Position numbers and translations under genes: made by a program. A stretch of DNA of 64,000 nucleotides from Chitinophagales bacterium (GTDB lineage: Bacteria; Bacteroidota; Bacteroidia; Chitinophagales; JADIYW01). Positions within the stretch are counted from its first letter, which is position 1. Every line of letters begins with the position of its first letter. The notes under the pieces are model-generated. The model made no database searches and was not told the DNA's origin. It saw nothing but the letters and a program-made list of their open reading frames with translations. This document shows positions 1 through 64,000 of the stretch, piece by piece. The stretch spans positions 5,288 to 69,287 of the forward strand of contig DATJBS010000011.1 in NCBI GenBank assembly GCA_035515235.1. Reading direction: 5' to 3'.

Positions 1-377
1 CCCATAAAATGTATGGAGGATTCTTTTAAATCTGCTATTCTTCTATTTGTATCTGTAAAATGGGAATTTCCACAATCTATAAGCAAATCATCTTCTGACA
101 AAAAAGGTTTTAGTTCATTAATGACAGCATCTACAATTTTTCCAGCAGGCACCAACATTAAAATGACTTTTGGGGATTTTAGATGATTTAAAAACTCTTC
201 TAAATTGGTCGTGCCATGGGACAAATCATTTTTAGCTTCTTTATTAAAGTCTTCTACTTGTGAATTATTCTTATCATAACCCATTACAGTATATCCGTGA
301 TCAGTCATATTATACACTAGATTTTGTCCCATTGTGCCGAGACCAATCATTCCATATTCGTATTTTTGATTTTCCAT
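1..377 (-). CDS. gnd: 6-phosphogluconate dehydrogenase (decarboxylating), N-terminal part; gene runs off the window start
   Basis: Own translation of the minus strand from the ATG at 377-375 gives MENQKYEYGMIGLGTMGQNLVYNMTDHGYTVMGYDKN...ILMLVPAGKIVD...CGNSHFTDT. This carries the GxGxMG NAD(P)-binding N-terminus typical of Gnd. It is absent from the ORF track because it is truncated. Confidence 0.8.
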   Translation of the reverse strand, partial: MENQKYEYGMIGLGTMGQNLVYNMTDHGYTVMGYDKNNSQVEDFNKEAKNDLSHGTTNLEEFLNHLKSPKVILMLVPAGKIVDAVINELKPFLSEDDLLIDCGNSHFTDTNRRIADLKESSIHFM

Positions 378-394
378 TTTTGTCTTTTTATCGA

Positions 395-3244
395 TTATTT
401 AGGATGTTTTATTGACTCCAATAATTGCTTTAAACTTTGATCAATATTCTCTCCCAAATTAATACGGATCACTCTTCGACCTTTATCATCTAACGAACGG
501 AAATCTCCTAAAGCTTGGGCTTCGTGTAAAGTTGAAAATCCAAATTCTTCACTCGGAATAGCTAATTTATTTTTGTCTTCTCCAATCAATATGATATACA
601 AACCTGAATCGGGTCCACCTTTATGCAACTGACCTGTAGAATGTAGATATCTTGGACCGCCCAATAATGTAGTCGCCACTTTTAAATTATCTCTCATTAA
701 TAATCTCCATTCCTGTAAAATCTTTGTGCGCTCGTCCGTCATCATGAAATAGGGTAAAAAAGCGATATAGTCATTTGGTTTTGACAAGTCAGTAAATGCA
801 TTAATGATTGCACCTAAAGAAGTATAAGAATGGGAGAGTTCTTGTTTGGCGATGTTTCCACCATTGATATAAATGGTATCTTTTTTCAAAAGAGGAGCAG
901 AGATATTAAAATCACCAGATTTCATCCAAGCTTCTAATAATTGATGTGTATTCTTTTTGCTTTCTTCGACATTAGGTTGGTCAAACGGATTGATATTCAT
1001 TACTATACCTGAAATAGCTGCTGCAACTTCCCAACGATAATATTCTCCGCCTAAAGCAATTTTATCAGTTACTTTTATTCTTACAATAGGATGTCCAGCT
1101 TCTTCTAAAGCCATGATTTTCGTTTCATCTGCGCCATTATCATCTTCAGGTAAATACATGTGAATGAAGATTCTGTCATTGCTGTAATTTTCAGGTTGAC
1201 CAATCTTTTCTCCATGTATAGGAATTAAACCTTTGCCTTCTTTTCCAGTGCTTTCTGCTAATAATTGTTCTACCCAATAGCCGAAAGATTGAATAGAAGA
1301 AGATAAAATAAAAGTGACTTTATCACGTCCATATTTTTGACAAATTCCAAGTGCAACTCCAAGACTCACTCCGGGATTACTGCTTGTAGGAACAGCATCA
1401 CAACTATTTTGCATCTGTTTAGCACTTGATAAAACAGTACTTATATCTATTCCCATCAATGCCATCGGGACTAAACCAAAATCAGATAATACAGAATATC
1501 GTCCTCCAAGATTGGGTGGGTTGATGAACACTTCTCTAAACTTAAATTTTTCGGCTAATTTCACCAAAGGAGTATCATGGTCTGTAATAGCTATGAAATG
1601 CTTGCCCGGATGAGTGTTGTTTTTACTGACTAATTGTTCGTAGAAATAATGAAAGAAGCAAATGGTTTCTTCTGTATTTCCAGATTTGCTAGCCACTATA
1701 AAAAGTGTTTTTTCTAAGTCAATTTTACTTTCAAGGTCTAAGATTGCAGCAGGTTCTGTATTATCTAAAACTAATAATTGCAGATAATCTTCCGCTGTTT
1801 TATAAGTTTGACGTGTGACTTCTGAGCATAAACTACTTCCACCCATACCTAATACCACAGCATGAGTATATTTTTCGGCTATAACAGATTTTGTAAAATC
1901 ATTGATCAATTTTACATTTTTAGTGTAATGATCTGGTAAAGTCAGCCATCCCATTCTTTTACTAATACTTTGAATTTCTTTAGGATCTGTTTTCCATAAG
2001 TGAGGATCCATATCGAAAAAGAGTCTTGGAACTTGTTTTTCGTCCATGGAGGCATAAGCGGCTTTCACTTTATCCTCTAGTTTGCCACAACTGATTTGCT
2101 GGGTTGAAATATCTTTTCCGAGAATTTTAAGTCTTTTATCTGCAAGATTGATAATCAACTTATTATAGTCTTTCATAAAACTCTGAATGCCATCATTTTC
2201 TAATTGTTGTGTAATCAATGAGATATCAATGTTCATTTTTTTCAAATCACCAAATAGCGTAAATGTCTGTTCAGTCACTTCTTCAATAATGTCTTTTTGT
2301 ATTTTCCCATGATCTGCAAAAGCAGTAATTGTTTTATCGGGTAAGGTATTGATGGTATCTTTTCCAATGAGAGATTCTACATATCTGAGATCGTCATATA
2401 ATGGATCTTTATTGCTCGTGCTTGCCCATAAAAGTTTTTGAACATGAGCACCTTTTTCTTCAAGTTTTGACCATTTTTCTCCACTAAAAATTTCTTTGAA
2501 TTGTTGATAGCAGATTTGTGCAGTTGCAATTCCTGCTTTGCCAGTTAATAAATGAGGAGAATTACTTTTTTTATTTTCGGAGTCTGGAATCAAATATTGA
2601 TTGATGATCTCATCAGTGAGCACATCGATTCTACTGATAAAAACACTTGCTACAGATATAATATGATCGATAGATTTACCTTCCTCCACTCTTCTGGAAA
2701 TTGCATTGATATAAGCTTGAGCTACTTGATCATAACTTTCTACTGAGAATAGAAGCGTGATGTTGATATTGATTCCTTCATAAAGCATCTCTTCGATTGC
2801 TGGAACACCTTCTTTCGTCCCTGGAATTTTAATCAAACAATTTTTCTTATTGACAGCACTATATAATCTTCTGACTTCTTTAATCGTGCCTTCGGTATCA
2901 CGTGCTAAATATGGTGGAACTTCTAGACTAACAAAGCCATCTGTACCATTAGAACTTTCAAAAACTGGATACAAAATATCACATGCATCTTGCACATCTT
3001 TAATCGTCAGCGCATCATAAATTTGCGACGGACTCTTCCCTTCTTTCACCAATTGGGTAATTTGATCATCATAATCAGACCCACTTGTGATGGCTTTATT
3101 AAAAATACTAGGGTTAGAAGTGATTCCTCTAAGACCTTGTTTTTCTACTCTTTTTTTTAATTCACCAGAAGTAATTTTTCCTCTAGTTAAATTATCTAAC
3201 CAATAACTTTGGCCATTTTCTAATAACTCGATTAATGTATTCAT
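395..3244 (-). CDS. bifunctional transaldolase / glucose-6-phosphate isomerase fusion
   Basis: 949-aa ORF. The N-terminal third is transaldolase-like (GITSNPSIF, IKIPGTKEG). The remainder is PGI/SIS-like (VVLGMGGSSL, IVASKSGNTEET). Confidence 0.9.
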   Translation of the reverse strand: MNTLIELLENGQSYWLDNLTRGKITSGELKKRVEKQGLRGITSNPSIFNKAITSGSDYDDQITQLVKEGKSPSQIYDALTIKDVQDACDILYPVFESSNGTDGFVSLEVPPYLARDTEGTIKEVRRLYSAVNKKNCLIKIPGTKEGVPAIEEMLYEGININITLLFSVESYDQVAQAYINAISRRVEEGKSIDHIISVASVFISRIDVLTDEIINQYLIPDSENKKSNSPHLLTGKAGIATAQICYQQFKEIFSGEKWSKLEEKGAHVQKLLWASTSNKDPLYDDLRYVESLIGKDTINTLPDKTITAFADHGKIQKDIIEEVTEQTFTLFGDLKKMNIDISLITQQLENDGIQSFMKDYNKLIINLADKRLKILGKDISTQQISCGKLEDKVKAAYASMDEKQVPRLFFDMDPHLWKTDPKEIQSISKRMGWLTLPDHYTKNVKLINDFTKSVIAEKYTHAVVLGMGGSSLCSEVTRQTYKTAEDYLQLLVLDNTEPAAILDLESKIDLEKTLFIVASKSGNTEETICFFHYFYEQLVSKNNTHPGKHFIAITDHDTPLVKLAEKFKFREVFINPPNLGGRYSVLSDFGLVPMALMGIDISTVLSSAKQMQNSCDAVPTSSNPGVSLGVALGICQKYGRDKVTFILSSSIQSFGYWVEQLLAESTGKEGKGLIPIHGEKIGQPENYSNDRIFIHMYLPEDDNGADETKIMALEEAGHPIVRIKVTDKIALGGEYYRWEVAAAISGIVMNINPFDQPNVEESKKNTHQLLEAWMKSGDFNISAPLLKKDTIYINGGNIAKQELSHSYTSLGAIINAFTDLSKPNDYIAFLPYFMMTDERTKILQEWRLLMRDNLKVATTLLGGPRYLHSTGQLHKGGPDSGLYIILIGEDKNKLAIPSEEFGFSTLHEAQALGDFRSLDDKGRRVIRINLGENIDQSLKQLLESIKHPK

Positions 3245-3347
3245 TTTGCATATTCTGTTAAATGTTCGTTCTCTTATTTATCAACGTGATGAAATTTTAT
3301 TTTGTTTGTTAATAAAGTATATCTGTTGACTTTCTATTCTTCCATTT

Positions 3348-5354
3348 CTACAATATTAAACTCTTGGCTTTTTTGACTACGTTCTCGACTGTAAATCCAT
3401 ATTCAGCCATGACCTCTTCGCCCGGTGCAGATTCTCCGAATGTCGTTATGCCAATAATGCAACTTTCATCTGTAGCATATTTCTGCCAGCCTAATGGTGA
3501 TCCTGCTTCTACAGTTACTCTTTTACGGGTGGAGCTAGGTAGAACTTCTTCTTTGTAAGCTGTATTTTGTTTTTCAAATAATTCCCAAGAAGGCATACTG
3601 ACTACACGTGCGGCAATGTTTTGCTCTTTTAATTTTTGTTGTGCTGCTAACACTAATTGTACTTCCGAACCGGTGGCAATTAAGATAATTTCTGCTGGTG
3701 TATCAGAATCAGAAAGGATATAAGCCCCTTTTTCTAATGAATCCGCTTTGGTATATTTCTCTTGATCAATTACTGGAACTTTCTGACGCGTTAAAATTAT
3801 TGCAACAGGTCCTCCAGAATGTTTCATGGCCACTCGCCAAGCCTGAACGGTTTCATTAGCATCTGCAGGACGAATGACTAAAATATTGGGTACAGATCTC
3901 AAACCGAGGAGTTGTTCTACAGGTTGATGAGTAGTTCCATCTTCTCCTAATGCTATACTGTCATGCGTGAAAACGTAAATAGCACGAATCTTCATGATGG
4001 CAGCGAGACGAATAGGAGGACGCATATAATCTGAGAAAATTAGAAATGTTGCGCCGTACGGAATAAGATATTTGCTGAGCGCCATTCCATTCAAGATAGC
4101 ACCCATGGCATGCTCTCTAATCCCAAAATGGAAATTTCGACCTTCATAATTTTCAGAAGAAAAGGATTTGTATTTATCGAGATTCGTATCGGTCGAAGGA
4201 GCAAGATCTGCTGAACCACCTATTAAATTTGGAAAATAATCTGCAATTGCATTCAGCATTTTACCAGAAGCTTTTCTAGTTTCTACTTTGTCTCCAGCTT
4301 TGAAAGTAGGTAAATTGTTCTCCCAATCTCTAGGCAATTTCCCATTGGACAATAGCTCATATTCTTCTGCTAAATCTTTGTATTTGTTTTTGTAAGCTGC
4401 AAAAAGTTGAATCCAATGTTGCTCTTTTTCGATTCCCTTTTTACCTGCTTCTCTATAAAAATTCAATACATCTTCTGGAATATTAAAACTTTTATTTGGG
4501 TCAAAGCCAAAATTCTCTTTCACCAGTTTTACTTCTGCTTCTCCCAAAGGAGAGCCATGTGCTGCAGCAGTACCCATTTTATTAGGACTGCCATAACCGA
4601 TTTGCGTTCTTACTTTGATGAGTGAAGGTCGATGAGTTTCTTTTTGTGCATTTTTTATGGCAACTGAAATAGCTTCTATATCATTACCATCAGCAATATC
4701 TTGAACGTGCCAACCATAAGCCTCAAATCTTCTCGCTACATCTTCATCAAATGCGAGATTGGTATCTCCTTCAATGCTAATATGATTATCGTCATATAGA
4801 TAAATCATATTGCCTAATTTGAGATGTCCTGCCATAGAAGCGGCTTCGGAGGTGATGCCTTCCATCATATCTCCGTCGCTACAAATCGCATAAATTTTAT
4901 AATCAAACAAATCAAAACCCGGTCTATGATAACGTTCTGACATGTATTTTTGAGCAATTGCAAAACCTACTCCATTCGCAAAACCTTGACCTAATGGGCC
5001 TGTGGTGACTTCAATTCCTTCTAGCAATCCATATTCAGGATGACCGGCCGTTTTACTGTGTAATTGCCTAAAATTTTTAATATCGTCTAAAGTGATAGGA
5101 TATCCGGTCAAGTATAAAAAACTATATTGCAACATACAGGCGTGACCACAAGACAAAATAAATCGATCTCTATTCGCCCACTCAGGATTTTCAGGATTAT
5201 AATTCATGCTTTCCGACCATAAGACATGCCCGATAGGAGCGAGTCCCATAGGGGTGCCGGGATGGCCAGAGTTGGCTTTTTGAACTGCATCCGCTGAAAG
5301 AATTCGAACGGTATTGATTCCTTTTTGTTCTAGAGTATCTGTATTTGAATTCAT
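3348..5354 (-). CDS. tkt: transketolase
   Basis: 668 aa with SGHPGTPMG, the TPP motif CSDGDMMEG, and HDSIALGEDGTTHQP. Confidence 0.95.
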   Translation of the reverse strand: MNSNTDTLEQKGINTVRILSADAVQKANSGHPGTPMGLAPIGHVLWSESMNYNPENPEWANRDRFILSCGHACMLQYSFLYLTGYPITLDDIKNFRQLHSKTAGHPEYGLLEGIEVTTGPLGQGFANGVGFAIAQKYMSERYHRPGFDLFDYKIYAICSDGDMMEGITSEAASMAGHLKLGNMIYLYDDNHISIEGDTNLAFDEDVARRFEAYGWHVQDIADGNDIEAISVAIKNAQKETHRPSLIKVRTQIGYGSPNKMGTAAAHGSPLGEAEVKLVKENFGFDPNKSFNIPEDVLNFYREAGKKGIEKEQHWIQLFAAYKNKYKDLAEEYELLSNGKLPRDWENNLPTFKAGDKVETRKASGKMLNAIADYFPNLIGGSADLAPSTDTNLDKYKSFSSENYEGRNFHFGIREHAMGAILNGMALSKYLIPYGATFLIFSDYMRPPIRLAAIMKIRAIYVFTHDSIALGEDGTTHQPVEQLLGLRSVPNILVIRPADANETVQAWRVAMKHSGGPVAIILTRQKVPVIDQEKYTKADSLEKGAYILSDSDTPAEIILIATGSEVQLVLAAQQKLKEQNIAARVVSMPSWELFEKQNTAYKEEVLPSSTRKRVTVEAGSPLGWQKYATDESCIIGITTFGESAPGEEVMAEYGFTVENVVKKAKSLIL

Positions 5355-5402
5355 GTCAATATATTTTATAAATTTTCAATCATTTCTGGTTTTATAAGTA
5401 CT

Positions 5403-6419
5403 TCATTCCATCGCTTTATGATATACGCCACGTCTTGCTGCAGCAGAATCTTTTGCTCGTTGAAATAACATTTCTTGTGCTTTTTCAACATTTTTCTCTT
5501 CACCTTTCCAGATATCTAAAGCAGGTTGTTGAATGGCTCTTGCAAATGAAAAGCTCACAATCCAAGGTAATTGGTCTTTAAAATTTTGATGGATAGCGTT
5601 TAAATGAGCATCGGCTTCTTCTGGGGATTGACCGCCGGATAAAAATGCAATGACAGGAACTGCAGCCGGAACTGAGGCAAGAAAACAATTTACAGTAGCT
5701 TCTGCCACTTCGTCGATACTATTTTGTGTAGGACAATCTTTGCCTGCAATGACCATATTGGGTTTGAGAATCATTCCTTCCAAATCCACTCTAAATTCAT
5801 ACAATTGCTCAAAAAGAATTTTCAATACATGCTCTGTGACTTCATAACATTTTTGTATCGTATGATTTCCGTCCATCAATACTTCCGGCTCCACTATTGG
5901 GACAATATATGCTTCTTGGCAAAGTGCGGCATATCGTGATAAATCTTGCATATTGGCTTTAATACATGTAGAAGTTGGAATCTTTTCATCAATCGCAATC
6001 ACTGCCCGCCATTTTGCAAAACGAGCACCCATTTGTTTATATTCTACTAATCGTTCTCGTAATCCATCTAAACCTTCAGTTACTTTTTCATTCGGGAAAG
6101 CTGCCATTAGTCTTGTACTCTTATCGACTTTGATTCCAGGAATAATTCCAGCATTTTTCAAAATATCAATAAAAGGAATTCCATCTTTAGTTTTTTGTCG
6201 AATCGTTTCATCGAATAAAATAGCACCACCAATACTCTGATTCAAATTTGGAGTAGTCACCAACAGTTCACGATATTGACGTCTCATTTCTACCGTTTGT
6301 GGTATTCCTGCTGCAGCAAAACGTTTATTACAAGTGCCTGTGCTTTCGTCCATTGCAAGCAACCCTTTACCATCGGTAAATAATTGTTGAATCGTATCTT
6401 TTAAAATTTGTTGGTTCAT
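5403..6419 (-). CDS. class I fructose-bisphosphate aldolase
   Basis: 338 aa with LAMDESTGTCNKRF, the MILKPNMV Schiff-base lysine region, and AFLSGGQS. Confidence 0.9.
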   Translation of the reverse strand: MNQQILKDTIQQLFTDGKGLLAMDESTGTCNKRFAAAGIPQTVEMRRQYRELLVTTPNLNQSIGGAILFDETIRQKTKDGIPFIDILKNAGIIPGIKVDKSTRLMAAFPNEKVTEGLDGLRERLVEYKQMGARFAKWRAVIAIDEKIPTSTCIKANMQDLSRYAALCQEAYIVPIVEPEVLMDGNHTIQKCYEVTEHVLKILFEQLYEFRVDLEGMILKPNMVIAGKDCPTQNSIDEVAEATVNCFLASVPAAVPVIAFLSGGQSPEEADAHLNAIHQNFKDQLPWIVSFSFARAIQQPALDIWKGEEKNVEKAQEMLFQRAKDSAAARRGVYHKAME

Positions 6420-6422
6420 CTT

Positions 6423-6875
6423 CTATCTTTTTCCTTCTAAAACTGCTACTTTTTTAAGTCGTCTTATAAATCGTTCCTCATTTTTAAATTCTGCTTGGAG
6501 AAATATTTGTACTAATTCCCATGCTAAAGCTTTCCCTGTAATATTTCCACCCAAACACATGATATTCATATTGTCATCTTCTACACCTTGATGGGCAGAA
6601 AACGAATCTGTAATCAATGCTGCACGAGCACGTTTCACTTTATTGGCTACAATACTAGCTCCCACGCCACTTCCACAGATTGCGATACCTTTGGTGATCT
6701 CTCTATTAGAGACTGCGAGTGCCATAGGGGTTACAAAATCAGGATAATCATCTCCAACATTGAGTTCAAATGCGCCAAAATCTTTGATTTCATAATCAGC
6801 AGATTGAAGCAAATGAATCAGTTCTTTTTTTAATTCAAATCCACCATGATCAGCCGCAATGCCGATTAGATTCAT
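6423..6875 (-). CDS. rpiB: ribose-5-phosphate isomerase B
   Basis: [16 protein letters not shown] and [10 protein letters not shown] motifs. The start is moved to the internal ATG at 6875, which forms an ATGA overlap with the xfp stop. Confidence 0.9.
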
Positions 6876-9265
6876 TTTTCTATTTTGCTGTGATTCCATT
6901 TCCAATTTCTTATTTCAGGTAAATCGATTCCATTTTCTTTGATATATATACGGTGTTCGATCAATTTATTTTTCATTTCTTCTTTTAGATAAGCTCCTTT
7001 GTCATTTAATTGTGGCAATCTGTCAATCACATCTTGCACTAAATTCCATCTATCTATTTGGTTCATCACGGTCATATCAAAAGGAGTGGTAATTGTTCCT
7101 TCTTCTTTATAACCCCGCACATGAATATTTTTATGATTGTGTCGACGATAGGTCAGTCTATGAATCAGCCACGGATAGGCATGAAATGCAAATATGACTG
7201 GTTTGTCTTTCGTGAACAATGCATCAAAATCATAATCGCTAAGTCCATGTGGATGCTCACTTTCATCTTGTAGTTTCATTAAATCGATCACATTCACCAC
7301 ACGAATTTTTAGATCGGGTAATTTTTCTCTTAAAATAGAAACAGCAGCTAAAGTTTCTAGTGTTGGGACATCTCCGGCACATGCCATGACTACATCTGGT
7401 TTTTCTCCATCATCATTGCTTGCCCATTTCCATATACCAATTCCTTTGGTGCAATGCACAATAGCTTCATCTATAGACAGCCATTGTGGAGCAGGATGTT
7501 TACCCGCAATAATTACATTTACATAGTGTCTGCTGCGGAAACAATGATCCATCACCGATAAAAGACAATTCGCATCTGCAGGTAAATACACCCGAATGGT
7601 AGAAGCCTTTTTATTCACTACAATGTCAATAAAACCTGGATCTTGGTGCGTAAAACCGTTATTATCTTGTCGCCAAACATGTGATGCCAATAGAATATTT
7701 AAAGAAGGTATTTTTTTTCGCCATTCAATTTCTGAAGTTACTTTTAACCATTTGGCATGTTGATTAAACATAGAATCGATGATATGGATAAATGCTTCGT
7801 AGCAATTAAAAAGCCCATGTCTTCCTGTCAAAATATATCCTTCCAACCAACCTTCACATTGATGCTCGCTCAACATTTCCATCACACGACCTTCTTTTTC
7901 TAGGAAGTTATCTGTATCTACTGTTTCAGCTTCCCATTGTCGATCGGTCACTTCAAAGACTGCTTGTAATTTGTTAGAGATGGTTTCATCAGGACCAAAA
8001 AGTCGAAAATTGTCCAGATTCATTTTTATAATATCTCTTACAAACTGCCCTAAAATTAAAGTGTCGCCAGGACCTGTTTGACTTCTTGATTTTAAATCAA
8101 TTGCATAATTTCTAAAATCAGGCATGTGGAGGTCATTTGAAATTCGTCCTCCATTCGTTTCTGGATTTGCACCCATTCGACTTTCTCCTTTTGGCGCTAA
8201 TGCTGCTAATTCTGGTAGAAGTTTTCCTTCTTCATCAAATAACTCTTCGGGATGATAGCTTTTTAACCAATATTCTAATTGTTTTAAATGTTCGGGATTT
8301 GTAACTGCATCTTTAATAGGAACTTGGTGAGATCGAAATGTACCTTCAATTTGGAGTCCATCTACCAACTTTGGTCCTGTCCAACCTTTTGGTGTTTTCA
8401 AAATAATCATTGGCCAAGATGGACGTTCCAAATCTTCATTTTCAATCGCATTCTTTTTTATAGTTTTGATTTCTTCAATGACTATATCCAATAGTTTAGC
8501 CATCTTTTCATGCATCTGCATTGGATCATCGCCTTCTATCATATAAGGTTTCCAGCCATATCCTTTAAATAAATTGATCAATTCATGTTCAGGAATTCTT
8601 GCTAATAAAGCTGGATTGGCAATTTTGTAACCGTTGAGATGCAGAATTGGTAGGACTACACCATCTTTAATTGGATTCAAAAATTTATTGGAATGCCAAG
8701 AGGTCGCCAAAGGTCCGGTTTCAGCTTCTCCATCGCCGACTACACAACTCACAATTAAATCAGAATTGTCGAAAACAGCACCGAATGCATGACTAAGAGA
8801 ATATCCTAATTCTCCACCTTCGTGCATAGATCCGGGACATTCTGGCGAAACATGACTTGGAATTCCTCCAGGAAATGAAAATTGAGTAAATAATTTCTTC
8901 AATCCTATTTCATCTTGAGAAATGTCTGGATAAACTTCACTATAGGTTCCTTCTAAATATACATTTCCGACGATAGCGGGACCGCCATGCCCTGGTCCAG
9001 AAATGTAAATCATGTCTAAATCATATTTTTTTATAATACGGTTGAGATGTACATAAATAAAGTTTTGTCCAGGAGTGGTGCCCCAATGACCGAGGAGCAC
9101 TTTTTTAATATGTTCTACTTTTAAAGGCTCTTTCAACAGAGGATTATCCCTCAAATAGATTTGTCCTACGGATACATAATTGGCAGCTCGCCAATAAGCG
9201 TTGATCTTTTGCAATAAAGAAGGAGATATATTATCATCTATTTGTTCGATAATTTCTGTTTCCAT
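6872..9265 (-). CDS. xfp: xylulose-5-phosphate/fructose-6-phosphate phosphoketolase
   Basis: 797 aa with [28 protein letters not shown] and GDGEAETGP. Confidence 0.95.
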
Positions 9266-9298
9266 AGTATTCTATTTGAAATAATTTAAATGAAAGAA

Positions 9299-9934
9299 CT
9301 ATTGATTTCCGATGATTTTTTGAGGAAGACTAAGCCCTAAATCTGCTAATGTTTTAACCGTGGACTCATAATCAGTATGACAAATACTATGGATGCCCAT
9401 ATCATTGGCGATGTCCACATACAGTTGAAGGTCATCTATGTAAATAATTTCGTCGATAGGAACTTGTGCGCCATCTACTGCGAGTTGAAAAATGGCACGA
9501 TCGGGCTTCCTTAAATGCACATAACAGGAGGAAACAAAAAAGTCAAAGATTTCATTGAGTTTAAATTTCTTGATTCTATAATCATTGATTTCTCTGGCTT
9601 CATTACTGACTGCAATAACTTTTAATCCATATTGCAACTTGATTTTTTTTATAAAATCAATCATGTCCGAATGGGAGGTATTCAAATTATAAATAAAGTC
9701 TAAAAAATCGGTAGGCGTAAAGTCACGAGCATTATAAAAAACTACTCTGCCTAGATACTCTTCGAGCGAGATACTTCCTTGTTCATAAGGAATATACATG
9801 AGTTTGTGCCGAGCTTCTATCTCCTTATAATCCAAATGAAAATGCTCAGCAGCTAATTTTCTAAATTGGTGACTCCATCCGTTGGAAAGGAGTACGCCTC
9901 CAATATCTAAGAATAAACAACTTATTTTTTTCAT
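9299..9934 (-). CDS. HAD-superfamily hydrolase (subfamily IA-like)
   Basis: MKKISCLFLDIGGVLLSNGW matches motif I and YIDD matches motif IV. The start is set at the internal ATG at 9934. Confidence 0.7.
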   Translation of the reverse strand: MKKISCLFLDIGGVLLSNGWSHQFRKLAAEHFHLDYKEIEARHKLMYIPYEQGSISLEEYLGRVVFYNARDFTPTDFLDFIYNLNTSHSDMIDFIKKIKLQYGLKVIAVSNEAREINDYRIKKFKLNEIFDFFVSSCYVHLRKPDRAIFQLAVDGAQVPIDEIIYIDDLQLYVDIANDMGIHSICHTDYESTVKTLADLGLSLPQKIIGNQ

Positions 9935-9979
9935 TTCATTTATTTTAAGCACGTACAATACGTTCAATTACATAATCTT

Positions 9980-10510
9980 CTATTTCACTTTTTTTACTTT
10001 ATACTTTGTAATTAAAGTCCCCTTTTCATTTACTTTTTCTACACTAATTAATTGTAAATCAATATCCAATTTTTCCTCGGCAACAAAATTTCCGCCTGTT
10101 CCAAATATCTTCGGTTCGAAAGTGAGCCACACTTCATCTATTAAATTCGCTTTCAAAAATGAAGTGGCAACATGAGCTCCACCTCCTACAAGCATTATAT
10201 GGAGACCTTTCTTTTCATATTTTTCGACGATTTCAGCTGGAGATTGATCGGTGAATTCCAATTGCCCGGCAACTTCATGTTCTTTATATTTTGAAGGAGT
10301 TCTCGTCATCACCACAATATAATGTTCGGGATTGGGCTTCATGGGAGCCACATTAAAAGTGCTACTACCTTCTACGATGATAGAGGCTTCGTTCCATGTT
10401 TTATGGAAATAATCTTGATCTTCTCTTGAGGTCCATTTCTTTACGGGAGAATTTCCCCATTGAGTGATTTTACCATCCAAAGTGCTTACAAAAACAAGTA
10501 TTTTTTTCAT
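9980..10510 (-). CDS. dihydrofolate reductase family protein (RibD C-terminal domain-like)
   Basis: MKKILVFVSTLDGKI...HIMLVGGGAHVATSFL pattern. The start is set at the internal ATG at 10510. Confidence 0.7.
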   Translation of the reverse strand: MKKILVFVSTLDGKITQWGNSPVKKWTSREDQDYFHKTWNEASIIVEGSSTFNVAPMKPNPEHYIVVMTRTPSKYKEHEVAGQLEFTDQSPAEIVEKYEKKGLHIMLVGGGAHVATSFLKANLIDEVWLTFEPKIFGTGGNFVAEEKLDIDLQLISVEKVNEKGTLITKYKVKKVK

Positions 10511-10815
10511 TATTGATAAAGGTTGGCTATACATTATAAAATAATAACAGCTGTATTAATTCCTTTATTAAAATATCATTCAGCTGCTTGTAGTTCAGAT
10601 ATATGCGTTGTTTTCCAATCTCTTATTTATACAATAAGCTATTGAATCCAACTAGCAAATTCAAAGTTATGTTTTAGTAATGTAGTTTTTATTTAGCAAA
10701 GCTGCTTTGAAAATTTGTTGTAATTAATACAATTTCGTGGGAGGGTAGGGGATTTTAGGTAATAGATTTTGGTGTGTATTTATTGGAATAATGAGTGGGT
10801 TGGGAAGGTCTTAAA

Positions 10816-10904
10816 GATTAACTTCAATCGAAGAGGTAAGCTTGAACCTGTCGAAAGTTTCTTTCTAAGACGAAATGTAGACTATTGAAAATGTACTGTT
10901 AAAT
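10816..10904 (-). repeat. attC-like imperfect palindrome (last element of array 1)
   Basis: Minus-strand reading gives ATTTAAC (a perfect RYYYAAC with the ORF stop codon TAA inside it), then AGTACATTTTCAATAG ... CGATTGAA, then GTTAATC. The arm AACAGTACATTTTCAATAG resembles AACAGCACATTTGCAATAG of element 15618..15754. Confidence 0.6.
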
Positions 10905-11561
10905 GCTGTATTTATTCAATTCGTCTTCAATATCTTTCATTAAAAATATTAACTCTAAGAACATAATATGTTCATAGATATCAGTGCCATTTGATGAATA
11001 ACCAAATTTAAGTCCTTTCCAAGTTATGTTATCAATGCTTTTATTGTTAATTGTCACTTTGAAATTGTGTGCTAAGGCATTACGTATAATCCATCCAAAT
11101 TGAAATAAATCATTCCACTTCGTTTGGTCTTTTCCAAACTGTTTGATAATTTTTTCTTTTATTTTTTCCCAAAATTGAATATATGTAGCTTGACCGAGCG
11201 ATAAGAAAACTTTCACAAATCCATTTATTGACTCAATCATTTCTACTTGGTCATCAAATGATTTTTCCTTGTGATGGATTTTTATACTTTCAGGCCATTG
11301 ATTTTAAATTAAGTACTTATATATGTCGATTGGGAAAAAGTAGTAAATCTTGTTTGTGGCTTTTTGTCGTCCTTCGAAAAATAAGTAATGTCCATCTTTG
11401 TAAGGAGTAGCTTGAGTCATATATGAGTCAATAAGGAAATTAGTTGAACAAAGACCTGCTAAGAATGAAACTGCACCGTCAAAAAAAATGTAAGATTTGT
11501 CAATTTGAGTAAACTCAATTTTGTCTTCGGGATTTACATCGAATAATTCGTGAGTCGTCAT
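10899..11561 (-). pseudogene. HEPN-like (RNxxxH) protein split by one in-frame TAA; track ORFs 11304..11561 and 10899..11240
   Basis: Both ORFs are in the same frame (663 nt in total). The only stop between them is TAA at 11306-11304, and the 21 codons after it are open (NQWPESIKIHHKEKSFDDQVE, then MIESING...). The C-terminal part carries WIIRNALAHNF, an Rx4H motif. Confidence 0.5.
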
Positions 11562-11689
11562 TTTCTAGAATAAATTACATAGCAATTATAATATGATAAG
11601 ATGATGATTTTTAAACATTTCCTGTCAGCAAAGAAAATGATATAAAATACAAAGCTTTATTTTAATCAAGTAGTCACTAATTTCATTTA

Positions 11690-11760
11690 GGTGCTGTTAT
11701 ACTTTCGTGCTTTCTGTCATGAATATGATTTGGTAAATCTATGCAATCATATTGTTAATC
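11690..11760 (-). repeat. attC-family element, degenerate
   Basis: The ORF stop codon lies inside GATTAAC. This is followed by a 9-bp inverted repeat (AATATGATT...AATCATATT), the family core GAAAGCACGAAAG, and a second GTATAACAGCAC box. No clear GTT end was found. Confidence 0.35.
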
Positions 11761-12915
11761 CCACTTATAATAAATACAGTCAAGTAAAGCAACTCTATAA
11801 TTGTAAATTTTAAGTTCCGATTTTTGCATTGATTTATTTTGTTTACTCCAATCAGAATTAATGAATGGCTCAACAATTAAATCCCAATAAGTTTCATAGT
11901 TGACTTTACTTTTATTGATTTGCAACTCTTTGCACATTGCATTTTGATTCTTTCCATTGAAGTTAATAAAATAATCCGGTCTCCACAAACAAAGCATTCT
12001 TGATGCACAAGCAAGTTCTTTTTGCGATGATACTTTTTGAAACTCTTTAATAAAATTTAGATAATCGGATTTAGTCACTTCACCTTTCTTTGGAATTTTA
12101 CTTAGTGCGTTTGTAATTATTTCTGGCTTTTCAATCACTGAGTTTTTGAAATACCCTCTTGCATTAGTAGTTCCAAAGCAACCAATGTCAACACCATGTT
12201 CTTCCTTTTCACCACTTCCAAAACCTGCAATTGATTTACGAGTTTGCAAATTTATTTTATGAAATTGTTCTTGCTTACTAAACTCATTCTTTACCCAATC
12301 TAAAAAACGAATTGATCCTTTATAATCTTCTTGCTTTAATTCGGTTAAATATTCTTTCCATGTTTTTTCATATACAGGTTGTCTAATTCCTTTTAAAGGA
12401 AGTTTAGGAACATAAGTTTTTACTTTCTTTTTTCGCTTTGTGTATTCTTTGACATATTCTTTGGTCAAGATTTTTCCTTTACTCCATTGTTCGTCTATAA
12501 AGAGCACGATGCTTTTATAAAAATCACTTTCTGATTTGTCTGCCGAAGAAATTAAAACAGATGCCTCGGTATTATTTGTGAAAGCCGAAGAAGTATAATT
12601 TGCACTTCCAATTAATAACTCCCAATCAGTTGCACTATTGGTAAACAAATAAAGTTTAGGATGATAAGTTCCTTTTGTTTGGTCTATAAATCTAACTCCT
12701 TGATGATTGTAAAACTTCTCAAGAAAACCTAGATGTGTTCCGAAAAATTGTAAGCCGACACATATCTTTATAATTTTAGCTTTCTTAATCACCAACAAAT
12801 TACTCATCTCGAAATTAAAGTCAGCCCAAGCAACTGTCCATAGGTATTGATCGTAGTTTAACATTAGTCGCTTAAATTCTTTTGTTAATTCAGTTGTCGT
12901 ACCGATTAGTTTCAT
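11755..12915 (-). CDS. PLD-superfamily (single HKD motif) nuclease-like protein with uncharacterised C-terminal domain
   Basis: 386 aa. GTYHPKLYLF...LLIGSANYTSSAF matches the HxK...GSxN pattern of Nuc/BfiI-type PLD nucleases. The C-terminal ~230 aa were not recognised. Confidence 0.6.
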   Translation of the reverse strand: MKLIGTTTELTKEFKRLMLNYDQYLWTVAWADFNFEMSNLLVIKKAKIIKICVGLQFFGTHLGFLEKFYNHQGVRFIDQTKGTYHPKLYLFTNSATDWELLIGSANYTSSAFTNNTEASVLISSADKSESDFYKSIVLFIDEQWSKGKILTKEYVKEYTKRKKKVKTYVPKLPLKGIRQPVYEKTWKEYLTELKQEDYKGSIRFLDWVKNEFSKQEQFHKINLQTRKSIAGFGSGEKEEHGVDIGCFGTTNARGYFKNSVIEKPEIITNALSKIPKKGEVTKSDYLNFIKEFQKVSSQKELACASRMLCLWRPDYFINFNGKNQNAMCKELQINKSKVNYETYWDLIVEPFINSDWSKQNKSMQKSELKIYNYRVALLDCIYYKWD

Positions 12916-12962
12916 ATTATTTTTTTTATCTTAAATCTTAATTTATATCGTTAAATATGTCT

Positions 12963-13106
12963 TAATAACTAGACTGTTATCGACTGAGGCTATGGGCTAC
13001 CTGCTATTTGCAGGAGTATTCAATATCTCACAGCGACGAAGTGAATGCGGGCGCAGAGCCTGCAAAAATACTTCAGCTAGCAGTTGGACATAGGCACGTG
13101 TTAAGG
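12963..13106 (-). repeat. attC-family element, degenerate, in a 416-bp ORF-free gap
   Basis: Minus-strand reading gives CCTTAAC-ACGTG..., then TATTTTTGCAGGC, which pairs with CCTGCAAATA, then ...GTTATTA. It is locally GC-richer than its surroundings. A separate TTTGTCAAC box lies at 13230..13238. Confidence 0.4.
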
Positions 13107-13331
13107 GTTGTGTATGCAATAGAACTACAGGAGGGCATGAACATTGGACTAGGTTTGATTTGAAAAGACCAATTACTATATTGATCCAATTCCTGAATTT
13201 ATCATTAAAAATGCTTTGACTAATTTAGGGTTGACAAAAAGGGATTTTATTGATTGGATATAATTCAACTGTAAAATTACTAGTTAATTTTATTAATGAA
13301 TTGTCTCTACCCGAATTGATTCATTAGTAGT

Positions 13332-14003
13332 TTAAATTATTGATTTTATATTGATCTCTATAATTGTCATACGACCATCATCGTAAGTATTAATAATATT
13401 CTTTGATTGTGCTAAGAGACTTCCATGAATTATATTCTTTGGGTCTAGGTAAATTACATAACCATTGTCTACTTTCTCCATATGTTCTCTTTTTGTAATT
13501 CCAGCAAGTAAATAATTGTTTAATAAAAGGTCTTTATTTTTATTATTAATATCTCTATTATATTGGGTTAATATATTATTTCCATTGCCGTCTTGAATAC
13601 CTTGTATAACTTTTGTTTCAATATAGTTTACTATGAAATCTAATTCTCCGATAAATTGATTTAAAAAGAACCCTATAGTAGTTGTCTCTTTTAATGTATC
13701 ATAATATCGGATTCTATAAGCATCACCAAGAATTTTCAGAAACCGTTCGTCTATTTTTTTTGTGATGTCAAAGTAGCAATCAGATAGTAATTCTTGTATT
13801 TTATCCAATTTATCTAAATGAACTCCCATTTCCTTTTTCTCTTTTCCATGAAATGCTAAGATTGCTTTTAAATATTTTTCTACAGCAGTACTTGCAAGAG
13901 TCACGCCTTGTATGATGTATCCACCATGAATCAAATATCTAGCAGAAATGTAATCATTATAACCTAATGAGATTAATGAAACAGCTTTAGAGTTATTATC
14001 CAT
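13332..14003 (-). CDS. HEPN domain protein with extra C-terminal domain
   Basis: 223 aa. YNDYISARYL...ASTAVEKYLKAIL...GVHLDKL...AYRIRYYD follows the classical HEPN helix pattern (QAxEKxLKA, HxL, RYP-like). No MNT partner is adjacent. Confidence 0.65.
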   Translation of the reverse strand: MDNNSKAVSLISLGYNDYISARYLIHGGYIIQGVTLASTAVEKYLKAILAFHGKEKKEMGVHLDKLDKIQELLSDCYFDITKKIDERFLKILGDAYRIRYYDTLKETTTIGFFLNQFIGELDFIVNYIETKVIQGIQDGNGNNILTQYNRDINNKNKDLLLNNYLLAGITKREHMEKVDNGYVIYLDPKNIIHGSLLAQSKNIINTYDDGRMTIIEINIKSII

Positions 14004-14032
14004 ATTGTGAAAATTATAGAAGCATAAAAAAA

Positions 14033-14165
14033 CTTGTCAACGTTTTGGCACTTGGCATGAAGCGGATTTGAAATCACAAAACTGTCTGCCTACACTAACT
14101 TGATACGAAGCACAAAGCTTCATTTGACCACAGAACCGCCAATTTCTTGTAGGAGCTGTTATAGC
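14033..14165 (-). repeat. attC-like imperfect palindrome
   Basis: Minus-strand reading gives GCTATAAC 6 nt after the stop, then ...AAATTGGCGGTT ... AATCCGC..GCCAAAAC-GTTGACAAG. The arms are cttgtcaacgttttggcac.. (14033-) and ..aaccgccaatttcttgtaggagctgttatagc (-14165). Confidence 0.7.
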
Positions 14166-14171
14166 TTGTGT

Positions 14172-14945
14172 TTATTCTAGTTCATGCATTAAAAGGTCGT
14201 CAGGATATACTGGTGTCAATTCATAATCGTCGGAATCTTTATTTATGTACATTGCTTTTTTAGTAGCCATGCCCCAGTCTCCGAGAAACTTCTTTCTATA
14301 TCTAGCAAGGGTAAAGAAAACTGTAACATTTTCAGACCAGTCTTTAATAAAAGAAGAGTCCTTATATGTATTAATTCTCAAAGCAATATTTGCATCAACA
14401 TCTAACTCGCTACCAGTTTGTAAGCCTTTTACATCTCCTTCAATTACCAATGAAGCAGACTGTGAGTTTGATTGCATTATTAATGCTCGTTTAGCAACTG
14501 TCACAGATGTTACTATAAAGCAGTTTTTCCAGTCTATTGAGTTTTTGTGTGGTTCCAATTGTTGTTCTAAATTGGATGTGTCAACAATAGAATTGACTTT
14601 ACAATCAACAGCAGCAAAATATGTTGCTCCTTCTTTATTAAAATTTATTTCGAGTTTTCCTTTTCCTACGGTTGCTGCATTAGCGTCCGCAGTAAAGCTG
14701 ACTCCAACAGATCCTTTACTTGCATATAAATACGGATCTGGATCTGAGTCATCTTGTTCTTGAAAGGTAACTCCCAAGCTTGAAAGTTTAGAAATAGGGT
14801 CAAATGATCCAATAGGTCTAGGCTTGACAAAACCTTTTCCAAAAGTAATGACGTCACCTACACTAACTGGTGTTCCTGGTAGAAATACTGGGATTTTATC
14901 AAGCTCCTTGATAATCTCTTTGCAATAGTCTTTAACTAAACTCAT
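14172..14945 (-). CDS. gasdermin-like (candidate pore-forming) protein
   Basis: 257 aa, no signal peptide, beta-rich. It has an N-terminal helix followed by PVFLPGTPVSVGDV. The segments CFIVTSVTVAKRALIMQSNSQSASLVIEGDV and NVTVFFTLARYRKKF resemble gasdermin N-domain strands as I recall them. The C-terminal tail of ~35 aa is acidic. This is pattern recognition only. Confidence 0.4.
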   Translation of the reverse strand: MSLVKDYCKEIIKELDKIPVFLPGTPVSVGDVITFGKGFVKPRPIGSFDPISKLSSLGVTFQEQDDSDPDPYLYASKGSVGVSFTADANAATVGKGKLEINFNKEGATYFAAVDCKVNSIVDTSNLEQQLEPHKNSIDWKNCFIVTSVTVAKRALIMQSNSQSASLVIEGDVKGLQTGSELDVDANIALRINTYKDSSFIKDWSENVTVFFTLARYRKKFLGDWGMATKKAMYINKDSDDYELTPVYPDDLLMHELE

Positions 14946-14956
14946 GATTTTAAATT

Positions 14957-15616
14957 TTAATTGTTATTAATTGATTGATTATTTTCTATTTGATTTTCTT
15001 TCGCAATTTCTTCAATAATGTCACCAATCACATACGGTGGTTCGCGATATGCTATTTTAAGATTTGAATCGCTGTGAGGATGGTTCAAACCAATTCTGTG
15101 AGATATTTCATGTGCTATTGTATTTGAAATACTGGGTGGATTTCTATTTTTTAATGGCACTCTATTGAACAATATAGGTCCATACTCGGTACCATCATAA
15201 GCTATATTACCATAAATTAAGTTAAGCCATAGCCCTTTTACTCCACCATAAGTATCAGCAGAAGTTCCATTAATATTTTCTCGCATTTTTTGAACAACAT
15301 CTTTCGCAACAACCCCTTCCCAAGCTTTAGTATGTTCACCCGTTCCTAAACTGTCCTTTATGTAATTCGTCAATAATGTCTCAAATTTTTCAGAATAAAC
15401 TGATTTTATTGTCAGATTTACTGCAAGTTTGAAATCATCAATCTTTTTACAAGGCATTTTTGACTCAGCGAAAGTAATTTCCTTGCCATCTAATTTATAG
15501 GTGATTTTTGGAACTTCACATAATGAAGTACATGATGAAATTGTTATCAGTACTCCTATACCTGCAATTATCGTAATTTTTTTTTCCTTCATTTTCATTG
15601 TTGTCTTTTTTAACAT
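14957..15616 (-). CDS. zinc metallopeptidase (metzincin-type HExxHxxGxxH), predicted lipoprotein
   Basis: 219 aa. HEISHRIGLNHPH motif. The N-terminus KKITIIAGIGVLITISSC looks like a lipoprotein signal. An 11-nt gap separates it from the downstream ORF. Confidence 0.6.
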   Translation of the reverse strand: MLKKTTMKMKEKKITIIAGIGVLITISSCTSLCEVPKITYKLDGKEITFAESKMPCKKIDDFKLAVNLTIKSVYSEKFETLLTNYIKDSLGTGEHTKAWEGVVAKDVVQKMRENINGTSADTYGGVKGLWLNLIYGNIAYDGTEYGPILFNRVPLKNRNPPSISNTIAHEISHRIGLNHPHSDSNLKIAYREPPYVIGDIIEEIAKENQIENNQSINNN

Positions 15617-15617
15617 A

Positions 15618-15754
15618 GGCTATAACGTTTTGCAGATTTGCGATGGGCGGGCTTTTTACCACAAATGTTGATGCGGAGCACAAAACTTTCGGCTACCACT
15701 ACACTGTCTGCGGAGAACGAAACCCCGCCTATTGCAAATGTGCTGTTAGCAGTA
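15618..15754 (-). repeat. attC-like imperfect palindrome
   Basis: Arms are ggctataacgttttgcagatttgcgatgggcggg (15618-) and ccccgcctattgcaaatgtgctgttagcag (-15752). The inner stems ATTTGCRATRGGCGGG pair 14/16 with a bulge next to the boxes. The AAC box lies 7 nt after the stop, and the GTT box lies 1 nt before the next ATG. Confidence 0.75.
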
Positions 15755-15760
15755 GGCATT

Positions 15761-16750
15761 CTATTTCTTGTCATCAAAGTAATTCTGTTTCCCAATCTTT
15801 CCTTTGACATAGTCGAGGTAGTTGTCGTCATTCTGTTTGTCGTTGTCAACTCTTGTCATTCCAACATTTAAATTTATTTGCTCACTTTCAAGGTCGTAAA
15901 TTACTTTGCTGATTGCTTGTTGTTTTAGATAGTACTTATATGAAATTTCTTCAACTTCTGCTAATGTAATCTCGGAAATAATAAATCTATGAATTACTCT
16001 ATTTCTTTCATCATAGAGAACATATAGTTCGTCAAATGTTGATTGGTCTATAATTCCTAAATCGAGTGCTTTTTTGTAAATATCTTTTTCTGATTTTTTC
16101 TTATCAGTTAGTCCTTGATAAATCCATTCGACTTCAATTTCACTATTGTTATTTGTTATTTGGTTTTTCAGAACGATACCAATTCTTAAAAGTGCATCAA
16201 TTTGACTTGCTAAAAGACAAGTAGCTTCAATGAAGGCTTTGTTTTCTATTGCTTTACTGAGAATTAAAGCAGTCGCACCAACTCCTTGCAAAAACATATC
16301 AAATCTATATGAGTTTATCACGTCAATACTTTTCCCATCTTCTATCGGTTTAAATTCTTTCAATATTGAATGAACGGTTTCCACTTTCTCGGATATTGTT
16401 CGACTGTCAAGGTCTTTGTCCGGATTGTTGGGATGTGTTAAAGTAAAAATCACTGATTTATCCCCTAATTGCTTTAACCAAGTTTTGGTCGTGAATTCCA
16501 TATCGCCACTATCAGGTAACTTATAAAAATCAAAGTCTCCAATTTTTTCAACTGTTAATGATTTGGTTAAGTTTTGAAAGTTCTTTTTCTTTTCTTCGGT
16601 GTCCAATGAATTTATTGATAGTTGGAATGCATCTGATTTCCAAATTTCATATTCCTGAAAAGTATGTACTTTTCCATTCTTAATTGAATGTTTCCAAGTC
16701 GTCGGAACTTTAATTTCGAAAGTTCCTTTTTCGTCTATAAATCGTTTCAT
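15761..16750 (-). CDS. two-domain protein with C-terminal HEPN-like RNxxxH motif
   Basis: 329 aa. The C-terminal helical region contains YDERNRVIHRFI (Rx4H). The N-terminal ~150 aa were not recognised. Confidence 0.45.
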   Translation of the reverse strand: MKRFIDEKGTFEIKVPTTWKHSIKNGKVHTFQEYEIWKSDAFQLSINSLDTEEKKKNFQNLTKSLTVEKIGDFDFYKLPDSGDMEFTTKTWLKQLGDKSVIFTLTHPNNPDKDLDSRTISEKVETVHSILKEFKPIEDGKSIDVINSYRFDMFLQGVGATALILSKAIENKAFIEATCLLASQIDALLRIGIVLKNQITNNNSEIEVEWIYQGLTDKKKSEKDIYKKALDLGIIDQSTFDELYVLYDERNRVIHRFIISEITLAEVEEISYKYYLKQQAISKVIYDLESEQINLNVGMTRVDNDKQNDDNYLDYVKGKIGKQNYFDDKK

Positions 16751-16775
16751 TGTCTTTTGTGTCGGTTATTATGCT

Positions 16776-16925
16776 TACTGCTAACTTGTCTATACACGCT
16801 ACATCGTTGTACATATACAACCCACGTCAAACGGATTTGAGATACTTCATCTCGTATTATCTTTTAAAAATAGCTAATTATTTATTCACAAATTAGTGAA
16901 AATTATATTCTGAATATAGTTTATT
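16776..16925 (-). repeat. attC-family element (GTT-box arm clear, AAC box uncertain)
   Basis: Minus-strand reading gives ...TCAAATCCG..GGGTTGTATATGTACAACGATGTAGCGTGTATAGACAAGTTAGCAGTA. This arm is homologous to the arm at 21710..21756. A possible AATAAAC box lies at 16919..16925. Confidence 0.5.
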
Positions 16926-16961
16926 GGTTATTATTTAAAATCAAGTTTTAAATCTAGATGC

Positions 16962-17627
16962 TCAATTATTCTCCTTCTCAAATTCTTCAATTTCTTTGTA
17001 AAATTGAATGGCTTTTTCTACAGATTTTCCGCCTGAACCTGCTATTAAATTTCTAAACCATTTTTTGTTTAAGTTTTCAGGAGTATGGTTTTTGTACAGC
17101 CAAAAAGAAAGATAAGTAAAACTGCCTGTCATCAGAATCTGAAAGATGATGTACGGCCATCCTACATCTTGCGGAAACCAATTTTTGCTCAAATAGAAGG
17201 TGGTAAAAAATGGAAATTGTAAACACATCCATTTGCCGTGGTCAATGATGGAAAGTTGAAGTCTTGATAATTGTTTCTGAATGTCCATTACACTGCCATC
17301 GTAATTTATATTTTTTGTCCAAACAAGATGTTTAATATAATCCGCAAACCCTTTTATATTGATGAATGCGATAGCAGAAACCGATACAATAAAATAATTG
17401 CTTGCCGAAGAGTAATTTGAAATAGCAAAAAATAAGGCATAGCCCAATAGGAGTAGGTAAAATACAAAAGCTATAATTCCTGCAGTTTTTAATTGAACCA
17501 AACCTTTTAAAGCAGATGCTGCCTTTCTGCCAATCGTCTCTTTTAAAAGCAATTGATTAATGGCCAATGTCTTTTCTATTTTGGCATTTTGCTCTTTCCA
17601 AATATTGATAAGTTCTAAATTTTCCAT
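16962..17627 (-). CDS. multi-pass membrane protein downstream of ECF sigma (anti-sigma-like by position)
   Basis: The start is set at the internal ATG at 17627 (MENLELINIWKEQ), which leaves one nucleotide (17628) between it and the sigma stop codon. About four hydrophobic segments. No recognised anti-sigma motif. Confidence 0.4.
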   Translation of the reverse strand: MENLELINIWKEQNAKIEKTLAINQLLLKETIGRKAASALKGLVQLKTAGIIAFVFYLLLLGYALFFAISNYSSASNYFIVSVSAIAFINIKGFADYIKHLVWTKNINYDGSVMDIQKQLSRLQLSIIDHGKWMCLQFPFFTTFYLSKNWFPQDVGWPYIIFQILMTGSFTYLSFWLYKNHTPENLNKKWFRNLIAGSGGKSVEKAIQFYKEIEEFEKENN

Positions 17628-17628
17628 T

Positions 17629-18141
17629 TTAGTGAGTTTTGACTTGATTGAATTCCTTGGTGATTTTGGTTTTAATTCTACTGATTTTTGTGGCCACATT
17701 GGTTTCGGTAATTCCGATGATTTCTGAAATTTCTTTATAACTTTTTTCTTCGAGGTATAGCAACATGAGCGCTTTATTCAAATCATTTAATTCTGAAATG
17801 ATATGATTCAATATTCCCAAATGAGTTTCTTTTTCATCTGATATTTCTGTGTCGGAAAAGTCAAAAATATCTGTTGTAATTGGGTTGGAGATTCTTTTTC
17901 TACTGTTTTCTTTCCTATAAAACGATATCGCTACATTAAGAGCAATTCGGTATATCCAAGTGGAATGTTTAAACTGTTCGTTGTAGTGATCAAATGATTT
18001 CCACAGCTGTAAAATAATTTCTTGAACGAGGTCTTTTCTATCTTCAAGATTCCGACAATAGGAGTTGGCGACTTTAAATAGAATGCCTTTGTGATGCTCC
18101 ATCACAACGAGAAAGTCGGCTGTCCTATCTTTGTCCATCAT
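17629..18141 (-). CDS. RNA polymerase ECF-type sigma-70 factor
   Basis: 170 aa. Region 2 is DLVQEIILQLWKSFDHYNEQFKHSTWIYRIALNVAISFYRK. Region 4 HTH is KSYKEISEIIGITETNVATKISRIK. Confidence 0.85.
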   Translation of the reverse strand: MMDKDRTADFLVVMEHHKGILFKVANSYCRNLEDRKDLVQEIILQLWKSFDHYNEQFKHSTWIYRIALNVAISFYRKENSRKRISNPITTDIFDFSDTEISDEKETHLGILNHIISELNDLNKALMLLYLEEKSYKEISEIIGITETNVATKISRIKTKITKEFNQVKTH

Positions 18142-18383
18142 CTTGTTGGTACGTTTGAAAACCTGTTTTAATTAAGCTAAACTGTTTGATATTATTGGTG
18201 TTTTTATTTTCCATTTTAGTTTGATTTTAAGATGAAGTATTGCTCTTTTCTTAATTATTCGCACAAGGACTATAAAAATCACACTTTTTTGAATAAAATT
18301 TTTCAGTGAAATAATAGGAATAAGTATTGATAAACTTTAGAGAAGATGTAAGAGGTGATTGATGTAGATAAAGAATGGTATTT

Positions 18384-18493
18384 GCTTTGTCGTGTTTCGC
18401 ATAAAATGTTGCGGACTTTCCAAGTTCAGTTTTAATTGGAGAGGTTTTTTCAGTAAAAACTGACTAAGCTATAGCTTATATACAGTGTTAGGC
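18384..18493 (-). repeat. attC-family element (canonical AAC box, distal end uncertain)
   Basis: GCCTAAC (a perfect RYYYAAC) lies 9 nt after the stop at 18487..18493 (plus strand gttaggc). Further along comes AAAGTCCGCAACATTTTATGCGAAAC, but no clear GTT box. Confidence 0.45.
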
Positions 18494-18502
18494 TACGTTA
18501 TT

Positions 18503-19183
18503 TTACATAACAAATTTATATATTTCTTTTACGTATTTTTCTCTTTGGTACCAATCGTTATAAACAAGCTCAAATTCATGTACTTTAAAAGTTCCAAAAT
18601 TGTATTTGATATTTTCATCTAAAAATTCTAATAATTTCTCTTTTTGACTTAATTCCGTTCTAAATCGAACAATAGTTGAGTGTGCTGTTTGTATTGAATA
18701 TCTTTTGTCTAAACTTTGTTCCAGATTAGAGCTTTTAAATTCTTTTCTCAGCCTGTCTCTTATATCATTTAGTTCATTATTATCCATAAACCCTTGAATC
18801 ATAATTCCAGAAGGTGAGGCAGTAATTCCTCTAAAAGAGATGTTTAGATCTTTCTTTTCTACAATGCATTTTTCAATTAATTCAATATACTTTGCTAAAT
18901 CAATCCTTTTAATGTCAAATCCATCATAACAAGAAATGATAGACATTACAGTAATATGAATGTCAGAGTTTGGATAATAATATTGATTCGGTTCAATTTT
19001 CTCAATTTCTTTGATAAATATTTGAATTTTTTCTTTTATCTCAATTGAAGGTCTTATCAAAAGCGTTATTCCAAACCTATTGTCTTTGTTAGAATCTATT
19101 AAATCGTCAATTTCGTAATTGTTGGAAGAGATTTTATCTATGGATTCATTATAGAGTTTTTTATAGTGGTTTTCTAAATTCAT
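18503..19183 (-). CDS. 2H phosphoesterase superfamily protein (LigT / cyclic phosphodiesterase-like)
   Basis: 226 aa with two HxT/S motifs, DIHITVMS and TAHSTIVRF. Confidence 0.7.
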   Translation of the reverse strand: MNLENHYKKLYNESIDKISSNNYEIDDLIDSNKDNRFGITLLIRPSIEIKEKIQIFIKEIEKIEPNQYYYPNSDIHITVMSIISCYDGFDIKRIDLAKYIELIEKCIVEKKDLNISFRGITASPSGIMIQGFMDNNELNDIRDRLRKEFKSSNLEQSLDKRYSIQTAHSTIVRFRTELSQKEKLLEFLDENIKYNFGTFKVHEFELVYNDWYQREKYVKEIYKFVM

Positions 19184-19186
19184 TCA

Positions 19187-19489
19187 TCACAAATTTTCAA
19201 TATTATTACGGATGTTCTTCTCAAACTCTTCAATTTCATTGTAACCAATGGCAAAAAGCAACAAAACCAAAGAAATTATGGCTGGTAAAAACATTTTCAA
19301 AATGCTATCCTTACCACTTGAATGGTCATGTCCGTCTTCATCAGAATGATTATCTGCCTTTTTTTCTTTAAAAACAGGTTCATCAGTTGCACAACAACCC
19401 ACTTCTTTCTGTTCTTTTTTTAATTGTTTGTCAGCCTCAAAATTTATCTTTTCTTCTTGTGTACAACAAAGTTGTTGACCGTTTTTGTC
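19187..19489 (-). pseudogene. fragment resembling the N-terminus of a heavy-metal P-type ATPase (CC / His-Asp-rich region plus first TM), no ATG at frame start
   Basis: The open frame runs from 19489 and reads ...QLCCTQEEK...VGCCATDEP...HSDEDGHDHSSGKDSILKMFLPAIISLVLLLFAIG. The track ORF begins at GTG 19402. The frame ends after an EIEEFEK tail shared with ORF 16962..17627. Confidence 0.4.
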
Positions 19490-19662
19490 TTATATATGTT
19501 TATGCTCCATTTATTGCAGGGTGTTCTAGATGTAAGCTATCATTTTGCAGATACTCGAAGAACGGAACTTTCCCTATAAAAGTTAATGCGAAAACCAATG
19601 TTTGATTAATCGCAAAATTGTTAATTTCATTGTTTGTGTGCTTATTGGGTGTGGTGAGGCAG

Positions 19663-19860
19663 AGTTAACGGGCCACGTATTGGCGATAGTGGCGGATTAG
19701 AAAGTTTAAACTCTCAATCTTGCACTAAGAAAAGCAATAGCCTTTTATTATTTTCTAAATTTATAAAAAAAGAAAATATAAAAGACTGTTGCGACTAAAA
19801 AAGGAGAAACTTTCAATTTCTCCCTTAAACCGCCATTTTGTCAACACGGTGTTATGTGTA
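19663..19860 (-). repeat. attC-like imperfect palindrome (long central loop)
   Basis: Minus-strand reading gives TACACATAAC-ACCGTG..AAAATGGCGGTTT, a centre of ~120 nt, then CTAATCCGCCACTATCGCC..GGCCC-GTTAACT. TGGCGG pairs with CCGCCA. Confidence 0.65.
19796..19824 (-). terminator. Rho-independent terminator-like hairpin inside the loop of element 19663..19860
   Basis: Minus-strand reading gives GGAGAAA-TTGAAAG-TTTCTCC followed by TTTTTT. Confidence 0.45.
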
Positions 19861-19911
19861 GTTTTTTTGAGGGTATTTTCCTTTGTTTTCTTTTTATTTG
19901 AATATTATTTG

Positions 19912-19936
19912 TATATTTGCAAGGGAAATTTCCCTT
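19912..19936 (+). promoter_or_regulatory. Bacteroidota-type -7 box plus perfect 16-bp palindromic operator upstream of the HTH-ImmA gene
   Basis: TATATTTG (TAnnTTTG) lies at 19912..19919. It is directly followed by AAGGGAAATTTCCCTT at 19921..19936, 12 nt before the ATG at 19949. Confidence 0.55.
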
Positions 19937-19948
19937 AATTTTGATTAT

Positions 19949-21130
19949 ATGAATATTGAGAGTTTATTAAATTCCATATTTTCAGATACAAATTATAATA
20001 TTAAAAATGTTTTTGAACAGAAGCTTAACGAATACAATCTAAGTAGAACTAAGGCTTTAAAACTATTGAATATTGATAAAGATGTATTTGATGAAATTTT
20101 AAATGGAACAGCAAAACAACCAAATTTAATACATATTGTAAAGATTGCAGAGTTTTTAGGAATAGAAGTCAATAGCTTTATAAATATTGTATTAAAAAAT
20201 CAAAGTGCTGAGAATATTTCAGCAATTGATAGTGCTAGAAAAGCTACGTTTCTTGTTAAAAACTTTGATGTAAAAGCGCTTACAAAACTTGGCTTTTTTG
20301 ACGCAGATTATACGACTGAAGAACTTGTAAATAAGGTTTTAGATTATTTTGGTTATACTTCAATTAATGATTTTGAAGAACAATTAGAAGAACCTTTGTA
20401 TAGTAGGGTTAAAAAGAATCATTCAGATAAAATGAAAGATTTTTGGATAAAATCCGCTTATCAAACTTTTAAGGTTATTAATAATCCGAATGATTATAAT
20501 CGAGAAAGATTAAAAGACTTAATTGTGAAAATTAAGCCTTATAGTCAAGATGTCGGTAATGGTTTGTTGACTGTCTGTAGAGCATTATATAATATTGGAG
20601 TTACTGTAATCTTTCAAAATTATTTGACAACTACTCAAGTTCGAGGTGCGACCTTTATAATAAACGACAAACCATGTATTGTAATTACTGATTTCAATAA
20701 AGTTTATCCAACACTTTGGTTTACATTATTGCATGAACTTAATCACGTTTTGTTTGATTATGATACAATTGAAAAAAGTAGTTACCACTTGTCAGATGAT
20801 AATGACTTATTCTTGATTGAAGATCAAGCAAATTCATTTGCTAGAAATTTCTTTCTATCTGAAGAAAAGTTCAAGTACATTAAGAAATACATTAATAATC
20901 CCTATTTAGTGTCAAAGTTTGCAAATGAGATTGAAGTTCATCCTTCAATTGTTTATTCTTTTTTTACATGGTATCAGAAAGAATTATACAATAAGAATTA
21001 TCATGCTGCTTTCAGAGAATATTATCCGGATTACAGTAATGCAATTTCCAAATTAAATCCAATAACTTGGAATGAAGCAAGCATTAAGGAAGCAAGTGAA
21101 AAAATTAAATCAGTTTTAGAATTAAATTAA
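19949..21130 (+). CDS. HTH (XRE-type) + ImmA/IrrE-family metallopeptidase fusion
   Basis: N-terminal HTH (LSRTKALKLLNIDKDVFDEILNG...IVKIAEFLGIEVNSFI) and the HExxH motif LLHELNHVLFD. The start is set at the internal ATG at 19949 (MNIESLL). Confidence 0.75.
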   Translation: MNIESLLNSIFSDTNYNIKNVFEQKLNEYNLSRTKALKLLNIDKDVFDEILNGTAKQPNLIHIVKIAEFLGIEVNSFINIVLKNQSAENISAIDSARKATFLVKNFDVKALTKLGFFDADYTTEELVNKVLDYFGYTSINDFEEQLEEPLYSRVKKNHSDKMKDFWIKSAYQTFKVINNPNDYNRERLKDLIVKIKPYSQDVGNGLLTVCRALYNIGVTVIFQNYLTTTQVRGATFIINDKPCIVITDFNKVYPTLWFTLLHELNHVLFDYDTIEKSSYHLSDDNDLFLIEDQANSFARNFFLSEEKFKYIKKYINNPYLVSKFANEIEVHPSIVYSFFTWYQKELYNKNYHAAFREYYPDYSNAISKLNPITWNEASIKEASEKIKSVLELN

Positions 21131-21136
21131 GATATT

Positions 21137-21673
21137 ATGTCAAATAAAGAAATAAAAAAACAAGAAGGGCTTTCTCAAGCCGATATAGAAAGATTAGAAC
21201 TTTTACAAAAAGCTAATGAAAAAATAGGAAAGCAATTGACTATAAATTCTGAATCTGGAAATCTTGAAGAATTTGATGAATTAAGACAATTAGTTGGGAA
21301 AGAATTTGAAAATCCTGAAGAAAAATACAACTTGTATTATGTGGGAATAAGAAGATTACTAATGGGTTATTTACCAAAAGGCAAGGATAATAAGCAATTA
21401 AGAGAAATTATTTATGATGAAAAAAATGTTTTTTTGAATTTAGGTAAGAAGAAATCGGATAATAACGGGATACGTAAATCTGATGGAAGAATGACTTATC
21501 AACCAGTAATGAATGAAATATTAGATATAATCATCAAGTGGGTAGGAGAGTCTCAAAATCCTTTCGATTTATATAGAGATTTCTATGAGTTGAATGAAAA
21601 ACATGGATACGGTCATGAGGTTTATGATGATAGTACACAAAGTGTAGCGAAAGCAATGTTAGCTTTAAGCTGA
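21137..21673 (+). CDS. hypothetical protein, co-oriented partner of the HTH-ImmA gene
   Basis: 178-aa ORF 6 nt downstream of the preceding stop. No motif recognised. Confidence 0.5.
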   Translation: MSNKEIKKQEGLSQADIERLELLQKANEKIGKQLTINSESGNLEEFDELRQLVGKEFENPEEKYNLYYVGIRRLLMGYLPKGKDNKQLREIIYDEKNVFLNLGKKKSDNNGIRKSDGRMTYQPVMNEILDIIIKWVGESQNPFDLYRDFYELNEKHGYGHEVYDDSTQSVAKAMLALS

Positions 21674-21707
21674 AGCTAGAATTTTACTACGATGCTTTTA
21701 GAAAAAT

Positions 21708-21756
21708 TACACATAACTTGTTTATATGCGCTACAAATTAGCGCAAATACAACCAT
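21708..21756 (-). repeat. GTT-box arm of an attC-family element (upper boundary of array 1)
   Basis: Minus-strand reading gives GGTTGTATTTGCGCTAATTTGTAGCGCATATAAACAAGTTATGTGTA. It is homologous to the arm of 16776..16925 and contains the GCGCTA/TAGCGC hairpin. Confidence 0.55.
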
Positions 21757-21928
21757 AGATAGATGGATATGTGATATTTTATAGCTTAATATATTTTAAA
21801 AATAAACAATATATCTTATTAATCTTAGAGGGAGATTTTATAATTCTGAATCTAATCTCTTCATTCAATTCTATGATGGATATTTAAAAAGTTTTGATAT
21901 GAGATAAATTCATTATTTTTAGAATACC

Positions 21929-24607
21929 ATGAAAAGATATTTCTGTCTATTGTTCTCCGTGTTATGCTTGACTTCTGCATTCTCGTCTGATGCAATCAAT
22001 AATTTGTCGAATATTGAGCAGCAGAAAATTACCTATCAGCAAGCGAATTACGCAAGAGATGGTTCTAATTATGATGGTACGAATGCCAGTAATTTTTTAG
22101 ATACGATTCCTAAAGGATTGGTCAATAACGTCAAAGGAATTCCAACAGGTGGAGATGAATACGTCATTGCACATATCAAAGGTCCAGCTGTTTTGGAAAG
22201 AATTTGGAGTGCGGATGTGAAAAATAACGAAGCACTTCTAAATTTCTATTTTGATGGTGAAATCGTTCCTAGATTTTCTGCTTCTATTGCTCAAATTTTC
22301 TACCAAAAATCTACTTTATTTGATGATAATTTAGCGAAAAATGTATTTGAAAGTTCCGGTGGAAATACTTTATATGCTTCGCTTTTGATAAAAAATGACC
22401 TCATCATCACGTCCGAGACGAATATGTATTATCAGGTGAGCTATACGATGTTACCAAAGGATACCATGATAGCATCTTGGACGAATACGAATGATGAGTT
22501 GCAATCAGATTTGTTTGCTTTAAGTGGAACTTATCCTAAATCTAATTCGGCAAGTTTAAATATTAAAAACATTGTTCACTCTATACCAGCTCAAGGGAAA
22601 GTGGAAATATTTAATAGCAATCGACCCGGAACGGTGGAAGGTATTGAAATGAATATCAAGGATTTGAATTTTGATTATGCCGAGAGAATTTATGATGAAG
22701 GGAATGTGAGAAAAGGAATATCCTTTTTTAAAATGAAGATAAATGGTCAAGCAGATTCCTTGTATTTAGTCAATAGAATGAATAAAAACAGTATTCTAGG
22801 CACTTTAAAAAATTGTAGCGCTAATGTTTTTGTAGATAATAAATTAGTGGGTACTTGGTTCGTGGAGGATTATAGAGATTTTCATTTTTGGGAAGATGAG
22901 CGGTTTTATATTCCTAAATCTTTCTACCAAGGCAAAAACAGTATAAACATAAGTGTACAATATCTATCTGGTGAAATTTGGAATGAGTTTAAATATCAGA
23001 CGATTTGCGACCAAATTATTACAGATGAATTAGATATTAAGAACACTGCAAGCCAAAATAGTCATGGATATATTGTAACCGGAGTGCAAGGAGGGGTGTT
23101 GAGTGAGTTTACTTCAAAAGCGACTGCTAGATATCGATCGCCTAGAAATGTCCAAAGAAAAAATCAACAGATTTTAGACAGTTTATACATTTCAGTTTAC
23201 TATGATGGCGCCACTCTTCCTAGTATTCATGCGCCAATTGGTTTGTTTTTCGGTGCAGGAACCAATGATGCAGCATATATGAATGCTTTATTGATGGGAA
23301 ATCATCAGAAGACCTATTTTAATTATATGACGATGCCATATTGGGAAAATGTAAAAATTGAATTGGAGAATTTTTCTTCTGTTACTATTGACAGTATTTT
23401 CAATACGATACTTTATACCAATAATGACTTAGATAAAAATGCACATGGATATTTGAAAGCGTATGTTGGTCAGGAGAATAAACTAGCTAATGATCCTACA
23501 GATTATACTTTTTTAGAAGCTTCGGGTAAAGGTAAAGTAGTGGCTTTTGTACTTCAAGGTGTTCAAGATACGGTCATTCGTGGACCTTATTCTTATTTGG
23601 AAGGAGATGAGCGAATCTATATCGATGATGCTCAGACGCCTTTTATATATGGCACAGGCACGGAGGATATTTTTAATGGAGGCTTTTATTTTGTACTAGA
23701 TGAATTTTGTTTGCCTTTGGGTGGGACGTCTAATTCTGATGAAAATCTAAATAGAAATATGTACAGAATTTACTTGAATGATGCTATTTATTTCAGAAAG
23801 AATATCACCGCAAATATTGAACATGGACCTATCAACGATCAGCAAGCATTGTATCATTCTATCTGTTTTTACTATTGGCAAAACGACACGATGTTTGCTC
23901 TAACTGACAGTTTAGATATTGGAAAAATTTCTAGTGAAAATGCTCATCAATATACTATACAAGGTCAAAGTACGATAATCAATAAGTCTTCTTATTTCGA
24001 AGGAAGTTTTGATAAAATTTTGAAAAGTCAGGATGGTAGAATTGTACAAGATGCGGAAGAATTTATGGTAAAAATTCAACCCAATAATGTTGGAGTTCGA
24101 TTATTGAGAACCTTTGATTATAGTTTAAAAAATCAAACTGCTGATGTGTATGTCAATGATATATTTGTTGGGACTTGGTTGAATGCTGGAAGTAATACTA
24201 TTCAACAATTTAGAGATGATTATTTCGCTATACCTCAAAAATTTACCAAAAATGAATCTCAAATTAAAGTCAAAATTGTAGCTAAAAATAATTGGACCTC
24301 CTTGAAATATAAGGTTTATACTTTGCTAGAAGAAAGCGTTCCGACAGCAAAAAATGAAAGTGTGATTTCCAAAATTTCAGTTCAACTTTATCCAAATCCT
24401 ACTCATGAGATATTGAATATTTCTTTGGTAGATCAACTGATTAAAACTGTGAATATTTACCAAATGGATGGAAAATTAGTGCAAACTTTCCAGGTGAATG
24501 ATCGTAATTTAAAGATAGCGGTCCATCAATTTCCTAAAGGAATCTATTTGGCAGAAATCATTACCCTTTCAAATGATTCGGTCACAGAGAAATTTATAGT
24601 GGAGTAG
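21929..24607 (+). CDS. DUF2961 (GH172-like) domain protein with T9SS C-terminal sorting domain
   Basis: 892 aa with a signal peptide. YGTGTEDIFNGGFYF motif. The C-terminus LYPNPTHEILNISL...GIYLAEI is a Por secretion tail. Confidence 0.6.
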   Translation: MKRYFCLLFSVLCLTSAFSSDAINNLSNIEQQKITYQQANYARDGSNYDGTNASNFLDTIPKGLVNNVKGIPTGGDEYVIAHIKGPAVLERIWSADVKNNEALLNFYFDGEIVPRFSASIAQIFYQKSTLFDDNLAKNVFESSGGNTLYASLLIKNDLIITSETNMYYQVSYTMLPKDTMIASWTNTNDELQSDLFALSGTYPKSNSASLNIKNIVHSIPAQGKVEIFNSNRPGTVEGIEMNIKDLNFDYAERIYDEGNVRKGISFFKMKINGQADSLYLVNRMNKNSILGTLKNCSANVFVDNKLVGTWFVEDYRDFHFWEDERFYIPKSFYQGKNSINISVQYLSGEIWNEFKYQTICDQIITDELDIKNTASQNSHGYIVTGVQGGVLSEFTSKATARYRSPRNVQRKNQQILDSLYISVYYDGATLPSIHAPIGLFFGAGTNDAAYMNALLMGNHQKTYFNYMTMPYWENVKIELENFSSVTIDSIFNTILYTNNDLDKNAHGYLKAYVGQENKLANDPTDYTFLEASGKGKVVAFVLQGVQDTVIRGPYSYLEGDERIYIDDAQTPFIYGTGTEDIFNGGFYFVLDEFCLPLGGTSNSDENLNRNMYRIYLNDAIYFRKNITANIEHGPINDQQALYHSICFYYWQNDTMFALTDSLDIGKISSENAHQYTIQGQSTIINKSSYFEGSFDKILKSQDGRIVQDAEEFMVKIQPNNVGVRLLRTFDYSLKNQTADVYVNDIFVGTWLNAGSNTIQQFRDDYFAIPQKFTKNESQIKVKIVAKNNWTSLKYKVYTLLEESVPTAKNESVISKISVQLYPNPTHEILNISLVDQLIKTVNIYQMDGKLVQTFQVNDRNLKIAVHQFPKGIYLAEIITLSNDSVTEKFIVE

Positions 24608-24729
24608 GGGAGATTGGTTTTACTTTTTTATTACAATTATCTTGTTTTAATTGAATTGCATATATAGAGAGAAGAGCTCTTTTTATTATGACTTGCGCTA
24701 TGTTTTTTTTTATTATTAGCCAATTACAT

Positions 24730-25233
24730 TTATTCGAATAATGTTTTTATAGTATTCATTGGTAGAAACATTTTTCCGCTATCTGGTAATTTAATAAAAC
24801 CATATTTATGATAAAATCTTTCTGCAAGTTCATCAATAGGGTCAACTACAACTGCAAACGAACCTATACTTTTTGAAATCTCATAGCTTCTCCTTAAAGC
24901 ATCAATCAATAATAGTTTTCCTACTCCTTGTTTTTGAAATCGATTATCTATTGCCAAACGTCCGAGTAGAGTAGAAGGTATAGATTTATAAGAATTAGGT
25001 AGTTTTTTTTGAAATTCTTCTGGGATTAATTCTTGTGCTAAACTGTTATTCGCTAAAGTATAATAGCCTTTTAGTAAATCTGTTTCTTTGTCAATTAGCA
25101 CAAAGCAGGCAGATAGTTTTCTTTTGATGTCTTGATTGGCTTGTTTGTGCAAATAATCATCCAACATTTCATTCCCACACGAAAATTCTTTTTTTCTATG
25201 ATTAGAATTTAAGATTTCTGTCAGTTCGTTCAT
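24730..25233 (-). CDS. GNAT-family acetyltransferase toxin (TacT/KacT-like)
   Basis: 167 aa. RLAIDNRFQKQGVGKLLL acetyl-CoA motif. A 4-nt overlap links it to the upstream DUF1778 gene. Confidence 0.8.
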   Translation of the reverse strand: MNELTEILNSNHRKKEFSCGNEMLDDYLHKQANQDIKRKLSACFVLIDKETDLLKGYYTLANNSLAQELIPEEFQKKLPNSYKSIPSTLLGRLAIDNRFQKQGVGKLLLIDALRRSYEISKSIGSFAVVVDPIDELAERFYHKYGFIKLPDSGKMFLPMNTIKTLFE

Positions 25234-25520
25234 TTAGATAAAAGAGCTTTGTATTCATTTGCAGCGTTAGTAAGATTTTTATTTGCTTTCGGTGAATTAG
25301 TAATTGCATCAAAAAATATATCACTATCTCTTTTTGAAGCAATAGTCTGCTCATTTTCCGATATAATTTCTTTAGCTTTTTCTTGAACAGCCATAACAAC
25401 AAAATCTGTTAAACTTCTGTAACCACCAACTCGAGCAGCACGTTCAAAATATATTTTTTGTTCTTTTGATAAACGTGTATCAAATCTAGCTTTTTCTTGT
25501 TTTAATTCTTTTGTAGCCAT
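25230..25520 (-). CDS. DUF1778 (TacA-like) antitoxin
   Basis: 96 aa. FDTRLSKEQKIYFERAARVGGYRSLTDFVV is a typical RHH DUF1778 pattern. Confidence 0.8.
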   Translation of the reverse strand: MATKELKQEKARFDTRLSKEQKIYFERAARVGGYRSLTDFVVMAVQEKAKEIISENEQTIASKRDSDIFFDAITNSPKANKNLTNAANEYKALLSK

Positions 25521-25522
25521 AA

Positions 25523-25595
25523 TTGTAAATTTACAACAATTAAATGTACGCTTTTATTACGTACAATTCAATATTGTGTACGGTAATTTTCCGTA
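25523..25595 (-). promoter_or_regulatory. candidate operator region of the TA pair (three palindromes)
   Basis: TTGTAAATTTACAA is a perfect 14-bp palindrome at 25523..25536, abutting the ATG. GTACG-n9-CGTAC lies at 25546..25564 and TACGG-n7-CCGTA at 25579..25595. Confidence 0.45.
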
Positions 25596-25652
25596 TATAA
25601 TGTTTTTTATGTATTGTGGCTCACATTTTATAGCTACAATAAGAGCGAAATT

Positions 25653-25763
25653 TTATAACAAAACTGGACTTGAATAACCAATGTTTGATTAATCAAAAAG
25701 CTGACTCTGGAACACGAAACCACAACTATTACCCATATAATATTAGTAGTACTGTTTTAATAC
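25653..25763 (-). repeat. attC-family element
   Basis: Minus-strand reading gives GTATTAAAAC-AGTAC (the ORF stop codon TAA lies inside the box), then GGTTTCGTGTTCC (family core), GATTAATCAAACATTGGTT and GTTTTGTTATAA. Its start resembles that of element 10816..10904. Confidence 0.5.
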
Positions 25764-26224
25764 AACGAATTAAGTTTTGCAATAATTTTTACAATTTTTT
25801 CTACTTTCTGATTTTCAGTAGCGGATGAATTTATGCTTTGAATTATTTCATTCTGCTCTTCAATTTTGAGTTTCTTGAATATATTTAATACTTCAGCATC
25901 TTTGAAGCATTCAATAATTATTTCATTCTCATTCTTTTTTGTATTTCTATTTTCAAGATAGAGTGTAACTGTAACGATGTCGCCACCTTTTTTATTGATT
26001 GCTTTTCGAATCTCACTATTTACCGAAAGCATTTTATCTTCGCCTTTTATAGGAGCAAGGTTTCTTGCTTTAATTTTAAAATCATCAATGGAACCTGAAA
26101 CTTTAATATCACCCCATTTCCCTTCAATATCTTTTGAATTTGGAATACGTAAATGGTATGTCCAAGCTCCTTTTCCTGGTTGGTGCTTTAATTCAAGCTT
26201 TTCGTCTTTTATAATATATTCCAT
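25757..26224 (-). CDS. YdeI/OmpD-associated family protein (DUF1905-containing)
   Basis: 155 aa. GKGAWTYHLRIP...IKVSGSIDDF...SVNSEIRKAINKKGGDIVTVTL. Confidence 0.6.
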   Translation of the reverse strand: MEYIIKDEKLELKHQPGKGAWTYHLRIPNSKDIEGKWGDIKVSGSIDDFKIKARNLAPIKGEDKMLSVNSEIRKAINKKGGDIVTVTLYLENRNTKKNENEIIIECFKDAEVLNIFKKLKIEEQNEIIQSINSSATENQKVEKIVKIIAKLNSLY

Positions 26225-26558
26225 TTTTTATAAGATAGTCTTTTAGCCTTGCCGCTAGATCTTTTAAACCCACTACAAATTATTTCATATTCAACCATAA
26301 AAGGATGTATATAAGATATTTCTTAGAGCGAAATCTTTTAAATGTACTTATTAAATTTCAATCTATTATTTCAAAAAAATCATGCTGTTTTGAAGAAGTT
26401 AATCATGAGTTCTAATAGATGTTTTTGTTCCATTCGAAATTTCATTTTCTACATTTTATTCCTATTTAAACCTGTAGTTTGAATTGGTTTATTTCAAGGC
26501 TCAATGAAACTTGATTGTACATTGTTCGTATATTTTAATACACTAAAGACTAAACGAG

Positions 26559-27101
26559 ATGAACGATAGAAAAATTTCAGAAAAAATGGAACAATTACTT
26601 AATAAACAAATGACTAGAGAAGCCTATCAAGCTCAAGTTTATTTGTCTTATGGTTCTTGGGCTGAGGTGAATAGTTTTAATGGTATTGCAACTTTCTTAT
26701 ACAAGCATTCTAATGAAGAAAGAGAACATATGTTTAAATTTCTTAAATACATTAATGATAGAGGCGGAAGTGCAACAATTGAAGCCATAGATGCTGCTCC
26801 TGTTAACCCTAATAATATCGGTGAGTGTCTGAATGCAATTTTAAGACATGAAGTTGAAAATTCAAAAGAGATCAATAAGATTGTAGATCTAGCACATGAA
26901 GAAAAGGATTGGGCTACTTTTAATCTTGGACAATGGTTTGTAAAAGAACAAATAGAAGAGGAAACCTTAATTAAAGATATTATTGATAAGTATAATCTCG
27001 CTTCAACAGAGATCAGTAAGAATCATAATCTTTATGATATGGATAAAGACTTAGCAACTGCTTCTCAAGAAGCTACTATACCAAGAGAGGAAAATATCTA
27101 A
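26559..27101 (+). CDS. ftnA: non-heme ferritin
   Basis: 180 aa. REAYQAQVYLSYGSWAE...EEREHMFKFLKYINDRGG ferroxidase-centre pattern. Confidence 0.85.
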   Translation: MNDRKISEKMEQLLNKQMTREAYQAQVYLSYGSWAEVNSFNGIATFLYKHSNEEREHMFKFLKYINDRGGSATIEAIDAAPVNPNNIGECLNAILRHEVENSKEINKIVDLAHEEKDWATFNLGQWFVKEQIEEETLIKDIIDKYNLASTEISKNHNLYDMDKDLATASQEATIPREENI

Positions 27102-27163
27102 TGTATTAGATTTTTTGATTAAAATTTTAAATAATAGCATCAAACTATTATAGAAATTTTGTT

Positions 27164-27205
27164 AGCCAAATTTTCGTTGAATATTCAGAAAGTTTGGCTT
27201 TTTTC
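27164..27205 (+). terminator. Rho-independent terminator after ferritin
   Basis: AGCCAAA...TTTGGCT stem, extended by inner pairing, followed by a T-run. Confidence 0.7.
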
Positions 27206-27419
27206 TTTTCAATCTGTTTGTGCAAATGTCCAAATTTGACTACTAAAAATTTCTTCCCATAAATTTAAATCTCTTAAGCATTCAGTTTCAAAGTATATCG
27301 GTAAGCAAATAAAAGATCATATTTTCTGAGGGAGACCAAATGTCTGTTGCGCTTCTTCTGGTTTCTATTTAGATTGAATAAGTCTAATTAAAAGGCATTC
27401 CTTCTTAAAATATATTATT

Positions 27420-28916
27420 ATGAAAACAGAACCTATTTGGAACATTAATGAATCAACAAACAGTTTTAAATGTTTGAATCGTGAAATATCAGTCGATGTT
27501 GCTATCATTGGCGGGGGAATTACAGGAATAACTACAGCGCAATTATTAAAAAATCAAGGATTCAAAGTTGCTGTTTTGGAAGCTCGACAAATAGGGCATG
27601 GAACTACGGGTCAAAGCACAGGGAATTTATATATGCTGACCGAATACTCCCTTCAACAACTCCATGATAAGTATGATTTAGAAACTATCGGGCAGGTAAC
27701 ACAAGCACGAAAAGAGGCTATGGAACACATTCAAAATAATGTACAGAGTTTTAATATGGAATGTGATTATCAAAAGCAGTCTATGTTTTTATTTGAAAGT
27801 GAAAGCAAAATCGATATCGAAAAGGAGCTCAGCATTGCTTCAGAAATAGGAATTCCTCTAGAGCCTTTGATTGCACAAGATTTTCCATTCAATTATGATA
27901 AAGGGTTCGTTCTTAAAAACCAGGCACAGTTTAATCCATTGACCTATACTCAACAATTAGCTGAAGAAATTAATGATGACAATTGTGAAATCTTCGAAGA
28001 TTCCTGCATTTTTGATATTGAGGAAGATGATGATTTTGTATATCTAAAGACTGAGAATAATAAGGTAAAAGCACGCTTTGTAGTTCACGCCACTCACACA
28101 CCCAAAGGTTTGTTAGTGCAATATCATACCACTTTAGGTCCCTATCGCGAATATGGAATAGGTGTAAAACTGAAAAATAATGCTTACCCAAAAGGAATTT
28201 TTTGGGGACAATTCAATGATAGAAAATATTCTGTCCGAACTTATGGCGATCCAGAAAATCCGTATCTATTATGTATTGGATGCATGCACAAAGTAGGGCA
28301 GGCTGAAGATAACACTAAGAATATAAAGGACCTTGAAGATTTTGCTAAAAGGCACTTTGAGGTGGAATCGATCAACTTTGTTTGGGGTGGTCAAAACTAT
28401 AAATCCGCAGATATGTTGCCTTATATAGGTCTGAAAACCTCCGGCTCAAAAGAATATATAGCCACAGGATTCTCCACTGACGGTTTGGTTTACGGAACAG
28501 TGGCCGCCAAAATTATCAGTGATGCTATAGCTGGATTAGAAAATCCTTTTTCTGAAATTTTTAAAGCAAACAGACATCAACCTTTAAAAGCAGCATTAGA
28601 TTTTACAAAAGAAACAGTGAATGTAGTAGGTAAATTGGTGGGTGATTTCTTTAAAGAAGGAGAAGAGGAAAGCATTGACAGTCTTCTGCCAGATGAAGGA
28701 AAATTACTACAATATAAAGATGAAAAATGTGCGGTTTATAAAAGTTCACAAGGAGAAGTGACGGTTTTATCGCCGATTTGTCCGCATATGGGTTGTACTG
28801 TCGATTGGAACAAAGCAGAAAAGACATGGGACTGTCCTTGTCACGGGAGCAGATTTGATACAGCTGGAAGAGTAATAGAAGGACCCGCTTTCCATGGGCT
28901 GAAACGCATAGAGTAG
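27420..28916 (+). CDS. FAD-dependent oxidoreductase fused to a C-terminal Rieske [2Fe-2S] domain
   Basis: 498 aa. VAIIGGGITGITTA dinucleotide fold. CPHMGCTV...CPCHGSRFD Rieske motif. Confidence 0.8.
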   Translation: MKTEPIWNINESTNSFKCLNREISVDVAIIGGGITGITTAQLLKNQGFKVAVLEARQIGHGTTGQSTGNLYMLTEYSLQQLHDKYDLETIGQVTQARKEAMEHIQNNVQSFNMECDYQKQSMFLFESESKIDIEKELSIASEIGIPLEPLIAQDFPFNYDKGFVLKNQAQFNPLTYTQQLAEEINDDNCEIFEDSCIFDIEEDDDFVYLKTENNKVKARFVVHATHTPKGLLVQYHTTLGPYREYGIGVKLKNNAYPKGIFWGQFNDRKYSVRTYGDPENPYLLCIGCMHKVGQAEDNTKNIKDLEDFAKRHFEVESINFVWGGQNYKSADMLPYIGLKTSGSKEYIATGFSTDGLVYGTVAAKIISDAIAGLENPFSEIFKANRHQPLKAALDFTKETVNVVGKLVGDFFKEGEEESIDSLLPDEGKLLQYKDEKCAVYKSSQGEVTVLSPICPHMGCTVDWNKAEKTWDCPCHGSRFDTAGRVIEGPAFHGLKRIE

Positions 28917-28969
28917 TTTGAAGTCTTTTATTGAAATTTTTACGTTTTAATATCTTTCCAATCGGACAA

Positions 28970-31327
28970 TTAAAAGTCTAGCACAATTCCTATTACTGGA
29001 ATCAGCGTACCCTTGCCATCTGCAATCTCCACTAATTGGCGAGGTTCAATAATACTGCCATCTGTATTTCTATTCAATCCATATTTTTTAGGTTGAGGAC
29101 TATTTTGGAACAATGCATTTTGTGCTTCAAAATATAAGTTCAATGCAATTCTTTTTAAATTCCATTTCTTATCAATTCTGATATCCACTTGAGAAAACAC
29201 GTTTAGTTTTTCTTCGCCTAATCTGTTATACTCTAATACGATTTGTGGATATAAAGTGGTAGAAGCATTGATATCAATTGGTACAAATGGAGTCTTCCCT
29301 GCGAATCGCCATCTTAAACTTGTTTCCCAATTACGTTTGAATTTATAGCCGCCAGTAAATGATAATAGGTGTCTACTGTCCCAAACAGAGGGCAAATATC
29401 TTTCATTATCTTCTCCAGAAAATCTGCTGAAAAAGTAAGTATATGAGAATATTCCGTAGAAGTTTTTTGTCAGTTTCTGTTGAAATAATAATTCTAAACC
29501 GTAAGATTTTCCTTTCCCATCGGTATTGATCGGTTCGTTGCCTAATACTTCAAATCCAGCACCTTTATTCGCTAATGAAACTTGATCTCTTAACGAAACG
29601 GGATAGTTAGAATATTTTTTATAAAATCCTTCTAAAGAAATGCTTGAAGCTTTGCTGATTTCCTTAGAAATTCCTACTACGAAATGGTCAGAACGAGTAT
29701 AGTCATTATTGCGATTCACTAAACTTCCGTTTTGATCTCTGAATCCTAAAATGGTATAAGGAAGTAATTTGTAATAGCGACCAACTGAAGCATTCAATTT
29801 CCAAGAAGGCAAAAATTCATAAGACACCGATGCACGAGGAGAGAAGGTTTTAAAGATATTGTTCTTCGTAAAATTGTCAGCATCTAATCTAAAACCCATC
29901 GAAATATCTACTCTGTCATCAAAAAAAGATTTGGTGATATTTGCAAAAGCTCCATACTTAAAGAAGTTGATTTTAGTATCGTACAATAAGTTGTTGGTAT
30001 TGTCAAAAGTATTGTTGGAGTAATTAGAGTATTGAGTATTTAAACCAGTCATCACTTTATAACCACTGAAAAATTTAGTATATTCTAATCTTAGTTTTGT
30101 TTCAGTTTCAATAGCGTCATTACTGAAATATGGATCTTTTTTATTTTCATTGTCTGCATATCTAGTAAAAGTATTCTTGAGTCTATTATTACTTAAAACC
30201 GTTCTAAAAGAACCTGAAGCATCTTTAAAACGACGAATCCACGAGATGCCGATGGTATTTGTATTCTGTTCAATAAATGGGGTTTGATCAAGAATTAATT
30301 GTTGATTTTCGTCAAAATCTTTAGGCGCTTCTACCGAGAAATCATCTACACTACCGATTCCAATTAAATTGATTTCGTCATACTTTCCAATTTTATGGGT
30401 GATTTTATATTGATAATCCCAATAATCAGGACGGAGTGGTAATCCGATTCCTTTGAACAATAATTTTAAATAACTTCTTCTGCCAGAAATAATATAGCTG
30501 GTATTGCTTTCTTCATTTTTCCCTTTGAATAAAGGACCTTCCAATGTTAAAGCCGCTTCGGTTGCACTCACTCTCACGTTGCCTGTAAATTTATTTCTAT
30601 TGCCCGTTCTTTGATCAAATTGCAAAACTCCAGAAAGTGGATTGTCATATTGAGCTCCGAAAGATGAGCTAGATAAACTCACTTCATTGATAAACGAAAC
30701 GTTCAGCATGCCTACCGGTCCGCCACCGCTTCCTTGAGTACTAAAATGATTGATATTCGGAATTTCTACACCATCTAAATAATACACCGTTTCATTAGGC
30801 GCGCCTCCACGAATAATTAAATCATTTCTAAATCCGCCGACAGTAGGAGAGACTCCGGGTAAAGATTGGGCAACTCTCACCACATCGTTATTTCCACCAG
30901 GATAAGTAGCGATTTCTACAGAAGAGAATTTTTGAAATGAAACAGGGGTTTCTTTTGGTCGAGAAACTTGACTGTTGGTGACGACTACTTCGTCCAACTC
31001 GCTTACCGCAGGATCTAATTTGAAAGATAACGCTTGATTACCAACTGATTTGACGATAATATTAAATTCGGTAATGGATTTATAGCCTAAATAACTGATG
31101 GTCAAATTATATGTACCCGGTTGAATATTTCTGATAATAAATAAGCCATCTAAATCTGTTGTCGCTCCATTTTGCGTTTTATCTAAAATTATATTGGCTC
31201 CAATCAATGGAAATCCTGTCTCATCATAAACATATCCTCTCAGTTCTCCTATTGGGCTTTGACCAAAGCTGTACATCATTTGAAATACAAAAAGAAGAAG
31301 TAAAGAGAATTGCTTTAAATACTGCAT
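28970..31327 (-). CDS. TonB-dependent receptor with CarboxypepD_reg-like N-terminal domain
   Basis: 785 aa with a signal peptide. GYVYDETGFPLIGANI...GTYNLTISYLGYKS, a plug region and a C-terminal aromatic residue. Confidence 0.85.
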   Translation of the reverse strand: MQYLKQFSLLLLFVFQMMYSFGQSPIGELRGYVYDETGFPLIGANIILDKTQNGATTDLDGLFIIRNIQPGTYNLTISYLGYKSITEFNIIVKSVGNQALSFKLDPAVSELDEVVVTNSQVSRPKETPVSFQKFSSVEIATYPGGNNDVVRVAQSLPGVSPTVGGFRNDLIIRGGAPNETVYYLDGVEIPNINHFSTQGSGGGPVGMLNVSFINEVSLSSSSFGAQYDNPLSGVLQFDQRTGNRNKFTGNVRVSATEAALTLEGPLFKGKNEESNTSYIISGRRSYLKLLFKGIGLPLRPDYWDYQYKITHKIGKYDEINLIGIGSVDDFSVEAPKDFDENQQLILDQTPFIEQNTNTIGISWIRRFKDASGSFRTVLSNNRLKNTFTRYADNENKKDPYFSNDAIETETKLRLEYTKFFSGYKVMTGLNTQYSNYSNNTFDNTNNLLYDTKINFFKYGAFANITKSFFDDRVDISMGFRLDADNFTKNNIFKTFSPRASVSYEFLPSWKLNASVGRYYKLLPYTILGFRDQNGSLVNRNNDYTRSDHFVVGISKEISKASSISLEGFYKKYSNYPVSLRDQVSLANKGAGFEVLGNEPINTDGKGKSYGLELLFQQKLTKNFYGIFSYTYFFSRFSGEDNERYLPSVWDSRHLLSFTGGYKFKRNWETSLRWRFAGKTPFVPIDINASTTLYPQIVLEYNRLGEEKLNVFSQVDIRIDKKWNLKRIALNLYFEAQNALFQNSPQPKKYGLNRNTDGSIIEPRQLVEIADGKGTLIPVIGIVLDF

Positions 31328-31562
31328 ATAAATAAGATGAGAGGTAATGTATGAATTCTAATTTTAAAATCTAACATTCAACAAGAGAATGGGACTTTAG
31401 TTCAGAAATTAAGAAAATGCATAATGAGGTGTTCCTGATTTATTAAATGCAACAAATATTTGATATAGCAATAAAACTTATTATCACAATTCTCTATTCC
31501 CTAATCGAATGATTTTTTGCATCTTGCAACATATAGTATTCCTTTGAAACATAAACAGACTC

Positions 31563-32450
31563 ATGCCTTCTAAACACTACGTGGATGAAATTTTTAATGA
31601 CACCATTGTGCGTCATAACATTCAATTTGGTGCTTCTCATCGTCGAAGAAAGGAGAATGAAAGTCCTTTGTTTTTAGATATTTATGAGCCTAAAGGCGAT
31701 ACTACCGAAAAAAGACCTTTGATTGTTTATGCTTTTGGCGGAGCTTTCCTCATTGGTTGGCGCTCGCAACCACCCATTCCATATATTGCAAAACGTTGGG
31801 CGAGAAAAGGATATGTTGTCGCTTCGATTGATCACAGAAAAGGTTTTAATGTGGTGAGTAATAGGAGTGCAGCTCGGGCTGTTTATCGCTCTATTCAAGA
31901 TTTAAATGCTGCGGTTCGTTATTTGGTACAACATGCTGAAGAATACAGAATCGATGTAGATAATATCATTCTCGCAGGTAGTAGTTCTGGAAGTATCAGT
32001 GCGCTCCATGCAGCTTATATGAATCCTTCGGATTTATTGGAGGTGATATTTTTTAAGTATAAAGATTTAGGCAACCTTTACTCCAGTGGAAATGAGTTTT
32101 TAAAAGGCTCTTTTATACCCATCAAAGCGGTTATTAATCTTTGGGGTGCTATGTTTGATTTGGCTTCTTTGGATGGAAAAGACCCGAAGAAAATGCCTGC
32201 TTTAATCTCATTTCATGGGGCAATGGATTATATAGTGCATCACGAATATAATCGTCCGCTGCTCAATCCATTTTTCATGAAGTTTTATGGCAGTTCTAAA
32301 ATTCACGAGAAGTTAAATGAAATTGGCGTCCCGAATAAAATCTATTATCTCAGAGAACAGATTCATGAACCTGCTATTTTTCTAAGACATTCTAGAGATT
32401 TTATTGTAGATAAGTCTGCGGAGTTTGTGGCTAAGACTTTGGGGTTTTAG
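31563..32450 (+). CDS. alpha/beta hydrolase (esterase/lipase)
   Basis: 295 aa. YAFGGAFLIGW oxyanion region and the nucleophile elbow LAGSSSGS. Confidence 0.7.
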   Translation: MPSKHYVDEIFNDTIVRHNIQFGASHRRRKENESPLFLDIYEPKGDTTEKRPLIVYAFGGAFLIGWRSQPPIPYIAKRWARKGYVVASIDHRKGFNVVSNRSAARAVYRSIQDLNAAVRYLVQHAEEYRIDVDNIILAGSSSGSISALHAAYMNPSDLLEVIFFKYKDLGNLYSSGNEFLKGSFIPIKAVINLWGAMFDLASLDGKDPKKMPALISFHGAMDYIVHHEYNRPLLNPFFMKFYGSSKIHEKLNEIGVPNKIYYLREQIHEPAIFLRHSRDFIVDKSAEFVAKTLGF

Positions 32451-32616
32451 ATGAGGAGAGGGAGGGAATTATGTTATTCTGCCGTTTTTTTAACTGTCTT
32501 GACTAAAGGTTGGTAAATGAATTTTAACTAATTTGTTGGTTTCATTGTGTTCAAATTATTCTGTTTTGTCTACTAAATCTGATTTTTGGGATTCATGAGC
32601 AATGTTATCTGACTCT

Positions 32617-33096
32617 TCAAAGTGGATAAGAGGAATAAGTAGCTGCTACTCTTTTGGATACACTCAAATACCAATACCATATTCCAAAGAAAATAAGAGA
32701 TTGCATCGCACCTTTCGCAACTTCTGGTAACATCATATCATTAGCTTCTGCTGGTAGTCCTGCAGTAAAAGGAAGGAATAATGAAATTACAGAATACCCT
32801 AAGAAAATGAACAAATACTTTTTAGTAATTTCTACTGCATTAGGTTTTATCTTCCACAGTGCAATCCCTGCTCTAATACTCAATGCCATCAGTATAATAC
32901 TTAAAATACTATCTATATAAACTAAGTTTCGTATGCCGGGAAATAGGTCAAAAAGCTCTGAAGCTGCTTTAATTGAGGTGACTATATTGAACAGCGTTCT
33001 TAATGGGCTACCAATGATTAGGGCAAAGCATAATAGTAAAAGCCACCCTCCAACTCTTTTGCGTTCTTCCAATTGTTCATTTTTAAAGTCTGTCAT
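32617..33096 (-). CDS. small multi-pass membrane protein (DUF2569-like)
   Basis: 159 aa with four hydrophobic segments. The family call is from memory only. Confidence 0.4.
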   Translation of the reverse strand: MTDFKNEQLEERKRVGGWLLLLCFALIIGSPLRTLFNIVTSIKAASELFDLFPGIRNLVYIDSILSIILMALSIRAGIALWKIKPNAVEITKKYLFIFLGYSVISLFLPFTAGLPAEANDMMLPEVAKGAMQSLIFFGIWYWYLSVSKRVAATYSSYPL

Positions 33097-33282
33097 GATT
33101 TCCTTCTTTCAATTGTGATTATTTTTTTAGTAAAAGATTAGAACCACAATCGCTCGTGCTCTTATGATTTGAAGTATTAATTGTTGATTTGAAAAACAAG
33201 CTTGAGCTTTTCAAAAACTGTCAGAGAAGATTTAGCCCTCCATTTTGCAAAACTCGTATTATGGGTTGGTTTTGATGGATGG

Positions 33283-33693
33283 TTAATTAAATCTGAAAAA
33301 GAAAAATGCAACTGCTGCCCATTCTTTCCTTACACCTCTTGCATACCCAATTGTTGAATAACTGCTATTTTGCACTGTGCCATCATTCTTAATATACCCA
33401 ATTGTTGAATAACTGCTATTTTGAACAGTTCCATCATTTTTAATATAACCAACGGTTGAATAACTACTGTTCTGAATAGTTCCGTCAGATTTTATGTAAC
33501 CAATCGTTGAATAACTGCTATTCTGAATAGTTCCGTCAGACTTTATATATCCAACGGTCGAATAACTGCTATTTTGAATAGTGCCGTCAGACTTTATATA
33601 TCCAGTGGTCCCGTAATTACTAGATTGTATAGTTTGTGCCTTAGCAAAACCAACTGTGAGCAACATAGTTGCTAAAAGGAATAAATTTTTCAT
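33283..33693 (-). CDS. secreted tandem-repeat protein
   Basis: 136 aa. Signal peptide MKNLFLLATMLLTVGFAKAQ. Five full copies plus a partial copy of the 17-aa unit GTIQNSSYSTVGYIKSD. Confidence 0.6.
   Translation of the reverse strand: MKNLFLLATMLLTVGFAKAQTIQSSNYGTTGYIKSDGTIQNSSYSTVGYIKSDGTIQNSSYSTIGYIKSDGTIQNSSYSTVGYIKNDGTVQNSSYSTIGYIKNDGTVQNSSYSTIGYARGVRKEWAAVAFFFFRFN
33330..33624 (-). repeat. 51-bp in-frame tandem repeat (about 5.5 copies) inside CDS 33283..33693
   Basis: The nucleotide units ccaa[tc][tc]gttgaataactgctatt[tc]tgaa... recur with a 51-nt period. Confidence 0.85.
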
Positions 33694-33837
33694 TTTCTTA
33701 TTTTTTAAATGTAGTTCCTACTCTTATGAATTTTCAGAATACTCTCTGTTTTTAAAGTTGTTTTCTTGTCTCAACTTTTTGTCTGTCACTTAAAAAGAGG
33801 CAGCCTGCTTTGAATCGCTATGTAATTCTAATTTGAA

Positions 33838-33971
33838 CATCAACGGTTACGTATATGAAACGTTTGGCATTTCGAAGCCCCAAACTTTCGGTTAATCACA
33901 AAGTCTAATACGAGCCAAAAGCCATGATATTACTACTGTTTCGTCTATTTTTTATATACATTGTTACTATA
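33838..33971 (-). repeat. attC-like imperfect palindrome
   Basis: Minus-strand reading gives TATAGTAAC 6 nt after the stop, then ..GTATATAAAA.. ..CCGAAAGTTTGGGGCTTCGAAATGCCAAACGTTTCATATACGTAACC-GTTGATG. Confidence 0.65.
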
Positions 33972-33977
33972 CGTTTT

Positions 33978-34469
33978 TTATTCTGTTTTATTTAATTCTG
34001 ATGTTTTTACAACAATTGTATTTCCCCAAATGTCTCCCAATCTTTGATTTTTATCTGTGTTTTTTATTGTTATGATTCCGATTAGTCCAAAAAAGAATAT
34101 ATCGATTGGGTCAAGTAAATGTCTTTTTAAAGATTGTCCAAAAGTCAGTTTTTCAACCGTTCCGCTAAAATTTGATTTGTCAGTTGATTTTCGGATTGAC
34201 ACAGGTTTTAGTCCGACTAAAGTATTTCCGAGTGTTGCTCCGAACCATTGCTCAATTCCAACTGTTATTAATGCCCAAAATAGAATTGGCACAATTGCAG
34301 GAAGTCCGTTAACACTATATTCTTCTTCGGGATTAGGTTCTCCAAAAGTGTAAACATAAATAAAGAAAAAAATACCAATAATTAAATAGTCAATAATTCC
34401 TGCTAAAATTCGGTTTCCAATGTTTGGTTCTGTCTTAAATTCAGTAGTTAAGTTTGTTTCGGTCATCAT
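33978..34469 (-). CDS. RDD-family membrane protein
   Basis: 163 aa. NRILAGIIDYLIIGIFFF followed by TM segments and a C-terminal GDIWGNTIVV. Confidence 0.6.
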   Translation of the reverse strand: MMTETNLTTEFKTEPNIGNRILAGIIDYLIIGIFFFIYVYTFGEPNPEEEYSVNGLPAIVPILFWALITVGIEQWFGATLGNTLVGLKPVSIRKSTDKSNFSGTVEKLTFGQSLKRHLLDPIDIFFFGLIGIITIKNTDKNQRLGDIWGNTIVVKTSELNKTE

Positions 34470-34479
34470 TTTTTAAATT

Positions 34480-34617
34480 CATGGTAACGGTTCTCAGCTA
34501 CACGCAGGCAGGGATTTTTAGCACTGAACTTCCTACGAAGAACTGAACTTTAAATTTACCACTTTCCTTTTCTACGAAGCACGAAACCCCTGCTTGCGTA
34601 TAGGTGATGTTACCGGC
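34480..34617 (-). repeat. attC-like imperfect palindrome
   Basis: Arms are ggtaac-ggttctcagc-tacacgcaggcaggg (34483-) and cccctgcttgcgtata-ggtgat-gttacc (-34614). The inner stem pairs 13/15 with an asymmetric bulge beside the boxes. The core gaagcacgaaac is present. Confidence 0.75.
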
Positions 34618-34627
34618 TGGCGTTCTA

Positions 34628-35335
34628 TCATTCCACATATTTCAAAAGTTCTCTTACTAGTCGAAACACAGTTGTTGATGATTCTTCTCTAGCTGGATTT
34701 GTATGGTCAAAATGATTGTAATTTCTCTCTGCTCTATCTATTGCAAGTTCAGCTCTTTTTCTGCTCGTTTTGTCATCTATTCCGTCAAGTAATTCAAAAA
34801 AATCTTCTTCTATTAATTTTGTCCCATTGCCGTCATAGGTTACTTTGAATGGTTTAAGGTGTTCATTGATTTTATCATTGTAATTATCTCTATGCATTCC
34901 ACCGCCTTGATGGTCATTAAAGTGTAGTATTAGCCAATATTCAAACGATTGATTTGAATAAGCTACTCCAAAGTTGTTGGCTAAGGCTATTTGAATTGCA
35001 GAGTTGAAATCATTGTCGTTAAAATCGTCTTTGTCAAACACACACCAAACTTGGTCGTAGTTCCCTTGTTGGGCTAACACGAGGGCTCTATTTACTAACG
35101 AAACTGTATTATATCCTTCACCAACTGATTTGACTTTTGCGGAAGTAATTCTGAATTGATTAAAATAAGAGGGTTCGGTATTTTCTCCTTCACAAACAAT
35201 AAGAATAGAGGGTTTTTCTGTTAACTCTGCAACAGGTCTTTCTAGGCTCGGTTCTTTTCTTCGTTGAGCCCTTAACTGTTCAAGGTGCTTTTGCTTAGCT
35301 GCTTTTTGTTCAGCTTTTTTGTCCTTCATTTTCAT
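34628..35335 (-). CDS. RloB-like (TOPRIM-type) protein
   Basis: 235 aa. SILIVCEGENTEPSYFNQF is the RloB hallmark. It overlaps the upstream ATPase gene. Confidence 0.75.
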   Translation of the reverse strand: MKMKDKKAEQKAAKQKHLEQLRAQRRKEPSLERPVAELTEKPSILIVCEGENTEPSYFNQFRITSAKVKSVGEGYNTVSLVNRALVLAQQGNYDQVWCVFDKDDFNDNDFNSAIQIALANNFGVAYSNQSFEYWLILHFNDHQGGGMHRDNYNDKINEHLKPFKVTYDGNGTKLIEEDFFELLDGIDDKTSRKRAELAIDRAERNYNHFDHTNPAREESSTTVFRLVRELLKYVE

Positions 35336-36644
35336 TTTCTGTCAATAAAAATTGTAGGTTATCAAAAAAGCCAAGAAATGGAACTGCACCATATTTTCCT
35401 CTGATATAGTTTTCTTCAAAAGGCTCTGTTTTTCTTACTTCATCTGATTTAAAGTCAGCTAAGGAATAAAGTTTCGCTTCTCCATATTTATTTTTGTTTG
35501 TGAACCAAATTTGATCTCTTCTGAAAAGTCCTGAACTTAATAAGTTTGTGTCGTGAGTATTGAAAATCAACTGTGCATTCTTCTTATTAAACTCTTTAGA
35601 GTTAAAAAGCGAAACGATTTTACAAACCAAATTTGGATGAATTTTAGAGTCTAACTCATCTACAACTAATGTATATCCATTTTCAATCACATCAAGAATA
35701 GGCCCCGTTAAAGCAAAGAATTTTCTTGTTCCTGATGATTCATCTTCGTCCAAAGAAAAACTAATGTTTCCTACCGCTTTTAAGTCTTCATTATATTTTT
35801 TATGCTTGGTCAATACATCAGAAACATACTCTTGCTTTTCTTCACGAACTTCTTTAATAATTTTATCTTTAAGTTCTTTGGGCATCCCTTTTGGAAGACT
35901 ATTGATGTCAAGTTTTTGTAATTCGATATCTTGAATTCCTAAATCAGCAGCTTTCAATAAAGCTAGAATTTTGATTTTGTGTTCAGGGTCTTCTGTTCTA
36001 CTCATAGTAAAGCCTTGGTAACCTGATTCGTTTAACCCTGATAAAGTTTTTAGTCTTTTAAACCAATCTAAAACAATGATTGCCGTCTTTTCATTGAATT
36101 GAGCGGCTACAGAAATTAATAACGCATTATCTCGAACAAGTCCTTCCTTAACAACCATATTGCCTTTGGTGAAACTTCGTTCGTGAGTATTGAAGGTGCT
36201 ACCTTCTCTGTAAAAGAGTTCAACTTCTTTTGTTTTTGGTTTGTGATAAAGCCACTCAGACACAATTCTCTCAGTTGTTGCTTCAAAGCCATAACGATAA
36301 AGCACATTTTTGTAAATGAAAATGATTTCAAATTCAGATGGTTCGTTTTCTGTCTGTGTGCTTAGTTTAAATGGCTCAACCTCAATAGTCTCACCTTTTT
36401 GGCTTTCCTTAGAACTATTGATTACGAAATATCGCATAAATGCAAATGCATCAAGCAACTTGCTTTTGCCACTCGCATTTGCACCATAGATAACTGCACT
36501 TTTGAGAAGTCTCAGTCCAAAGTTTTCATTGATTACGATATTTTCGTGCTCTCTGGTGTCTTTATCATAGTTAGAAGCAATAAGGCTCAAAGTCGCTTTG
36601 TCCTTAAATGTCCTAAAGTTTTTAATTGAAAATTGCAGAAGCAT
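35310..36644 (-). CDS. AAA/ABC-type ATPase (AAA_21-like; RloA/AbiLi-like)
   Basis: 444 aa. Walker A is IYGANASGKSKLLDAF and Walker B is LVVDELDSKIHP. Confidence 0.75.
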   Translation of the reverse strand: MLLQFSIKNFRTFKDKATLSLIASNYDKDTREHENIVINENFGLRLLKSAVIYGANASGKSKLLDAFAFMRYFVINSSKESQKGETIEVEPFKLSTQTENEPSEFEIIFIYKNVLYRYGFEATTERIVSEWLYHKPKTKEVELFYREGSTFNTHERSFTKGNMVVKEGLVRDNALLISVAAQFNEKTAIIVLDWFKRLKTLSGLNESGYQGFTMSRTEDPEHKIKILALLKAADLGIQDIELQKLDINSLPKGMPKELKDKIIKEVREEKQEYVSDVLTKHKKYNEDLKAVGNISFSLDEDESSGTRKFFALTGPILDVIENGYTLVVDELDSKIHPNLVCKIVSLFNSKEFNKKNAQLIFNTHDTNLLSSGLFRRDQIWFTNKNKYGEAKLYSLADFKSDEVRKTEPFEENYIRGKYGAVPFLGFFDNLQFLLTENENEGQKS

Positions 36645-36767
36645 CTTTCTGTTCGTTTTTGATTAATTCCCTGCAAAGGTAGTCTTTATTTTGCAATTGC
36701 AAGCAAAATAAAAGTTGTTTTTGATTGTTTTCGTTTGAAAATCTTGTTTATACCGCTTTTTTACGTT

Positions 36768-36776
36768 TGCCGGTAA
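36768..36776 (-). repeat. GTT-box junction opening array 2
   Basis: Plus-strand GCCGGTAAC is the exact reverse complement of GTTACCGGC at 34609..34617. A possible ATTCAAC box lies at 36910..36916, but no convincing arms were seen. Confidence 0.5.
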
Positions 36777-36936
36777 CTTATTTATATGTATAATAAAAGT
36801 GTATCAATTCATCCCAAATTAGTTGAATAGGTAAACCTTTTGATTTACTTTATATGTATTTCAAATATAGAATATAATTTTTATAAATCATCGAAGAGAC
36901 TTCTTATTTGTTGAATACTTTTAGTATAGCTTTTGC

Positions 36937-37725
36937 TTAATAATCCATCAGGTTATCGTATTTAAATTCATAGTTTAATACATCCTTCGATTTTTGGCTA
37001 CTTACTATTTTATAAGTATTGTCAGAATGCTCGTCCAATATAAGATTCGTTTTTCCTAGTTTTTTCAATTCTTTGAGATAGAATTCTTTTCTCATGGGGT
37101 GACTATCCGAACAGGCATTTAAAACTTCATTCCAAGTATTTTTTAATATTATTTGTTCAATGATTCGAATGCAATCTTCCCGATGTATTAGATTGACATA
37201 GCCTTCTGGATTTTTCAATTTGCCTGATTTAATAAAATTACCGGGTTGTCTATCACCGCCAAATAGACCTCCAAATCTTATAATTGCTGATTCAAAAATG
37301 GAATTTGATATAAATAATTGCTCAATTTCTGCAAGAGGAGAATTGATAGTGGGTGTTTCTTCATTGACTATTCCGTTGGTACTTGGATAAACGGATGTCG
37401 AACTAATGAATATGACCTTGCGGACTTCTGATTGTTCAATTTTAGCGATTAAATTTTTATAATCTTCTATATTTTTTGAGGTAATAGCGATGATTAAAAC
37501 GTCAGAGCATAAAAAGTCGGATAAGTCTAGGCTTTTATTGCCAATGTCGATTAGAAATGCTTGGATTTCATTGGATTCTAGTTGACTTAATCTGTTTTCT
37601 GAAGTTGTCGAACCTTTAATTATATGCCCTTTATTGATGAGCTCAATTGCTAAAGGCATTCCAAGCCAACCACATCCTAATATGCTAATTCTTTGATTCA
37701 AAATCCTGTCATTTTTTGTTTTCAT
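36937..37725 (-). CDS. NAD(P)-binding Rossmann-fold (SDR/epimerase-like) protein
   Basis: 262 aa. ISILGCGWLGMPLAIEL GxGxxG motif. Confidence 0.6.
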   Translation of the reverse strand: MKTKNDRILNQRISILGCGWLGMPLAIELINKGHIIKGSTTSENRLSQLESNEIQAFLIDIGNKSLDLSDFLCSDVLIIAITSKNIEDYKNLIAKIEQSEVRKVIFISSTSVYPSTNGIVNEETPTINSPLAEIEQLFISNSIFESAIIRFGGLFGGDRQPGNFIKSGKLKNPEGYVNLIHREDCIRIIEQIILKNTWNEVLNACSDSHPMRKEFYLKELKKLGKTNLILDEHSDNTYKIVSSQKSKDVLNYEFKYDNLMDY

Positions 37726-37885
37726 ACAATGTCAATGCTTTAAATTACGAATAAAAATTTATAGTGAAAATCGATAGAAAGTGTTGGTTTTTAAAAAGAC
37801 AGAGAAAATTAAATTCGAATTTATGATTTGGATAATTAGCGTTACTTTTGAAACTTTGAAATCATTTATTATCAATCTTTAGTTT

Positions 37886-38272
37886 ATGCAGTACGAAGAG
37901 GTATTTAATCTTTTATGGGAACAGTTAAAAGAAAGTATTGAAGAAGAAAGTTTTGCCAAGTTGACTATGGCAAAGACCATCGGTAAGACGGAATTGAAAA
38001 ATATTTATATCAGACCAGTTTATTCGAAAGAGGGATTTTCGGTATTGATGAAATATCGCTATAGATTAAAAGATGTAGAAGATATAGAAAAACAGCAAAC
38101 ATTAGAAGAGGCTTTTGTCATCTTGAAAGAATATCTAAGAAATCCTTTTTCTTCTGTGGTATTATTTACCACATCAAAGGATTTACTTTTCAAAATCAAT
38201 AAAAAAGGAGTGGGGAGCATCACCGAGAACATGCCAACTTTTACAAGTATTAGAGAATCAGATAGAGATTGA
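37886..38272 (+). CDS. hypothetical protein
   Basis: 128-aa ORF with no motif recognised. Confidence 0.4.
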   Translation: MQYEEVFNLLWEQLKESIEEESFAKLTMAKTIGKTELKNIYIRPVYSKEGFSVLMKYRYRLKDVEDIEKQQTLEEAFVILKEYLRNPFSSVVLFTTSKDLLFKINKKGVGSITENMPTFTSIRESDRD

Positions 38273-38299
38273 TAGTCTTTAATTCTAAAGAAGAATCAT

Positions 38300-41200
38300 C
38301 TACTGCACTTTCGTAATCGTAATCTCCACTCTCTGATTCAATTTTCTACCTTGTTCGGTATTATTATCTGCTATGTTTTGAGATTTACCATAACCTTTAT
38401 ACGATAATCTAGCCGGTGGGACACCTTTTGTAATCAAGTAGTCCATGACAGATTTTGCTCTTTTATTAGAGAGTTCATTACAGAAATTGTCATCACATAA
38501 TCCATTTGTATGACCACCAATTTCCATCATTAGCTCTTTGTTTTTAATTAAGAATAGAGCTAATTTATCTAACTCAGCATGTGATTTAGATTGGATAAAT
38601 GTGGCATTAACTACAAAATATACATTTTTGAGCGCGACTTTTTCTCCTACTTGTTTCTTTAAATTATTTAGATCATCATCTATAGAAGGGTCATAGTTGG
38701 CGCTAGCTGCATTAGTGTTTTTATTTGCAGTGACTTGTAGTGCTTGCAGACTATCGAGTTCTCTTTTCAAAGCATTGATATCTTTGTATTGTTGGTTTTT
38801 GAGTGCGTCAAGTTTTTTTCTTTCGATTTCTAGCTTTTCTTTCTCTAATGCCAATTGATCTTTCTCCAATTGCATTTGTGCAATACTTAAAGCAATTTGA
38901 TCTTTTTCATTCAACAATTCTTTTTGTTTCTTTTGTAAGTCATCAGTATTCTGTTGTTGAGAAAAATTGTTTTGAGCAATTTGTTCTTTCATTTGATTCA
39001 GCATTTGAATGCTATCTTCCAAAGCTTTCTTATCAGTATTCCATTGCTCTAAATTAGGTTGTTCTACGATTGCTTTCGATGGGGCAGTAGAAGGCAATTC
39101 TGGAATATATGGTGCCACATTTTCTATTGGAAGATTATTACCATTGACTAGGCTTACATCAGGTTTAGAAGTGCTTGGTTTATTATTTTCTTGAAGTTGG
39201 CGGAGCTTTTCTTCATACTCATTCAATGGTTGATCTGAAGCTTTAGATTTTTCAGGCGAGGTATTATTAGCAATGGGTTCGATTTCAGGAAGAGTAGTTA
39301 TTGCTGGAGATTCTTCGAATTGAATTTCTTTAGAAGGACTATCTTTTGGCGTTAATCTTACAGGAGCTGCAACTTCCTTTTTTGGTTGATTTTGAGCTGC
39401 TTGTAATTGTTGGAGTTTCTCTTCGTAAGCAGTAAGGTTTTTGTTTTTTACAGGAGTGTTATTTTGAGCAATAATATTTGGATTAGAATTGTTTTGAGAT
39501 TGAATTTCTGCTAATTTTTTCTCATAATCACTCAAATTAGTATTGGTCTGATTGGAAGATATTTGCGTAGGTGTTGAAGGTTGCTCTAATTTTACTCTTT
39601 CTAATTGACGTTTTAAATCATTGATTTTTTGATCATAAGATGCATCGTAATTCGAAGTAGGTTGGTAAGAGTAATCTGGAATAATATAGTTGTTATTCGT
39701 GCTAGGAATGGCTTGATATTGCTCTTCTAGTTTTTTCAAATCTTCACTGATCTTATTTTCTTGTTGACTAATATTTGCGATATCACTATTCTCTTTTGAG
39801 TTAGAAGAAGCATTGGGTTGATTGAGCTGTTTTCTTAAATCTTCGATTCTTTTATCTAAGTCAGATACTTGAGGGTCTTGATAAGGTTTTAATTTGGGTA
39901 AATCATAATCTGTACTTGCAAAAAGACCTTGATCTAAGCGCACAGCATCTGGTCTTAATTCTTTCGGCAATTGAATTCTGAAAATGTCGCTATAACCATA
40001 ACCGGTTCTTTCGCTGGAATAATATGCATATTCACCCGAAGCAGGAATAGTATAATAAATATCCATTCCGGGAGTATTGATTTTACTTCCAAGATTGACA
40101 GGAGTGGACCAATTTTTCCAAGTATTGTCTAATCTTTTACTCATAAACATATCGAAATCACCATATCCTGCGTGACCATTCGAAGAAAAATATAAAGTTT
40201 TGCCATCTGCAGCTATAAATACACTCGCTTCTGCACCTGCAGTATTGAGATCTTTACCCATATTCATAGGTTCGGACCAATTGCCATCAGCATATCTAAA
40301 ACTTACGTACAAATCCATATCTCCATAAGTATCTTCTCGCTCAATAGCCATGACCAATACCTTTTCGTCGATACTCAAATGATAGCATGCAAACTTGCTT
40401 TTATTATACATGTTGCTGATATTGAGTGGTTTAGGTTTGCTCCAAGTGCCGTTTTTCTGCCTTTGACTGACAGCTACTCCTTGAGATTCAGTACGATAGT
40501 CGTATTTATTGGCTAGATACATGGTATTTCCATCGGGACTAATTGCACAAACAAAATTATGCTCATCTGTATTTAGTGGTGCTCCGATATTATAAGCTTT
40601 GGACCACATACCGCTAGCTTGCCTTTGAGAAACATAGATATCGTCTTTCTTTTCTACGCCAAAGTTTTCTGGAGATTTTTTTCTGGCAAAATATAATGTT
40701 TTCCCGTCCGGTGAAATAATAGGTAACATGTCATGATAAGGTGAATTGACTCCCGGGCCTAAGTTTTCAGGAGTAGGAAAAGAAGAAGTGTACTCTATAG
40801 TATTAATTTTTGCGACAATTTTTTGTCTGTCAGGTGAGATTCCTATACAATCGATTTGAGGGATGTTTCTAAAACTAGAAAAATTAATTTCTAATCTTAA
40901 TCTAACAGCTTTGTAGGAGGTCAGTGGAATGAAATGATTGAATATTCGCGCGTAGTCTGGACTAGATGGTTTAGGATATGGATTGTTATATACCTGATAT
41001 TCTTTACCTTTTTCATCATATAAGAATATCTTTTCGACTGATCCTGTCAATAAATTTTCACCAATAGCTATTTGTTGTACAGGAGTGGCTTTTTCAAATT
41101 CGACTGTTATAGAAGCTCTTTGCGAATTTGCAGAGGGAGCCCAAGCGACCAAACTTTTTCCATAATTAGGCAAAGCATTGGGAGGACCTAAAACTTGTTG

Positions 41201-41326
41201 TGCACTAAATTCTTTATCTCCAAATTGGGAACTGAATTTAATGACTTTGGAAGCCCAAAACACATTTTGAGCATTTGCTGAAAGAATATATAATAGAGCA
41301 ACAAATAAAAAGCTTATTTTTTTCAT
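38300..41326 (-). CDS. OmpA-family protein with PD40/TolB-like beta-propeller repeats and a long Q/N/K-rich coiled-coil linker
   Basis: The start is set at the internal ATG at 41326 (MKKISFLFVALLYILSANAQ). SPDGKTLYFA-type repeats. C-terminal OmpA domain GHTNGL...NKRAKSVMDYL...NQRVEITI. Confidence 0.8.
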   Translation of the reverse strand: MKKISFLFVALLYILSANAQNVFWASKVIKFSSQFGDKEFSAQQVLGPPNALPNYGKSLVAWAPSANSQRASITVEFEKATPVQQIAIGENLLTGSVEKIFLYDEKGKEYQVYNNPYPKPSSPDYARIFNHFIPLTSYKAVRLRLEINFSSFRNIPQIDCIGISPDRQKIVAKINTIEYTSSFPTPENLGPGVNSPYHDMLPIISPDGKTLYFARKKSPENFGVEKKDDIYVSQRQASGMWSKAYNIGAPLNTDEHNFVCAISPDGNTMYLANKYDYRTESQGVAVSQRQKNGTWSKPKPLNISNMYNKSKFACYHLSIDEKVLVMAIEREDTYGDMDLYVSFRYADGNWSEPMNMGKDLNTAGAEASVFIAADGKTLYFSSNGHAGYGDFDMFMSKRLDNTWKNWSTPVNLGSKINTPGMDIYYTIPASGEYAYYSSERTGYGYSDIFRIQLPKELRPDAVRLDQGLFASTDYDLPKLKPYQDPQVSDLDKRIEDLRKQLNQPNASSNSKENSDIANISQQENKISEDLKKLEEQYQAIPSTNNNYIIPDYSYQPTSNYDASYDQKINDLKRQLERVKLEQPSTPTQISSNQTNTNLSDYEKKLAEIQSQNNSNPNIIAQNNTPVKNKNLTAYEEKLQQLQAAQNQPKKEVAAPVRLTPKDSPSKEIQFEESPAITTLPEIEPIANNTSPEKSKASDQPLNEYEEKLRQLQENNKPSTSKPDVSLVNGNNLPIENVAPYIPELPSTAPSKAIVEQPNLEQWNTDKKALEDSIQMLNQMKEQIAQNNFSQQQNTDDLQKKQKELLNEKDQIALSIAQMQLEKDQLALEKEKLEIERKKLDALKNQQYKDINALKRELDSLQALQVTANKNTNAASANYDPSIDDDLNNLKKQVGEKVALKNVYFVVNATFIQSKSHAELDKLALFLIKNKELMMEIGGHTNGLCDDNFCNELSNKRAKSVMDYLITKGVPPARLSYKGYGKSQNIADNNTEQGRKLNQRVEITITKVQ

Positions 41327-41429
41327 GATTTCATTTCTTATATGCTTACATATCCAAAATTTTGCCAAGATTGGATCTTGTAATTCTTATCTATAATAAA
41401 CAATTTTAATCGACTAAAATTGTGTGTTG

Positions 41430-42815
41430 TTAAAGATGAGTAGTTTGCTTTATAGGTTGAACTTCCTCAGCTAACTGTGGATTTCTCACTCTATACATTA
41501 AGAGTAGTGCTATAATACTTCCTATCATACCTACTAAAGCTGTTAACCTTACCCCTAAATCATTGTCTATACTATTTCCATATAAAAGTAGAGTTGGAAA
41601 TAAAAGACTAGTCATCGAGATACCTAATTTCATGACAAAAAACTTCACGCCAAAAAATGAAGCTGATCTATACTTTCCTGTTTTTAAAGCATCTTCTGTC
41701 GCCATATCAGAAACTAAAGACATCGGTATTATACCAAAAACGGCCATAGGGAAAGTATTCAGTAGAATAATTATAGCAGCAACAGCCCAAATCGGCAGAC
41801 TGATTTTACCTAATATCAATACGAATACAAATAGTAGAGTGAATGAAATAAAGGCAATAATGAGTAAAGTCCTTTGGCTGAATTTTTTAGTTAAAGGTAT
41901 GACTAATGGGAAAGATAAGAAAGTAAATACTGCTGCACCTACGATGACTAATGTTGTGAATTCTTCTTCTAGCTTGAGCAATACCATTACATAGTATGCT
42001 ATACCTAATTGTATAAAATGCGTCGAAAACCAATAGAATAATTCTACCCACATATAGTTTCTAAAATTATCTATTTGTAGAATTTCTTTCATCTGTTGGA
42101 AAGGATGTCCATCTACAGGATCAGATTTTAGACAATACTTATCTTCATTGACAAAAATAATGGGCATCAACATTAATATCATTGCAATAATAGAAAAGAG
42201 TAAAATTAGATATTGAAATGCTTGAGTTCCACTGATTTCAAAGTAATTAGCGACCACACCTTTTAATGCAAATACAGAATTCGCACCTACCATTCCTACT
42301 CCCCAAGTGACTGCTAATAAAGTACTTAATAAGACTCTATCATTTTGAGTATGTCCAAGTTCTGCGATCAATCCATTAAATGGGGTGACGTACACAGATA
42401 AAAAAATGTTGAAACCAATTACTCCAATAGCTAGCCATACTGCATTAATGGGAGACTTTCCATCTACTATTGGGAAAAATGACATGATAGCAAATATTGT
42501 AATCGGTATAAATGCAATAGCTAAAAATGTACGTCTTCTTCCAAATCTAAATCGTGATTTATCGGAAATAGGTCCCATTAAAATGTCAAAAATTGCACTG
42601 ATAACTGTTCCGAAAAACATGAGCATCCCCACGGTGGTAAAACTTAGAAATACAATTTTTCGTTCTATAAATTCTGGAAACACCCCTTCACCCGGTGGGA
42701 TGTAAAAGTAAATGAGCAGAAGCATCAAGCTCGCGTTGACCAAACTCCAGCCGGCCTGACCTAAAGAATACATGATCTTTACAAATAATGGAGTGGTAGT
42801 CAGGGGTTGGCTCAT
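41430..42815 (-). CDS. MFS transporter (glycoside-pentoside-hexuronide:cation symporter-like)
   Basis: 461 aa with about 12 TM segments. GPISDKSRFRFGRRR loop motif. Confidence 0.7.
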   Translation of the reverse strand: MSQPLTTTPLFVKIMYSLGQAGWSLVNASLMLLLIYFYIPPGEGVFPEFIERKIVFLSFTTVGMLMFFGTVISAIFDILMGPISDKSRFRFGRRRTFLAIAFIPITIFAIMSFFPIVDGKSPINAVWLAIGVIGFNIFLSVYVTPFNGLIAELGHTQNDRVLLSTLLAVTWGVGMVGANSVFALKGVVANYFEISGTQAFQYLILLFSIIAMILMLMPIIFVNEDKYCLKSDPVDGHPFQQMKEILQIDNFRNYMWVELFYWFSTHFIQLGIAYYVMVLLKLEEEFTTLVIVGAAVFTFLSFPLVIPLTKKFSQRTLLIIAFISFTLLFVFVLILGKISLPIWAVAAIIILLNTFPMAVFGIIPMSLVSDMATEDALKTGKYRSASFFGVKFFVMKLGISMTSLLFPTLLLYGNSIDNDLGVRLTALVGMIGSIIALLLMYRVRNPQLAEEVQPIKQTTHL

Positions 42816-43035
42816 ATCATAAAATATTGAGTCGCTAAGTTATATATATCACATTGCTTTTTATAGTGCAGCTTTTGAACGGGGACACCTTAGTCTTTGA
42901 TATAAATCAATAAAACACACTTAATTTCACACCTAGTAATCTGATAGAGAGTTTTTATGAACATTTTGTTAAGATAACATAACAAGTATTTGATTTTTTT
43001 GATGGATATTAGGCCTTTAAAAATCTCTTATTTAG

Positions 43036-44409
43036 ATGTCGATTCAACCTCAAGCTAAACCTTCTACTGGTAAATATATTTCATCATTAGACGGTTATAG
43101 AGCATTTGGAACATTAGTAGTGGTGATGCATCATGTTCCTTTTATTTTTCTGAGAACTCCTTTTGCTTATGGATGGTGGGTTTTGCAATCATTTTTTGTG
43201 ATTTCAGGGTTTCTTCTTACTATGCTTTTGCTTAAAGAAAAAGATAAAGGTTATCCTTTCGGAAGATATTTGAAAGAGTTTTATCTCAAAAGATTTTACA
43301 GAATATTTCCTTTGTATTGGACATTTCTGGCAGTATTAGCTCTGATTGTATTTATATTTGGTGTTACTAAGATTCCTTTGATATCGGGTTTCTTAGGAGA
43401 ATACAAACAGAATTGGTGGTTATTTTGGTCCTATACCTATAATTATAAAGAAATCGCCAATTTCCTTCAAAATGTCAAACCTGATTTTAATCCATTCTTA
43501 TCACATCTTTGGTCATTGTCCGTAGAGGAGCAGTTTTATTTGATATTGCCTTTTATGATATTCTTTTTGAGTAAAGACAATTTGAAAAAGCTAGTCATTG
43601 CTATTATAGTTTTATCTCCACTTGCAAGACTTGTCTCTTATTTATACCTCAATCATTTAGCCTATACTCCAGAATACAGTTCTTATTTTAATGATGATCC
43701 CTTTTTAAAAGACAGTTGGATTTCGGTGATTATTTTAAGAGCAACCTGGTGTCAATTGGATTGTTTGGCTTTTGGTATGGCACTCGCGCTGTGGGATTTT
43801 AAATGGATCAAGTCAGCTAAAAAATGGTTCTGGTGGGCATTTTTAGGATTTTTGGTTATCGTAACTGTCAATGGAATTTATACAGCTTCTCTAGTAGAAA
43901 CAGAGAGCTTAGTGAAAATGGCTGAAATCAATCCATTATTAAGAAGAGCAATGTTGATTTTTCCAATGTGGTTTTTGAAATTCTACACATCCGTATCCGA
44001 ACATTTAGTTTTAATTCAGAATTATCACTTTGTATATATTTACACAATTGTCAATTCTTTGTCATTCCTGATAGTATTAAGTTGCATAAGAAATGAACCT
44101 TTCTTAAATTTAATGAAGAATAAGAAAATGATCTATTCAGGTAAAATTACTTACGGCGCTTATTTGTTTCATTATCCTTTGTTAATGTTGCTCATTATTT
44201 TCACTATTCCTATCATGGTAAAAGTGAATAAAATAAGTAGTAAAGTAATTTCTATGTTTATGGGAGATTATTTCGGACTAATTGGTAGTCAATTAACAGC
44301 AGAAGTTGTAACTTTGCTGATATACTTGCCTGCATTGTGGTATTTATCTAAATGGAGTTTCGAGTATTTTGAAATGTATTTTATTAAACTCAAGTATAAA
44401 ATCAAATAA
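43036..44409 (+). CDS. acyltransferase family 3 membrane protein
   Basis: 457 aa. SLDGYRAFGTLVVVMHH at the N-terminus and multiple TM segments. Confidence 0.75.
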   Translation: MSIQPQAKPSTGKYISSLDGYRAFGTLVVVMHHVPFIFLRTPFAYGWWVLQSFFVISGFLLTMLLLKEKDKGYPFGRYLKEFYLKRFYRIFPLYWTFLAVLALIVFIFGVTKIPLISGFLGEYKQNWWLFWSYTYNYKEIANFLQNVKPDFNPFLSHLWSLSVEEQFYLILPFMIFFLSKDNLKKLVIAIIVLSPLARLVSYLYLNHLAYTPEYSSYFNDDPFLKDSWISVIILRATWCQLDCLAFGMALALWDFKWIKSAKKWFWWAFLGFLVIVTVNGIYTASLVETESLVKMAEINPLLRRAMLIFPMWFLKFYTSVSEHLVLIQNYHFVYIYTIVNSLSFLIVLSCIRNEPFLNLMKNKKMIYSGKITYGAYLFHYPLLMLLIIFTIPIMVKVNKISSKVISMFMGDYFGLIGSQLTAEVVTLLIYLPALWYLSKWSFEYFEMYFIKLKYKIK

Positions 44410-44411
44410 TT

Positions 44412-44924
44412 ATGAAAAAAAGGTTTTTAAGTTTTTGCATGGCAACATTCACAGTTGCATTTTTAGTTTCTTGCGGTGGTAACGAAGAAAAAACTTCTGC
44501 TAATGATTACACAGTAACAGAAGATACTGACCAGCAAGATCATGCTGATGAAATCAGTTTAACAATCAATGGCGATGACGCTATGAAGTTTGATGTTAAA
44601 GAAATGACAGTTTATGCAGGTCAAGAAGTAACTATTACTTTGAATCACGTCGGTGTTGCAAGTAAAGCAGTAATGGGTCACAATTTAGTGATTTTAAAGA
44701 AAGGTGTTGATATGGCTGATTTCGCAGCTAGAGCAACTAAGCCAGATGCTGTAGATCATATCCCTGCAGGTTCTGAAAACGAGATTGTAGCTCACACTAA
44801 AATGTTAGGTGGTGGTGAATCTGATACAATTACTTTTACAGCTCCTGAAGCTGGTGAGTATGAGTTCTTATGTTCATTCCCTGGTCATTATGCTATGATG
44901 AAAGGAAAATTCATTGTTAAGTAA
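44412..44924 (+). CDS. azurin-type cupredoxin lipoprotein
   Basis: 170 aa. Lipobox LVSCGG. MGHNLV and CSFPGHYAMMKG copper ligands. Confidence 0.85.
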   Translation: MKKRFLSFCMATFTVAFLVSCGGNEEKTSANDYTVTEDTDQQDHADEISLTINGDDAMKFDVKEMTVYAGQEVTITLNHVGVASKAVMGHNLVILKKGVDMADFAARATKPDAVDHIPAGSENEIVAHTKMLGGGESDTITFTAPEAGEYEFLCSFPGHYAMMKGKFIVK

Positions 44925-44962
44925 TCTTTTTAAGATATCTTTGCAATTAAATAAAAATTATA

Positions 44963-45385
44963 ATGGAGACAGGGTTAATTCATTTGCATTCAACATTAGC
45001 TATTGCTGTATTAGTAGGTTTACTAGTAACAATTTTAATGGCGTTGTTTCAAAAGCCTTTAACGGCTACAACTAGAAAGGTTGCTAAGATTGCAATGATT
45101 CTATTTCACACACAGTTCTTAGTGGGTCTAATTTTATATTTTGTGTCGCCAAGAGGCTCTTTTGCACTTTCTGCAGAAGCTATTTCAATTCCTTCAGTGA
45201 GACTTTATATTGTGGAGCATCCATTAATGGCTTTGATAGCTTTAGTATTGGTCACTATTGGTCATGCTAAAATGAAAAGAGCAACAGGTGATTTAGGAGC
45301 TAAGCCCTTATTGATTTTCTATTCTCTTGGATTGCTTCTAGTTTTATCTAGAATTCCTTGGAGTACATGGTCACTTTTTAATTAA
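44963..45385 (+). CDS. small membrane protein (4 TM)
   Basis: 140-aa hydrophobic ORF downstream of azurin. Confidence 0.45.
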   Translation: METGLIHLHSTLAIAVLVGLLVTILMALFQKPLTATTRKVAKIAMILFHTQFLVGLILYFVSPRGSFALSAEAISIPSVRLYIVEHPLMALIALVLVTIGHAKMKRATGDLGAKPLLIFYSLGLLLVLSRIPWSTWSLFN

Positions 45386-45404
45386 GATTTTTTTAATTTT
45401 TATA

Positions 45405-45431
45405 AGCACTTCTTCGGAGGTGCTTTTTTTG
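45405..45431 (+). terminator. Rho-independent terminator
   Basis: AGCACTTC-TTCG-GAGGTGCT (8 bp including one G-U pair) followed by T7. Confidence 0.8.
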
Positions 45432-45593
45432 TTTAGGCTTATATCAAATATTAAATCAGTACTTTATTTTTCTCTCTGCAATCATTACATTTACTATCAT
45501 TCATAAAAACATTTTAAATCTTCTTTAATTTCAATTTATTGATTTGTATTGCTTGATAAAGATTGTATTTTAGTTGAAATTCATAAATAATAA

Positions 45594-45875
45594 ATGGCAA
45601 CATCAGTTAAGATTATTTTAGACGGTAATGAATATACTATCCAAGTAGAAGACGACCAAACTATTTTGGATGCTGCGATAGAGGCTGAAATAGATCCGCC
45701 ATTTGCATGTAGAGTAGCAGCTTGTTGTACCTGTAAAGCAAAAGTTCTTTCCGGAAAAGTACACATGGACGATGATGATCCATTGAGCGAAGAAGAAATT
45801 GATGAAGGTTTTGTTTTGACTTGTCAGTCACATCCTTTGACTCCAGATGTCGTTGTTTCTTACGATGAGGGTTGA
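45594..45875 (+). CDS. 2Fe-2S ferredoxin (plant-type fold)
   Basis: 93 aa. FACRVAACCTCKAKV...LTCQSHP cysteine pattern. Confidence 0.8.
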   Translation: MATSVKIILDGNEYTIQVEDDQTILDAAIEAEIDPPFACRVAACCTCKAKVLSGKVHMDDDDPLSEEEIDEGFVLTCQSHPLTPDVVVSYDEG

Positions 45876-45957
45876 TTTCTAATGGGATAGAAAGTATATA
45901 ACAATTTGTTAAGTATAGAAACTCTTAGAATTCTTAAATTATTCTCATTTTACTTCA

Positions 45958-46473
45958 ATGATATCACGAAAGCCATCCGAGTCGCTTAATATTCACACAG
46001 AGTTGATCATGCCCGGACAAACTAATCCTATTGGAAACCTTATGGGTGGAAATTTATTAAGTTGGATGGATGTATCCTGTGGTATCAGTGCATTGAAGCA
46101 TTGTGGGACGATTTGTGTGACTGCTAGTGTCGATAACGTTTCTTTTAATTTGCCGATTAAAGTGGGCGATGTAGTAGTAGTGAAATCTTTTGCAACAAGA
46201 GCTTTTAATACTTCTTTAGAAATCTGTTGTGAAGTATATATTCACAATCCTAAAACTCATAAGGATATCCTTTCTCATTCTGCATATTTTACTTTTGTAT
46301 CATTAGGAGCAGATGGGAAAAGTACAAAAGTGCCTCCGCTAGTTCCTGAAACCGAAGCTGAAAAAGTTTTATATGAGACAGCAGCACGTAGGAGAGAAGT
46401 GAGATTAATACTTGCAGGGAAGCTAAAAGCTAACGATGCTATTCTTATGAAATCCTTTTTAGATAACTGTTAA
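45958..46473 (+). CDS. acyl-CoA thioesterase (hotdog fold)
   Basis: 171 aa. NPIGNLMGGNLLSWMDVSCGISA pattern. Confidence 0.75.
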   Translation: MISRKPSESLNIHTELIMPGQTNPIGNLMGGNLLSWMDVSCGISALKHCGTICVTASVDNVSFNLPIKVGDVVVVKSFATRAFNTSLEICCEVYIHNPKTHKDILSHSAYFTFVSLGADGKSTKVPPLVPETEAEKVLYETAARRREVRLILAGKLKANDAILMKSFLDNC

Positions 46474-46589
46474 CTTTGGTCTGCAATTGCATCTCTAATA
46501 TTAATAGATAGAGGTTTGAGTCATATAATTGTTATAAGTTCCAAAAAATATTTCTACTCCTTTAGAAAGCTATTAACTTCAAACCTGAA

Positions 46590-47246
46590 ATGAATTTAAA
46601 TCAAGTCTATCATTTAATTCGCAAAGAAGCATATCTAGAATGGAGAAATAAATCCTTACTAGCTAGTATGCTGATTTATGTGATAGGAGCTTCATTTATA
46701 GTATATTACGCATTTCATGGAGAGATAGAATTTAATGTTTGGTCAGCTATTTATTGGATCATTGTTTTATTTTCAGCAACCAATATTTTAGGAAAATCTT
46801 TCGAAAAAGAAGTCAAGTTTCAGTATTACTATATTCGGTCAGTGGTGCCACCGCTGGAAATGATTGTTTCTAAGTTGATTTACAATGCTCTACTGATATT
46901 TTTATTTGAAGTAGTTATTTTCTTAGAAATGACGCTTTTCTTTGGAATAGAAATGGAGAATTTATGGTTGTTCTTTTTGACTTTGTTTTTAGGTGGAGTA
47001 GGATTCAGTAATTTGTTTACATTATTTTCTACTATTACTTCTAGAACGGGCAATGTAGTATTATTATCAGTTTTAGGTTTTCCCATTATACTTCCTTTAT
47101 TGCTATTAATTTTAAGATTAACAGGCTTTTCGGATGTGGATATGATGGCAGACGATAGAAATTTAAATATAGGAGTAGTAGCTATTTTGGATTTGATCAC
47201 ACTGGTCTTATCGGTAGTTTTATTTCCTTATCTTTGGAATGAATAA
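46590..47246 (+). CDS. ccmB: heme exporter protein CcmB-like
   Basis: 218 aa with 6 TM segments, immediately upstream of ccmC. Confidence 0.6.
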   Translation: MNLNQVYHLIRKEAYLEWRNKSLLASMLIYVIGASFIVYYAFHGEIEFNVWSAIYWIIVLFSATNILGKSFEKEVKFQYYYIRSVVPPLEMIVSKLIYNALLIFLFEVVIFLEMTLFFGIEMENLWLFFLTLFLGGVGFSNLFTLFSTITSRTGNVVLLSVLGFPIILPLLLLILRLTGFSDVDMMADDRNLNIGVVAILDLITLVLSVVLFPYLWNE

Positions 47247-47254
47247 GTTGCAAG

Positions 47255-47941
47255 ATGTTTGAAAAATTTTCAAAACAAATTTGGTGGAAAATAGCAACAG
47301 TAATATTGCTGGTTTACACTTGTACATATGGCTTTTGGGTTAAAATTCCTGATTTGCCTATCCTCGAAGAATCTATTAGGAATTTATTTTTTCATGTTCC
47401 CATGTGGTTTTCTATGATGCTCATGATGTTTTTAAGTTTAGTGTATAGCTTAAGATATTTAGCATCAGGAAATTCAAGGTTTGATGTCATAGCTGCTAAT
47501 ATGGCTATTATCGGCTTGTTAATGGGAGGATTAGGTATTGTAACTGGTATGGTTTGGGCAAAAGTGACTTGGGGAGCATGGTGGGTTTTTGCAGAAGTGA
47601 AATTGAATGCTGCCGCAGCGGCACTTTTAGTTTATATGGCATATTTTATTTTGAGATCATCTTTTGAAGATCCAGAATCTAAAGCTAAGTTTTCAGCAGT
47701 CTATTCTATTTTTGCATTTGTAATGTTCATGGTATTAATTAATGTGATTCCTCGCATCACTTCTTCTTCGCTGCATCCAGGTAATGGAGGGAATCCAGGG
47801 TTTAATTCTTATGATTTAGATGCCAATTTAAGAACCGTCTTTTATCCAGCAGTATTTGGATGGATGGGAATCAGTTTATGGATGAGTACTCAGCTTATCA
47901 GAATAGACATGATTAAAAGAAGATTAAATGATATAGATTAA
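47255..47941 (+). CDS. ccmC: heme exporter / cytochrome c assembly protein CcmC
   Basis: 228 aa. Trp-rich motif WAKVTWGAWWVF. Confidence 0.75.
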   Translation: MFEKFSKQIWWKIATVILLVYTCTYGFWVKIPDLPILEESIRNLFFHVPMWFSMMLMMFLSLVYSLRYLASGNSRFDVIAANMAIIGLLMGGLGIVTGMVWAKVTWGAWWVFAEVKLNAAAAALLVYMAYFILRSSFEDPESKAKFSAVYSIFAFVMFMVLINVIPRITSSSLHPGNGGNPGFNSYDLDANLRTVFYPAVFGWMGISLWMSTQLIRIDMIKRRLNDID

Positions 47942-47951
47942 TTTTTTAAAA

Positions 47952-48158
47952 ATGAATAAAGTATTATTATTGCTGTCCATGATTTATGGGATGAGCTCAG
48001 CAATGGCCTCTGAAGATAAAGTATCCGATTTTTTGATGAGTCAAAATAAATTAATAGCCGTAAATGCTATTTTATTAATGATCTTGTCAGGGATCGTTTT
48101 TTATCTTTTTACCCAAGACAGGAAAATAAAAAATATTGAAAAACAATTAAAAGATTAA
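47952..48158 (+). CDS. CcmD-like small membrane protein
   Basis: 68 aa with a single central TM segment. The call rests on its position after ccmC. Confidence 0.45.
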   Translation: MNKVLLLLSMIYGMSSAMASEDKVSDFLMSQNKLIAVNAILLMILSGIVFYLFTQDRKIKNIEKQLKD

Positions 48159-48167
48159 AGTTTAATC

Positions 48168-49577
48168 ATGAGTGAAGGTTCCTCTTTTTACCATTATGTT
48201 CAGCAATATGTTGATCATGCAGCTACTAATGTTAATTTGCCAAAAGGTGTATTAGAACAAATTAAAACTTGTAATGCAGTTTATCAAATTAATTTTCCAG
48301 TAAAAATTAATAACGAAGTACAAGTAATTGAAGCTTATCGTGTACAACATAGCCATCATAGATTACCTACAAAAGGTGGTCTAAGATTTAGCGATATGGT
48401 GGATCAAGATGAAGTCATGGCATTAGCAGGATTAATGACTTATAAATGTGCACTTGTAGATGTCCCTTTTGGAGGAGCGAAAGGTGGCGTTAAAATTAAT
48501 CCAAGAAACTATACAGTCGATCAACTTGAGAGAATTACAAGAAGATATACCTTTGAATTATTAAAGAAAGGATTTATCGGTCCCTCGGTAGACGTACCAG
48601 CTCCAGATGTTGGAACAGGTGAGCGTGAAATGAGTTGGATAGCTGATACATACATTCAATTTAATAACAATTCTATTGATGGTTGGGGATGTGTGACTGG
48701 TAAGCCAGTTTCTCAAAATGGTATTCACGGTAGGACAGAAGCTACAGGTCGTGGAATCTGTTATGGATTGATGCAAGCATGTTCTATCTCAGAAGACATG
48801 AAAGAAATCGGTCTGACTCCTGGATTACAAAATAAAAGAGTAATCATTCAAGGTTTTGGAAACGTAGGATTTAATGCTGCTTTAGTATTAGTAGAATTAG
48901 GTGCTATCGTAATCGGAATCGCTGAGTATGATGGTGGAGTATTTCATCCTGATGGTTTAGATATTTTAGATGTAAAAAAACATCAATTAGAAAACAAAAC
49001 GATCAGAAATTATACTAAAGCTCATTATTTAGAAAATTCTACTGATTTATTGGAATATGATTGTGATATCTTAATTCCTGCAGCTTTAGAAAACCAAATT
49101 ACGGTTCAAAATGCGCCGAACGTAAAAGCAAAATTAATCGGAGAAGGAGCTAACGGTCCTATTACACCTGCAGCATCTAAAATCTTAGCTCAGAAAGGAG
49201 TGATGATTATTCCTGATATTTACTTAAACGCTGGTGGTGTAACAGTTTCATATTTTGAGTGGTTGAAAAACTTATCACATGTAAGTTTTGGAAGATTGAG
49301 CAGTCGTTTTGACTCAGCACAATTCTCAAGATTAGTGAATCTAATAGAAACTAAAACAGGAAAGTCTGTAGGTGAAAAAGAAAGACAAATTTTAACTACA
49401 GGAGCTAGAGAATTAGATTTAGTTCGTGCTGGATTAGAAGACACTATGGTCACAGCTTATGAAAATATTAGAGGAGTATACAAGCGTCAAAACTTGGATA
49501 GTCTTCGTACAGCTGCATTTGTGTACGCATTAAATAGTATCGGTGAATCTTATGAAGAGTTAGGAATTTTCCCATAA
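48168..49577 (+). CDS. gdh: Glu/Leu/Phe/Val dehydrogenase family (glutamate dehydrogenase-like)
   Basis: 469 aa. VPFGGAKGGVKINP catalytic motif. IQGFGNVG dinucleotide fold. Confidence 0.85.
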   Translation: MSEGSSFYHYVQQYVDHAATNVNLPKGVLEQIKTCNAVYQINFPVKINNEVQVIEAYRVQHSHHRLPTKGGLRFSDMVDQDEVMALAGLMTYKCALVDVPFGGAKGGVKINPRNYTVDQLERITRRYTFELLKKGFIGPSVDVPAPDVGTGEREMSWIADTYIQFNNNSIDGWGCVTGKPVSQNGIHGRTEATGRGICYGLMQACSISEDMKEIGLTPGLQNKRVIIQGFGNVGFNAALVLVELGAIVIGIAEYDGGVFHPDGLDILDVKKHQLENKTIRNYTKAHYLENSTDLLEYDCDILIPAALENQITVQNAPNVKAKLIGEGANGPITPAASKILAQKGVMIIPDIYLNAGGVTVSYFEWLKNLSHVSFGRLSSRFDSAQFSRLVNLIETKTGKSVGEKERQILTTGARELDLVRAGLEDTMVTAYENIRGVYKRQNLDSLRTAAFVYALNSIGESYEELGIFP

Positions 49578-49605
49578 GGAGTTCAACTGAAAAATATTAA
49601 TTATT

Positions 49606-50127
49606 TCATGCTTCTTGCGGAACTAGTTCTTCAAGAAGCATTTTCATTTGTTGTTTAAATACAGAAAGAGAAATTTGATGTCCATTATTTGGATCCTCTA
49701 TTATTTCTACTTTTTCGAATATTTGATTCATTTTTAGCCAATCGATAGTCGTTGTAGGATGGACTGTTTCATCTTTCATTCCTAAGAAGATAGATTGTCT
49801 AGTATTGATAATAGATAAGTTTTGATGAACTAATCCTGGATCTATTTTCTGAAATGCTAAAGATGGATTAAATAACAAAGTTGGGACATTTAATTCTTGA
49901 CTTAACCAAAATGCAGTATAACCGCCCAAAGAACTTCCCACTATGAACTCTATATTGAATTCTTGAGCGAGGTGTAATAATCTTTGATAAGTATTTTTAG
50001 ATTCTTTGTAGTGAATTTTAGGTGCAATCACAGTATAGCCTAAATCTGCGATAATGGATGTTTTTTCTGCCATTGGACTGCTATCAAATCCATGGATATA
50101 TAACACACTCGGTCGATTTTGTTGCAT
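49606..50127 (-). CDS. YqiA/YcfP-type alpha/beta hydrolase
   Basis: 173 aa. VLYIHGFDSS and GSSLGG nucleophile elbow. Confidence 0.6.
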   Translation of the reverse strand: MQQNRPSVLYIHGFDSSPMAEKTSIIADLGYTVIAPKIHYKESKNTYQRLLHLAQEFNIEFIVGSSLGGYTAFWLSQELNVPTLLFNPSLAFQKIDPGLVHQNLSIINTRQSIFLGMKDETVHPTTTIDWLKMNQIFEKVEIIEDPNNGHQISLSVFKQQMKMLLEELVPQEA

Positions 50128-50132
50128 GTGGT

Positions 50133-51071
50133 CTATTTAATTCCTTTGTAATAATTAAAGATGTCTTCTAAAGATTTTTTAGGTTTAAAATCGAAGGTCT
50201 TGTTAAATAAATTGCCATCAATAATCACAGGATACCTATAGTAATTCAGTAAAAAAGGAGGGAAGATATCCCATTTTAAAAATTTGCTTACAGATTCAGT
50301 GAGAGAAGTAGGTACAGAAGGAATTTGTATCAATTTACAATCAGATTTCTTTACTGCATCTTGAAATCCTATATAATCTGAAGGTGCTACATTATATAAT
50401 CCTGGAACATTTTTTTTGAAAGATTGACAAATAGCATCTCTCATATCATCAATATGGATGAATTGCATCAAAGGAGAAAATCCCCAAAGTACAGGAGCTG
50501 TTTTAGAAGCTAGTAATTTTGAAAAAGTATTTCTTACGCCTGGACCAGCAATATTACAAGGCCTTAAAATTGTAATATTAAGCTCAGGATGTTTGTATAA
50601 ATAAATATTTGCAAGGTTATCTAACTCTACAGAGTCGACCATATCCATGGTTAAATCTGCTGCTTTAATAGGAGTTTTTTCATCTAATAATGAAGGATTG
50701 TAAGGACTTGCACCGTAGACAAAATAAGTAGACATGACGATGATTCTCGGCACTTCATATTTCTTACATAAGTCAAACATCTTTTGAGTACCTACAACAT
50801 TGGCATTATACCTCGTAAATCTATTGGACTCACTAGCAGTAATTCTTCCTAAATGAATAACGCCATCAATTTTATGTTCGCGAAAAATATCTTCAAAAAT
50901 TCTTTTGTTGAAATCTACTTTATAGCTTTCTACAGGAATCCCTAAGTCTACTTTCTTTCTAAAATCTACTGCTATAATTTTATAATCCTTCTTAAGTTTA
51001 TCTATTACTTTTTTGGCTAAAGCACCTGCAGCGCCTGTTACCATAATTTTTTTCTTTTCTGATGCTATCAT
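50133..51071 (-). CDS. NAD-dependent epimerase/dehydratase (SDR) family protein
   Basis: 312 aa. VTGAAGALAKKV glycine-rich motif. Confidence 0.75.
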   Translation of the reverse strand: MIASEKKKIMVTGAAGALAKKVIDKLKKDYKIIAVDFRKKVDLGIPVESYKVDFNKRIFEDIFREHKIDGVIHLGRITASESNRFTRYNANVVGTQKMFDLCKKYEVPRIIVMSTYFVYGASPYNPSLLDEKTPIKAADLTMDMVDSVELDNLANIYLYKHPELNITILRPCNIAGPGVRNTFSKLLASKTAPVLWGFSPLMQFIHIDDMRDAICQSFKKNVPGLYNVAPSDYIGFQDAVKKSDCKLIQIPSVPTSLTESVSKFLKWDIFPPFLLNYYRYPVIIDGNLFNKTFDFKPKKSLEDIFNYYKGIK

Positions 51072-51073
51072 TT

Positions 51074-51895
51074 TTAGAATATTGAGGTGCGTTTAGATAA
51101 TCCTAAATCTATAAAATTTTTAATTTCATTTTTAATAATGTTGACTCTAGCTTTTACTTCATATTCACTTTCAATATCATTTTCAAAATGCAAAGGCTTG
51201 CCTATATGAATATATACTTTTGTAGGAAATATTGCTGGAATGGCAATAGGTGCATATGGTATTCCTAAGAACTTTGCTAAAGGTTTAATATTTGCAAAAG
51301 AAATTATGGATTCTTCTAAACCTACAATTCCTACAGGAATAATAGGAGTCTCATGTTTCATAGCTAGATGCATAAAGCCGTTTCCAAATCTTTGAAGCTG
51401 ATATCTGTCTTTATATAATTTGCCAGAACCTCTTACTCCTTCAGGGAATACAATAATAGCTTCATCATTTTCTAATAATTTCGCACAATTGTATGGATCG
51501 CCAATAATTGATCCGAGACTACTCAACCAATTTCCTACGAAAGGTATAGTTGGAAAAAACCTTTCTACCATAGCTTTTGGAACTCTCGGTGCGATAGGAT
51601 TAGTCAGCATAGCATAACCTAACAACATTCCATCGATAGGTAATTGACCGCTGTGATTAGGAATCACTAATACTCTACCTTTTTTTGGTATATTTTCAAG
51701 ACCAGTAACTTCAACTCTGAAATATTTTGTATATAAATATTTAGCTAGTCCTAAAGTGCTTTTAATCCCACTAATATTTAATCCCCATGGATCATAACCA
51801 GATGAACCTATATTATTTGGAAATAGCTCAATATACTTTTCAAAATCATCAGATTCTAAAAAGTTTTGCAGAAAATTGTTCTTTTTGTTAGGCAT
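51074..51895 (-). CDS. lysophospholipid (1-acyl-glycerol-3-phosphate-type) acyltransferase
   Basis: 273 aa. IPNHSGQLPIDG and VFPEGVRG motifs. Confidence 0.75.
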   Translation of the reverse strand: MPNKKNNFLQNFLESDDFEKYIELFPNNIGSSGYDPWGLNISGIKSTLGLAKYLYTKYFRVEVTGLENIPKKGRVLVIPNHSGQLPIDGMLLGYAMLTNPIAPRVPKAMVERFFPTIPFVGNWLSSLGSIIGDPYNCAKLLENDEAIIVFPEGVRGSGKLYKDRYQLQRFGNGFMHLAMKHETPIIPVGIVGLEESIISFANIKPLAKFLGIPYAPIAIPAIFPTKVYIHIGKPLHFENDIESEYEVKARVNIIKNEIKNFIDLGLSKRTSIF

Positions 51896-51999
51896 ATTAT
51901 ATAATACTAAAATTAGTTATTTTTTTTTGAGTTCAATAATTGTTTTACGCTTATTAAGAGAAAATTTTTATCACTATATTTGGTGAGCAACTTAAAGTT

Positions 52000-52926
52000 A
52001 TGTTTAGAAAAAGTATAGTATTTGTATTAGTTTCAATAATGTTTGGAAGTGTTTTTATCAGTTGTGATAAAGATGCTCCATTAGTTGAGCAGACTCCAAA
52101 AGACACTGATGACCCAAAAGATCCTGATCCAGTCGATACTCTTATGAAATGTAATGGGTTTGCTGAACTGTGTAATAAAAGACTAGACGAAGTGACTACT
52201 TTGATGACTCATAACGCTTTTAATAATAGTCAGAAAAACTTTGTCGTACCCAATCAAGATTTCTCTATCACACGACAATTAACAGAAGGTGTGAGAGGAT
52301 TAATGCTAGACGTATATTCTACTCCAAATGGTCCTGCTCTATATCACGGGTATCCACAATTTGGCAAAGAGCCTTTGCTATCCGCCATGAGAGATATCAA
52401 GAACTTTCTAATCAAAAATCCTAGTGAAGTGATCTCTATTATTTTTGAAAATTATTGTACCCACGCAGAGCTTCTTCAAGTCATGGATACCTTGGAAATA
52501 AGAGACATGATCTATCTCCACAATGGAACATGGCCTACATTGAAGGAAATGATTTCTTCCAATAAGAGACTAGTAATGATGGTTGAATTTGAGAATGAAA
52601 CTTTGCCAAAGGAACTATTATATGCTTGGCAATACACTTTTGACAGTCGATTTGAATTTAAAAACTTCGAAGAGATGGATTGTAGTGTGAATAGAGGTGG
52701 AGCTAGACTTAAAACATTTTATTTACTCAATCATTGGGTATCCAACAATTTAGGTTTGCCAGATAAAAGCAGAGCTAAAAAAGCTAATAGTTGGGAAATT
52801 CTAGGTGAAAGGGTGAAGAATTGCGGTGAAGAACAACAAAGAAAAATCAATTTTTTAGGTGTGGATTTTTACAATCTTGGAGATGCTCTCGCAATAGTCG
52901 ACAGTTTGAATGGAGTGAAGAGATAA
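52000..52926 (+). CDS. PLC-like phosphodiesterase (PI-PLC X-domain-like) lipoprotein
   Basis: 308 aa. Lipobox FISCD. LMTHNAFNN...RGLMLDVY pattern. Confidence 0.55.
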   Translation: MFRKSIVFVLVSIMFGSVFISCDKDAPLVEQTPKDTDDPKDPDPVDTLMKCNGFAELCNKRLDEVTTLMTHNAFNNSQKNFVVPNQDFSITRQLTEGVRGLMLDVYSTPNGPALYHGYPQFGKEPLLSAMRDIKNFLIKNPSEVISIIFENYCTHAELLQVMDTLEIRDMIYLHNGTWPTLKEMISSNKRLVMMVEFENETLPKELLYAWQYTFDSRFEFKNFEEMDCSVNRGGARLKTFYLLNHWVSNNLGLPDKSRAKKANSWEILGERVKNCGEEQQRKINFLGVDFYNLGDALAIVDSLNGVKR

Positions 52927-53007
52927 ATAGCTACAACTATTTAGCACTTCGTTGACAATTGATTTAACTGTTTTTATTTTGTACTACTTTCAAAGTTTTG
53001 TTTCTTT

Positions 53008-56000
53008 ATGATTATGAGGAAATACATACTTTTACTATTACTTTTTATTACACCTATAAGTGTATTCTCACAATTTAATCCAATTGCACACGAGTTAAAT
53101 AAAGAACCCTATTTTTTTAGTAGTTGGAATTCTGATGCTCCAGCAGGTACATTTCCTGAGAGCATGTATTTTCTTCAATATCAAGGAGACGATGAGCCAG
53201 ATAAAAATACGATAGTTGGTCAATTATGGCAATGTGCTTATAATAGTGACAGTAGATCCAGGTATGTAGGATTAGGTCTAAATGGAATAGGTATTGTAAA
53301 TTCAGGAAGTGTTCAAGATACAGAAGATAGATGTGGGAATGAATCTTTCAGAGGAGCAAAAGTTGGTGTTGTAGTTTTAGCTTTAAATACTTCTAATATG
53401 GAAGAAATTGAGCTTTCATGGAAAATTAGATTAATAGAGCAGGGCAACGGAAATCCTTTGCCAAGAGCATACAGAATTCAAGCACAATATAGAAGTGACA
53501 CTTCTGAATCATGGAGCGATTTTCCTTCATCAATTTCATATTCCACACAAGGAAAAATTACAGGAGATGTTCAAAATGTAAAGGTATTTCTGCCCAAGCA
53601 ATTAGAGAATAAAGAATATGTACAAGTAAGATGGAAATATTATCAAGATGAAGCTAATCAGGGAGGAACTCGACCATTTATAGCATTAGATGACATTAAA
53701 GTGGTGGGTATAAATTCTATTACACCTAATCTCCCTTTTGTATTTATTGAAAATGAAAATTTAGAAACATTTGGATGTATTGAAGGGGATTTTTCAGAAG
53801 TAGATTCGATAGTTATCTCAGCGGCTTTTTTAAGAGATAATTTAGAAATAGCAATTGGAGGAAATTTTTACATATCGCTAAGTAAAATAGATGGATATAC
53901 TCAGAAATTGAATTTGATTAATAAAGATGGAGTAGTCTCAGAATCAACAATTTATATTAAAAAGAAGTGCAATGATATTTCTAGAGAAATAGAAAAACTT
54001 TATTTTCGTTCAAAATTACTAAATAAAAATATTTCTTTAATAGGTGAAGGTTATTATAAGCTTTTTATAAATGAAGTTGTAGCCTCTAATTTTATATCAT
54101 ATTACGATCCTTACACAAAAGATTATCCAGATTGGATAGAAATTTATAATCCTAATGGTGATAATATCCAATTAGGAAATTACTTTTTAACAGATGATAT
54201 CAATGATTTAACTAAGTTTAAAATTGGAGTTAGATCAATAAATATAATTTCAAACAAAGGTTTTGTTGTTTATTCTGCCAATAATGTTATTGGATACTCA
54301 GGAAGAGATTTAAACTTTTCATTATCTAAATATGGAGGAAGTGTTTTATTAGTTGGAAAAAATGGAAAAACAATAATTGATAGTTTGACATATGGTAATC
54401 TAGAAGCAGATATTTCATATGGTAGAGAATTGGACGGCAGTAATACATTCGTGAATTTTAAAACAACAACGCCAGGAGAATCTAATTCAAAGTCAATACC
54501 GTATGGTGAAAAATCTGAGAATCCAGTTTTTTCAGTAATTGGAGGAAAATATGATCAACCATTTGCATTAGGAATTAATGCATCTTCTCCCAACGCTAAA
54601 ATATATTATACAATAGATGGTTCTGACCCTAATCCTGATAATTTAGGAGGATTTGTTTATGAATATAAAATAGATTATCAATATCGAGGAGCAGGATTTA
54701 TAGGTGATTCCTATTTTCGACCTTATCGTTCTTATTTGTTCTTAGAATCTATTGATTTAGGAAGATACATGGATAAGCTTTTTTGGATAAGTGATATTAC
54801 AGCCTCGTATCAGACTTCTATTATAAGACAAAAGAGGCCACCAGCTGTTACAGTCAGAGCATTAGTAATAGAAGAAGGAAAGGAGCCAAGTGATATAATA
54901 TCTAATACTTATTTCTTTTCAAATGATGATCCCGTTAAAGATGAATTACCTATTATATCTTTGACTTTGAATGAAAATCAGCTAAAAGGTTTTTATGAAG
55001 GCATTGGTGTGCCAGGTGTGGATTATGAAACTTGGAGATATACCTCACCTATATTAACAAATATGTTTTCTCCTGCTAATTATAGACGTTCAGGAAGACC
55101 TGCTGAAATTCCATCTAATATCGAAGTCTTTGAAAATGGCAAACAAGTATTAAATCAATCAGTAGGATTAAGAATTCATGGCGGAGGAACAAGGAGTGCC
55201 CCTCATAAAAGTTTCCGTATATATGCTAGAAATTTTTACGGAAAGGATGTAATGACGTATCCATTTTTTAAAAATCTTCCTTATGAAGATTTTCAAAGAT
55301 TGATTTTACGTAATTCAGGAAATGATTTTAGTGGCACCTTTTTTAAAGATGCTTTTATTCAAAGATTAATGAAGTTCAATAACGTAGATTATCAGGAATA
55401 TACGCCTTATAATATTTATATTAATGGAGAATATTGGGGGCTATTAAATGCAAGAGAAAGAATTGATATTAAATACTTTCAAAGAAAATATGGTTTTAAT
55501 GAATCAGATATTGATTTTTTAGAAAATAATAAAAGAGTAATAGAAGGTGATACATTACATTATGCAAGTTTTCTAAGAAATCTTTCAAATATTGATTTGA
55601 CTTCTGAAGAATCCTATAATTATGTCGATACGATAATAGATATTGATAATTATATTGACTATCAATCATCTAAAATATATGTAGGAGTTATAGATTGGCC
55701 TCATAATAATGTTCGTTATTGGAGATATAAAATCAATCAATACAAACCCAAGTCTCCTTACGGATTAGACGGAAGATGGAGATGGGTGAATATTGACAAT
55801 GATAGCGGATTAAACAAAGGGGAAGAAGATTTGAATTCTTTTGACTGGGCTTTGTCTCCTACAGGAAACGATAGAGGTGAAAATGCAACATTCTTATTTA
55901 GATCACTTATTGAAAATCCAAAATTTAAAATTCAATTTCTTACTAGATTTTCAGATTTACTCAATACTGCATTTCTTCCAAAACGTGTTATAGGAGAAAT

Positions 56001-57567
56001 TTCTTACTATAAGAATTTATTAGAGCATGATATGATCAACTATCTCAATAGATGGAATATCAATAGTCGTGACATCAATATATGGTATAATAAGGTAAAA
56101 GTATTAGAAGATTTTGCAACTGTAAGACCTAACAATTGTATAAATCACATGAGAAAAACATTCAATCTAGGTGAAACAGCAGAAGTGACTTTGGATGTAG
56201 ATGATATCAACAAAGGCCATATTAAAATAAATACTATAGAAATCAACAGAAATACTCCTGGTGTGGATACCATTAATGTTTATCAATGGAAAGGAATTTA
56301 TTTTAAAAATTTACCTATTTCTTTTGTTCCAATACCACAAGATGGTTACAAATTTTCTCGTTGGGAAACCACAGACAGTACATCTTATATTGATACGCTC
56401 AAATTTGATTTAAAGAAAAATCTTTTTGTAAAAGCATATTTTGAAATTGACGACAATTACATTTACAATCCTGTAGCAGCTAAAATTGATGATTGTCCTT
56501 ATGAGTTTTCTGAATGGGCTAGTCAGCAAACAAAAGGTGCTAAGCCGGAGCATATGCAGTTTTATTATACGAGATATCCTGATTCTAAATCTAATGGTCC
56601 ATTAGAAGGAACTTTAGAAGATATTGAATATGATTATGATTCTAAAACAAGAATTAGTGGTTTAGGTAGTTTGGGAATTTCATTAATCAATACAGCGGGT
56701 GCCAACGATAATTATTACCAAACGAGACTTGGAGCTGTCGCAGTTGCAGTAAGTACTAAAGATATTAGTGGAGCAGAAGTGTCTTTCACATTAGGGACTA
56801 TTCATCCACAGTCAAAAAAGTATAGTATTAGATTACAATACAGATTAAGTGATAAAGGAGAAGTCTCTGACTTTTATGATAATAATAATCAATTAATAGA
56901 ATACAAAGGGAGCTATGATGCAGAGCATGAACAAAGATTTAAAGTAGACTTTCCTAAAAATTTATTAGATAAAAAGTATGTTCAGTTAATATGGAGATAT
57001 TACTATAATGGAGAGCAAGTGGACATGGGCTCGAATGCTAGAGACGAATTGAGAATTGATGATATTATCATTCAACAAAAAGATATTGTAGATAATCAGT
57101 CGAAAGGAGATTATAATAATATTTTAGTAGCAAATCCTAATAGTCAATCTTTTCAGTGGTATAAGTGTGTCAATGATAATTTGGTGATTTTAGAAAATGA
57201 GACTAAGCAACAACTAAATATTAGTCAACCGGGCGAATATGCAATTGCTGTAGATTATGGAAATTGTAAACATATTTCTGATTGTTCTTATTTTTTTGTT
57301 AAAGAGTTGAAGCATTTTGCTCCAAGTATTTATAGTAGTGTTTTACCAAATCCTAGCAATGGTAATTTTGACTTGACTTTTGATGAAAGCTTGACTGATG
57401 TTAGAATTGTAGTATTGGATGCCCTCGGAAAAGTATATGAAACCAAAGCATTTAAAGAAGTTAAGAATGTTCGCTTTGATGCTACCAAATGGTCTAAAGG
57501 AGTTTATATTTTGAATATATCTACTTCAGATGGTAGAAAAGACAGTCGAAAAATAGTGATTCAGTAA
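53008..57567 (+). CDS. CotH-family protein with lamin-tail-like domain and T9SS C-terminal sorting domain
   Basis: 1519 aa. LILRNSGNDFSGTFFKDAFIQRLM and GEYWGLLNARERID form the CotH core. The C-terminus is VLPNPSNGNFDLTF...GVYILNI. Confidence 0.75.
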   Translation: MIMRKYILLLLLFITPISVFSQFNPIAHELNKEPYFFSSWNSDAPAGTFPESMYFLQYQGDDEPDKNTIVGQLWQCAYNSDSRSRYVGLGLNGIGIVNSGSVQDTEDRCGNESFRGAKVGVVVLALNTSNMEEIELSWKIRLIEQGNGNPLPRAYRIQAQYRSDTSESWSDFPSSISYSTQGKITGDVQNVKVFLPKQLENKEYVQVRWKYYQDEANQGGTRPFIALDDIKVVGINSITPNLPFVFIENENLETFGCIEGDFSEVDSIVISAAFLRDNLEIAIGGNFYISLSKIDGYTQKLNLINKDGVVSESTIYIKKKCNDISREIEKLYFRSKLLNKNISLIGEGYYKLFINEVVASNFISYYDPYTKDYPDWIEIYNPNGDNIQLGNYFLTDDINDLTKFKIGVRSINIISNKGFVVYSANNVIGYSGRDLNFSLSKYGGSVLLVGKNGKTIIDSLTYGNLEADISYGRELDGSNTFVNFKTTTPGESNSKSIPYGEKSENPVFSVIGGKYDQPFALGINASSPNAKIYYTIDGSDPNPDNLGGFVYEYKIDYQYRGAGFIGDSYFRPYRSYLFLESIDLGRYMDKLFWISDITASYQTSIIRQKRPPAVTVRALVIEEGKEPSDIISNTYFFSNDDPVKDELPIISLTLNENQLKGFYEGIGVPGVDYETWRYTSPILTNMFSPANYRRSGRPAEIPSNIEVFENGKQVLNQSVGLRIHGGGTRSAPHKSFRIYARNFYGKDVMTYPFFKNLPYEDFQRLILRNSGNDFSGTFFKDAFIQRLMKFNNVDYQEYTPYNIYINGEYWGLLNARERIDIKYFQRKYGFNESDIDFLENNKRVIEGDTLHYASFLRNLSNIDLTSEESYNYVDTIIDIDNYIDYQSSKIYVGVIDWPHNNVRYWRYKINQYKPKSPYGLDGRWRWVNIDNDSGLNKGEEDLNSFDWALSPTGNDRGENATFLFRSLIENPKFKIQFLTRFSDLLNTAFLPKRVIGEISYYKNLLEHDMINYLNRWNINSRDINIWYNKVKVLEDFATVRPNNCINHMRKTFNLGETAEVTLDVDDINKGHIKINTIEINRNTPGVDTINVYQWKGIYFKNLPISFVPIPQDGYKFSRWETTDSTSYIDTLKFDLKKNLFVKAYFEIDDNYIYNPVAAKIDDCPYEFSEWASQQTKGAKPEHMQFYYTRYPDSKSNGPLEGTLEDIEYDYDSKTRISGLGSLGISLINTAGANDNYYQTRLGAVAVAVSTKDISGAEVSFTLGTIHPQSKKYSIRLQYRLSDKGEVSDFYDNNNQLIEYKGSYDAEHEQRFKVDFPKNLLDKKYVQLIWRYYYNGEQVDMGSNARDELRIDDIIIQQKDIVDNQSKGDYNNILVANPNSQSFQWYKCVNDNLVILENETKQQLNISQPGEYAIAVDYGNCKHISDCSYFFVKELKHFAPSIYSSVLPNPSNGNFDLTFDESLTDVRIVVLDALGKVYETKAFKEVKNVRFDATKWSKGVYILNISTSDGRKDSRKIVIQ

Positions 57568-57599
57568 TTGACTTTATGATTTTCTCGTAGATTTATAGA

Positions 57600-58496
57600 A
57601 TGTATATACCTGCAAATTTAAAACCTGGAGATACTATAGGTATTGTCTGTACAGCTAGAAAAATTGACTTAGAATCGATACAATTTGCAATTCGTTTTTT
57701 TGAAAATGCAGGCTTCAAAGTTTTGATTGGCGATACCATAGGCGCAGAATATTTTCAGTATGCAGGAGATGATAGTTTTCGTAGAAAGGATTTGCAAAAA
57801 ATGCTAGATAATCCTAAAGTAAAAGCTATCATTTCTGGAAGAGGTGGCTACGGAACCGTAAGAATTATTGATGATATTTATTACGGAAATTATTTAGAAC
57901 AACCTAAATGGATCATTGGGTATTCAGATATTACTGCTTTGCATAGTCATTTAAATCATGTCATGGGTATTGGAACTTTACATGCTACTATGCCTATTAA
58001 CTTTACAAAAAATACAGACTCTTCACTTCAATCTCTTTTAGATGCTTTGACCGGCAAGCCACTGAGATATACTGTTGATCCACACCCTCTGAATAGATTA
58101 GGAAGCACATCAGGAGAAATTATTGGTGGTAATCTATCTATTCTTTACAGTTTGTTAGGAACAAAAACTCTTTTACATACAGCAAACAAGATTCTGTTTT
58201 TAGAAGATTTGGATGAATATTTATATCATATCGATAGAATGATGATAGCGCTCAAAAGAGCAGGAAAATTAAATCAACTAGCAGGAATTATAGTAGGTGG
58301 AATGTCCGATATGAATGACAATACAATTCCATACGGAAAATCTGCTGAAGAGATTATTTTAGAGCATGTACAGGAGTATGATTATCCTGTTTGTTTTGGT
58401 TTTCCTGCAGGGCATATCGACGACAATAGAGCTTTGAAATTAGGTGCAATAGCTCAGTTGAATATTACCGAAAGAGGTGTGGAGTTTAGTCAGTAA
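57600..58496 (+). CDS. ldcA: LD-carboxypeptidase (peptidase S66)
   Basis: 298 aa. IIGYSDITALH nucleophile motif and FGFPAGH. Confidence 0.85.
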   Translation: MYIPANLKPGDTIGIVCTARKIDLESIQFAIRFFENAGFKVLIGDTIGAEYFQYAGDDSFRRKDLQKMLDNPKVKAIISGRGGYGTVRIIDDIYYGNYLEQPKWIIGYSDITALHSHLNHVMGIGTLHATMPINFTKNTDSSLQSLLDALTGKPLRYTVDPHPLNRLGSTSGEIIGGNLSILYSLLGTKTLLHTANKILFLEDLDEYLYHIDRMMIALKRAGKLNQLAGIIVGGMSDMNDNTIPYGKSAEEIILEHVQEYDYPVCFGFPAGHIDDNRALKLGAIAQLNITERGVEFSQ

Positions 58497-58722
58497 AGGA
58501 CTTTCTGTTTTTAAGTAATGGTTTAAGTAAAAACTCTATACCATTCATTTTGATGACATATATTGTTTCTAATAACATACCCAATTGTCCTTTAGGGAAT
58601 CCGTCGTTATTTCTCATCCATTCTAAATAAGAGATTGGGATTTGATAGATAAATTTATCTTTATGCTTTCCAAAAGGCATTTTTGTTTCTATAACTAGTA
58701 ACAAAATCTTAGGGTCAACCAT
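58486..58722 (-). CDS. DUF3820-family protein
   Basis: 78 aa. MPFGKHKDKFIYQIPISYLEWM. Confidence 0.6.
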   Translation of the reverse strand: MVDPKILLLVIETKMPFGKHKDKFIYQIPISYLEWMRNNDGFPKGQLGMLLETIYVIKMNGIEFLLKPLLKNRKSFTD

Positions 58723-59404
58723 TAGGGTCTAGTAATTTTAGTGTTTGAATAGCTGCATTTTTCTCTGCAGTTTTTTTATTGATTCCTATACCTGTTCCGT
58801 ATAGCTTATCATCCATTTTTACTTGGATTTCAAATTTTGAAGGATTCTGAATATTAGGGTTTGAAAGAATGAATTCTAATTTTCTTCTTCTCCGTTGTGC
58901 CCATTCGTGCAATTCACTTTTAGGATCTAAAGATTTTTTAGAAGCTTTTTTAATTTCAGTTTCGTTGATGATCCATTTCAAAACTATTTTTTGGGCAGTT
59001 TCAAGTCCACCGTCTAAATAATATGCTCCAAGGATAGATTCTACTACATCACCACCTAAATCTTTAGCTTCATCAATTTTTTTATCATCAATCTTATGTC
59101 GAATATAATGTGTGAGATTCATTTGTTCTGCTATCAAATTCAAATGTGGTCTGCTCACTAAAAATGAACGCATTTTTGTTAATTCACCTTCATCTTTTAA
59201 AGGATATTTTTTAAACAAATATGCTGCTACAATAAGACTGAGAACTGCGTCTCCTAAAAATTCTAACTGCTCATAGTTAGCTTTAGAGTTTCCATCGTAA
59301 GAAGCATGAGTGAGTGCTGCTATAAAATATTTTTCTGAATCTTTAGGATAGATACCTATCAGATGATAAAATTCTTCTAATTCGTATGTTGACTGAGAAG
59401 GCAC
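58715..59404 (-). CDS. rnc: ribonuclease III
   Basis: 229 aa. YEQLEFLGDAVLSL signature and a C-terminal dsRBD. Confidence 0.95.
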   Translation of the reverse strand: MPSQSTYELEEFYHLIGIYPKDSEKYFIAALTHASYDGNSKANYEQLEFLGDAVLSLIVAAYLFKKYPLKDEGELTKMRSFLVSRPHLNLIAEQMNLTHYIRHKIDDKKIDEAKDLGGDVVESILGAYYLDGGLETAQKIVLKWIINETEIKKASKKSLDPKSELHEWAQRRRRKLEFILSNPNIQNPSKFEIQVKMDDKLYGTGIGINKKTAEKNAAIQTLKLLDPNG

Positions 59405-60657
59405 TATTCTGAATATTTTTTGAAAATGACGGAAGCATTATGTCCTCCAAATCCAAAAGTATTAGATAATGCATAATTCACTTCTTTTTTCTGTGCTTTA
59501 TTAAAAGTGAAATTGAGTTTTGCATCTAAATTTGCATCTATTTCAAAATGATTGATGGTAGGAGGAATAACATTGTTTTTTATTGCTCCTATACAAGCGA
59601 TAGCTTCTATAATTCCTGCAGCACCTAATAAATGACCGGTCATTGATTTAGTAGAACTGATGTTAAGTTGATATGCATGGTCACCAAAAACTTTCTGTAT
59701 AGCATTCACTTCTGCTAAATCTCCTAATGGGGTAGAAGTGCCATGAGTATTAATATAGTCAATATCTGAATATTGAATTTCAGCATCTCGCAATGCATCT
59801 AACATTACAGCTTGAGCACCTTCTCCATCTGGATGTGGAGCAGTAAGATGATAGGCATCTGCAGACATTCCGCCACCTATCAATTCCGCATAAATTTTAG
59901 CTCCTCTTTCTTGAGCGTGTTCTAGCGTTTCTAAAATCAGACAACCACCACCTTCGCCCATAACAAAACCATCTCTCTCGGAATCATAAGGCCTAGAAGC
60001 GCTTTTAGGGCCGTCATTTCTTTCTGATAGTGCTCTCAGCGCATTGAATCCGCCAATACTTACTTCGTTGACTGAAGCTTCTGATCCGCCACAAACAATT
60101 ATATTTGCCCGACCTAATCTTAAATAATTAAAAGCGTCTATCATGGCATTAGTAGACGAAGCACAAGCAGAAACGACACAGAAATTCATTCCTTTAAACC
60201 CGTGTCTCATTGAAATATGTCCTGAAGCAATATCGACAATCATTCTAGGAACAAAGAATGGACTGAACTTAGGAACTCTTCCATTTTCGGCATATTTAAT
60301 GACTTCATTTTGGAAGGTTTCAACTCCTCCAATTCCTGAAGACCAGATTACTCCAATTTTATTTCTATCTATAGAAGGATCTAAAATATTGGCATCTAAT
60401 ATAGCTTCTTCTGAAGCTGCCATGGCGTATTGAGAGAATAAGTCAAAACGTCTAATTTCTTTTTTATCTAATATATGTGAAACGTCAAAATCTTTGACTT
60501 CACAGGCAAATTTTGTTTTAAAGTGAGTTGTGTCAAATTTGGTAATCTTTTCAGCACCACTAATGCCTTCTTCTAAGCCTTTCCAAAAACTAGGAACATC
60601 ATTCCCAATAGGTGTAATAGCTCCAATTCCGGTAACAACAACTCTTTTTAAAATCAC
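59404..60657 (-). CDS. fabF: beta-ketoacyl-ACP synthase II
   Basis: 417 aa. VSACASS active-site Cys, HGTSTPLGD and GFGGHNASVIF. Confidence 0.95.
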   Translation of the reverse strand: MILKRVVVTGIGAITPIGNDVPSFWKGLEEGISGAEKITKFDTTHFKTKFACEVKDFDVSHILDKKEIRRFDLFSQYAMAASEEAILDANILDPSIDRNKIGVIWSSGIGGVETFQNEVIKYAENGRVPKFSPFFVPRMIVDIASGHISMRHGFKGMNFCVVSACASSTNAMIDAFNYLRLGRANIIVCGGSEASVNEVSIGGFNALRALSERNDGPKSASRPYDSERDGFVMGEGGGCLILETLEHAQERGAKIYAELIGGGMSADAYHLTAPHPDGEGAQAVMLDALRDAEIQYSDIDYINTHGTSTPLGDLAEVNAIQKVFGDHAYQLNISSTKSMTGHLLGAAGIIEAIACIGAIKNNVIPPTINHFEIDANLDAKLNFTFNKAQKKEVNYALSNTFGFGGHNASVIFKKYSE

Positions 60658-60666
60658 ATGTATGAA

Positions 60667-60906
60667 TTAAGATGGAACATTAGCTTCTAGGAAAGTAATC
60701 GCCTCACCTACTGTAGTGATGTTTTCAGCTTGCTCATCAGGGATGCTAATCTTAAATTCATTTTCAAATTCCATGATTAATTCTACCGTATCTAATGAGT
60801 CAGCGCCTAAATCATTGATGAAACTTGCATCATTGGTCACTTGCTCATCTTCTACGTTGAGTCTCTCAATGATAATATTTTTAACTCGCTCAGCGATTAT
60901 AGACAT
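60667..60906 (-). CDS. acpP: acyl carrier protein
   Basis: 79 aa. [16 protein letters not shown] phosphopantetheine site. Confidence 0.95.
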
Positions 60907-61042
60907 GTTTTGATAATTTTATAATAATAATAATTGTTGCAAAGTTAAACGAATTTAGAAGGATGACACAATATTTATTAAGTATTTTTAGGCAATATTT
61001 CGAATTTTAAAAAGACGTGAATATCCACTAGTTTTAGCTGAA

Positions 61043-61510
61043 ATGGCCGCAAAAAACATTATAAGAGAAAAGGAAGCTTTTTATAAAAACTATAAAATTT
61101 TAGGTTTAGTGACTCAAGTTTCTTTACATAGATTGGCTTGGTTACTAAATCATGAATTTGATTGGGATTTAGTTAGAGAAGGTGAACTTATAATAAAAGA
61201 TAATTGTAGTATTTTAGTCAAAATTGATGACGAATTAAAAGAAAATGAACAATTACCTCAATTTCCTATTCAATCTTATTACGAAGAAGGAGATAGATAT
61301 CAAGTAGATCTAATTGATAATAAAAATGGATCTAGTGCTTTTCTTCCAGAATTAAAGCAGTTTGACTATATTCTTTTACTTCACGGTGAATTTGATTATT
61401 TACCTCAAGATTTGATAGCAAGAATGAATAGGTTTGATCATATTCAGATTGTGGCAAATATTGAACATATTAAAATTAAAAATAAAAACTTATTACAGAG
61501 TTACAGATAA
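61043..61510 (+). CDS. IPExxxVDY-family protein
   Basis: 155 aa. LPELKQFDYILLLHG matches the family-defining motif as I recall it. Confidence 0.5.
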   Translation: MAAKNIIREKEAFYKNYKILGLVTQVSLHRLAWLLNHEFDWDLVREGELIIKDNCSILVKIDDELKENEQLPQFPIQSYYEEGDRYQVDLIDNKNGSSAFLPELKQFDYILLLHGEFDYLPQDLIARMNRFDHIQIVANIEHIKIKNKNLLQSYR

Positions 61511-62937
61511 TGAATATACATCGAAAGACAAAAATTATAGCGACCATTGGTCCTGCGACAAATAGTATCGAACAACTAGAAAAATTATACTTAGCAGGAG
61601 TCAATGCTTTTAGAATGAACTTCTCTCATGGTTCTCACGAAGACCATTTGAAAGTGATACAATTCACAGAAGAATTGAACCAAAAACATCAAGCTCATAT
61701 TAGTTTATTGGCAGATTTGCAAGGTCCAAAACTTAGAGTAGGAGAAATAGAAAACAACTCTATCTTTTTAGAAGATGGACAATTGATTAATGTTGTGAAT
61801 CAGCCAGTTGTAGGTACTGCTAAAGAAATAAGTGTGACTTATGAAGCACTGCCTCAAGACGTAAAAGTTGGTGAATTAATACTTATAGATGATGGCAAGC
61901 TTTCTCTAATTGTAGAAAGTACTAATCAAAAAGATTTAGTGGTTTGTAGAGTATTAGAAGGTGGAGTATTAAGTTCCAAAAAAGGATTTAACCTTCCTAG
62001 CACTGTGACTACTGTACCAAGTCTAACAGAAAAAGATAGAAGAGATTTAGATTTTATTCTTCAACATCCTATCAATTGGATAGCCTTATCTTTTGTTAGA
62101 GAAGCTAAAGAAGTAGTAGAACTTAAAGAAATCATCAAATCCCATAATGGTCTATTAAGGGTAATGGCCAAAATTGAAAAACCTGAAGCTATTGCAAATA
62201 TTGACGCTATTATCGATGCATCTGATGCAGTGATGGTAGCTCGTGGGGATTTGGGAGTGGAAGTTCCTATGGAGGAAATGGCTATTGTTCAGAAAAGAAT
62301 CGTAAGAAAATGTATTGAGCAAGCTAAACCTGTAGTCATCGCTACTCAAGTGATGGAATCGATGCTTGAAATGTCTAGACCTACTCGTGCAGAAATTACT
62401 GATGTATCTAATTCAGTTTTAGATGGAGCAGATGTAATTATGCTTTCTGGAGAAACTTCGGTGGGTAAATTTCCTATTAAAGTCATAGAAACGATAGACA
62501 AAATTATACGTAGAGTTGAACAAGAACCTATCATTTATAATAGAGAACACTTTGCAAAGAAAGCATCTCTGACATTTTATTCAGATGCTATTTGTTATAA
62601 TGCATGTAGAATTGCAAACGATGTCAATGCGAAATGTATCAATGCAATGACTTACTCTGGATATACAGGATTTATGTTGGCGAGTTATAGACCGAAAGCA
62701 GATATCTATGTGTTTACAAGCAATAAATTTTTATTGAATACTCTCAGTATCGTTTGGGGAACTCAATGTTTCTACTACGATAGTTTTGAAAGTACGGATG
62801 AAAGTATTGAAGACGTTATAGAACTATTGAAGAAAAAGGAAATAGTGGTCAGCGGAGATATGGTGGTCAATACAGGCAGTATGCCGATTCGTGGAAGAGG
62901 TAGAACCAATATGATTAAATTGACACAAGTCAAATAA
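61510..62937 (+). CDS. pyk: pyruvate kinase
   Basis: 475 aa. KIIATIGPA, RMNFSHG and MVARGDLGVE. Confidence 0.95.
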   Translation: MNIHRKTKIIATIGPATNSIEQLEKLYLAGVNAFRMNFSHGSHEDHLKVIQFTEELNQKHQAHISLLADLQGPKLRVGEIENNSIFLEDGQLINVVNQPVVGTAKEISVTYEALPQDVKVGELILIDDGKLSLIVESTNQKDLVVCRVLEGGVLSSKKGFNLPSTVTTVPSLTEKDRRDLDFILQHPINWIALSFVREAKEVVELKEIIKSHNGLLRVMAKIEKPEAIANIDAIIDASDAVMVARGDLGVEVPMEEMAIVQKRIVRKCIEQAKPVVIATQVMESMLEMSRPTRAEITDVSNSVLDGADVIMLSGETSVGKFPIKVIETIDKIIRRVEQEPIIYNREHFAKKASLTFYSDAICYNACRIANDVNAKCINAMTYSGYTGFMLASYRPKADIYVFTSNKFLLNTLSIVWGTQCFYYDSFESTDESIEDVIELLKKKEIVVSGDMVVNTGSMPIRGRGRTNMIKLTQVK

Positions 62938-63566
62938 TGAAAACAATAGTTTATCCTACTGAATATCCTAAAGCGCTTCCAATAATGGAGCAGTTTTATA
63001 CCATTCAAGGAGAAGGAAGATATGCTGGACATGCTGCATATTTTATTCGAGTAGCTGGATGTGATGTAGGATGCGTTTGGTGTGATGTCAAAGAAAGCTG
63101 GGAAGTGGAACCTTCTCAGTGGGTAGATGTAAATGAAATTGTACGTCAAGCATTAGAATATCCATGTAGATTAGTAGTGCTTACCGGTGGTGAGCCTGCT
63201 ATGTATGACTTGAGCGAATTGACTGCACTATTAAAAAGCAATGGATTTAGAATACATATTGAAACATCAGGAGCATATCCATTATCTGGAGATTTAGATT
63301 GGATTACGGTTTCACCTAAGAAATTTAAAGCTCCATTACAAGAAGTAATAGCGGTCGCGCATGAATTAAAAGTGGTAGTATTTAACTCATCAGATTTTAA
63401 ATGGGCAGAGCAGAATGCGCTACATACTAATGACGATTGCAAACTTTACTTACAAACAGAATGGAATAAAAAAGACCTGTTCAATGATTTGTTAATTAAT
63501 TATATTAAAGCTCATCCGGAATGGTCTTTGTCTGTACAAACACACAAGTACTTGGATATTCCATAG
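62937..63566 (+). CDS. queE: 7-carboxy-7-deazaguanine synthase (radical SAM)
   Basis: 209 aa. FIRVAGCDVGCVWCD cluster motif. TAATG overlap with pyk. Confidence 0.85.
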   Translation: MKTIVYPTEYPKALPIMEQFYTIQGEGRYAGHAAYFIRVAGCDVGCVWCDVKESWEVEPSQWVDVNEIVRQALEYPCRLVVLTGGEPAMYDLSELTALLKSNGFRIHIETSGAYPLSGDLDWITVSPKKFKAPLQEVIAVAHELKVVVFNSSDFKWAEQNALHTNDDCKLYLQTEWNKKDLFNDLLINYIKAHPEWSLSVQTHKYLDIP

Positions 63567-63590
63567 CTTAACCTCTCATAAATTGATTCT

Positions 63591-64000
63591 ATGATCAAGT
63601 GGTGTATTGTATTTTTTATTTTCCTTTCAATAGGCAATTTAAATGCTCAAACTACTTCGCTTTCTAAAAAGAGCGAAAAAGAATGGTCTGTAATTAGAAC
63701 TCAATTAGGACTGAGAAAATATGAAGCTACTCTAAGTGAACTAGAACTTTTTGTTGAGAAAAACCCTGAATATTTAATAGCTAGAAAGTTTTTAGCTGAA
63801 TCATATTTGTATACTTTTAGAAATCAAGAAGCCGCAGATTTTATTCAAAAAACAATTCAGAAATTTCAATTAAATGACGCTGATTGGTGGGCGATGCAAG
63901 CTGAATCTTATCAGCAATTAAAGAAGTACCCCGAAGCTATAGCAGCACTTCATCAACTCATAAAAGTACCTTTCTTAGGATTGCCCTATCAAAACGTAGT
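63591..64000 (+). CDS. TPR-repeat protein, N-terminal part (runs off window end)
   Basis: Own translation from the ATG at 63591 gives MIKWCIVFFIFLSIGNLNAQ (signal peptide) followed by TPR-like helices (...YLIARKFLAESYLY..., ...AMQAESYQQLKKYPEAIAAL). Confidence 0.6.
   Translation, partial: MIKWCIVFFIFLSIGNLNAQTTSLSKKSEKEWSVIRTQLGLRKYEATLSELELFVEKNPEYLIARKFLAESYLYTFRNQEAADFIQKTIQKFQLNDADWWAMQAESYQQLKKYPEAIAALHQLIKVPFLGLPYQNV

Follow-up and report, generated by a model that had tools for sequence, protein, structure and literature searches.

Sedentary chromosomal integrons and CALINs, such as the superintegron of Vibrio cholerae, whose attC sites are the VCRs, are the described systems that come closest to the locus presented here. 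They consist of arrays of mostly promoterless, co-oriented small ORFs, and each cassette closes with an imperfect hairpin whose ...AAC box adjoins the ORF and whose GTT... box is the distal one. Recombination takes place at the GTT box, and a cassette therefore begins with bases complementary to the AAC box that it carries itself. Within a lineage the hairpin sites are homogeneous, integrase-less degraded arrays exist, and toxin-antitoxin and anti-phage cargo as well as opposite-strand group II introns (here seen in the related locus L107) are further points of likeness. We consider it very probable that the window, the whole 64 kb of DNA analysed, holds recombinase-less and partly decayed cassette arrays of an integron-like system that is common in Bacteroidota. 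An integron-like mechanism is supported, and the system is apparently an undescribed variant; in the literature searched we found no description of it.

Several features set the system apart from chromosomal integrons. Its sites close with a helix of 10 bp (4 conserved, 6 variable) compared to 7 in chromosomal integrons, and next to the closing helix come a 1x5-nt internal loop and a helix of ~20 bp in which an A.C mismatch is fixed. Features of classical attC sites are instead a spacer, a short L helix and extrahelical bases. The sites vary very little in length (~138 nt). Many organisms share the conserved attI-like site, which often occurs without the recombinase gene and in several copies per genome, and the recombinase gene and the cassettes have the same orientation. 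REP/BIME elements and MITEs are likewise short imperfect intergenic palindromes that are repeated in a genome. However, the window-type sites are not dispersed, are fixed in strand, occur only in arrays downstream of one site and carry register-shifted boxes.

Two tandem arrays with attI-like heads

The region between 10.8 and 21.7 kb, described in the original prediction as one array, is two tandem gene-cassette arrays that are headed by attI-like sites at 21.7 and 16.8 kb (Table 1). Both junctions had been counted among the hairpin elements; they turned out to be a separate, non-hairpin type of site, copies of a conserved ~100-nt attI-like sequence. These copies, Z and C, part company immediately after GTTA, and a 41-nt pattern occurs in the window only in the two of them (0 expected by chance). 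A 19-base pattern from the site retrieved 97 metagenome contigs, which have ~80 more conserved bases in common and diverge directly after GTTA; the conserved end reads ...TATA[TA]ACAAG|TTA. The nhmmer search for attI-like sites used an HMM from 69 external sites. Four attI-like heads are present in the window (36.8, 26.3, 21.7 and 16.8 kb), the first two of them belonging to two further arrays of this type, and such sites are also found mid-array, as site C here and in the related locus L019.

The small ORFs had been placed on the minus strand with one exception. This holds for all eleven ORFs at 10.9-19.4 kb, and the exception consists of two plus-strand ORFs (415 and 178 aa, 19883-21673) that form one unit. 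A stretch with an ECF sigma factor and a putative anti-sigma partner (16962..18141, minus strand), in which cassette boundaries are not recognisable, lies between the two sub-arrays, and the lower third of the region (13.2-10.8 kb) is decayed. The cargo of all window arrays is typical of chromosomal integrons and includes AbiL, a TacA/GNAT pair, a HEPN protein, a PLD nuclease and a PD-Lambda-2_B-like protein.

Table 1. Features of the cassette arrays in the window (E values of hairpin sites from covariance model R1).
Feature	Position	Strand	Remarks
Recombinase C-terminal remnant, 14 codons	36884..36925	-	...KSIQQIRSLFDDL then stop
attI-like site, strongly decayed	36774..36880	-	GTTA 36777-36774; HMM not significant; called from the ...ATATAAATAAGTTACCGGC junction and from its place directly behind the remnant of the recombinase
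AbiL anti-phage pair cassette	34609..36777	-	GTTACCGGC / GCCGGTAAC, 9/9; AbiLi 35310-36644 (PADLOC E 8e-103), AbiLii/RloB 34628-35335 (E 6e-32)
attC-like site, best of the window	34479..34618	-	65.9 bits, E 3.4e-13
RDD-family cassette	33835..34488	-	ORF 33978-34469 (Pfam RDD); boxes 3/6
attC-like site of RDD cassette	33835-33972	-	31.5 bits, E 3.7e-05
attI-like site, degenerate, head of 26.3-kb array	26250..26351	-	nhmmer E 0.0059; GTTA changed to TCTA at 26259-26256
Units of 26.3-kb array	24730..26224	-	DUF1905 ORF 25757-26224 (Pfam)
attC relic Y	25592-25737	-	83% identity over 64 nt to L025 attC; 10.1 bits, E 3.8
TacA antitoxin/GNAT toxin pair	24730-25520	-	Pfam
attI-like site Z, head of sub-array 1	21714..21811	-	nhmmer E 4.8e-16; crossover GTTA 21717-21714
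Cassette 1 (1867 nt)	19851..21717	-	GTTATGTGTA (21708-21717) opens, TACACATAAC (19851-19860) closes; 10/10
Inverted ORFs of cassette 1	19883-21130, 21137-21673	+	M78/IrrE-like peptidase, PD-Lambda-2_B-like (Pfam, PADLOC)
attC-like site A, atypically long (~200 nt)	19660..19860	-	R'' TACACATAAC, R' GTTAACTCTG
Second-unit ORFs	18503..19402	-	71 aa; 226 aa, AKAP7/2H-phosphoesterase-like
ECF sigma factor	17629-18141	-	Pfam Sigma70_r2/r4
Putative anti-sigma partner	16962-17699	-	from position; no Pfam family
attI-like site C, head of sub-array 2	16782..16881	-	nhmmer E 4.8e-12; crossover GTTA 16785-16782
Cassette, 1041 nt	15745..16785	-	GTTAGCAGTA (16776-16785) / TACTGCTAAC (15745-15754), 10/10; ORF 15761-16750 (329 aa), no family
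attC-like site D	15617..15754	-	56.4 bits, E 5.6e-11, full length
Cassette, 1469 nt	14158..15626	-	GTTATAGC / GCTATAAC: 8 contiguous, 5/6 variable positions; 15617-15626/14158-14167, 9/10 overall; ORFs 14957-15616 (219 aa), 14172-14945 (257 aa)
attC-like site E	14032..14167	-	38.7 bits, E 7.7e-07
Cassette-like unit, HEPN-domain ORF 13332-14003	13230..14041	-	4/6 variable positions; 14032-14041/13230-13239 (E to F), 8 contiguous, weakest of the pairs; closing box TTGTCAAC (13230-13237) doubtful
Decayed lower part	10808..13229	-	ORFs: PLD nuclease 11755-12915; 11304-11561; 10899-11240
attC relic G	11606-11702	-	5' arm shares 92% identity with family attC sites over 24 nt; loop E 0.83, weak
Relic H, ATTTAAC...GTTAATCTTT	10813-10904	-	no significant family match

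Hairpin sites and register-shifted boxes

The covariance model R1 was built from external sites, without any window sequence. Its four significant matches in the window (E values from 3e-13 to 4e-05) share the cassette strand, and two of them, D and E, are among the ~8 elements proposed for 10.8-21.7 kb. The idea that all elements belong to one family stands for D and E only, and B (18.4 kb), F and H (10.8 kb) gave no significant match. External hairpin sites are ~138 nt long, lie between cassettes in chains of up to 12 and obey the register-shift rule. A 10-nt box ending in TAAC and one A are followed by the ~20-bp helix with its conserved A.C mismatch, a variable loop of ~80 nt, a 5-nt bulge on the 3' arm and finally a 10-nt box starting with GTTA. 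In the alignment of these sites 88.8% of the cells are base paired, compared to 31-37% with slid partners, compensatory changes are found in 15 of 22 base pairs, and the covariation score is 0.50 versus 0.155 in shuffles, a value reached by none of 500. The conserved fold that had been looked for is present, and the elements are matched by a covariance model of the family. By analogy with integrons the sites may act as folded single strands, and it is their architecture that suggests a relation to classical attC sites.

Site D folds into a long hairpin. Site E retains an intact 5' arm that has lost its pairing with the 3' arm, and over its first 65 nt it shares 94% identity with attC sites of the metagenome locus L084. 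The boxes and GGCGG/CCGCC arms of site A were read directly, and the arms are like those of a family site in L042; its loop is ~60 nt longer than in the family, which is why R1 does not reach it. Region F (13103-13301) has 89% identity to positions 3658-3866 of L111, a relative, overlapping an opposite-strand ORF there. The arm AACGTTTTG, thought to be common to the elements, is exact in D and E and nowhere else, and the proposed core GAAGCACRAA is not enriched (15 matches window-wide, 9.4 expected). Logan contigs break inside A and D, and breaks are found inside genes too.

The four GTT/AAC box pairs originally reported were all exact on re-reading (Table 1). Inverted GTT...AAC 8-mers alone do not exceed chance (96 per strand in the window versus ~298 for both strands together in shuffles), and box positions must therefore be fixed independently. 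They were set by the covariance model and the HMM, both derived from external loci only. Of the 6 variable positions, 5, 3, 6, 6, 5 and 4 agree between window boxes of the same cassette placed in this way, while the 42 other pairings reach a mean of 1.5/6 and a maximum of 3, so that true cassette pairs (3-6/6) are by far the more complementary ones, as anticipated. In the array of Flavobacterium sp. TSSA_36 the agreement is 5-6/6 in 12/12 cassettes, compared to only ~2/6 for same-element or other pairings. The box rule also holds for the first cassette in 45 of 66 related loci, with a chain spacing of 118-122 nt, and the window is alike. Stop codons lie within the AAC box at 10899, 11755 and 25757, as could be seen in the sequence; GATTAAC at 11755 had been taken for the box of G, and the real box is GTATAAC at 11696-11702. 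Junctions near 18.4, 12.9 and 11.7 kb had been called degenerate. This fits element B, the end of the second unit (GCCTAAC 18487-18493), where the box rule is broken (2/6). Mutations have hit junctions B, F, G, H and Y as well as the attI-like sites of the 26.3- and 36.8-kb arrays, and the arrays are thus in part probably fossil.

Recombinase, attI-like site and hairpin sites have a fixed order and strand in related loci, where 69 of 70 R1 matches are on the strand of the attI-like site and 67 of 70 are downstream of it. When the window was examined for scatter outside cassettes, all R1 matches with E <= 1e-4 fell on cassette junctions and had the strand of the cassettes. Variation is seen in a 94%-identical relative, whose gene content differs from 8-28 nt past the last GTT box onwards; synteny starts at window positions 10788-10808 and the genes differ beyond the end of the array. 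In a 78% GH172 relative no such sites are found near the GH172 gene. Structure, boxes, distribution and variation, the four points on which refutation had been made to depend beforehand, all came out in favour of the cassette reading.

The linked recombinase and competing explanations

In line with the lack of an integrase noted beforehand, a tyrosine recombinase gene was not found in the 64 kb. The window has lost this gene, and the remnant at the head of the 36.8-kb array is identical at 12 of 14 positions in tblastn with metagenome recombinases. A full-length gene for a ~347-aa tyrosine recombinase is present in 10 of the 53 metagenome loci whose upstream DNA is long enough and in the genomes of two Flavobacterium isolates; in these it ends 88-107 nt upstream of the attI-like crossover, on the cassette strand. 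C-terminal remnants are found in 6 metagenome loci, and orphan attI-headed arrays are the majority of related contigs (37/53). The constant position of the recombinase gene suggests that the linked family is the acting enzyme.

Like IntI1 and VchIntIA, the linked recombinase combines a Phage_int_SAM_4 with a Phage_integrase domain. Its identity to IntI1 is 27% (alignment over residues 8-330), and it scores 205-231 bits on the 'integron integrase' model TIGR02249 (cut-off 265), the best NCBIfam match for the L106 recombinase, with the match in two pieces. It differs from IntI in that the additional domain is absent, with a 43-residue gap opposite IntI1 ~209-256, and in ~75 extra N-terminal residues without a family match. 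The match to the VchIntIA structure (PDB 2A3V) is also split into two stretches. As cited in PMC4889954, the additional domain was reported to be necessary for IntI activity (Messier & Roy 2001). The catalytic domain has Xer-like length, the best sequence matches among solved structures are archaeal XerA (139 bits) and a XerC-like protein (132 bits), and the NF040815 score is 217 bits versus a cut-off of 220. However, Xer enzymes such as XerC/XerD act on a single dif site to resolve chromosome dimers, whereas the linked family is located next to an attI-like site with its cassette arrays and possesses the extra N-terminal domain. The working of the system is integron-like, but with the IntI-specific domain lacking an assignment to classical integrons is not established.

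In its complete form, observed in related loci, the system comprises a recombinase gene reading towards the attI-like site, followed by a same-strand cassette array. Recombination between two hairpin sites would excise a cassette as a circle, and the circle could integrate into the attI-like site or a further hairpin site. With the crossover within or beside the conserved AAC|GTTA, a linear cassette would start with GTTA-N6 and end with a complementary N6-TAAC, the halves of its own closing helix. The window arrays were or still are presumably served in trans by a recombinase copy elsewhere in the genome.

A possible, though clearly less likely, explanation is that the system built the arrays and that they are now inert, with a functional recombinase nowhere in the genome. 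All four array heads are without the gene, one of them with the 14-codon stump, and mutations are found in two attI-like sites and five or more hairpins. Yet decay has largely spared D and the 34.5-kb site, and three box pairs match without a single error (10/10, 10/10, 9/9). Orphan attI-headed arrays in 37/53 related contigs also speak against this view, since such a majority suggests that orphan arrays remain functional as satellites of a single recombinase copy.

It is rather unlikely that the window holds an ordinary CALIN with standard attC sites and a canonical IntI encoded elsewhere, in which case the Xer-like recombinase neighbouring the site in related loci would be incidental. CALINs are common (PMC9024848), and AAC/GTT boxes, hairpin, register shift and cassette polarity match classical integrons. 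However, the domain-less family is the only tyrosine recombinase beside the site in 12 related loci, at constant position and strand, and its remnant is kept at the head of one window array. In ~0.47 Mb of array-bearing loci tblastn with IntI1 gave no homologue besides this family, and integrons are reported to be nearly absent from Bacteroidetes.

Homologous recombination between conserved repeats, without a site-specific step, is a highly improbable origin of the modular arrays. It would agree with the conserved stretches within loops and with the chimeric look of E, whose 5' and 3' arms are of different types, but exchange inside a repeat does not lead one to expect a junction fixed at dinucleotide scale, complementary in-register 10-nt boxes in 12/12 cassettes, or unrelated attI-like and hairpin sites joined at GTTA. 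Dispersed REP/MITE-like palindromes or terminators with no part in cassette movement, as imperfect palindromes directly 3' of stop codons and contig breaks inside A and D might suggest, are the least credible alternative and already contradicted, because the copies have structure in common far more than sequence (blastn among window elements is almost empty), significant matches are strictly strand-specific and confined to arrays, contig breaks occur within genes too, and the register-shifted boxes and the attI-like junction would be left without explanation.

Two kinds of sites in the arrays

At 21717 and 16785 the stretch that precedes the GTT box is no hairpin; the two stretches resemble each other along about 100 nt, up to GTTA, and differ from there on. 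The original prediction had assigned all junctions to one element family and has to be corrected here, as the junctions at 21.7 and 16.8 kb represent another, non-hairpin kind of site. A 19-base pattern from these two junctions, TGTAGCGNNTATANACAAGTTA, was used as search query against metagenome contigs and matched 97 of them. Aligned at this pattern, the contigs have about 80 further conserved bases in common. Conserved features of the site are two CGCTAC-nnn-GTAGCG palindromes with an ACCCAAA/TTTGGGT hairpin between them, and then TATA[TA]ACAAG^TTA, past which every contig differs. A profile of these attI-like sites (attI HMM, 69 external sites) recovers the heads at 21.7 and 16.8 kb as well as a decayed copy at 26.3 kb (see the table), and does not reach the decayed site of the fourth head at 36.8 kb.

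Of the contigs, 53 extend 1250 nt or more upstream of the site. Ten of these carry a tyrosine recombinase of 344-374 aa on the same strand, ending 88-107 nt before the G, six carry a C-terminal remnant alone and 37 carry nothing. Two isolates have gene and site arranged likewise, namely Flavobacterium daejeonense (JRLG01000023.1, 232615-253658) and Flavobacterium sp. TSSA_36 (JBPTTP010000002.1, 217326-238366). Because the recombinase adjoins the site in these ten contigs and in both isolates, the attI-like site probably plays the part of an attI. The conserved site stands in that position, beside a recombinase and with the first cassette joining it, in 12 related loci, and gene-less four times in the window. 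C-terminal stumps beside attI-like sites measure 20-250 residues in six loci. At one external locus (L019) two hairpin sites immediately precede the attI-like site, which hence lies inside an array, like site C of the window.

Features located in the window and how they were recognised (R1, covariance model of hairpin sites of about 138 nt; both R1 and the attI HMM were built from external loci only)
Feature	Position	Strand	Evidence or context
RibD_C gene	9980-10534		flank of the array region
Hairpin site, element E	14032-14167	minus	R1 full-length match, 38.7 bits
Hairpin site, element D	15617-15754	minus	R1 full-length match, 56.4 bits
attI-like site C	16782-16881		attI HMM, E 4.8e-12
attI-like site Z	21714-21811		attI HMM, E 4.8e-16
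GH172/DUF2961 gene with type IX secretion tail	21929-24607		flank of the array region
Decayed attI-like copy	26268-26351		attI HMM, E 0.006
DUF805 RNA motif (Rfam)	33711-33780	minus	scores 55.5 bits, over the gathering cut-off; lies some 55 nt past the final hairpin of the 36.8-kb array
Hairpin site	33835-33972	minus	R1 full-length match, 31.5 bits
Hairpin site	34479-34618	minus	R1 full-length match, 65.9 bits
Complete AbiL anti-phage pair within one cassette	34609-36777		AbiLi E 8e-103, AbiLii E 6e-32
Fourth head, 36.8 kb: 14-codon recombinase remnant	36884-36925		(...KSIQQIRSLFDDL), then a badly decayed attI-like copy and GTTACCGGC

The second kind of site is a hairpin. Thirty inter-cassette sites were picked by length and by the box rule, according to which the GTT box that opens a cassette is the reverse complement of the AAC box that closes it; three obvious non-members were then removed. 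The common architecture is N6-TAAC, an A, a helix of about 20 bp, a variable loop of about 80 nt, the return strand, a 5-nt bulge and GTTA-N6. Pairing holds in 88.8% of the cells; shifting the partners by 1-3 columns lowers this to 31-37%. Of 22 pairs, 15 carry compensatory changes on both sides. The TAAC/GTTA helix is invariant, and the covariation score of 0.50 (0.155 in shuffles) was reached by none of 500 shuffles. In 467 kb of related loci R1 gave 70 matches; 69 share their strand with the attI-like site, and 67 are located downstream of that site.

In the window R1 finds four full-length sites, every one on the minus strand. At D, E and the 34.5- and 33.9-kb sites the polarity proposed earlier, with R'' (...AAC) next to the ORF and R' (GTT...) at the far end, is borne out by imperfect hairpins. 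In element A the boxes are present and the arms are family-like, and its loop is about 60 nt longer, due to which R1 does not find it; G and Y, the latter in the 26.3-kb array, are relics recognisable by blastn against family sites. Other parts of the original prediction did not hold: the arm AACGTTTTG, thought to be shared across the family, is common to D and E only, the supposed core motif is not enriched, the box of G was misplaced, and membership of B, F and H is not demonstrable. Among the window's own elements blastn detected almost no common sequence, and an ungapped inverted-repeat search missed the bulged hairpins. A REP/MITE family, which would be conserved in sequence and dispersed over unrelated intergenic positions on either strand, does not match copies that are little alike by blastn, fixed in strand and confined to arrays.

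The long helix contains an invariant A opposite a nearly invariant C (columns 25 and 121 of alignment A3), which is kept in D and in the 34.5-kb site. This A.C mismatch is on the cassette strand, while the other strand would have G.T, and it could mark which strand is used. An exact 19-mer, GATTAATCAAACATTGGTT, occurs at 19593-19611 and 25677-25695, in the spacer after element A and in relic Y, and the loop of a family site in an external locus (L084) includes a resembling stretch, AATCAAACATCGGTT.

Complementarity of the cassette boxes

All four box pairs reported earlier are exact at their coordinates. Inverted 8-mers of the form GTT...AAC are frequent throughout the window (96 per strand), and shuffles give even higher numbers. 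Since such 8-mers are at or below chance, an argument from the boxes requires that they are placed independently of their complementarity, and we placed them with models built solely from other organisms. Six same-cassette pairs in the window then show 5, 3, 6, 6, 5 and 4 matches at the six variable positions, compared to a mean of 1.5 and a maximum of 3 in the 42 other pairings. Boxes of the same cassette are thus complementary beyond other pairings, as had been claimed. In classical integrons, too, a crossover at G^TT of R' leaves the start of a cassette complementary to its own R''; here the crossover can be narrowed down to the conserved AAC-GTTA, though not to a single phosphodiester. Folding energy, used to rank every AAC...GTT segment, did not separate the true sites from coding sequence.

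In the external loci the first cassette obeys the rule in 45 of 66 cases. Downstream of the attI-like site, chains of up to 6-7 cassettes obey it in metagenome contigs, and a chain of 12 does so in Flavobacterium sp. TSSA_36. From a closing box to the next opening box the gap is 118-122 nt in related loci; it is 119 nt for D and 117 nt for E. The base after the 10-nt opening box is an A in 82 of 82 distinct external cassette starts (L010-L106), giving GTTA-N6-A, and TA is found at +15/+16 in about 80% of distinct external starts. The corresponding position past the opening box in the window is 21707, 16775 and 36767. The functional site may extend past the opening box.

Cargo, flanks and relatives of the window arrays

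The window has a G+C content of about 32%. The eleven ORFs from 10.9 to 19.4 kb are all read from the minus strand, and the single exception noted before is a two-gene plus-strand unit at 19883-21673. The genes of the region are typical accessory cargo or lack a family. Among them are genes for a PLD nuclease, a HEPN protein, a 2H-phosphoesterase-like protein, an M78 peptidase-like protein and an ECF sigma factor, whose putative anti-sigma partner was assigned from its position alone. A unit at 24.7-25.5 kb encodes a TacA antitoxin and a GNAT toxin. Homologues of the window cassette proteins were not found among the roughly 100 fetched loci. The DUF805 RNA motif was the sole match in an Rfam scan of the window; Rfam holds no attC family.

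A tblastn search with IntI1 and eleven related recombinases found no tyrosine recombinase gene in the 64 kb, confirming that an integrase is missing from the window. About 100 nt upstream of the crossover, where the family recombinase would be located, only the 14-codon remnant is left. With four gene-less heads and several mutated sites, the window arrays are orphan and probably in part fossil.

A relative, a Logan contig (L111) with a 96% identical transketolase, is collinear with window positions 1-10788 at 94% identity and diverges beyond. The heptamer CCTTCCC at 10802-10808 is shared with it, which places the break 8-28 nt beyond the GTTAATCTTT box of element H (10813-10822), so that the predicted start of the array coincides with the loss of collinearity. 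From there on the relative carries different genes, together with a single decayed hairpin site. About 200 nt of the window (13103-13301, the 'F' spacer) are 89% identical to positions 3658-3866 of this contig, which there overlap a 76-aa ORF on the other strand; a small cassette in inverted orientation has probably left this stretch behind. Near a 78% identical GH172 gene in other metagenomes neither site type occurs, which indicates that the arrays beside GH172 are specific to the window's lineage. Against genome contigs the GH172 query returned only 61% identical Chitinophagales MAGs without synteny, and a look-up of the last window ORF, aimed beyond the window, gave no match. Exact-protein look-ups of window genes returned only short Logan contigs of the same sample, which break in the elements and inside genes and are therefore uninformative about the repeats.

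The recombinase and its relation to integrons

An integrase with a special extra domain serves both to define integrons and to search for them. The recombinase of the related loci belongs to a very large family (E <= 1e-40 for all but 8 of 8000 scored candidates) with generic annotations, such as XerD, site-specific integrase and once 'tyrosine recombinase/integron integrase'. It consists of Phage_int_SAM_4 and Phage_integrase domains, preceded by about 75 N-terminal residues that match no family. The integron integrase model TIGR02249 reaches 205-231 bits in two pieces (NCBIfam cut-off 265) and the NCBIfam XerA model 217 bits (cut-off 220). Aligned with IntI1 over residues 8-330, the protein shows 27% identity and a gap of 43 residues opposite IntI1 ~209-256, and the match to VchIntIA (2A3V) likewise falls into two separate stretches. 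Judged from the alignment, what is missing at this gap is the additional domain by which integron integrases are defined. According to the account in PMC4889954, which cites Messier and Roy (2001), the additional domain is necessary for IntI activity.

As far as sequence can tell, the footprints agree with a site-specific cassette system working like an integron, and so does the fixed anatomy. Such a system would consist of a recombinase, then the attI-like site, then co-oriented cassettes with hairpin sites. In the window, R1 hairpins follow an attI-HMM head on one strand, as in the system modelled from related loci. The attC-type hairpin with its boxes, known from classical integrons, is represented by the invariant TAAC/GTTA helix, the pairing and the compensatory changes. 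However, in classical integrons an integrase with the IntI-specific additional domain adjoins the array, whereas the recombinase of the related loci lacks that domain. For this reason we do not class it with the classical integrons. A CALIN, with at least two close attC sites and no integrase nearby, describes the window arrays when sites are called by R1 rather than by the operational IntegronFinder model (D and E are 1.4 kb apart, the 34.5- and 33.9-kb sites 0.5 kb). A broader reading, to which we give somewhat less than an even chance, is that Bacteroidota possess an integron class of their own, with an IntI/Xer-like recombinase without the additional domain, hairpins of about 138 nt and attI-like pads served in trans. 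A recombinase with an extra N-terminal domain would move cassettes via these hairpins and a phylum-wide attI-like site, and genomes would keep several recombinase-less 'landing pads' served by one copy.

Integrons have been described as rare or absent in Bacteroidetes; earlier reports were of In0 elements only, and with IntegronFinder 2.0 one complete integron was then reported, in Salinibacter ruber (PMC9024848); a 2024 preprint counts Bacteroidota among clades 'previously found without any integrons'. We found no account of this recombinase-site family in the full-text literature searched, the coverage of which is incomplete, and a prior description is possible. If the reading of an own integron class is true, hairpin-site cassette recombination would be independent of a domain thought essential for integron integrases, would have arisen twice or predate that domain, and integrons, reported as scarce in Bacteroidota, would only seem so owing to the way they are detected. 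A functional system would give a major phylum, which includes the cultivable genus Flavobacterium, a large mobile gene-cassette pool that standard tools may miss or mislabel; anti-phage and toxin-antitoxin genes are among the cargo of the window cassettes. As a natural experiment, such a system would further show how folded hairpins can be handled by a simple Xer-like recombinase without the IntI-specific domain. Orphan attI-like sites scattered in the chromosome would then be a form of cassette-array organisation, and we know of no such arrangement described for classical integrons. The window alone carries a smaller message, that of partly decayed arrays in one Chitinophagales MAG, and the weight is on the phylum-wide system.

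The Flavobacterium daejeonense locus (L107, JRLG01000023.1) has two group II intron reverse-transcriptase genes (14422-16170 and 20101-21044) inside its array, on the opposite strand. The Rfam model group-II-D1D4-3 matches at 15820-16012, adjoining a hairpin site at 16167-16299. These introns recall the group IIC-attC introns of classical integrons.

Follow-up and report, generated by a model that had tools for sequence, protein, structure and literature searches.

Can a bacterial gasdermin be activated by a protease that is encoded right beside it and predicted to be exported across the inner membrane? This question is raised by two adjacent genes in a 64,000-nucleotide stretch of a Chitinophagales genome (GenBank contig DATJBS010000011.1), which we refer to as the window. 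An earlier note, read by eye from the letters of this DNA, had described the locus as a two-gene cassette with a metzincin-type lipoprotein peptidase and a gasdermin-like protein. The two ORFs lie 11 nt apart exactly where that note had placed them, and the peptide strings that it quoted (HEISHRIGLNHPH, KKITIIAGIGVLITISSC, PVFLPGTPVSVGDV, CFIVTSVTVAKRALIMQSNSQSASLVIEGDV and NVTVFFTLARYRKKF) were all found. The features of the locus, in order of transcription and with L numbers denoting loci of relatives, are these:

15606..15764, minus strand: attC-like element upstream of the pair, forming the 3' end of the cassette before it (nhmmer E 4.6e-25, this copy being in the model)
14957..15616, minus strand: gene for a 219-aa small zinc metallopeptidase with a zincin fold, a predicted lipoprotein precursor (GenBank HUH73020.1, "hypothetical protein")
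15530..15616, minus strand: predicted signal peptide and lipobox, aa 1-29, with a K-rich n-region, ITIIAGIGVLITI and I-S-S-C29 (from conservation)
15080..15112, minus strand: putative zinc-binding and catalytic motif HEISHRIGLNH, aa 169-179 (from reading the sequence)
14946..14956, minus strand: operon-like spacer of 11 nt, with the same 11-nt spacing in L035, L006, L024 and L025
14172..14945, minus strand: gene for a 257-aa protein without signal peptide, very probably a divergent bacterial gasdermin (GenBank HUH73019.1, "hypothetical protein")
14226..14291, minus strand: linker of aa 219-240, KFLGDWGMATKKAMYINKDSDD, predicted to be flexible and presumably the region that is cleaved (from AF2 pLDDT and length variation among homologues)
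14175..14225, minus strand: predicted C-terminal autoinhibitory peptide, aa 241-257, YELTPVYPDDLLMHELE (from a conserved motif and an AF2 strand)
14022..14175, minus strand: attC-like element closing the cassette, with G^TT at 14041/14040 (nhmmer E 4.7e-37, this copy being in the model)

Both ORFs are, on sequence grounds, real genes, and a database of 5.8 billion proteins holds 39 homologues of the 257-aa protein at E<=1e-43 and 21 homologues of the 219-aa protein at E<=4e-30.

The 257-aa protein is very probably a divergent bacterial gasdermin (bGSDM). Its AF2 model (pLDDT 87.2, pTM 0.84) was compared with the PDB by Foldseek, and ranks 1-13 were all gasdermins (E 2e-5 to 2e-2), including GSDME, the Vitiosangium and Runella bGSDMs, Trichoplax GSDM, RCD-1 and GSDMD. 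These were the sole significant matches, with probabilities of 0.96-1.00 for the top ten and of at most 0.07 for non-gasdermins. TM-scores to the solved gasdermins were low (0.29-0.42) and RMSDs high, so that the fold was assigned from Foldseek probability together with sequence profiles, and not from a tight superposition. The profiles reached a solved bacterial gasdermin, the Bradyrhizobium crystal structure 7N50_A, by several routes: profile A3 at E 2.9e-7 over residues 25-210, the distant-only profile A7 at E 1.4e-5, and the close-family profile A1 at E 1.4e-4, again over residues 25-210. A1 and A7 are homologous over their full length (hhalign E 2.7e-43), and the chain to 7N50 is collinear across ~185 residues. 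The segment singled out in the earlier note as gasdermin-like, CFIVTSVTVAKRAL..., is matched in alignment by FFVVTKVWRARGIRISV in 7N50 and by LYVITQVIKSNEFTV in the Vitiosangium bGSDM; fold and profiles thus support what had been an inference by eye. Direct searches with the window protein gave no gasdermin match in Pfam, PADLOC, NCBIfam or the PDB (phmmer), and the PADLOC bGSDM model matched 20 of the 95 family members. Two other candidates were discarded, namely Pfam PcRGLX_2nd (E 0.023, noise) and a leucine-rich-repeat PDB match of profile A1, which covered one short segment, PxGxFxxxxxL, and is a repeat artefact.

With 257 aa in total and a short tail attached through a low-confidence linker, the layout fits a bGSDM without a large C-terminal domain. 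The linker has a mean pLDDT of 51 at aa 221-230, with values below 50 at 222-226, and differs in length among homologues; we presume that it is the region of protease cleavage. Beyond it, the strand at aa 241-246 (YELTPV) is conserved and predicted at pLDDT 92, and the C-terminal motif Y-x-L-x-x-V-x-P-x-x-L-L is conserved. By analogy with the C-terminal peptides of characterised bGSDMs (bioRxiv 10.1101/2021.06.07.447441), aa 241-257 may be autoinhibitory. Close relatives share the linker sequence RYRKKFLGDWG irrespective of whether their neighbour is a zincin, a C1 protease, an S8 protease or none, and since the same linker stands beside different proteases, the neighbour need not dictate the cleavage site. 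At the other end of the protein, none of the 95 family members has a Cys within its first six residues, where characterised bGSDMs carry the Cys3/Cys4 palmitoylation site. That site is common among bGSDMs and not universal, the Gillisia protein being without it (bioRxiv 10.1101/2021.06.07.447441). Of 35 close relatives, 26 have Cys8; outside this group the residue is not conserved.

The AF2 model of the 219-aa peptidase (pLDDT 86.7) had the M35 aspzincin 1G12 as its best fold match (E 9e-3), followed by YbeY, M1 peptidases and minigluzincins, and nothing significant was found among viral structures. H169, E170, H173 and H179 of the zinc motif are invariant across both subfamilies of this zincin, one exported as a lipoprotein and one cytosolic, and G176 is nearly so. 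The window peptidase and the cytosolic zincins found beside other gasdermins are homologous (hhalign probability 97.3, E 1.8e-11), and by this profile comparison the two forms are one family, as yet unnamed. The motif HExxHxxGxxH is the part of the "metzincin-type" label in the earlier note that stood. There is no Met between the motif and the C-terminus of the window peptidase and none is conserved there in alignments A4 and A5, so a Met-turn is lacking; the conserved feature downstream of the motif is instead (E)PPYxIGxIxE. Pfam Reprolysin_4, Reprolysin_3, Reprolysin_5 and Peptidase_M10 cover only the motif region, below their gathering scores (E 0.006-0.05), and NCBIfam metzin_BF0631 reaches 12 bits against a cut-off of 208. 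The window peptidase is a zincin, and its assignment to the metzincins is not established. Compact alpha/beta zincins with an HExxH helix (the M35 aspzincin 1G12, the minigluzincins selecase and abylysin, and SprT/IrrE-like peptidases) resemble it, all through weak matches (E at least 9e-3, TM at most 0.44); its third-ligand motif HExxHxxxxxH is as in metzincins, but the Met-turn is missing.

The lipoprotein signal proved to be real and conserved among homologues. Its hydrophobic core spans 13 residues, S28, C29, C33 and C56 are nearly invariant in the 21 homologues, and a lipobox is present in 16 of them by a strict pattern and in three more by a relaxed one. The two further conserved Cys besides the lipobox Cys fit a disulfide. 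Protease and gasdermin are therefore predicted on opposite sides of the inner membrane, as the earlier note had argued. Most gasdermin-linked relatives of the zincin are, unlike the window peptidase, cytosolic: they have no hydrophobic N-terminus and, at 165-176 aa, correspond roughly to the window peptidase minus its first ~50 residues.

The neighbourhood of the gasdermin was compared with the loci of relatives. A small HExxHxxxxxH zincin stands beside the gasdermin in 9 of about 25 loci, immediately adjacent and on the same strand at distances of 11-69 nt: it is upstream in the window, L015, L035, L006, L001, L008 and L004, and downstream in L024 and L025. L001 has a second, cytosolic metzincin downstream that scores above the Pfam gathering threshold, and the Crocinitomix pair (L001 or L006) is a pair of cytosolic zincin and gasdermin. 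Other proteases adjoin the gasdermin elsewhere, with a papain-like Peptidase_C1 that follows an 82%-identical gasdermin after 24 nt, a subtilase (Peptidase_S8) next to a 67%-identical one, and TPR-S together with a caspase-like Peptidase_C14 beside the gasdermin in Tenacibaculum and two other loci. TIR_2 and EAD11 proteins adjoin gasdermin relatives at further loci, and about 10 gasdermin loci have no neighbouring protease. For the lipoprotein form, linkage to a gasdermin is confined to the narrow clade around the window pair, whose zincins share 87-92% identity; at 54-61% identity, all three neighbourhoods examined were without a gasdermin and the zincin stood alone. Upstream of one such stand-alone zincin (L034), a 253-aa lipoprotein is collinear with the gasdermin profile, without significance (hhalign E 0.019, probability 2.5%), and the neighbours of the cytosolic zincin homologues at L036 and L038 gave no gasdermin HMM match. 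Conserved synteny thus holds for gasdermin relatives and proteases that include homologues of this zincin, and for the lipoprotein form in the window clade only. Functionally, the zincin family is probably a genuine partner of the gasdermin clade; that the exported window zincin itself activates the neighbouring gasdermin is a more doubtful proposition.

The cassette described in the earlier note was essentially right as to the repeated flanking elements, with corrections to the GTT position and to the downstream hairpin. An element of ~150 nt occurs in three copies, at 15606-15764, 14022-14175 and 11562-11711 (nhmmer E 5e-25, 5e-37 and 7e-23, matches by construction because the same three copies built the model), and in a fourth, independent copy at 34475-34628 (E 9e-5). 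Every copy has ...TAACAGC... close to the 5' end, and the two that flank the pair terminate in ...CAAAACGTT. The 5' limit of the two-gene cassette is set by ...CAAAACG^TT at 15626/15625, and the ATG of the peptidase follows after 8 nt; the upstream GTT box lies accordingly at 15626-15624 and not at 15618, where the note had put it. A long imperfect hairpin was predicted for two of the four copies, the upstream one (TAAC/GTTA ends paired, z -1.8 against shuffled sequences) and the one at 34.5 kb (z -2.9). The cassette-closing copy, which the note had called an attC-like site, is present as a repeat, but its sequence (14036-14168) has no folding advantage over shuffled versions (z -0.06 to -0.43) and its hairpin looks degenerate. 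The ~150-nt element immediately precedes the homologous pair in L015, and homologous elements come after the gasdermin in L015 and L035 and after the gasdermin-zincin pair in L025; both genes sit within one attC-like-bounded unit in two gene orders (window, L015 and L035 as against L025). Among 34 window ORFs scanned with Pfam, which include all of at least 280 aa except 53008-57567, there was no integrase or tyrosine recombinase, and the array is therefore at best an attC-like cluster without an integrase in this 64 kb.

We tentatively propose that the pair forms a protease-triggered, pore-forming death module on an integron-type cassette, in which separation of the zincin serves as a safety catch. 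The analysis shows two genes with their fold and homology, a pattern of neighbours, a signal peptide and cassette repeats; cleavage, pore formation, the role in defence and the trigger are what we infer for the module. The gasdermin core (aa 1-218) would be cytosolic and pore-forming, and would be kept inactive by the C-terminal peptide (aa 241-257) on its flexible linker. The zincin, from an unnamed family that appears to fill the slot of the activating protease repeatedly beside this gasdermin clade, would cut the linker and release the peptide; the freed core would oligomerise and perforate the inner membrane, and the cell would die before the phage cycle is completed. Since the window zincin is predicted to be exported as a periplasm-facing lipoprotein, the inner membrane would keep enzyme and substrate apart. 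This membrane separation may be the safety catch, with cleavage only when the compartments mix upon an envelope breach or when export of the precursor fails.

A more specific reading, which we regard as unlikely, takes the pair as a sensor of compartment breach, with the gasdermin in the cytoplasm and the zincin lipid-anchored on the periplasmic face of the inner membrane. Any meeting of the two would turn a local lesion into all-or-none gasdermin lysis, and the triggers could be phage-induced membrane lesions, pore-forming toxins, or a failure of Sec or lipoprotein export through which the precursor stays cytoplasmic. If this were true, a bacterial gasdermin would be triggered by loss of membrane integrity and not by a cytosolic sensor protease, and a metalloprotease would be established as a gasdermin activator.

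The gasdermin may also be real and the exported zincin not its activator, which we hold to be rather unlikely. The trigger of the gasdermin would then come in trans, from a protease (caspase-like or of another type) whose gene lies at some other locus, or from a different signal. The lipoprotein zincin would have a separate periplasmic job or act as a second effector after the pores open, having merely replaced a homologous cytosolic zincin at this position. Retention of the genes speaks against such independence: in at least five other lineages the slot is held by a member of this rare zincin family, the 11-nt operon spacing is retained, and the two genes are kept together as one attC-like-bounded unit in three different genomic contexts (window, L015 and L035). 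The difference in predicted compartments pulls the other way, together with the ordinary, gasdermin-free neighbourhoods of the lipoprotein zincins at 54-61% identity, the restriction of the lipoprotein-form pairing to one clade of zincins 87-92% identical, the unchanged linker in relatives beside C1, S8 or nothing, and the many clade members without an adjacent protease.

We consider it quite improbable that the zincin activates the gasdermin in the cytoplasm, as an unexported precursor or an internal-start product, with a signal peptide that has no regulatory meaning for the pair. The cytosolic relatives do have about the length of the window protein minus ~50 N-terminal residues, and Met54 lies ahead of the region of homology, but this Met is not conserved (I or F in many homologues), the near-invariant lipobox Cys and two further Cys argue for a functional exported form, and an active precursor beside its substrate would provide no safety catch against self-killing. 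Highly improbable, finally, is a reading in which the 257-aa protein does not function as a gasdermin and has a beta-rich, distantly related or convergent fold with another role. Low TM-scores (0.29-0.42), the lack of a direct match in curated libraries and the missing N-terminal Cys3/4 would agree with this; they are set against significant fold matches that are exclusively gasdermins, a profile chain collinear with 7N50 over ~185 residues, and family neighbourhoods that are those of immune effectors (C14 with TPR-S, S8, C1, TIR and EAD11).

Proteases from other compartments are known to cut mammalian gasdermins: streptococcal SpeB cuts GSDMA, neutrophil elastase GSDMD, and granzymes GSDMB and GSDME. 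In these cases the gasdermin and its protease normally sit apart, and the cell dies once the protease reaches the cytosol. This logic is like the one that we propose for the exported zincin; the mammalian proteases are foreign or granule-stored and not encoded beside the gasdermin, unlike the zincin of the window pair. Among bacterial systems, the usual gasdermin partners are caspase-like C14 and CHAT proteases (Johnson et al., bioRxiv 10.1101/2021.06.07.447441 / Science 2022), and the word "metallo" is absent from that work (bioRxiv 10.1101/2021.06.07.447441). With the Runella zeae, Bradyrhizobium and Vitiosangium bGSDMs the window pair shares a ~250-aa protein like the gasdermin N-domain, homologous by fold and profile, with a short, putatively inhibitory C-terminal peptide in place of a large inhibitory domain, as well as an adjacent protease gene and defence-island-like surroundings. 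It differs in its partner, a small zinc metallopeptidase predicted to be an exported lipoprotein without sensor repeats; in its gasdermin, which lacks the Cys3/4 palmitoylation site and has diverged beyond the reach of the PADLOC bGSDM model; and in its carriage on an attC-like cassette. Lysobacter-type systems (Wein et al., PMC10312443) likewise release a gasdermin effector through dedicated proteases, more than one of which can flank the gasdermin, as in L001 with its two zinc peptidases. They use trypsin-like serine proteases and an ATPase/CARD relay, none of which stands beside the window pair, and the words "metallo" and "zinc" are absent from PMC10312443. In the fungal HET-Q1/HET-Q2 pair (PMC8851545) a gasdermin lies beside the subtilisin that cleaves it, which recalls the 67%-identical relative next to Peptidase_S8, whereas that pair is eukaryotic, acts in allorecognition and relies on a serine protease.

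Integron cassettes are known to carry phage-defence systems, including two-ORF cassettes (BRiCs; bioRxiv 10.1101/2024.07.02.601719; PMC12614218), and neither of these two papers mentions a gasdermin cassette. The window unit resembles BRiCs, which sometimes hold two ORFs, in being compact, probably promoterless and bounded by attC-like elements; it differs in having no integrase among the 34 window ORFs scanned, in that one of its two flanking sites folds poorly, and in its Bacteroidota host. A literature search found nothing relevant on gasdermins with a metallopeptidase or an integron, which is weak evidence as most subscription papers lay beyond its coverage. In that search we found no description of a zinc-protease partner or an exported-protease topology for bacterial gasdermin systems, in agreement with the earlier note, which had not recognised the zinc peptidase as a known partner type.

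If confirmed, the zinc metallopeptidase would add a new class of activator to the C14, CHAT and trypsin-like proteases of bacteria and the subtilases of fungi, and its exported form could reveal a different trigger logic. The gasdermin "slot" would then take almost any protease, given that relatives 67-82% identical adjoin zincin, papain-like or subtilase genes. Carriage on an attC-type cassette, if confirmed, would mean that a gasdermin death module is shuffled horizontally as a unit. The clade is invisible to current annotation and to defence-finder models, yet 1,178 cluster representatives are retrieved with its profile, and some of the gasdermin diversity of Bacteroidota is therefore probably being missed.

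The pair, on a presumably mobile cassette of ~1.6 kb, possibly lies in a defence-type island of the Chitinophagales chromosome. Base composition is uninformative here, the island being slightly AT-richer than its flanks. The neighbours of the cassette in the window are an HEPN protein, a PLD nuclease and an M78/antitoxin-like protein, and an AAA_21-RloB pair in the window likewise terminates in an attC-like site.

We found the two genes 11 nt apart on the minus strand of a 70.9-kb contig from a Chitinophagales MAG. The 64 kb around them is chromosomal, with genes such as those for transketolase, phosphoketolase, aldolase and pyruvate kinase. All peptide strings quoted in the earlier note were recovered from the two ORFs.

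Gene pair (ORF calls) and surrounding island, window coordinates
14957..15616, minus strand: 219-aa ORF, product HUH73020.1, GenBank "hypothetical protein"
14172..14945, minus strand: 257-aa ORF, product HUH73019.1, GenBank "hypothetical protein"
~10.5 to 21.7 kb: island with a PLD-family nuclease, HEPN protein, ECF sigma factor, 2H-phosphoesterase-like and M78/antitoxin-like proteins

The 257-aa protein alone gave no match in direct library searches. It has 39 homologues, 34 of which were aligned with it (alignment A1) and used for AlphaFold2 modelling (mean pLDDT 87.2, pTM 0.84). A Foldseek search against PDB returned gasdermins at ranks 1-13, with probabilities up to 1.00, and every non-gasdermin hit had a probability of 0.07 or less. 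GSDME 9H5M was the top match listed (E 2e-5), accompanied by the bacterial gasdermins (bGSDMs) of Vitiosangium (pore 9A84, oligomer 8SL0, 7N51) and Runella (7N52), Trichoplax GSDM, Neurospora RCD-1 and mouse GSDMD. The weakness of this match is its TM-scores of just 0.29-0.42; since they are slightly better against pore forms and strands 142-159 and 197-218 are very long, the model may be closer to an extended conformation. With a cut-off of E<=1e-3, an exhaustive A1 profile search yielded 1,178 cluster representatives, 359 of them at E<=1e-10. Residues 25-210 of the Bradyrhizobium bGSDM structure 7N50 were matched by A1 (E 1.4e-4) and, collinearly, by A3, a set of 95 sequences from that search (E 2.9e-7), which places the segment singled out in the earlier note, CFIVTSVTVAKRAL..., on FFVVTKVWRARGIRISV of 7N50. 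A7, restricted to distant members to exclude circularity, still matched 7N50 (E 1.4e-5) and aligned with A1 over 251 columns (E 2.7e-43), and 20 of the 95 A3 members individually matched the PADLOC bGSDM model. The gasdermin resemblance first seen by eye thus holds: the protein is a bona fide gasdermin of a divergent bGSDM clade.

The 219-aa neighbour had been called a metzincin-type lipoprotein peptidase. Its lipoprotein signal stands (K-rich n-region, hydrophobic core, I-S-S-C29), with the lipobox Cys and Cys 33 and 56 nearly invariant in 21 homologues. The metzincin label does not: Pfam matches were sub-threshold and confined to the HExxH region, NCBIfam gave nothing, and the compact zincin model (AF2, pLDDT 86.7) best matched the M35 peptidase 1G12 (E 9e-3, TM 0.36-0.44), ahead of YbeY, M1 catalytic domains and minigluzincins, with only weak SprT/IrrE-like similarities to viral structures. 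H169, E170, H173 and H179 are invariant in the family, and its alignments contain no conserved Met-turn but a conserved (E)PPYxIGxIxE helix in its place; the protein is therefore a zincin-fold metallopeptidase, family unassigned, and not a metzincin.

The expectation that relatives of this gasdermin adjoin proteases was borne out among ~25 distinct loci, gathered by genome, metagenome and exact-protein look-ups and biased to close relatives because the locus finder uses conserved peptide patterns; about ten had no protease in view.

Genes adjoining gasdermins in the loci surveyed (gasdermin identity to the window's)
Window, L015, L035 (~94-100%): lipoprotein-type small zincin, directly upstream
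L006 (73%), L001 and L008 (53-55%), L004 (~50%): cytosolic small zincin, directly upstream
L024, L025 (45-46%): small zincin, directly downstream
L031 (82%): cytosolic 616-aa Peptidase_C1, 24 nt downstream
Locus of the relative P0008 (67%): Peptidase_S8
L013, L014 (Tenacibaculum), L027 (41-43%): TPR-S protein and Peptidase_C14
L012 (42%): TIR_2 protein
L010, L020 (41-42%): EAD11 proteins
L018 (47%): 362-aa protein with HEMGH, no Pfam match

Such neighbourhoods are those of an immune effector whose activating proteases can be exchanged. The cytosolic zincins beside gasdermins, which are 165-176 aa long and lack a hydrophobic N-terminus, share homology with the lipoprotein type (hhalign probability 97.3, E 1.8e-11, 144 columns). 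In Crocinitomix L001 (4422-6601) the gasdermin has a cytosolic zinc peptidase on each side: upstream the small zincin and, downstream, a 259-aa M10/reprolysin-like metzincin above the Pfam gathering threshold. The papain-like C1 protease of L031 (2578-4428) carries an extra C-terminal hydrolase-like region; this locus and that of P0008 show the protease swapped among close relatives, for C1 and a subtilase respectively, with a near-unchanged gasdermin linker. A HisKA_3 histidine kinase (faint TPR hits only) and a GerE-type response regulator recur beside gasdermin or zincin genes on contigs of Crocinitomix, of Tenacibaculum and from metagenomes (L001, L008, L014/L027, L029), often with a Peptidase_C14 gene, which suggests transcriptional control of these loci; L033 has the regulator without a recognisable kinase.

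In the model, the gasdermin C-terminus has the layout expected for a bGSDM: a low-confidence linker (aa 219-240), variable in length among homologues, precedes a conserved Y-x-L-x-x-V-x-P-x-x-L-L motif modelled as a strand (pLDDT 92). The family lacks the Cys3/4 palmitoylation site known from characterised bGSDMs; Cys8 is common among close relatives only. The zincin would cut the linker, releasing a putatively inhibitory C-terminal peptide from a core that would form pores, and the module would serve phage defence. This standard gasdermin logic fits the cytosolic pairs (L001, L004, L006, L008) without difficulty. In the window, prediction places the zincin on the periplasmic side and the gasdermin in the cytosol. 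We favour reading this separation as a safety catch, which membrane breach or export failure would release. The chief alternative is that the exported zincin does not activate the gasdermin. In close relatives the linker RYRKKFLGDWG is kept whichever protease, or none, adjoins, which weakens any case for neighbour-specific cleavage, although at 67-94% identity such constancy may simply reflect recency.

Zincins of this family also occur without a gasdermin: three of the lipoprotein type (54-61% identity) stand alone, and two cytosolic homologues occur elsewhere, one in a phage-like gene row and the other in L036 (500-6531), where it is 57% identical to that of L001 and has an 804-aa beta-rich unknown protein on one side, an OmpA-domain protein on the other and a SIR2-NACHT gene nearby. 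Effectors other than gasdermins may also use zincins of this family. Directly upstream of one stand-alone zincin, a 253-aa predicted lipoprotein (L034, 2028-2789) aligned collinearly (GLGDV..., MYVSGIVYADKF...) but not significantly with the gasdermin profile (hhalign E 0.019, probability 2.5%). A true relationship would make this protein a secreted gasdermin-like partner.

The pair is bracketed by ~150-nt attC-like elements, each opening with ...TAACAGC...; the first two listed close with ...CAAAACGTT.

attC-like elements (nhmmer; the model was built from the first three copies, which therefore match it by construction)
15606-15764: upstream of the pair, E 5e-25
14022-14175: downstream of the gasdermin, E 5e-37
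11562-11711: E 7e-23
34475-34628: independent hit, E 9e-5

The GTT box reported at 15618 lies at 15626-15624. The element upstream of the pair (z -1.8) and the 34.5-kb copy (z -2.9) each form a long, imperfect hairpin whose TAAC/GTTA ends pair; the one downstream of the gasdermin shows no folding advantage over shuffled sequence (z about 0). In L015 the 94%-identical pair is bracketed by this attC-like element, which also follows the pair of L035 and, on the otherwise unrelated contig L025, a gasdermin-then-zincin pair (E 8e-22). Neighbours differ among the near-identical pairs of the window, L015 and L035, so the two genes travel together as a unit. No integrase was found among the 34 window ORFs scanned with Pfam, and the evidence supports no more than an attC-like cassette belonging to an array that has no integrase close by.

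The founding bGSDM paper (bioRxiv 10.1101/2021.06.07.447441) places 43 of 50 bGSDMs beside proteases, mostly C14 and CHAT, in contrast to the zinc-peptidase partner here; it assigns subtilases to fungal gasdermins and does not mention metalloproteases. The CARD paper (PMC10312443) concerns trypsin-like proteases, and two integron-cassette studies (bioRxiv 10.1101/2024.07.02.601719; PMC12614218) do not mention gasdermins. Searches linking gasdermin to a metalloprotease, metallopeptidase, zincin or integron, incomplete in coverage, gave nothing relevant; we claim only that no description of a zinc-peptidase-partnered gasdermin came to light in the literature covered. The apparent novelty lies in the divergent clade, this partner, its unexpected exported form and cassette-borne mobility.

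Other units accompany the pair. It is flanked by a 223-aa HEPN-domain protein (13332-14003) and a 329-aa protein without family match (15761-16750; faint PADLOC PDC-M01B hit, E 0.18). The island's ECF sigma factor is overlapped 3' by a 245-aa ORF without family match. A PLD-family nuclease (11755-12915; NgoFVII-like, weak DrmC-like hit) and the element that comes next may form another cassette (11562-12915). At the island edge (19883-21673), a 415-aa peptidase of M78/IrrE-like type, similar to the spr1629-family repressor/antitoxin, and then a 178-aa unknown ORF may be a regulator or toxin-antitoxin-like pair. Far from the main island, a defence-type pair of an AAA_21 ATPase (35310-36644) and an RloB-like protein (34628-35335), followed directly by the fourth element, looks like a second two-gene cassette (34475-36644).

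Follow-up and report, generated by a model that had tools for sequence, protein, structure and literature searches.

A probable gene cassette array of an integron-like recombination system, short and partly decayed, in a Chitinophagales bacterium

Canonical integron integrases read extrahelical bases via an insertion specific to IntI, and integrons of Treponema and the Chlorobium group, reportedly described by Boucher and colleagues in 2007, are said to carry the integrase in the orientation of the cassettes. In the literature searched, Bacteroidota are treated as nearly integron-free, and IntegronFinder surveys of Bacteroidetes have returned lone integrases plus one complete integron, in Salinibacter ruber (PMC9024848). 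In the passage describing it, the DUF1874 motif has been proposed to be an unusual attC-like single-stranded DNA site, with no integrase seen nearby (Weinberg et al. 2017, PMC5737381).

Here, we consider array 2, one of two arrays of gene units and intervening elements in a 64-kb stretch of DNA from a Chitinophagales bacterium (the window). This array is probably (at about 0.78) a short run of mobile gene cassettes, decayed in part, that belongs to an integron-like site-specific recombination system widespread in Bacteroidota.

Gene units and sites of array 2

An earlier note on this DNA had described three consecutive minus-strand units, comprising an ATPase with an RloB protein, an RDD protein and a tandem-repeat protein, and ORF, Pfam and tandem-repeat analysis of the window confirmed all of them. 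The features of the array are listed below in the direction of the minus strand.

36778..36840, minus: attI-like region upstream of cassette 1, reading CAACTAATTTGGGATGAATTGATACACTTTTATTATACATATAAATAA then G at 36777 (motif in locus L127)
36769..36777, minus: junction 1, start of cassette 1, GTTACCGGC, with a candidate crossover at or next to GTT
34628..36644, minus: cassette 1 cargo, an AbiL-type phage-defence pair (Pfam and PADLOC)
35310-36644, minus: AbiLi/AAA_21 ATPase (Pfam AAA_21 1e-37; PADLOC AbiLi 8e-103)
34628-35335, minus: AbiLii/RloB (Pfam RloB 3e-45; PADLOC AbiLii 6e-32)
34480..34617, minus: element A, intact attC-like hairpin site (HMM, covariance model, folding)
34609-34617, minus: element A R'' box, GCCGGTAAC
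34588-34602, minus: element A L''
34499-34513, minus: element A L'
34482-34488, minus: element A R' box, GTTACCA
33978..34469, minus: cassette 2 cargo, RDD-family membrane protein (Pfam RDD 9e-21)
33838..33971, minus: element B, degenerate attC-like site (covariance model)
33963-33969, minus: element B R'' box, TAGTAAC
33838-33844, minus: element B R' box, GTTGATG
33711..33780, minus: DUF805 RNA motif (Rfam RF03081), 5' leader of cassette 3 (cmscan 55.5 bits, gathering score 51.1)
33283..33693, minus: cassette 3 cargo, tandem-repeat Bflower_2 protein, 5-fold beta-flower (Pfam Bflower_2 5e-43)
33183..33197, minus: possible, weak 5'-box remnant of a lost third element, ...TTTTTCAAATCAAC (6-nt run with the element B 3' box, p = 0.15)

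The RDD gene starts 19 nt past the G (34488) of the element A R' box and ends 9 nt ahead of the element B R'' box, and the Bflower_2 gene is built of 51-nt tandem repeats, with five copies at 51-nt spacing between 33293 and 33634. The DUF805 RNA is the sole Rfam match in the region and lies outside both elements.

The boxes of element A, its inner stem (13/15 paired, L'' against L') and its unequal spacers of 6 and 10 nt are all as previously described. On the bottom (plus) strand, the element folds into a single long hairpin of -21.6 kcal/mol (z -3.1), compared with -17.7 for the top strand, and it scores 97 bits with a phylum-wide HMM and 130 bits with a covariance model that has element A itself in its seed. 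Read against the family positions, the A x C and C x C mismatches of the family are retained in element A, though its stem sequence departs from the consensus. It belongs to one family with the elements of array 1 located at 15.7 kb and 14.1 kb, as expected from the proposal that the two arrays share one family. The architecture claimed for both elements of array 2 applies to element A, which is intact, but not to element B, which gave no single-hairpin fold (folding z +0.6) and is a degenerate, decayed member of the family. Element B, which is not in the seed, is matched at full length by the covariance model (33826-33980, 18.0 bits, E about 0.01) and in part by the phylum HMM (E = 0.13), and homology with the family consensus is visible in its centre, where identity is about two thirds by eye. 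No significant element was detected by the covariance model 3' of the third gene (33179-33275; 9.7 bits, E = 2).

The box matches proposed for the window were compared with 34,915 random pairs of family boxes. The 9/9 match of plus-strand GCCGGTAAC with the element A 5' box holds, at 36769-36777 instead of 36768-36776, and it withstands the chance comparison (p = 0.025; 12/15 identity, p = 0.014). By contrast, the supposed 6/7 match between 34482-34488 and 33963-33969 is actually a 5-nt run (p = 0.28; 10/15 identity, p = 0.13), and the 6/6 match between 33839-33844 and 33183-33188 falls within chance (p = 0.15), leaving junction 1 as the only individually significant junction of the three.

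A family of hairpin sites that delimit genes

A 20-mer from the loop of element A matched more than 120 genome loci, where about 9 were estimated by chance, and among the titles listed nearly all were Bacteroidota. The element family suggested earlier is real, with the caveat that its conservation is phylum-wide and not species-specific. The element is an imperfect hairpin conserved across about 125 nt, in an alignment whose gathering by an exact 20-mer overstates conservation. Co-oriented copies (2-7, spaced 0.5-3 kb apart, one exception) occur in 52 of 122 sequences, i.e., 121 loci and the window, and the covariance model detects further copies, such as eight within 8 kb of L100. A co-oriented ORF lies directly 5' of the element for 112 of 122 elements (92%), with a median of 19.5 nt from stop codon to AAC, and the next ORF is co-oriented in 89/122, starting around 50 nt past GTT. 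The gene content is extremely diverse, the largest cluster among 801 ORFs having 12 members.

The AAC and GTT of the boxes are near-invariant (158-159 of 165 elements), while the remaining four box positions depart from the R/Y rules of RYYYAAC / GTTRRRY, as in the CGGTAAC / GTTACCA of element A and the consensus GTTAGCG. In cassettes common to different genomes, homology ends 2-6 nt past the G of GTT or begins at TAAC. As GTT is invariant, the sequence places the crossover no more precisely than at or next to GTT.

The family stem covaries. In the structure-fitted alignment from the covariance model, 84.2% of cells show pairing compared with 63.6% in shuffles, 659 cells carry double changes compared with 197, and the covariation score is 0.477 compared with 0.130 in shuffles and at most 0.075 with partners slid. 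Compensatory changes are found at 22 of 24 stem pairs across the family. At three positions of the stem, an A x C mismatch on the coding strand is kept (in 145, 134 and 122 of 165 elements) and turns into G.T on the bottom strand, which has the better folding energies. Family sites also contain an asymmetric internal loop of 1 versus 5 nt.

A covarying stem about 20 nt past stop codons could also belong to a structured RNA or terminator at gene 3' ends, with the box matches as a by-product. Such an explanation is extremely improbable, as it leaves the shifted register of the boxes, the exchange of cassettes at one locus and the link to a recombinase unexplained, and as the transcribed strand, owing to the conserved mismatches, folds less well. 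Moreover, elements A and B show no terminator-like site, the sequence downstream of element A (GTTACCATGAATTTAAAAA) has no T run, and the hairpin measures about 125 nt, not the approximately 35 nt of a REP palindrome. Comparison of the element with Rfam, including DUF1874, gave no match, whether at the gathering score or with E relaxed to 1-5. An RNA role could coexist with recombination.

The shifted register claimed for the window proved to be family-wide. The 3' box of one element pairs with the 5' box of the next, and a match of at least 8 nt between such neighbours is found at 45 of 78 junctions (58%), compared with 10% in the element's own register and 4% in random pairs. Mismatches at the junctions are of three stereotyped classes, and junction 1 of the window continues with one of these, AA-versus-TG, shared with nine other junctions. 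An element's 5' box finds its pairing partner 0.5-3 kb upstream, where the preceding gene unit begins, and not in the element's own 3' box, so that the mobile unit includes the gene. This pairing is at odds with non-autonomous transposable repeats, MITE-like or of the palindromic IS200/IS605 type, that would insert alone 3' of genes that do not themselves move. A dispersed, highly conserved hairpin repeat is what such elements would look like, and pairs of IS91-type transposase and recombinase or other IS ends adjoin the 5' box in some loci (L068, L069, L039 and L079). Yet copies are strictly co-oriented with genes, and identical units of gene plus element, bounded at GTT, recur across genomes, making free-standing repeats a very improbable source of the array.

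Insertion site and recombinase

Upstream of cassette 1, the AT-rich attI-like motif of the window resembles GCGTATAnAnAnnn followed by GTTA, which lies 71-531 nt past the integrase stop codon in L020, L027, L050 and L059, where the box of the first cassette is found at this GTT site, and immediately past the integrase gene in L123 and L125. In L127, the closest relative available, the syntenic locus reads CAACTAATTT ... ACATATAAATAA followed by GTTA and then continues into a different cassette, whose own element obeys the rule of nine matched nucleotides plus AA/TG. Its flanks are syntenic with 79-84% nucleotide identity, and the left half of the attI-like site is retained. The hot spot suggested for this array is therefore a real one, located at 36777, since the relative keeps the attI-like left half next to another cassette.

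A tblastn search of the 64-kb window with array-associated integrases returned no match, in agreement with the suggestion of a CALIN-type cluster, i.e., an attC array without an integrase. By analogy, elements A and B represent at least two cassette sites in the same orientation, about 640 nt apart and with no integrase nearby, although B is weak and the sites are not canonical attC.

Across the sampled loci, a tyrosine recombinase forms the largest protein cluster near arrays. This enzyme is Xer/IntI-like, carrying an extra N-terminal domain of about 90 aa and lacking the IntI-specific insertion. In every array-linked recombinase examined, the match to TIGR02249 is split in two, covering profile positions of about 3-180 and about 255-315, and its 185-220 bits fall short of the 265 cut-off; about 55 residues are absent at the position of the IntI insertion. 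The match to PDB 2A3V (7e-34) is split in two as well. In a search begun from recombinase homologues, arrays were present at 8/10 loci that encode the N-terminal domain and have 2.5 kb or more of flank, compared with 1/12 loci without a domain match. The recombinase is upstream of and co-oriented with the array in L020, L027, L050, L059, L085, L114, L122, L123, L134, L139 and L142, and divergent from it in L132.

These profile matches could point to a canonical integron remnant, namely a standard CALIN with ordinary attC sites and a bona fide IntI elsewhere in the genome. The two share AAC/GTT boxes, an imperfect hairpin, a shifted register, co-oriented ORFs and a bottom-strand bias, and the array-linked recombinase is related to IntI. 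However, besides the missing insertion and the sub-threshold scores, the family has a loop sequence of around 70 nt conserved phylum-wide, unlike attC, and a 1 versus 5 nt internal loop with conserved mismatches in place of extrahelical bases; the extrahelical T and G of canonical sites were not recognised in the family. The near-absence of integrons from Bacteroidetes surveys (PMC9024848) also speaks against an ordinary integron and suggests that the attC model of IntegronFinder misses these sites. A canonical remnant is accordingly a poor candidate.

It is just as doubtful that real cassettes are moved by the dimer-resolving Xer of the host or by another enzyme, in the style of pdif or Xer-exploiting elements, and that the nearby recombinase is coincidental. 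The array-linked enzyme scores almost equally on the XerC, XerD, XerA and IntI profiles, and no recombinase is within reach of most sampled arrays, both window arrays included. Against a coincidence, the association is specific to enzymes of the N-terminal-domain subfamily, and the gene has a stereotyped position relative to the attI-like GTT site. The sites themselves also differ from dif-like duplexes of 28 bp, being 125-nt hairpins that all point the same way.

Proposed mechanism and comparison with known systems

The integron-like reading suggests a cassette composed of GTT, a leader of about 50 nt, one or two co-oriented ORFs, about 20 nt and a hairpin site of about 125 nt, the latter running from R'' (...TAAC) through the covarying stem and conserved loop to R' (GTT). 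By analogy, the cassette would leave as a circle, with pairing between two variable stretches of 9-10 nt, one following GTT at the cassette start and the other preceding TAAC at the cassette end. Re-insertion would then proceed by crossover at or next to GTT, into an AT-rich attI-like site or another hairpin site. The folded substrate would be the single bottom strand, on which the three A x C positions become G.T wobbles. The likely enzyme is the Xer/IntI-related recombinase with the N-terminal addition and no IntI insertion, usually encoded just upstream of the arrays and co-oriented with them; as it lacks this insertion, its recognition of the hairpin is putative. Since no such enzyme is encoded in the window, the window arrays would rely on one supplied in trans or be fossil.

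Taken together, the family, the register, the cassette turnover and the lack of an integrase in the window indicate that array 2 functions like an integrase-less integron cassette array and not like a canonical integron. Cassette 1, i.e., element A with the AbiL pair, appears mobilisable. Cassettes 2 and 3 are probably fixed, as element B is degenerate and no third element is recognisable, and part of array 2 may be inert. On balance, we lean towards a broader reading in which array 2 is an integrase-less outpost of an unrecognised, phylum-wide integron analogue of Bacteroidota, with a dedicated Xer/IntI-related recombinase, an AT-rich attI-like site and several families of long hairpins folding on the bottom strand, the commonest having a near-invariant loop, which together shuttle cargo among orders. 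If so, genes for defence (AbiL, restriction-modification) and for metal efflux, along with hundreds of unknown genes, are shuttled between orders of the phylum. The literature searched contained no description of this recombination system.

Among known systems, the DUF1874 motif is similar as a conserved structured motif in consecutive intergenic regions, but it is a different motif, and the passage describing it contains no evidence of a shifted register or a recombinase (PMC5737381). Modules of the pdif type and other Xer-exploiting elements are likewise gene units delimited by target sites of Xer-type recombinases, which the present enzyme resembles. Their sites are 28-bp dif-like duplexes (XerC-spacer-XerD), typically alternating, whereas those described here are single-orientation hairpins served by a dedicated recombinase, and pdif/Xer modules were rejected as an identity for the array on account of this difference. 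The integrons of Treponema and the Chlorobium group resemble the present system in their upstream, co-oriented integrase, although their enzymes are described as true IntI with an additional domain.

Finally, sedentary chromosomal integrons and CALINs (for example, the VCR-bearing superintegron of Vibrio cholerae) share co-oriented cassettes of one or two genes ending in an AAC ... GTT hairpin, a boundary at GTT, a 5' box that pairs with the start of its own cassette, a preference for the bottom strand, an AT-rich attI-like site adjoining a tyrosine recombinase, and defence- or toxin-like cargo, here AbiL. In the Bacteroidota system, however, the recombinase has an N-terminal domain instead of the IntI-specific insertion and is usually co-oriented with the array, the loop is conserved across a phylum and not across a species, box complementarity extends over 9-10 nt plus a stereotyped mismatch instead of 7 nt, and the 1 versus 5 nt loop with A x C and C x C mismatches replaces the extrahelical bases.

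The genes and elements of array 2

The three minus-strand units that the earlier note had claimed at about 33183-36776 (array 2) are all present, and the best explanation of this array is an integrase-less, partly decayed instance of a Bacteroidota-specific, integron-like cassette system. The first unit encodes an AAA_21 ATPase and an RloB protein, assigned by PADLOC to the AbiLi/AbiLii phage-defence system. The window has a G+C content of 33%. A sorting domain of type IX secretion is among its products and indicates Bacteroidota, and the product of one flanking gene shows 100% identity to a protein from an NCBI metagenome-assembled genome labelled Chitinophagales bacterium.

Features of array 2
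36776 down to ~33183, minus strand: array 2, three gene units
35310-36644, minus strand: AAA_21 ATPase, unit 1 (PADLOC AbiLi)
34628-35335, minus strand: RloB protein, unit 1 (PADLOC AbiLii)
34480-34617: element A
33978-34469, minus strand: RDD membrane protein, unit 2
33838-33971: element B
33711-33780, minus strand: DUF805 RNA motif (Rfam RF03081), 55.5 bits against a gathering score of 51.1
33283-33693, minus strand: Bflower_2 protein built of 51-nt repeats, unit 3

Element A is an attC-like hairpin site of a family about 125 nt long, and element B is a candidate degenerate member. On the plus strand (the bottom strand with respect to the genes), element A forms one long hairpin (-21.6 kcal/mol, z -3.1), while its coding strand folds more weakly, at -17.7 kcal/mol. 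The boxes of element A, its 13/15 inner stem and the spacers of 6 and 10 nt are as previously noted; the box GCCGGTAAC, placed at 36768-36776, really lies one base rightward at 36769-36777. The stem represents a fourth sequence variant of the family, common to a locus of another assembly (L116), and despite this different sequence it keeps an A x C mismatch at one of three family positions as well as a C x C mismatch.

As a site, element B is weakly supported. A covariance model without B in its seed matches it with 18 bits (E ~0.01) across exactly the interval proposed earlier, and its centre is visibly homologous to the consensus, but no single-hairpin fold was obtained (z +0.6) and the upper stem is broken by insertions and deletions. 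The independent phylum HMM gives a partial match with E = 0.13 and thus barely detects B; the match to an HMM built from the window only was discounted, as that model "found" B because B was part of it. Family membership of B is therefore weakly suggested. No significant element was detected by the covariance model after the third gene, and array 2 is read as one intact cassette (AbiL and element A) followed by decayed ones. The DUF805 RNA motif lies in the leader of the beta-flower gene within cassette 3; the gene downstream of it there is not a DUF805 gene.

The hairpin family across Bacteroidota

The copies of the element in the window align with one another. Scanning one genome per species with a loop 20-mer taken from element A and the 15.7-kb element of the earlier-described array 1 matched, at the least, more than 120 loci, against about nine estimated by chance. 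Among the matches listed, nearly all titles are Bacteroidota, including Pedobacter, Riemerella, Hymenobacter, Chitinophaga, Algoriphagus, Chryseobacterium, Flavobacterium, Saprospiraceae and Cytophagales; the non-Bacteroidota titles are three metagenome bins with another or no phylum label. Cultured carriers among these listed matches are Chryseobacterium balustinum DSM 16775, Daejeonella rubra DSM 24536, Algoriphagus aquimarinus DSM 23399, Hymenobacter koreensis JCM 17924 and Pedobacter psychrophilus CCM 8644. The element family is phylum-wide and not species-specific. The conserved span around the 20-mer runs from TAAC to CGTTA, about 125 nt, with variable flanks beyond, and Rfam holds no family for the element at the gathering score or at permissive E-values.

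Stem variants swap in complementary fashion (for example ATTTGCAAT/ATCGCAAAT, CTACCCAAA/TTCGGGTAG and TTTGGCAAA/TTCGCCAAG). RNAalifold returned only a 6-bp loop hairpin on the coding strand, since the long stem has A x C mismatches on this strand; the structure was therefore written by hand and then tested. In 150 model-aligned copies, 84.2% of cells are paired versus 63.6% in shuffles, and cells with double-sided changes number 659 versus 197; the covariation score is 0.477 versus 0.130 in shuffles and at most 0.075 with partners slid. The covariance-model alignment is fitted to the structure and hence biased in its favour, yet counts on the HMM alignment agree. At three stem positions the coding strand has a conserved A x C mismatch (145, 134 and 122 of 165 copies), which turns into a G.T wobble on the opposite strand. 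Also conserved are a C x C mismatch and, beside the outer boxes, an internal loop of 1 versus 5 nt. Together with the folding energies, this pattern says that the bottom strand is the predicted structured one, as is likewise the case for integron attC sites. On sequence alone, the bottom-strand structure may alternatively be an antisense RNA; a reading of the elements as terminators was rejected, with no terminator-like site at either A or B.

The cassette-array interpretation is supported by how the copies are arranged. An HMM from 114 copies found 223 copies in 121 loci and the window; 52 of those sequences carry 2-7 copies, 0.5-3 kb apart and co-oriented with one exception, and the covariance model yields denser arrays, e.g., eight copies in 8 kb of one locus (L100). 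Away from locus ends, 112 of 122 elements directly follow a co-oriented ORF (median stop-to-AAC distance 19.5 nt), and the next ORF is co-oriented in 89 of the 122, starting about 50 nt past GTT. The neighbouring gene content is extremely diverse, the largest cluster among 801 ORFs having 12 members.

The earlier note had also proposed a shifted register, in which the 3' (GTT-side) box of one element matches the 5' (AAC-side, or R'') box of the next, and at the family level this is decisive. When 15 nt from the GTT of one element are compared with the reverse complement of 15 nt ending at the next AAC, 45 of the 78 neighbouring pairs contain a contiguous run of at least 8 nt; 24 of these runs are exactly 10 nt long and 19 exactly 9 nt. 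This threshold is reached by 10% of comparisons between the two boxes of the same element (own register) and by 4% of pairs drawn at random from different loci. The runs have three stereotyped endings: 10 nt then A opposite G, 9 then CA/TCG, and 9 then AA/TG. Beyond the mismatch the match often resumes. The unit of shared history is therefore GTT, gene and next hairpin; excision of a circle and re-insertion by crossover at GTT would yield such units in shifted register. Where loci of different genomes have cassettes in common (80-96% nucleotide identity), homology is lost 2-6 nt past the G of GTT or begins at TAAC.

Individual loci add further observations. A cation-efflux/HMA cassette occurs with 90-96% nucleotide identity in five loci of different genomes (L096, L114, L009, L041 and L107), its two segments lying in opposite order in L096 (4300-5678) versus L114 (2239-3653). 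In L059, an identical cassette start (GTTACCACCAATTGTAAAGAGA) is found at 4363 and 5322, at the attI-like site and after the first element, and the 5' boxes of both elements are identical; one cassette is duplicated in tandem here. Insertion-sequence ends adjoin or replace the 5' box in L068, L069, L039 and L079, the flank being ...TAGTTC-AAC in L068 and L069, and beside the 5' box in L069 (4340-6228) is an IS91-type Y2 transposase, which is paired with a tyrosine recombinase of a second kind. The 5' box may thus be an insertion hot spot. Finally, a Logan contig (SRR8931197, L001) ends just past the RloB gene, at element A, and the contig of another sequencing-run assembly (L127) ends within an element. 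Since short-read assemblies break exactly inside elements, arrays of this kind are likely under-assembled in metagenomes.

Putative insertion sites and further arrays in the window

At recombinase loci, the box of the first cassette (9-10 nt exact) lies at a GTT site with an AT-rich upstream motif resembling GCGTATAnAnAnnn and not at a hairpin. Junction 1, at the start of cassette 1 of array 2, has the minus-strand sequence GTTACCGGC-AA-ACG at 36777; the reverse complement of element A's 5' box is GTTACCGGC-TG-GCG, giving a 9-nt run of the AA/TG class. The box matches noted earlier differ when compared with 34,915 random family pairs: junction 1 stands out (p = 0.025 for run length, p = 0.014 for identity), whereas junction 2 (p = 0.13-0.28) and junction 3 (p = 0.15) are not above chance alone. 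The earlier observation overall is partly confirmed.

The assembly L127 is syntenic with the window at the PD40/OmpA and NAD-binding genes (79-84% nucleotide identity; the flanking gene is 82% identical in protein), with an extra ORF of about 200 codons between the NAD-binding gene and the left half of the site. This left half is the same as in the window (CAACTAATTT ... ACATATAAATAA-GTTA), but the cassette differs, beginning GTTATTTGCAAGC... and encoding an unrelated 160-aa membrane protein before an element whose 5' box gives GTTATTTGC-TG-GCTT versus GTTATTTGC-AA-GCTT. The same left half with a different cassette argues, on sequence grounds, that position 36777 marks a conserved attI-like hot spot whose cargo varies. 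Two other loci, L128 (Gaetbulibacter) and L129, have neither gene order nor element in common with the window.

Further sites and arrays in the window
10800-21800, minus strand: array 1, with junction box matches
~12960-13110, minus strand: second hairpin-site family (type of locus L126), TAACACGTGCCTATG ... CCCATAGCCTCAGTCGATAAC
16775-16872, 21707-21804 and 26263-26342, minus strand: attI-like repeat family, 80-98 nt, end ...TAGCG(T/C)(G/A)TATA(G/A)ACAA-GTTA
24730-25233: GNAT acetyltransferase ORF, adjoining the single-cassette locus, with a small ORF before it
25606-26342, minus strand: candidate single-cassette locus (attI-like repeat, DUF1905 gene and degenerate element)
25606-25759, minus strand: degenerate element, 44 bits
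25757-26224, minus strand: DUF1905 gene

The last ~15 nt of the repeat family resemble attI-like sites beside integrases in other genomes, and in the 26.3-kb copy GTT is mutated to TCT. Given these copies, the window appears to hold several attI-like sites, each opening a small array, and hence several small arrays within about 26 kb. In array 1, box matches are 10/10 between 16785 and the 15.7-kb element, 8/8 from there to the 14.1-kb element, and 8/8 from the latter to TTGTCAAC at ~13231. Its cargo comprises HEPN, a PLD nuclease, an ECF sigma factor pair and a 2'-5' RNA ligase-like protein, along with an oppositely oriented unit at 19883-21673 that holds an M78 peptidase (PD-Lambda-2_B-like). 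The hairpin site at ~12960-13110, whose 3' GTT is mutated to GAT, matches sites at 19358-19504 and 20267-20400 of L126. The region 25606-26342 looks like a single-cassette locus, and the neighbouring GNAT and small ORFs resemble a toxin-antitoxin-like pair.

No integrase was found by tblastn in the window, which covers 64 kb of the 70.9-kb contig; the ORF at 19883-21130, considered as a candidate, is the M78 peptidase. The suggestion of multiple hot spots or CALIN-type clusters agrees with several small arrays and no integrase in the window.

A linked recombinase and comparison with integrons

A tyrosine recombinase of ~350-385 aa (Phage_int_SAM_4 and Phage_integrase domains) makes up the largest protein cluster near the elements and lies upstream of, and co-oriented with, the array in L020, L027, L050, L059, L085 and L114. 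It scores 190-230 bits against the NCBIfam archaeal XerA model ("site-specific tyrosine recombinase/integron integrase", cut-off 220) and 185-220 bits against integron integrase TIGR02249 (cut-off 265), the latter profile being matched in two pieces with the IntI-specific insertion skipped. The closest solved structures are XerA 5HXY (4e-38) and IntI4 2A3V (7e-34, two pieces). The recombinase carries ~90 extra N-terminal residues that Xer proteins are without, and its more than 7,000 homologues bear the source names XerD, site-specific integrase or integron integrase.

Four recombinase loci have co-oriented genes downstream, in a long run in L122 and L126, and core genes of mixed orientation upstream. 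L123 holds the same hairpin-site family, while L122 and L126 hold two other families that likewise have TAAC ... AACGTT ends and show the shifted register. Scored by model R1 or by eye, arrays were present in 8 of 10 metagenome-sample loci with the N-terminal-domain recombinase and at least 2.5 kb of flank, versus 1 of 12 loci whose match is without this domain. In L139, elements lie on both sides of the recombinase gene in the same orientation (8058-9379 and 12538-19961), so the gene may sit inside one array or between two. The recombinase is divergently arranged in L132, as in a classical integron.

Integrons are the textbook gene-capture system, Bacteroidota dominate soils, waters and guts, and attC primers have been used for cassettes in Proteobacteria. 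In the literature searched, Bacteroidota are treated as essentially without integrons: IntegronFinder 2.0 reported nothing but lone integrases in Bacteroidetes apart from a single complete integron, that of Salinibacter ruber (PMC9024848), and in a 2024 preprint Bacteroidota are an example of the clades in which no integrons had previously been found. Weinberg et al. 2017 proposed the DUF1874 motif as an unusual attC (PMC5737381), which is not the present element. No description of the element or system was found in this literature, searched also with the element's sequence and with most subscription journals outside it. If true, the present reading would overturn the standing view of near integron-free Bacteroidota, and a working analogue would explain the movement of defence and accessory genes in the phylum. 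For cassette metagenomics in Bacteroidota, PCR or search anchors could be taken from the near-invariant loop and the AACGTT ends.

By analogy, array 2 would in function be an integron cassette array, although it fails on one defining feature of integrons, an IntI with its additional domain. Of the attC box consensus the elements keep AAC and GTT, near-invariant in 158-159 of 165 copies, with the remaining four positions departing from the R/Y pattern, and the canonical extrahelical T and G of attC were not seen in the stem. A tyrosine-recombinase survey describes this insertion as "not fully conserved" in an integron-like subgroup, yet essential for integron function (PMC8138268); if the present reading is true, hairpin-site cassette recombination would not require the IntI-specific domain that this survey calls essential.
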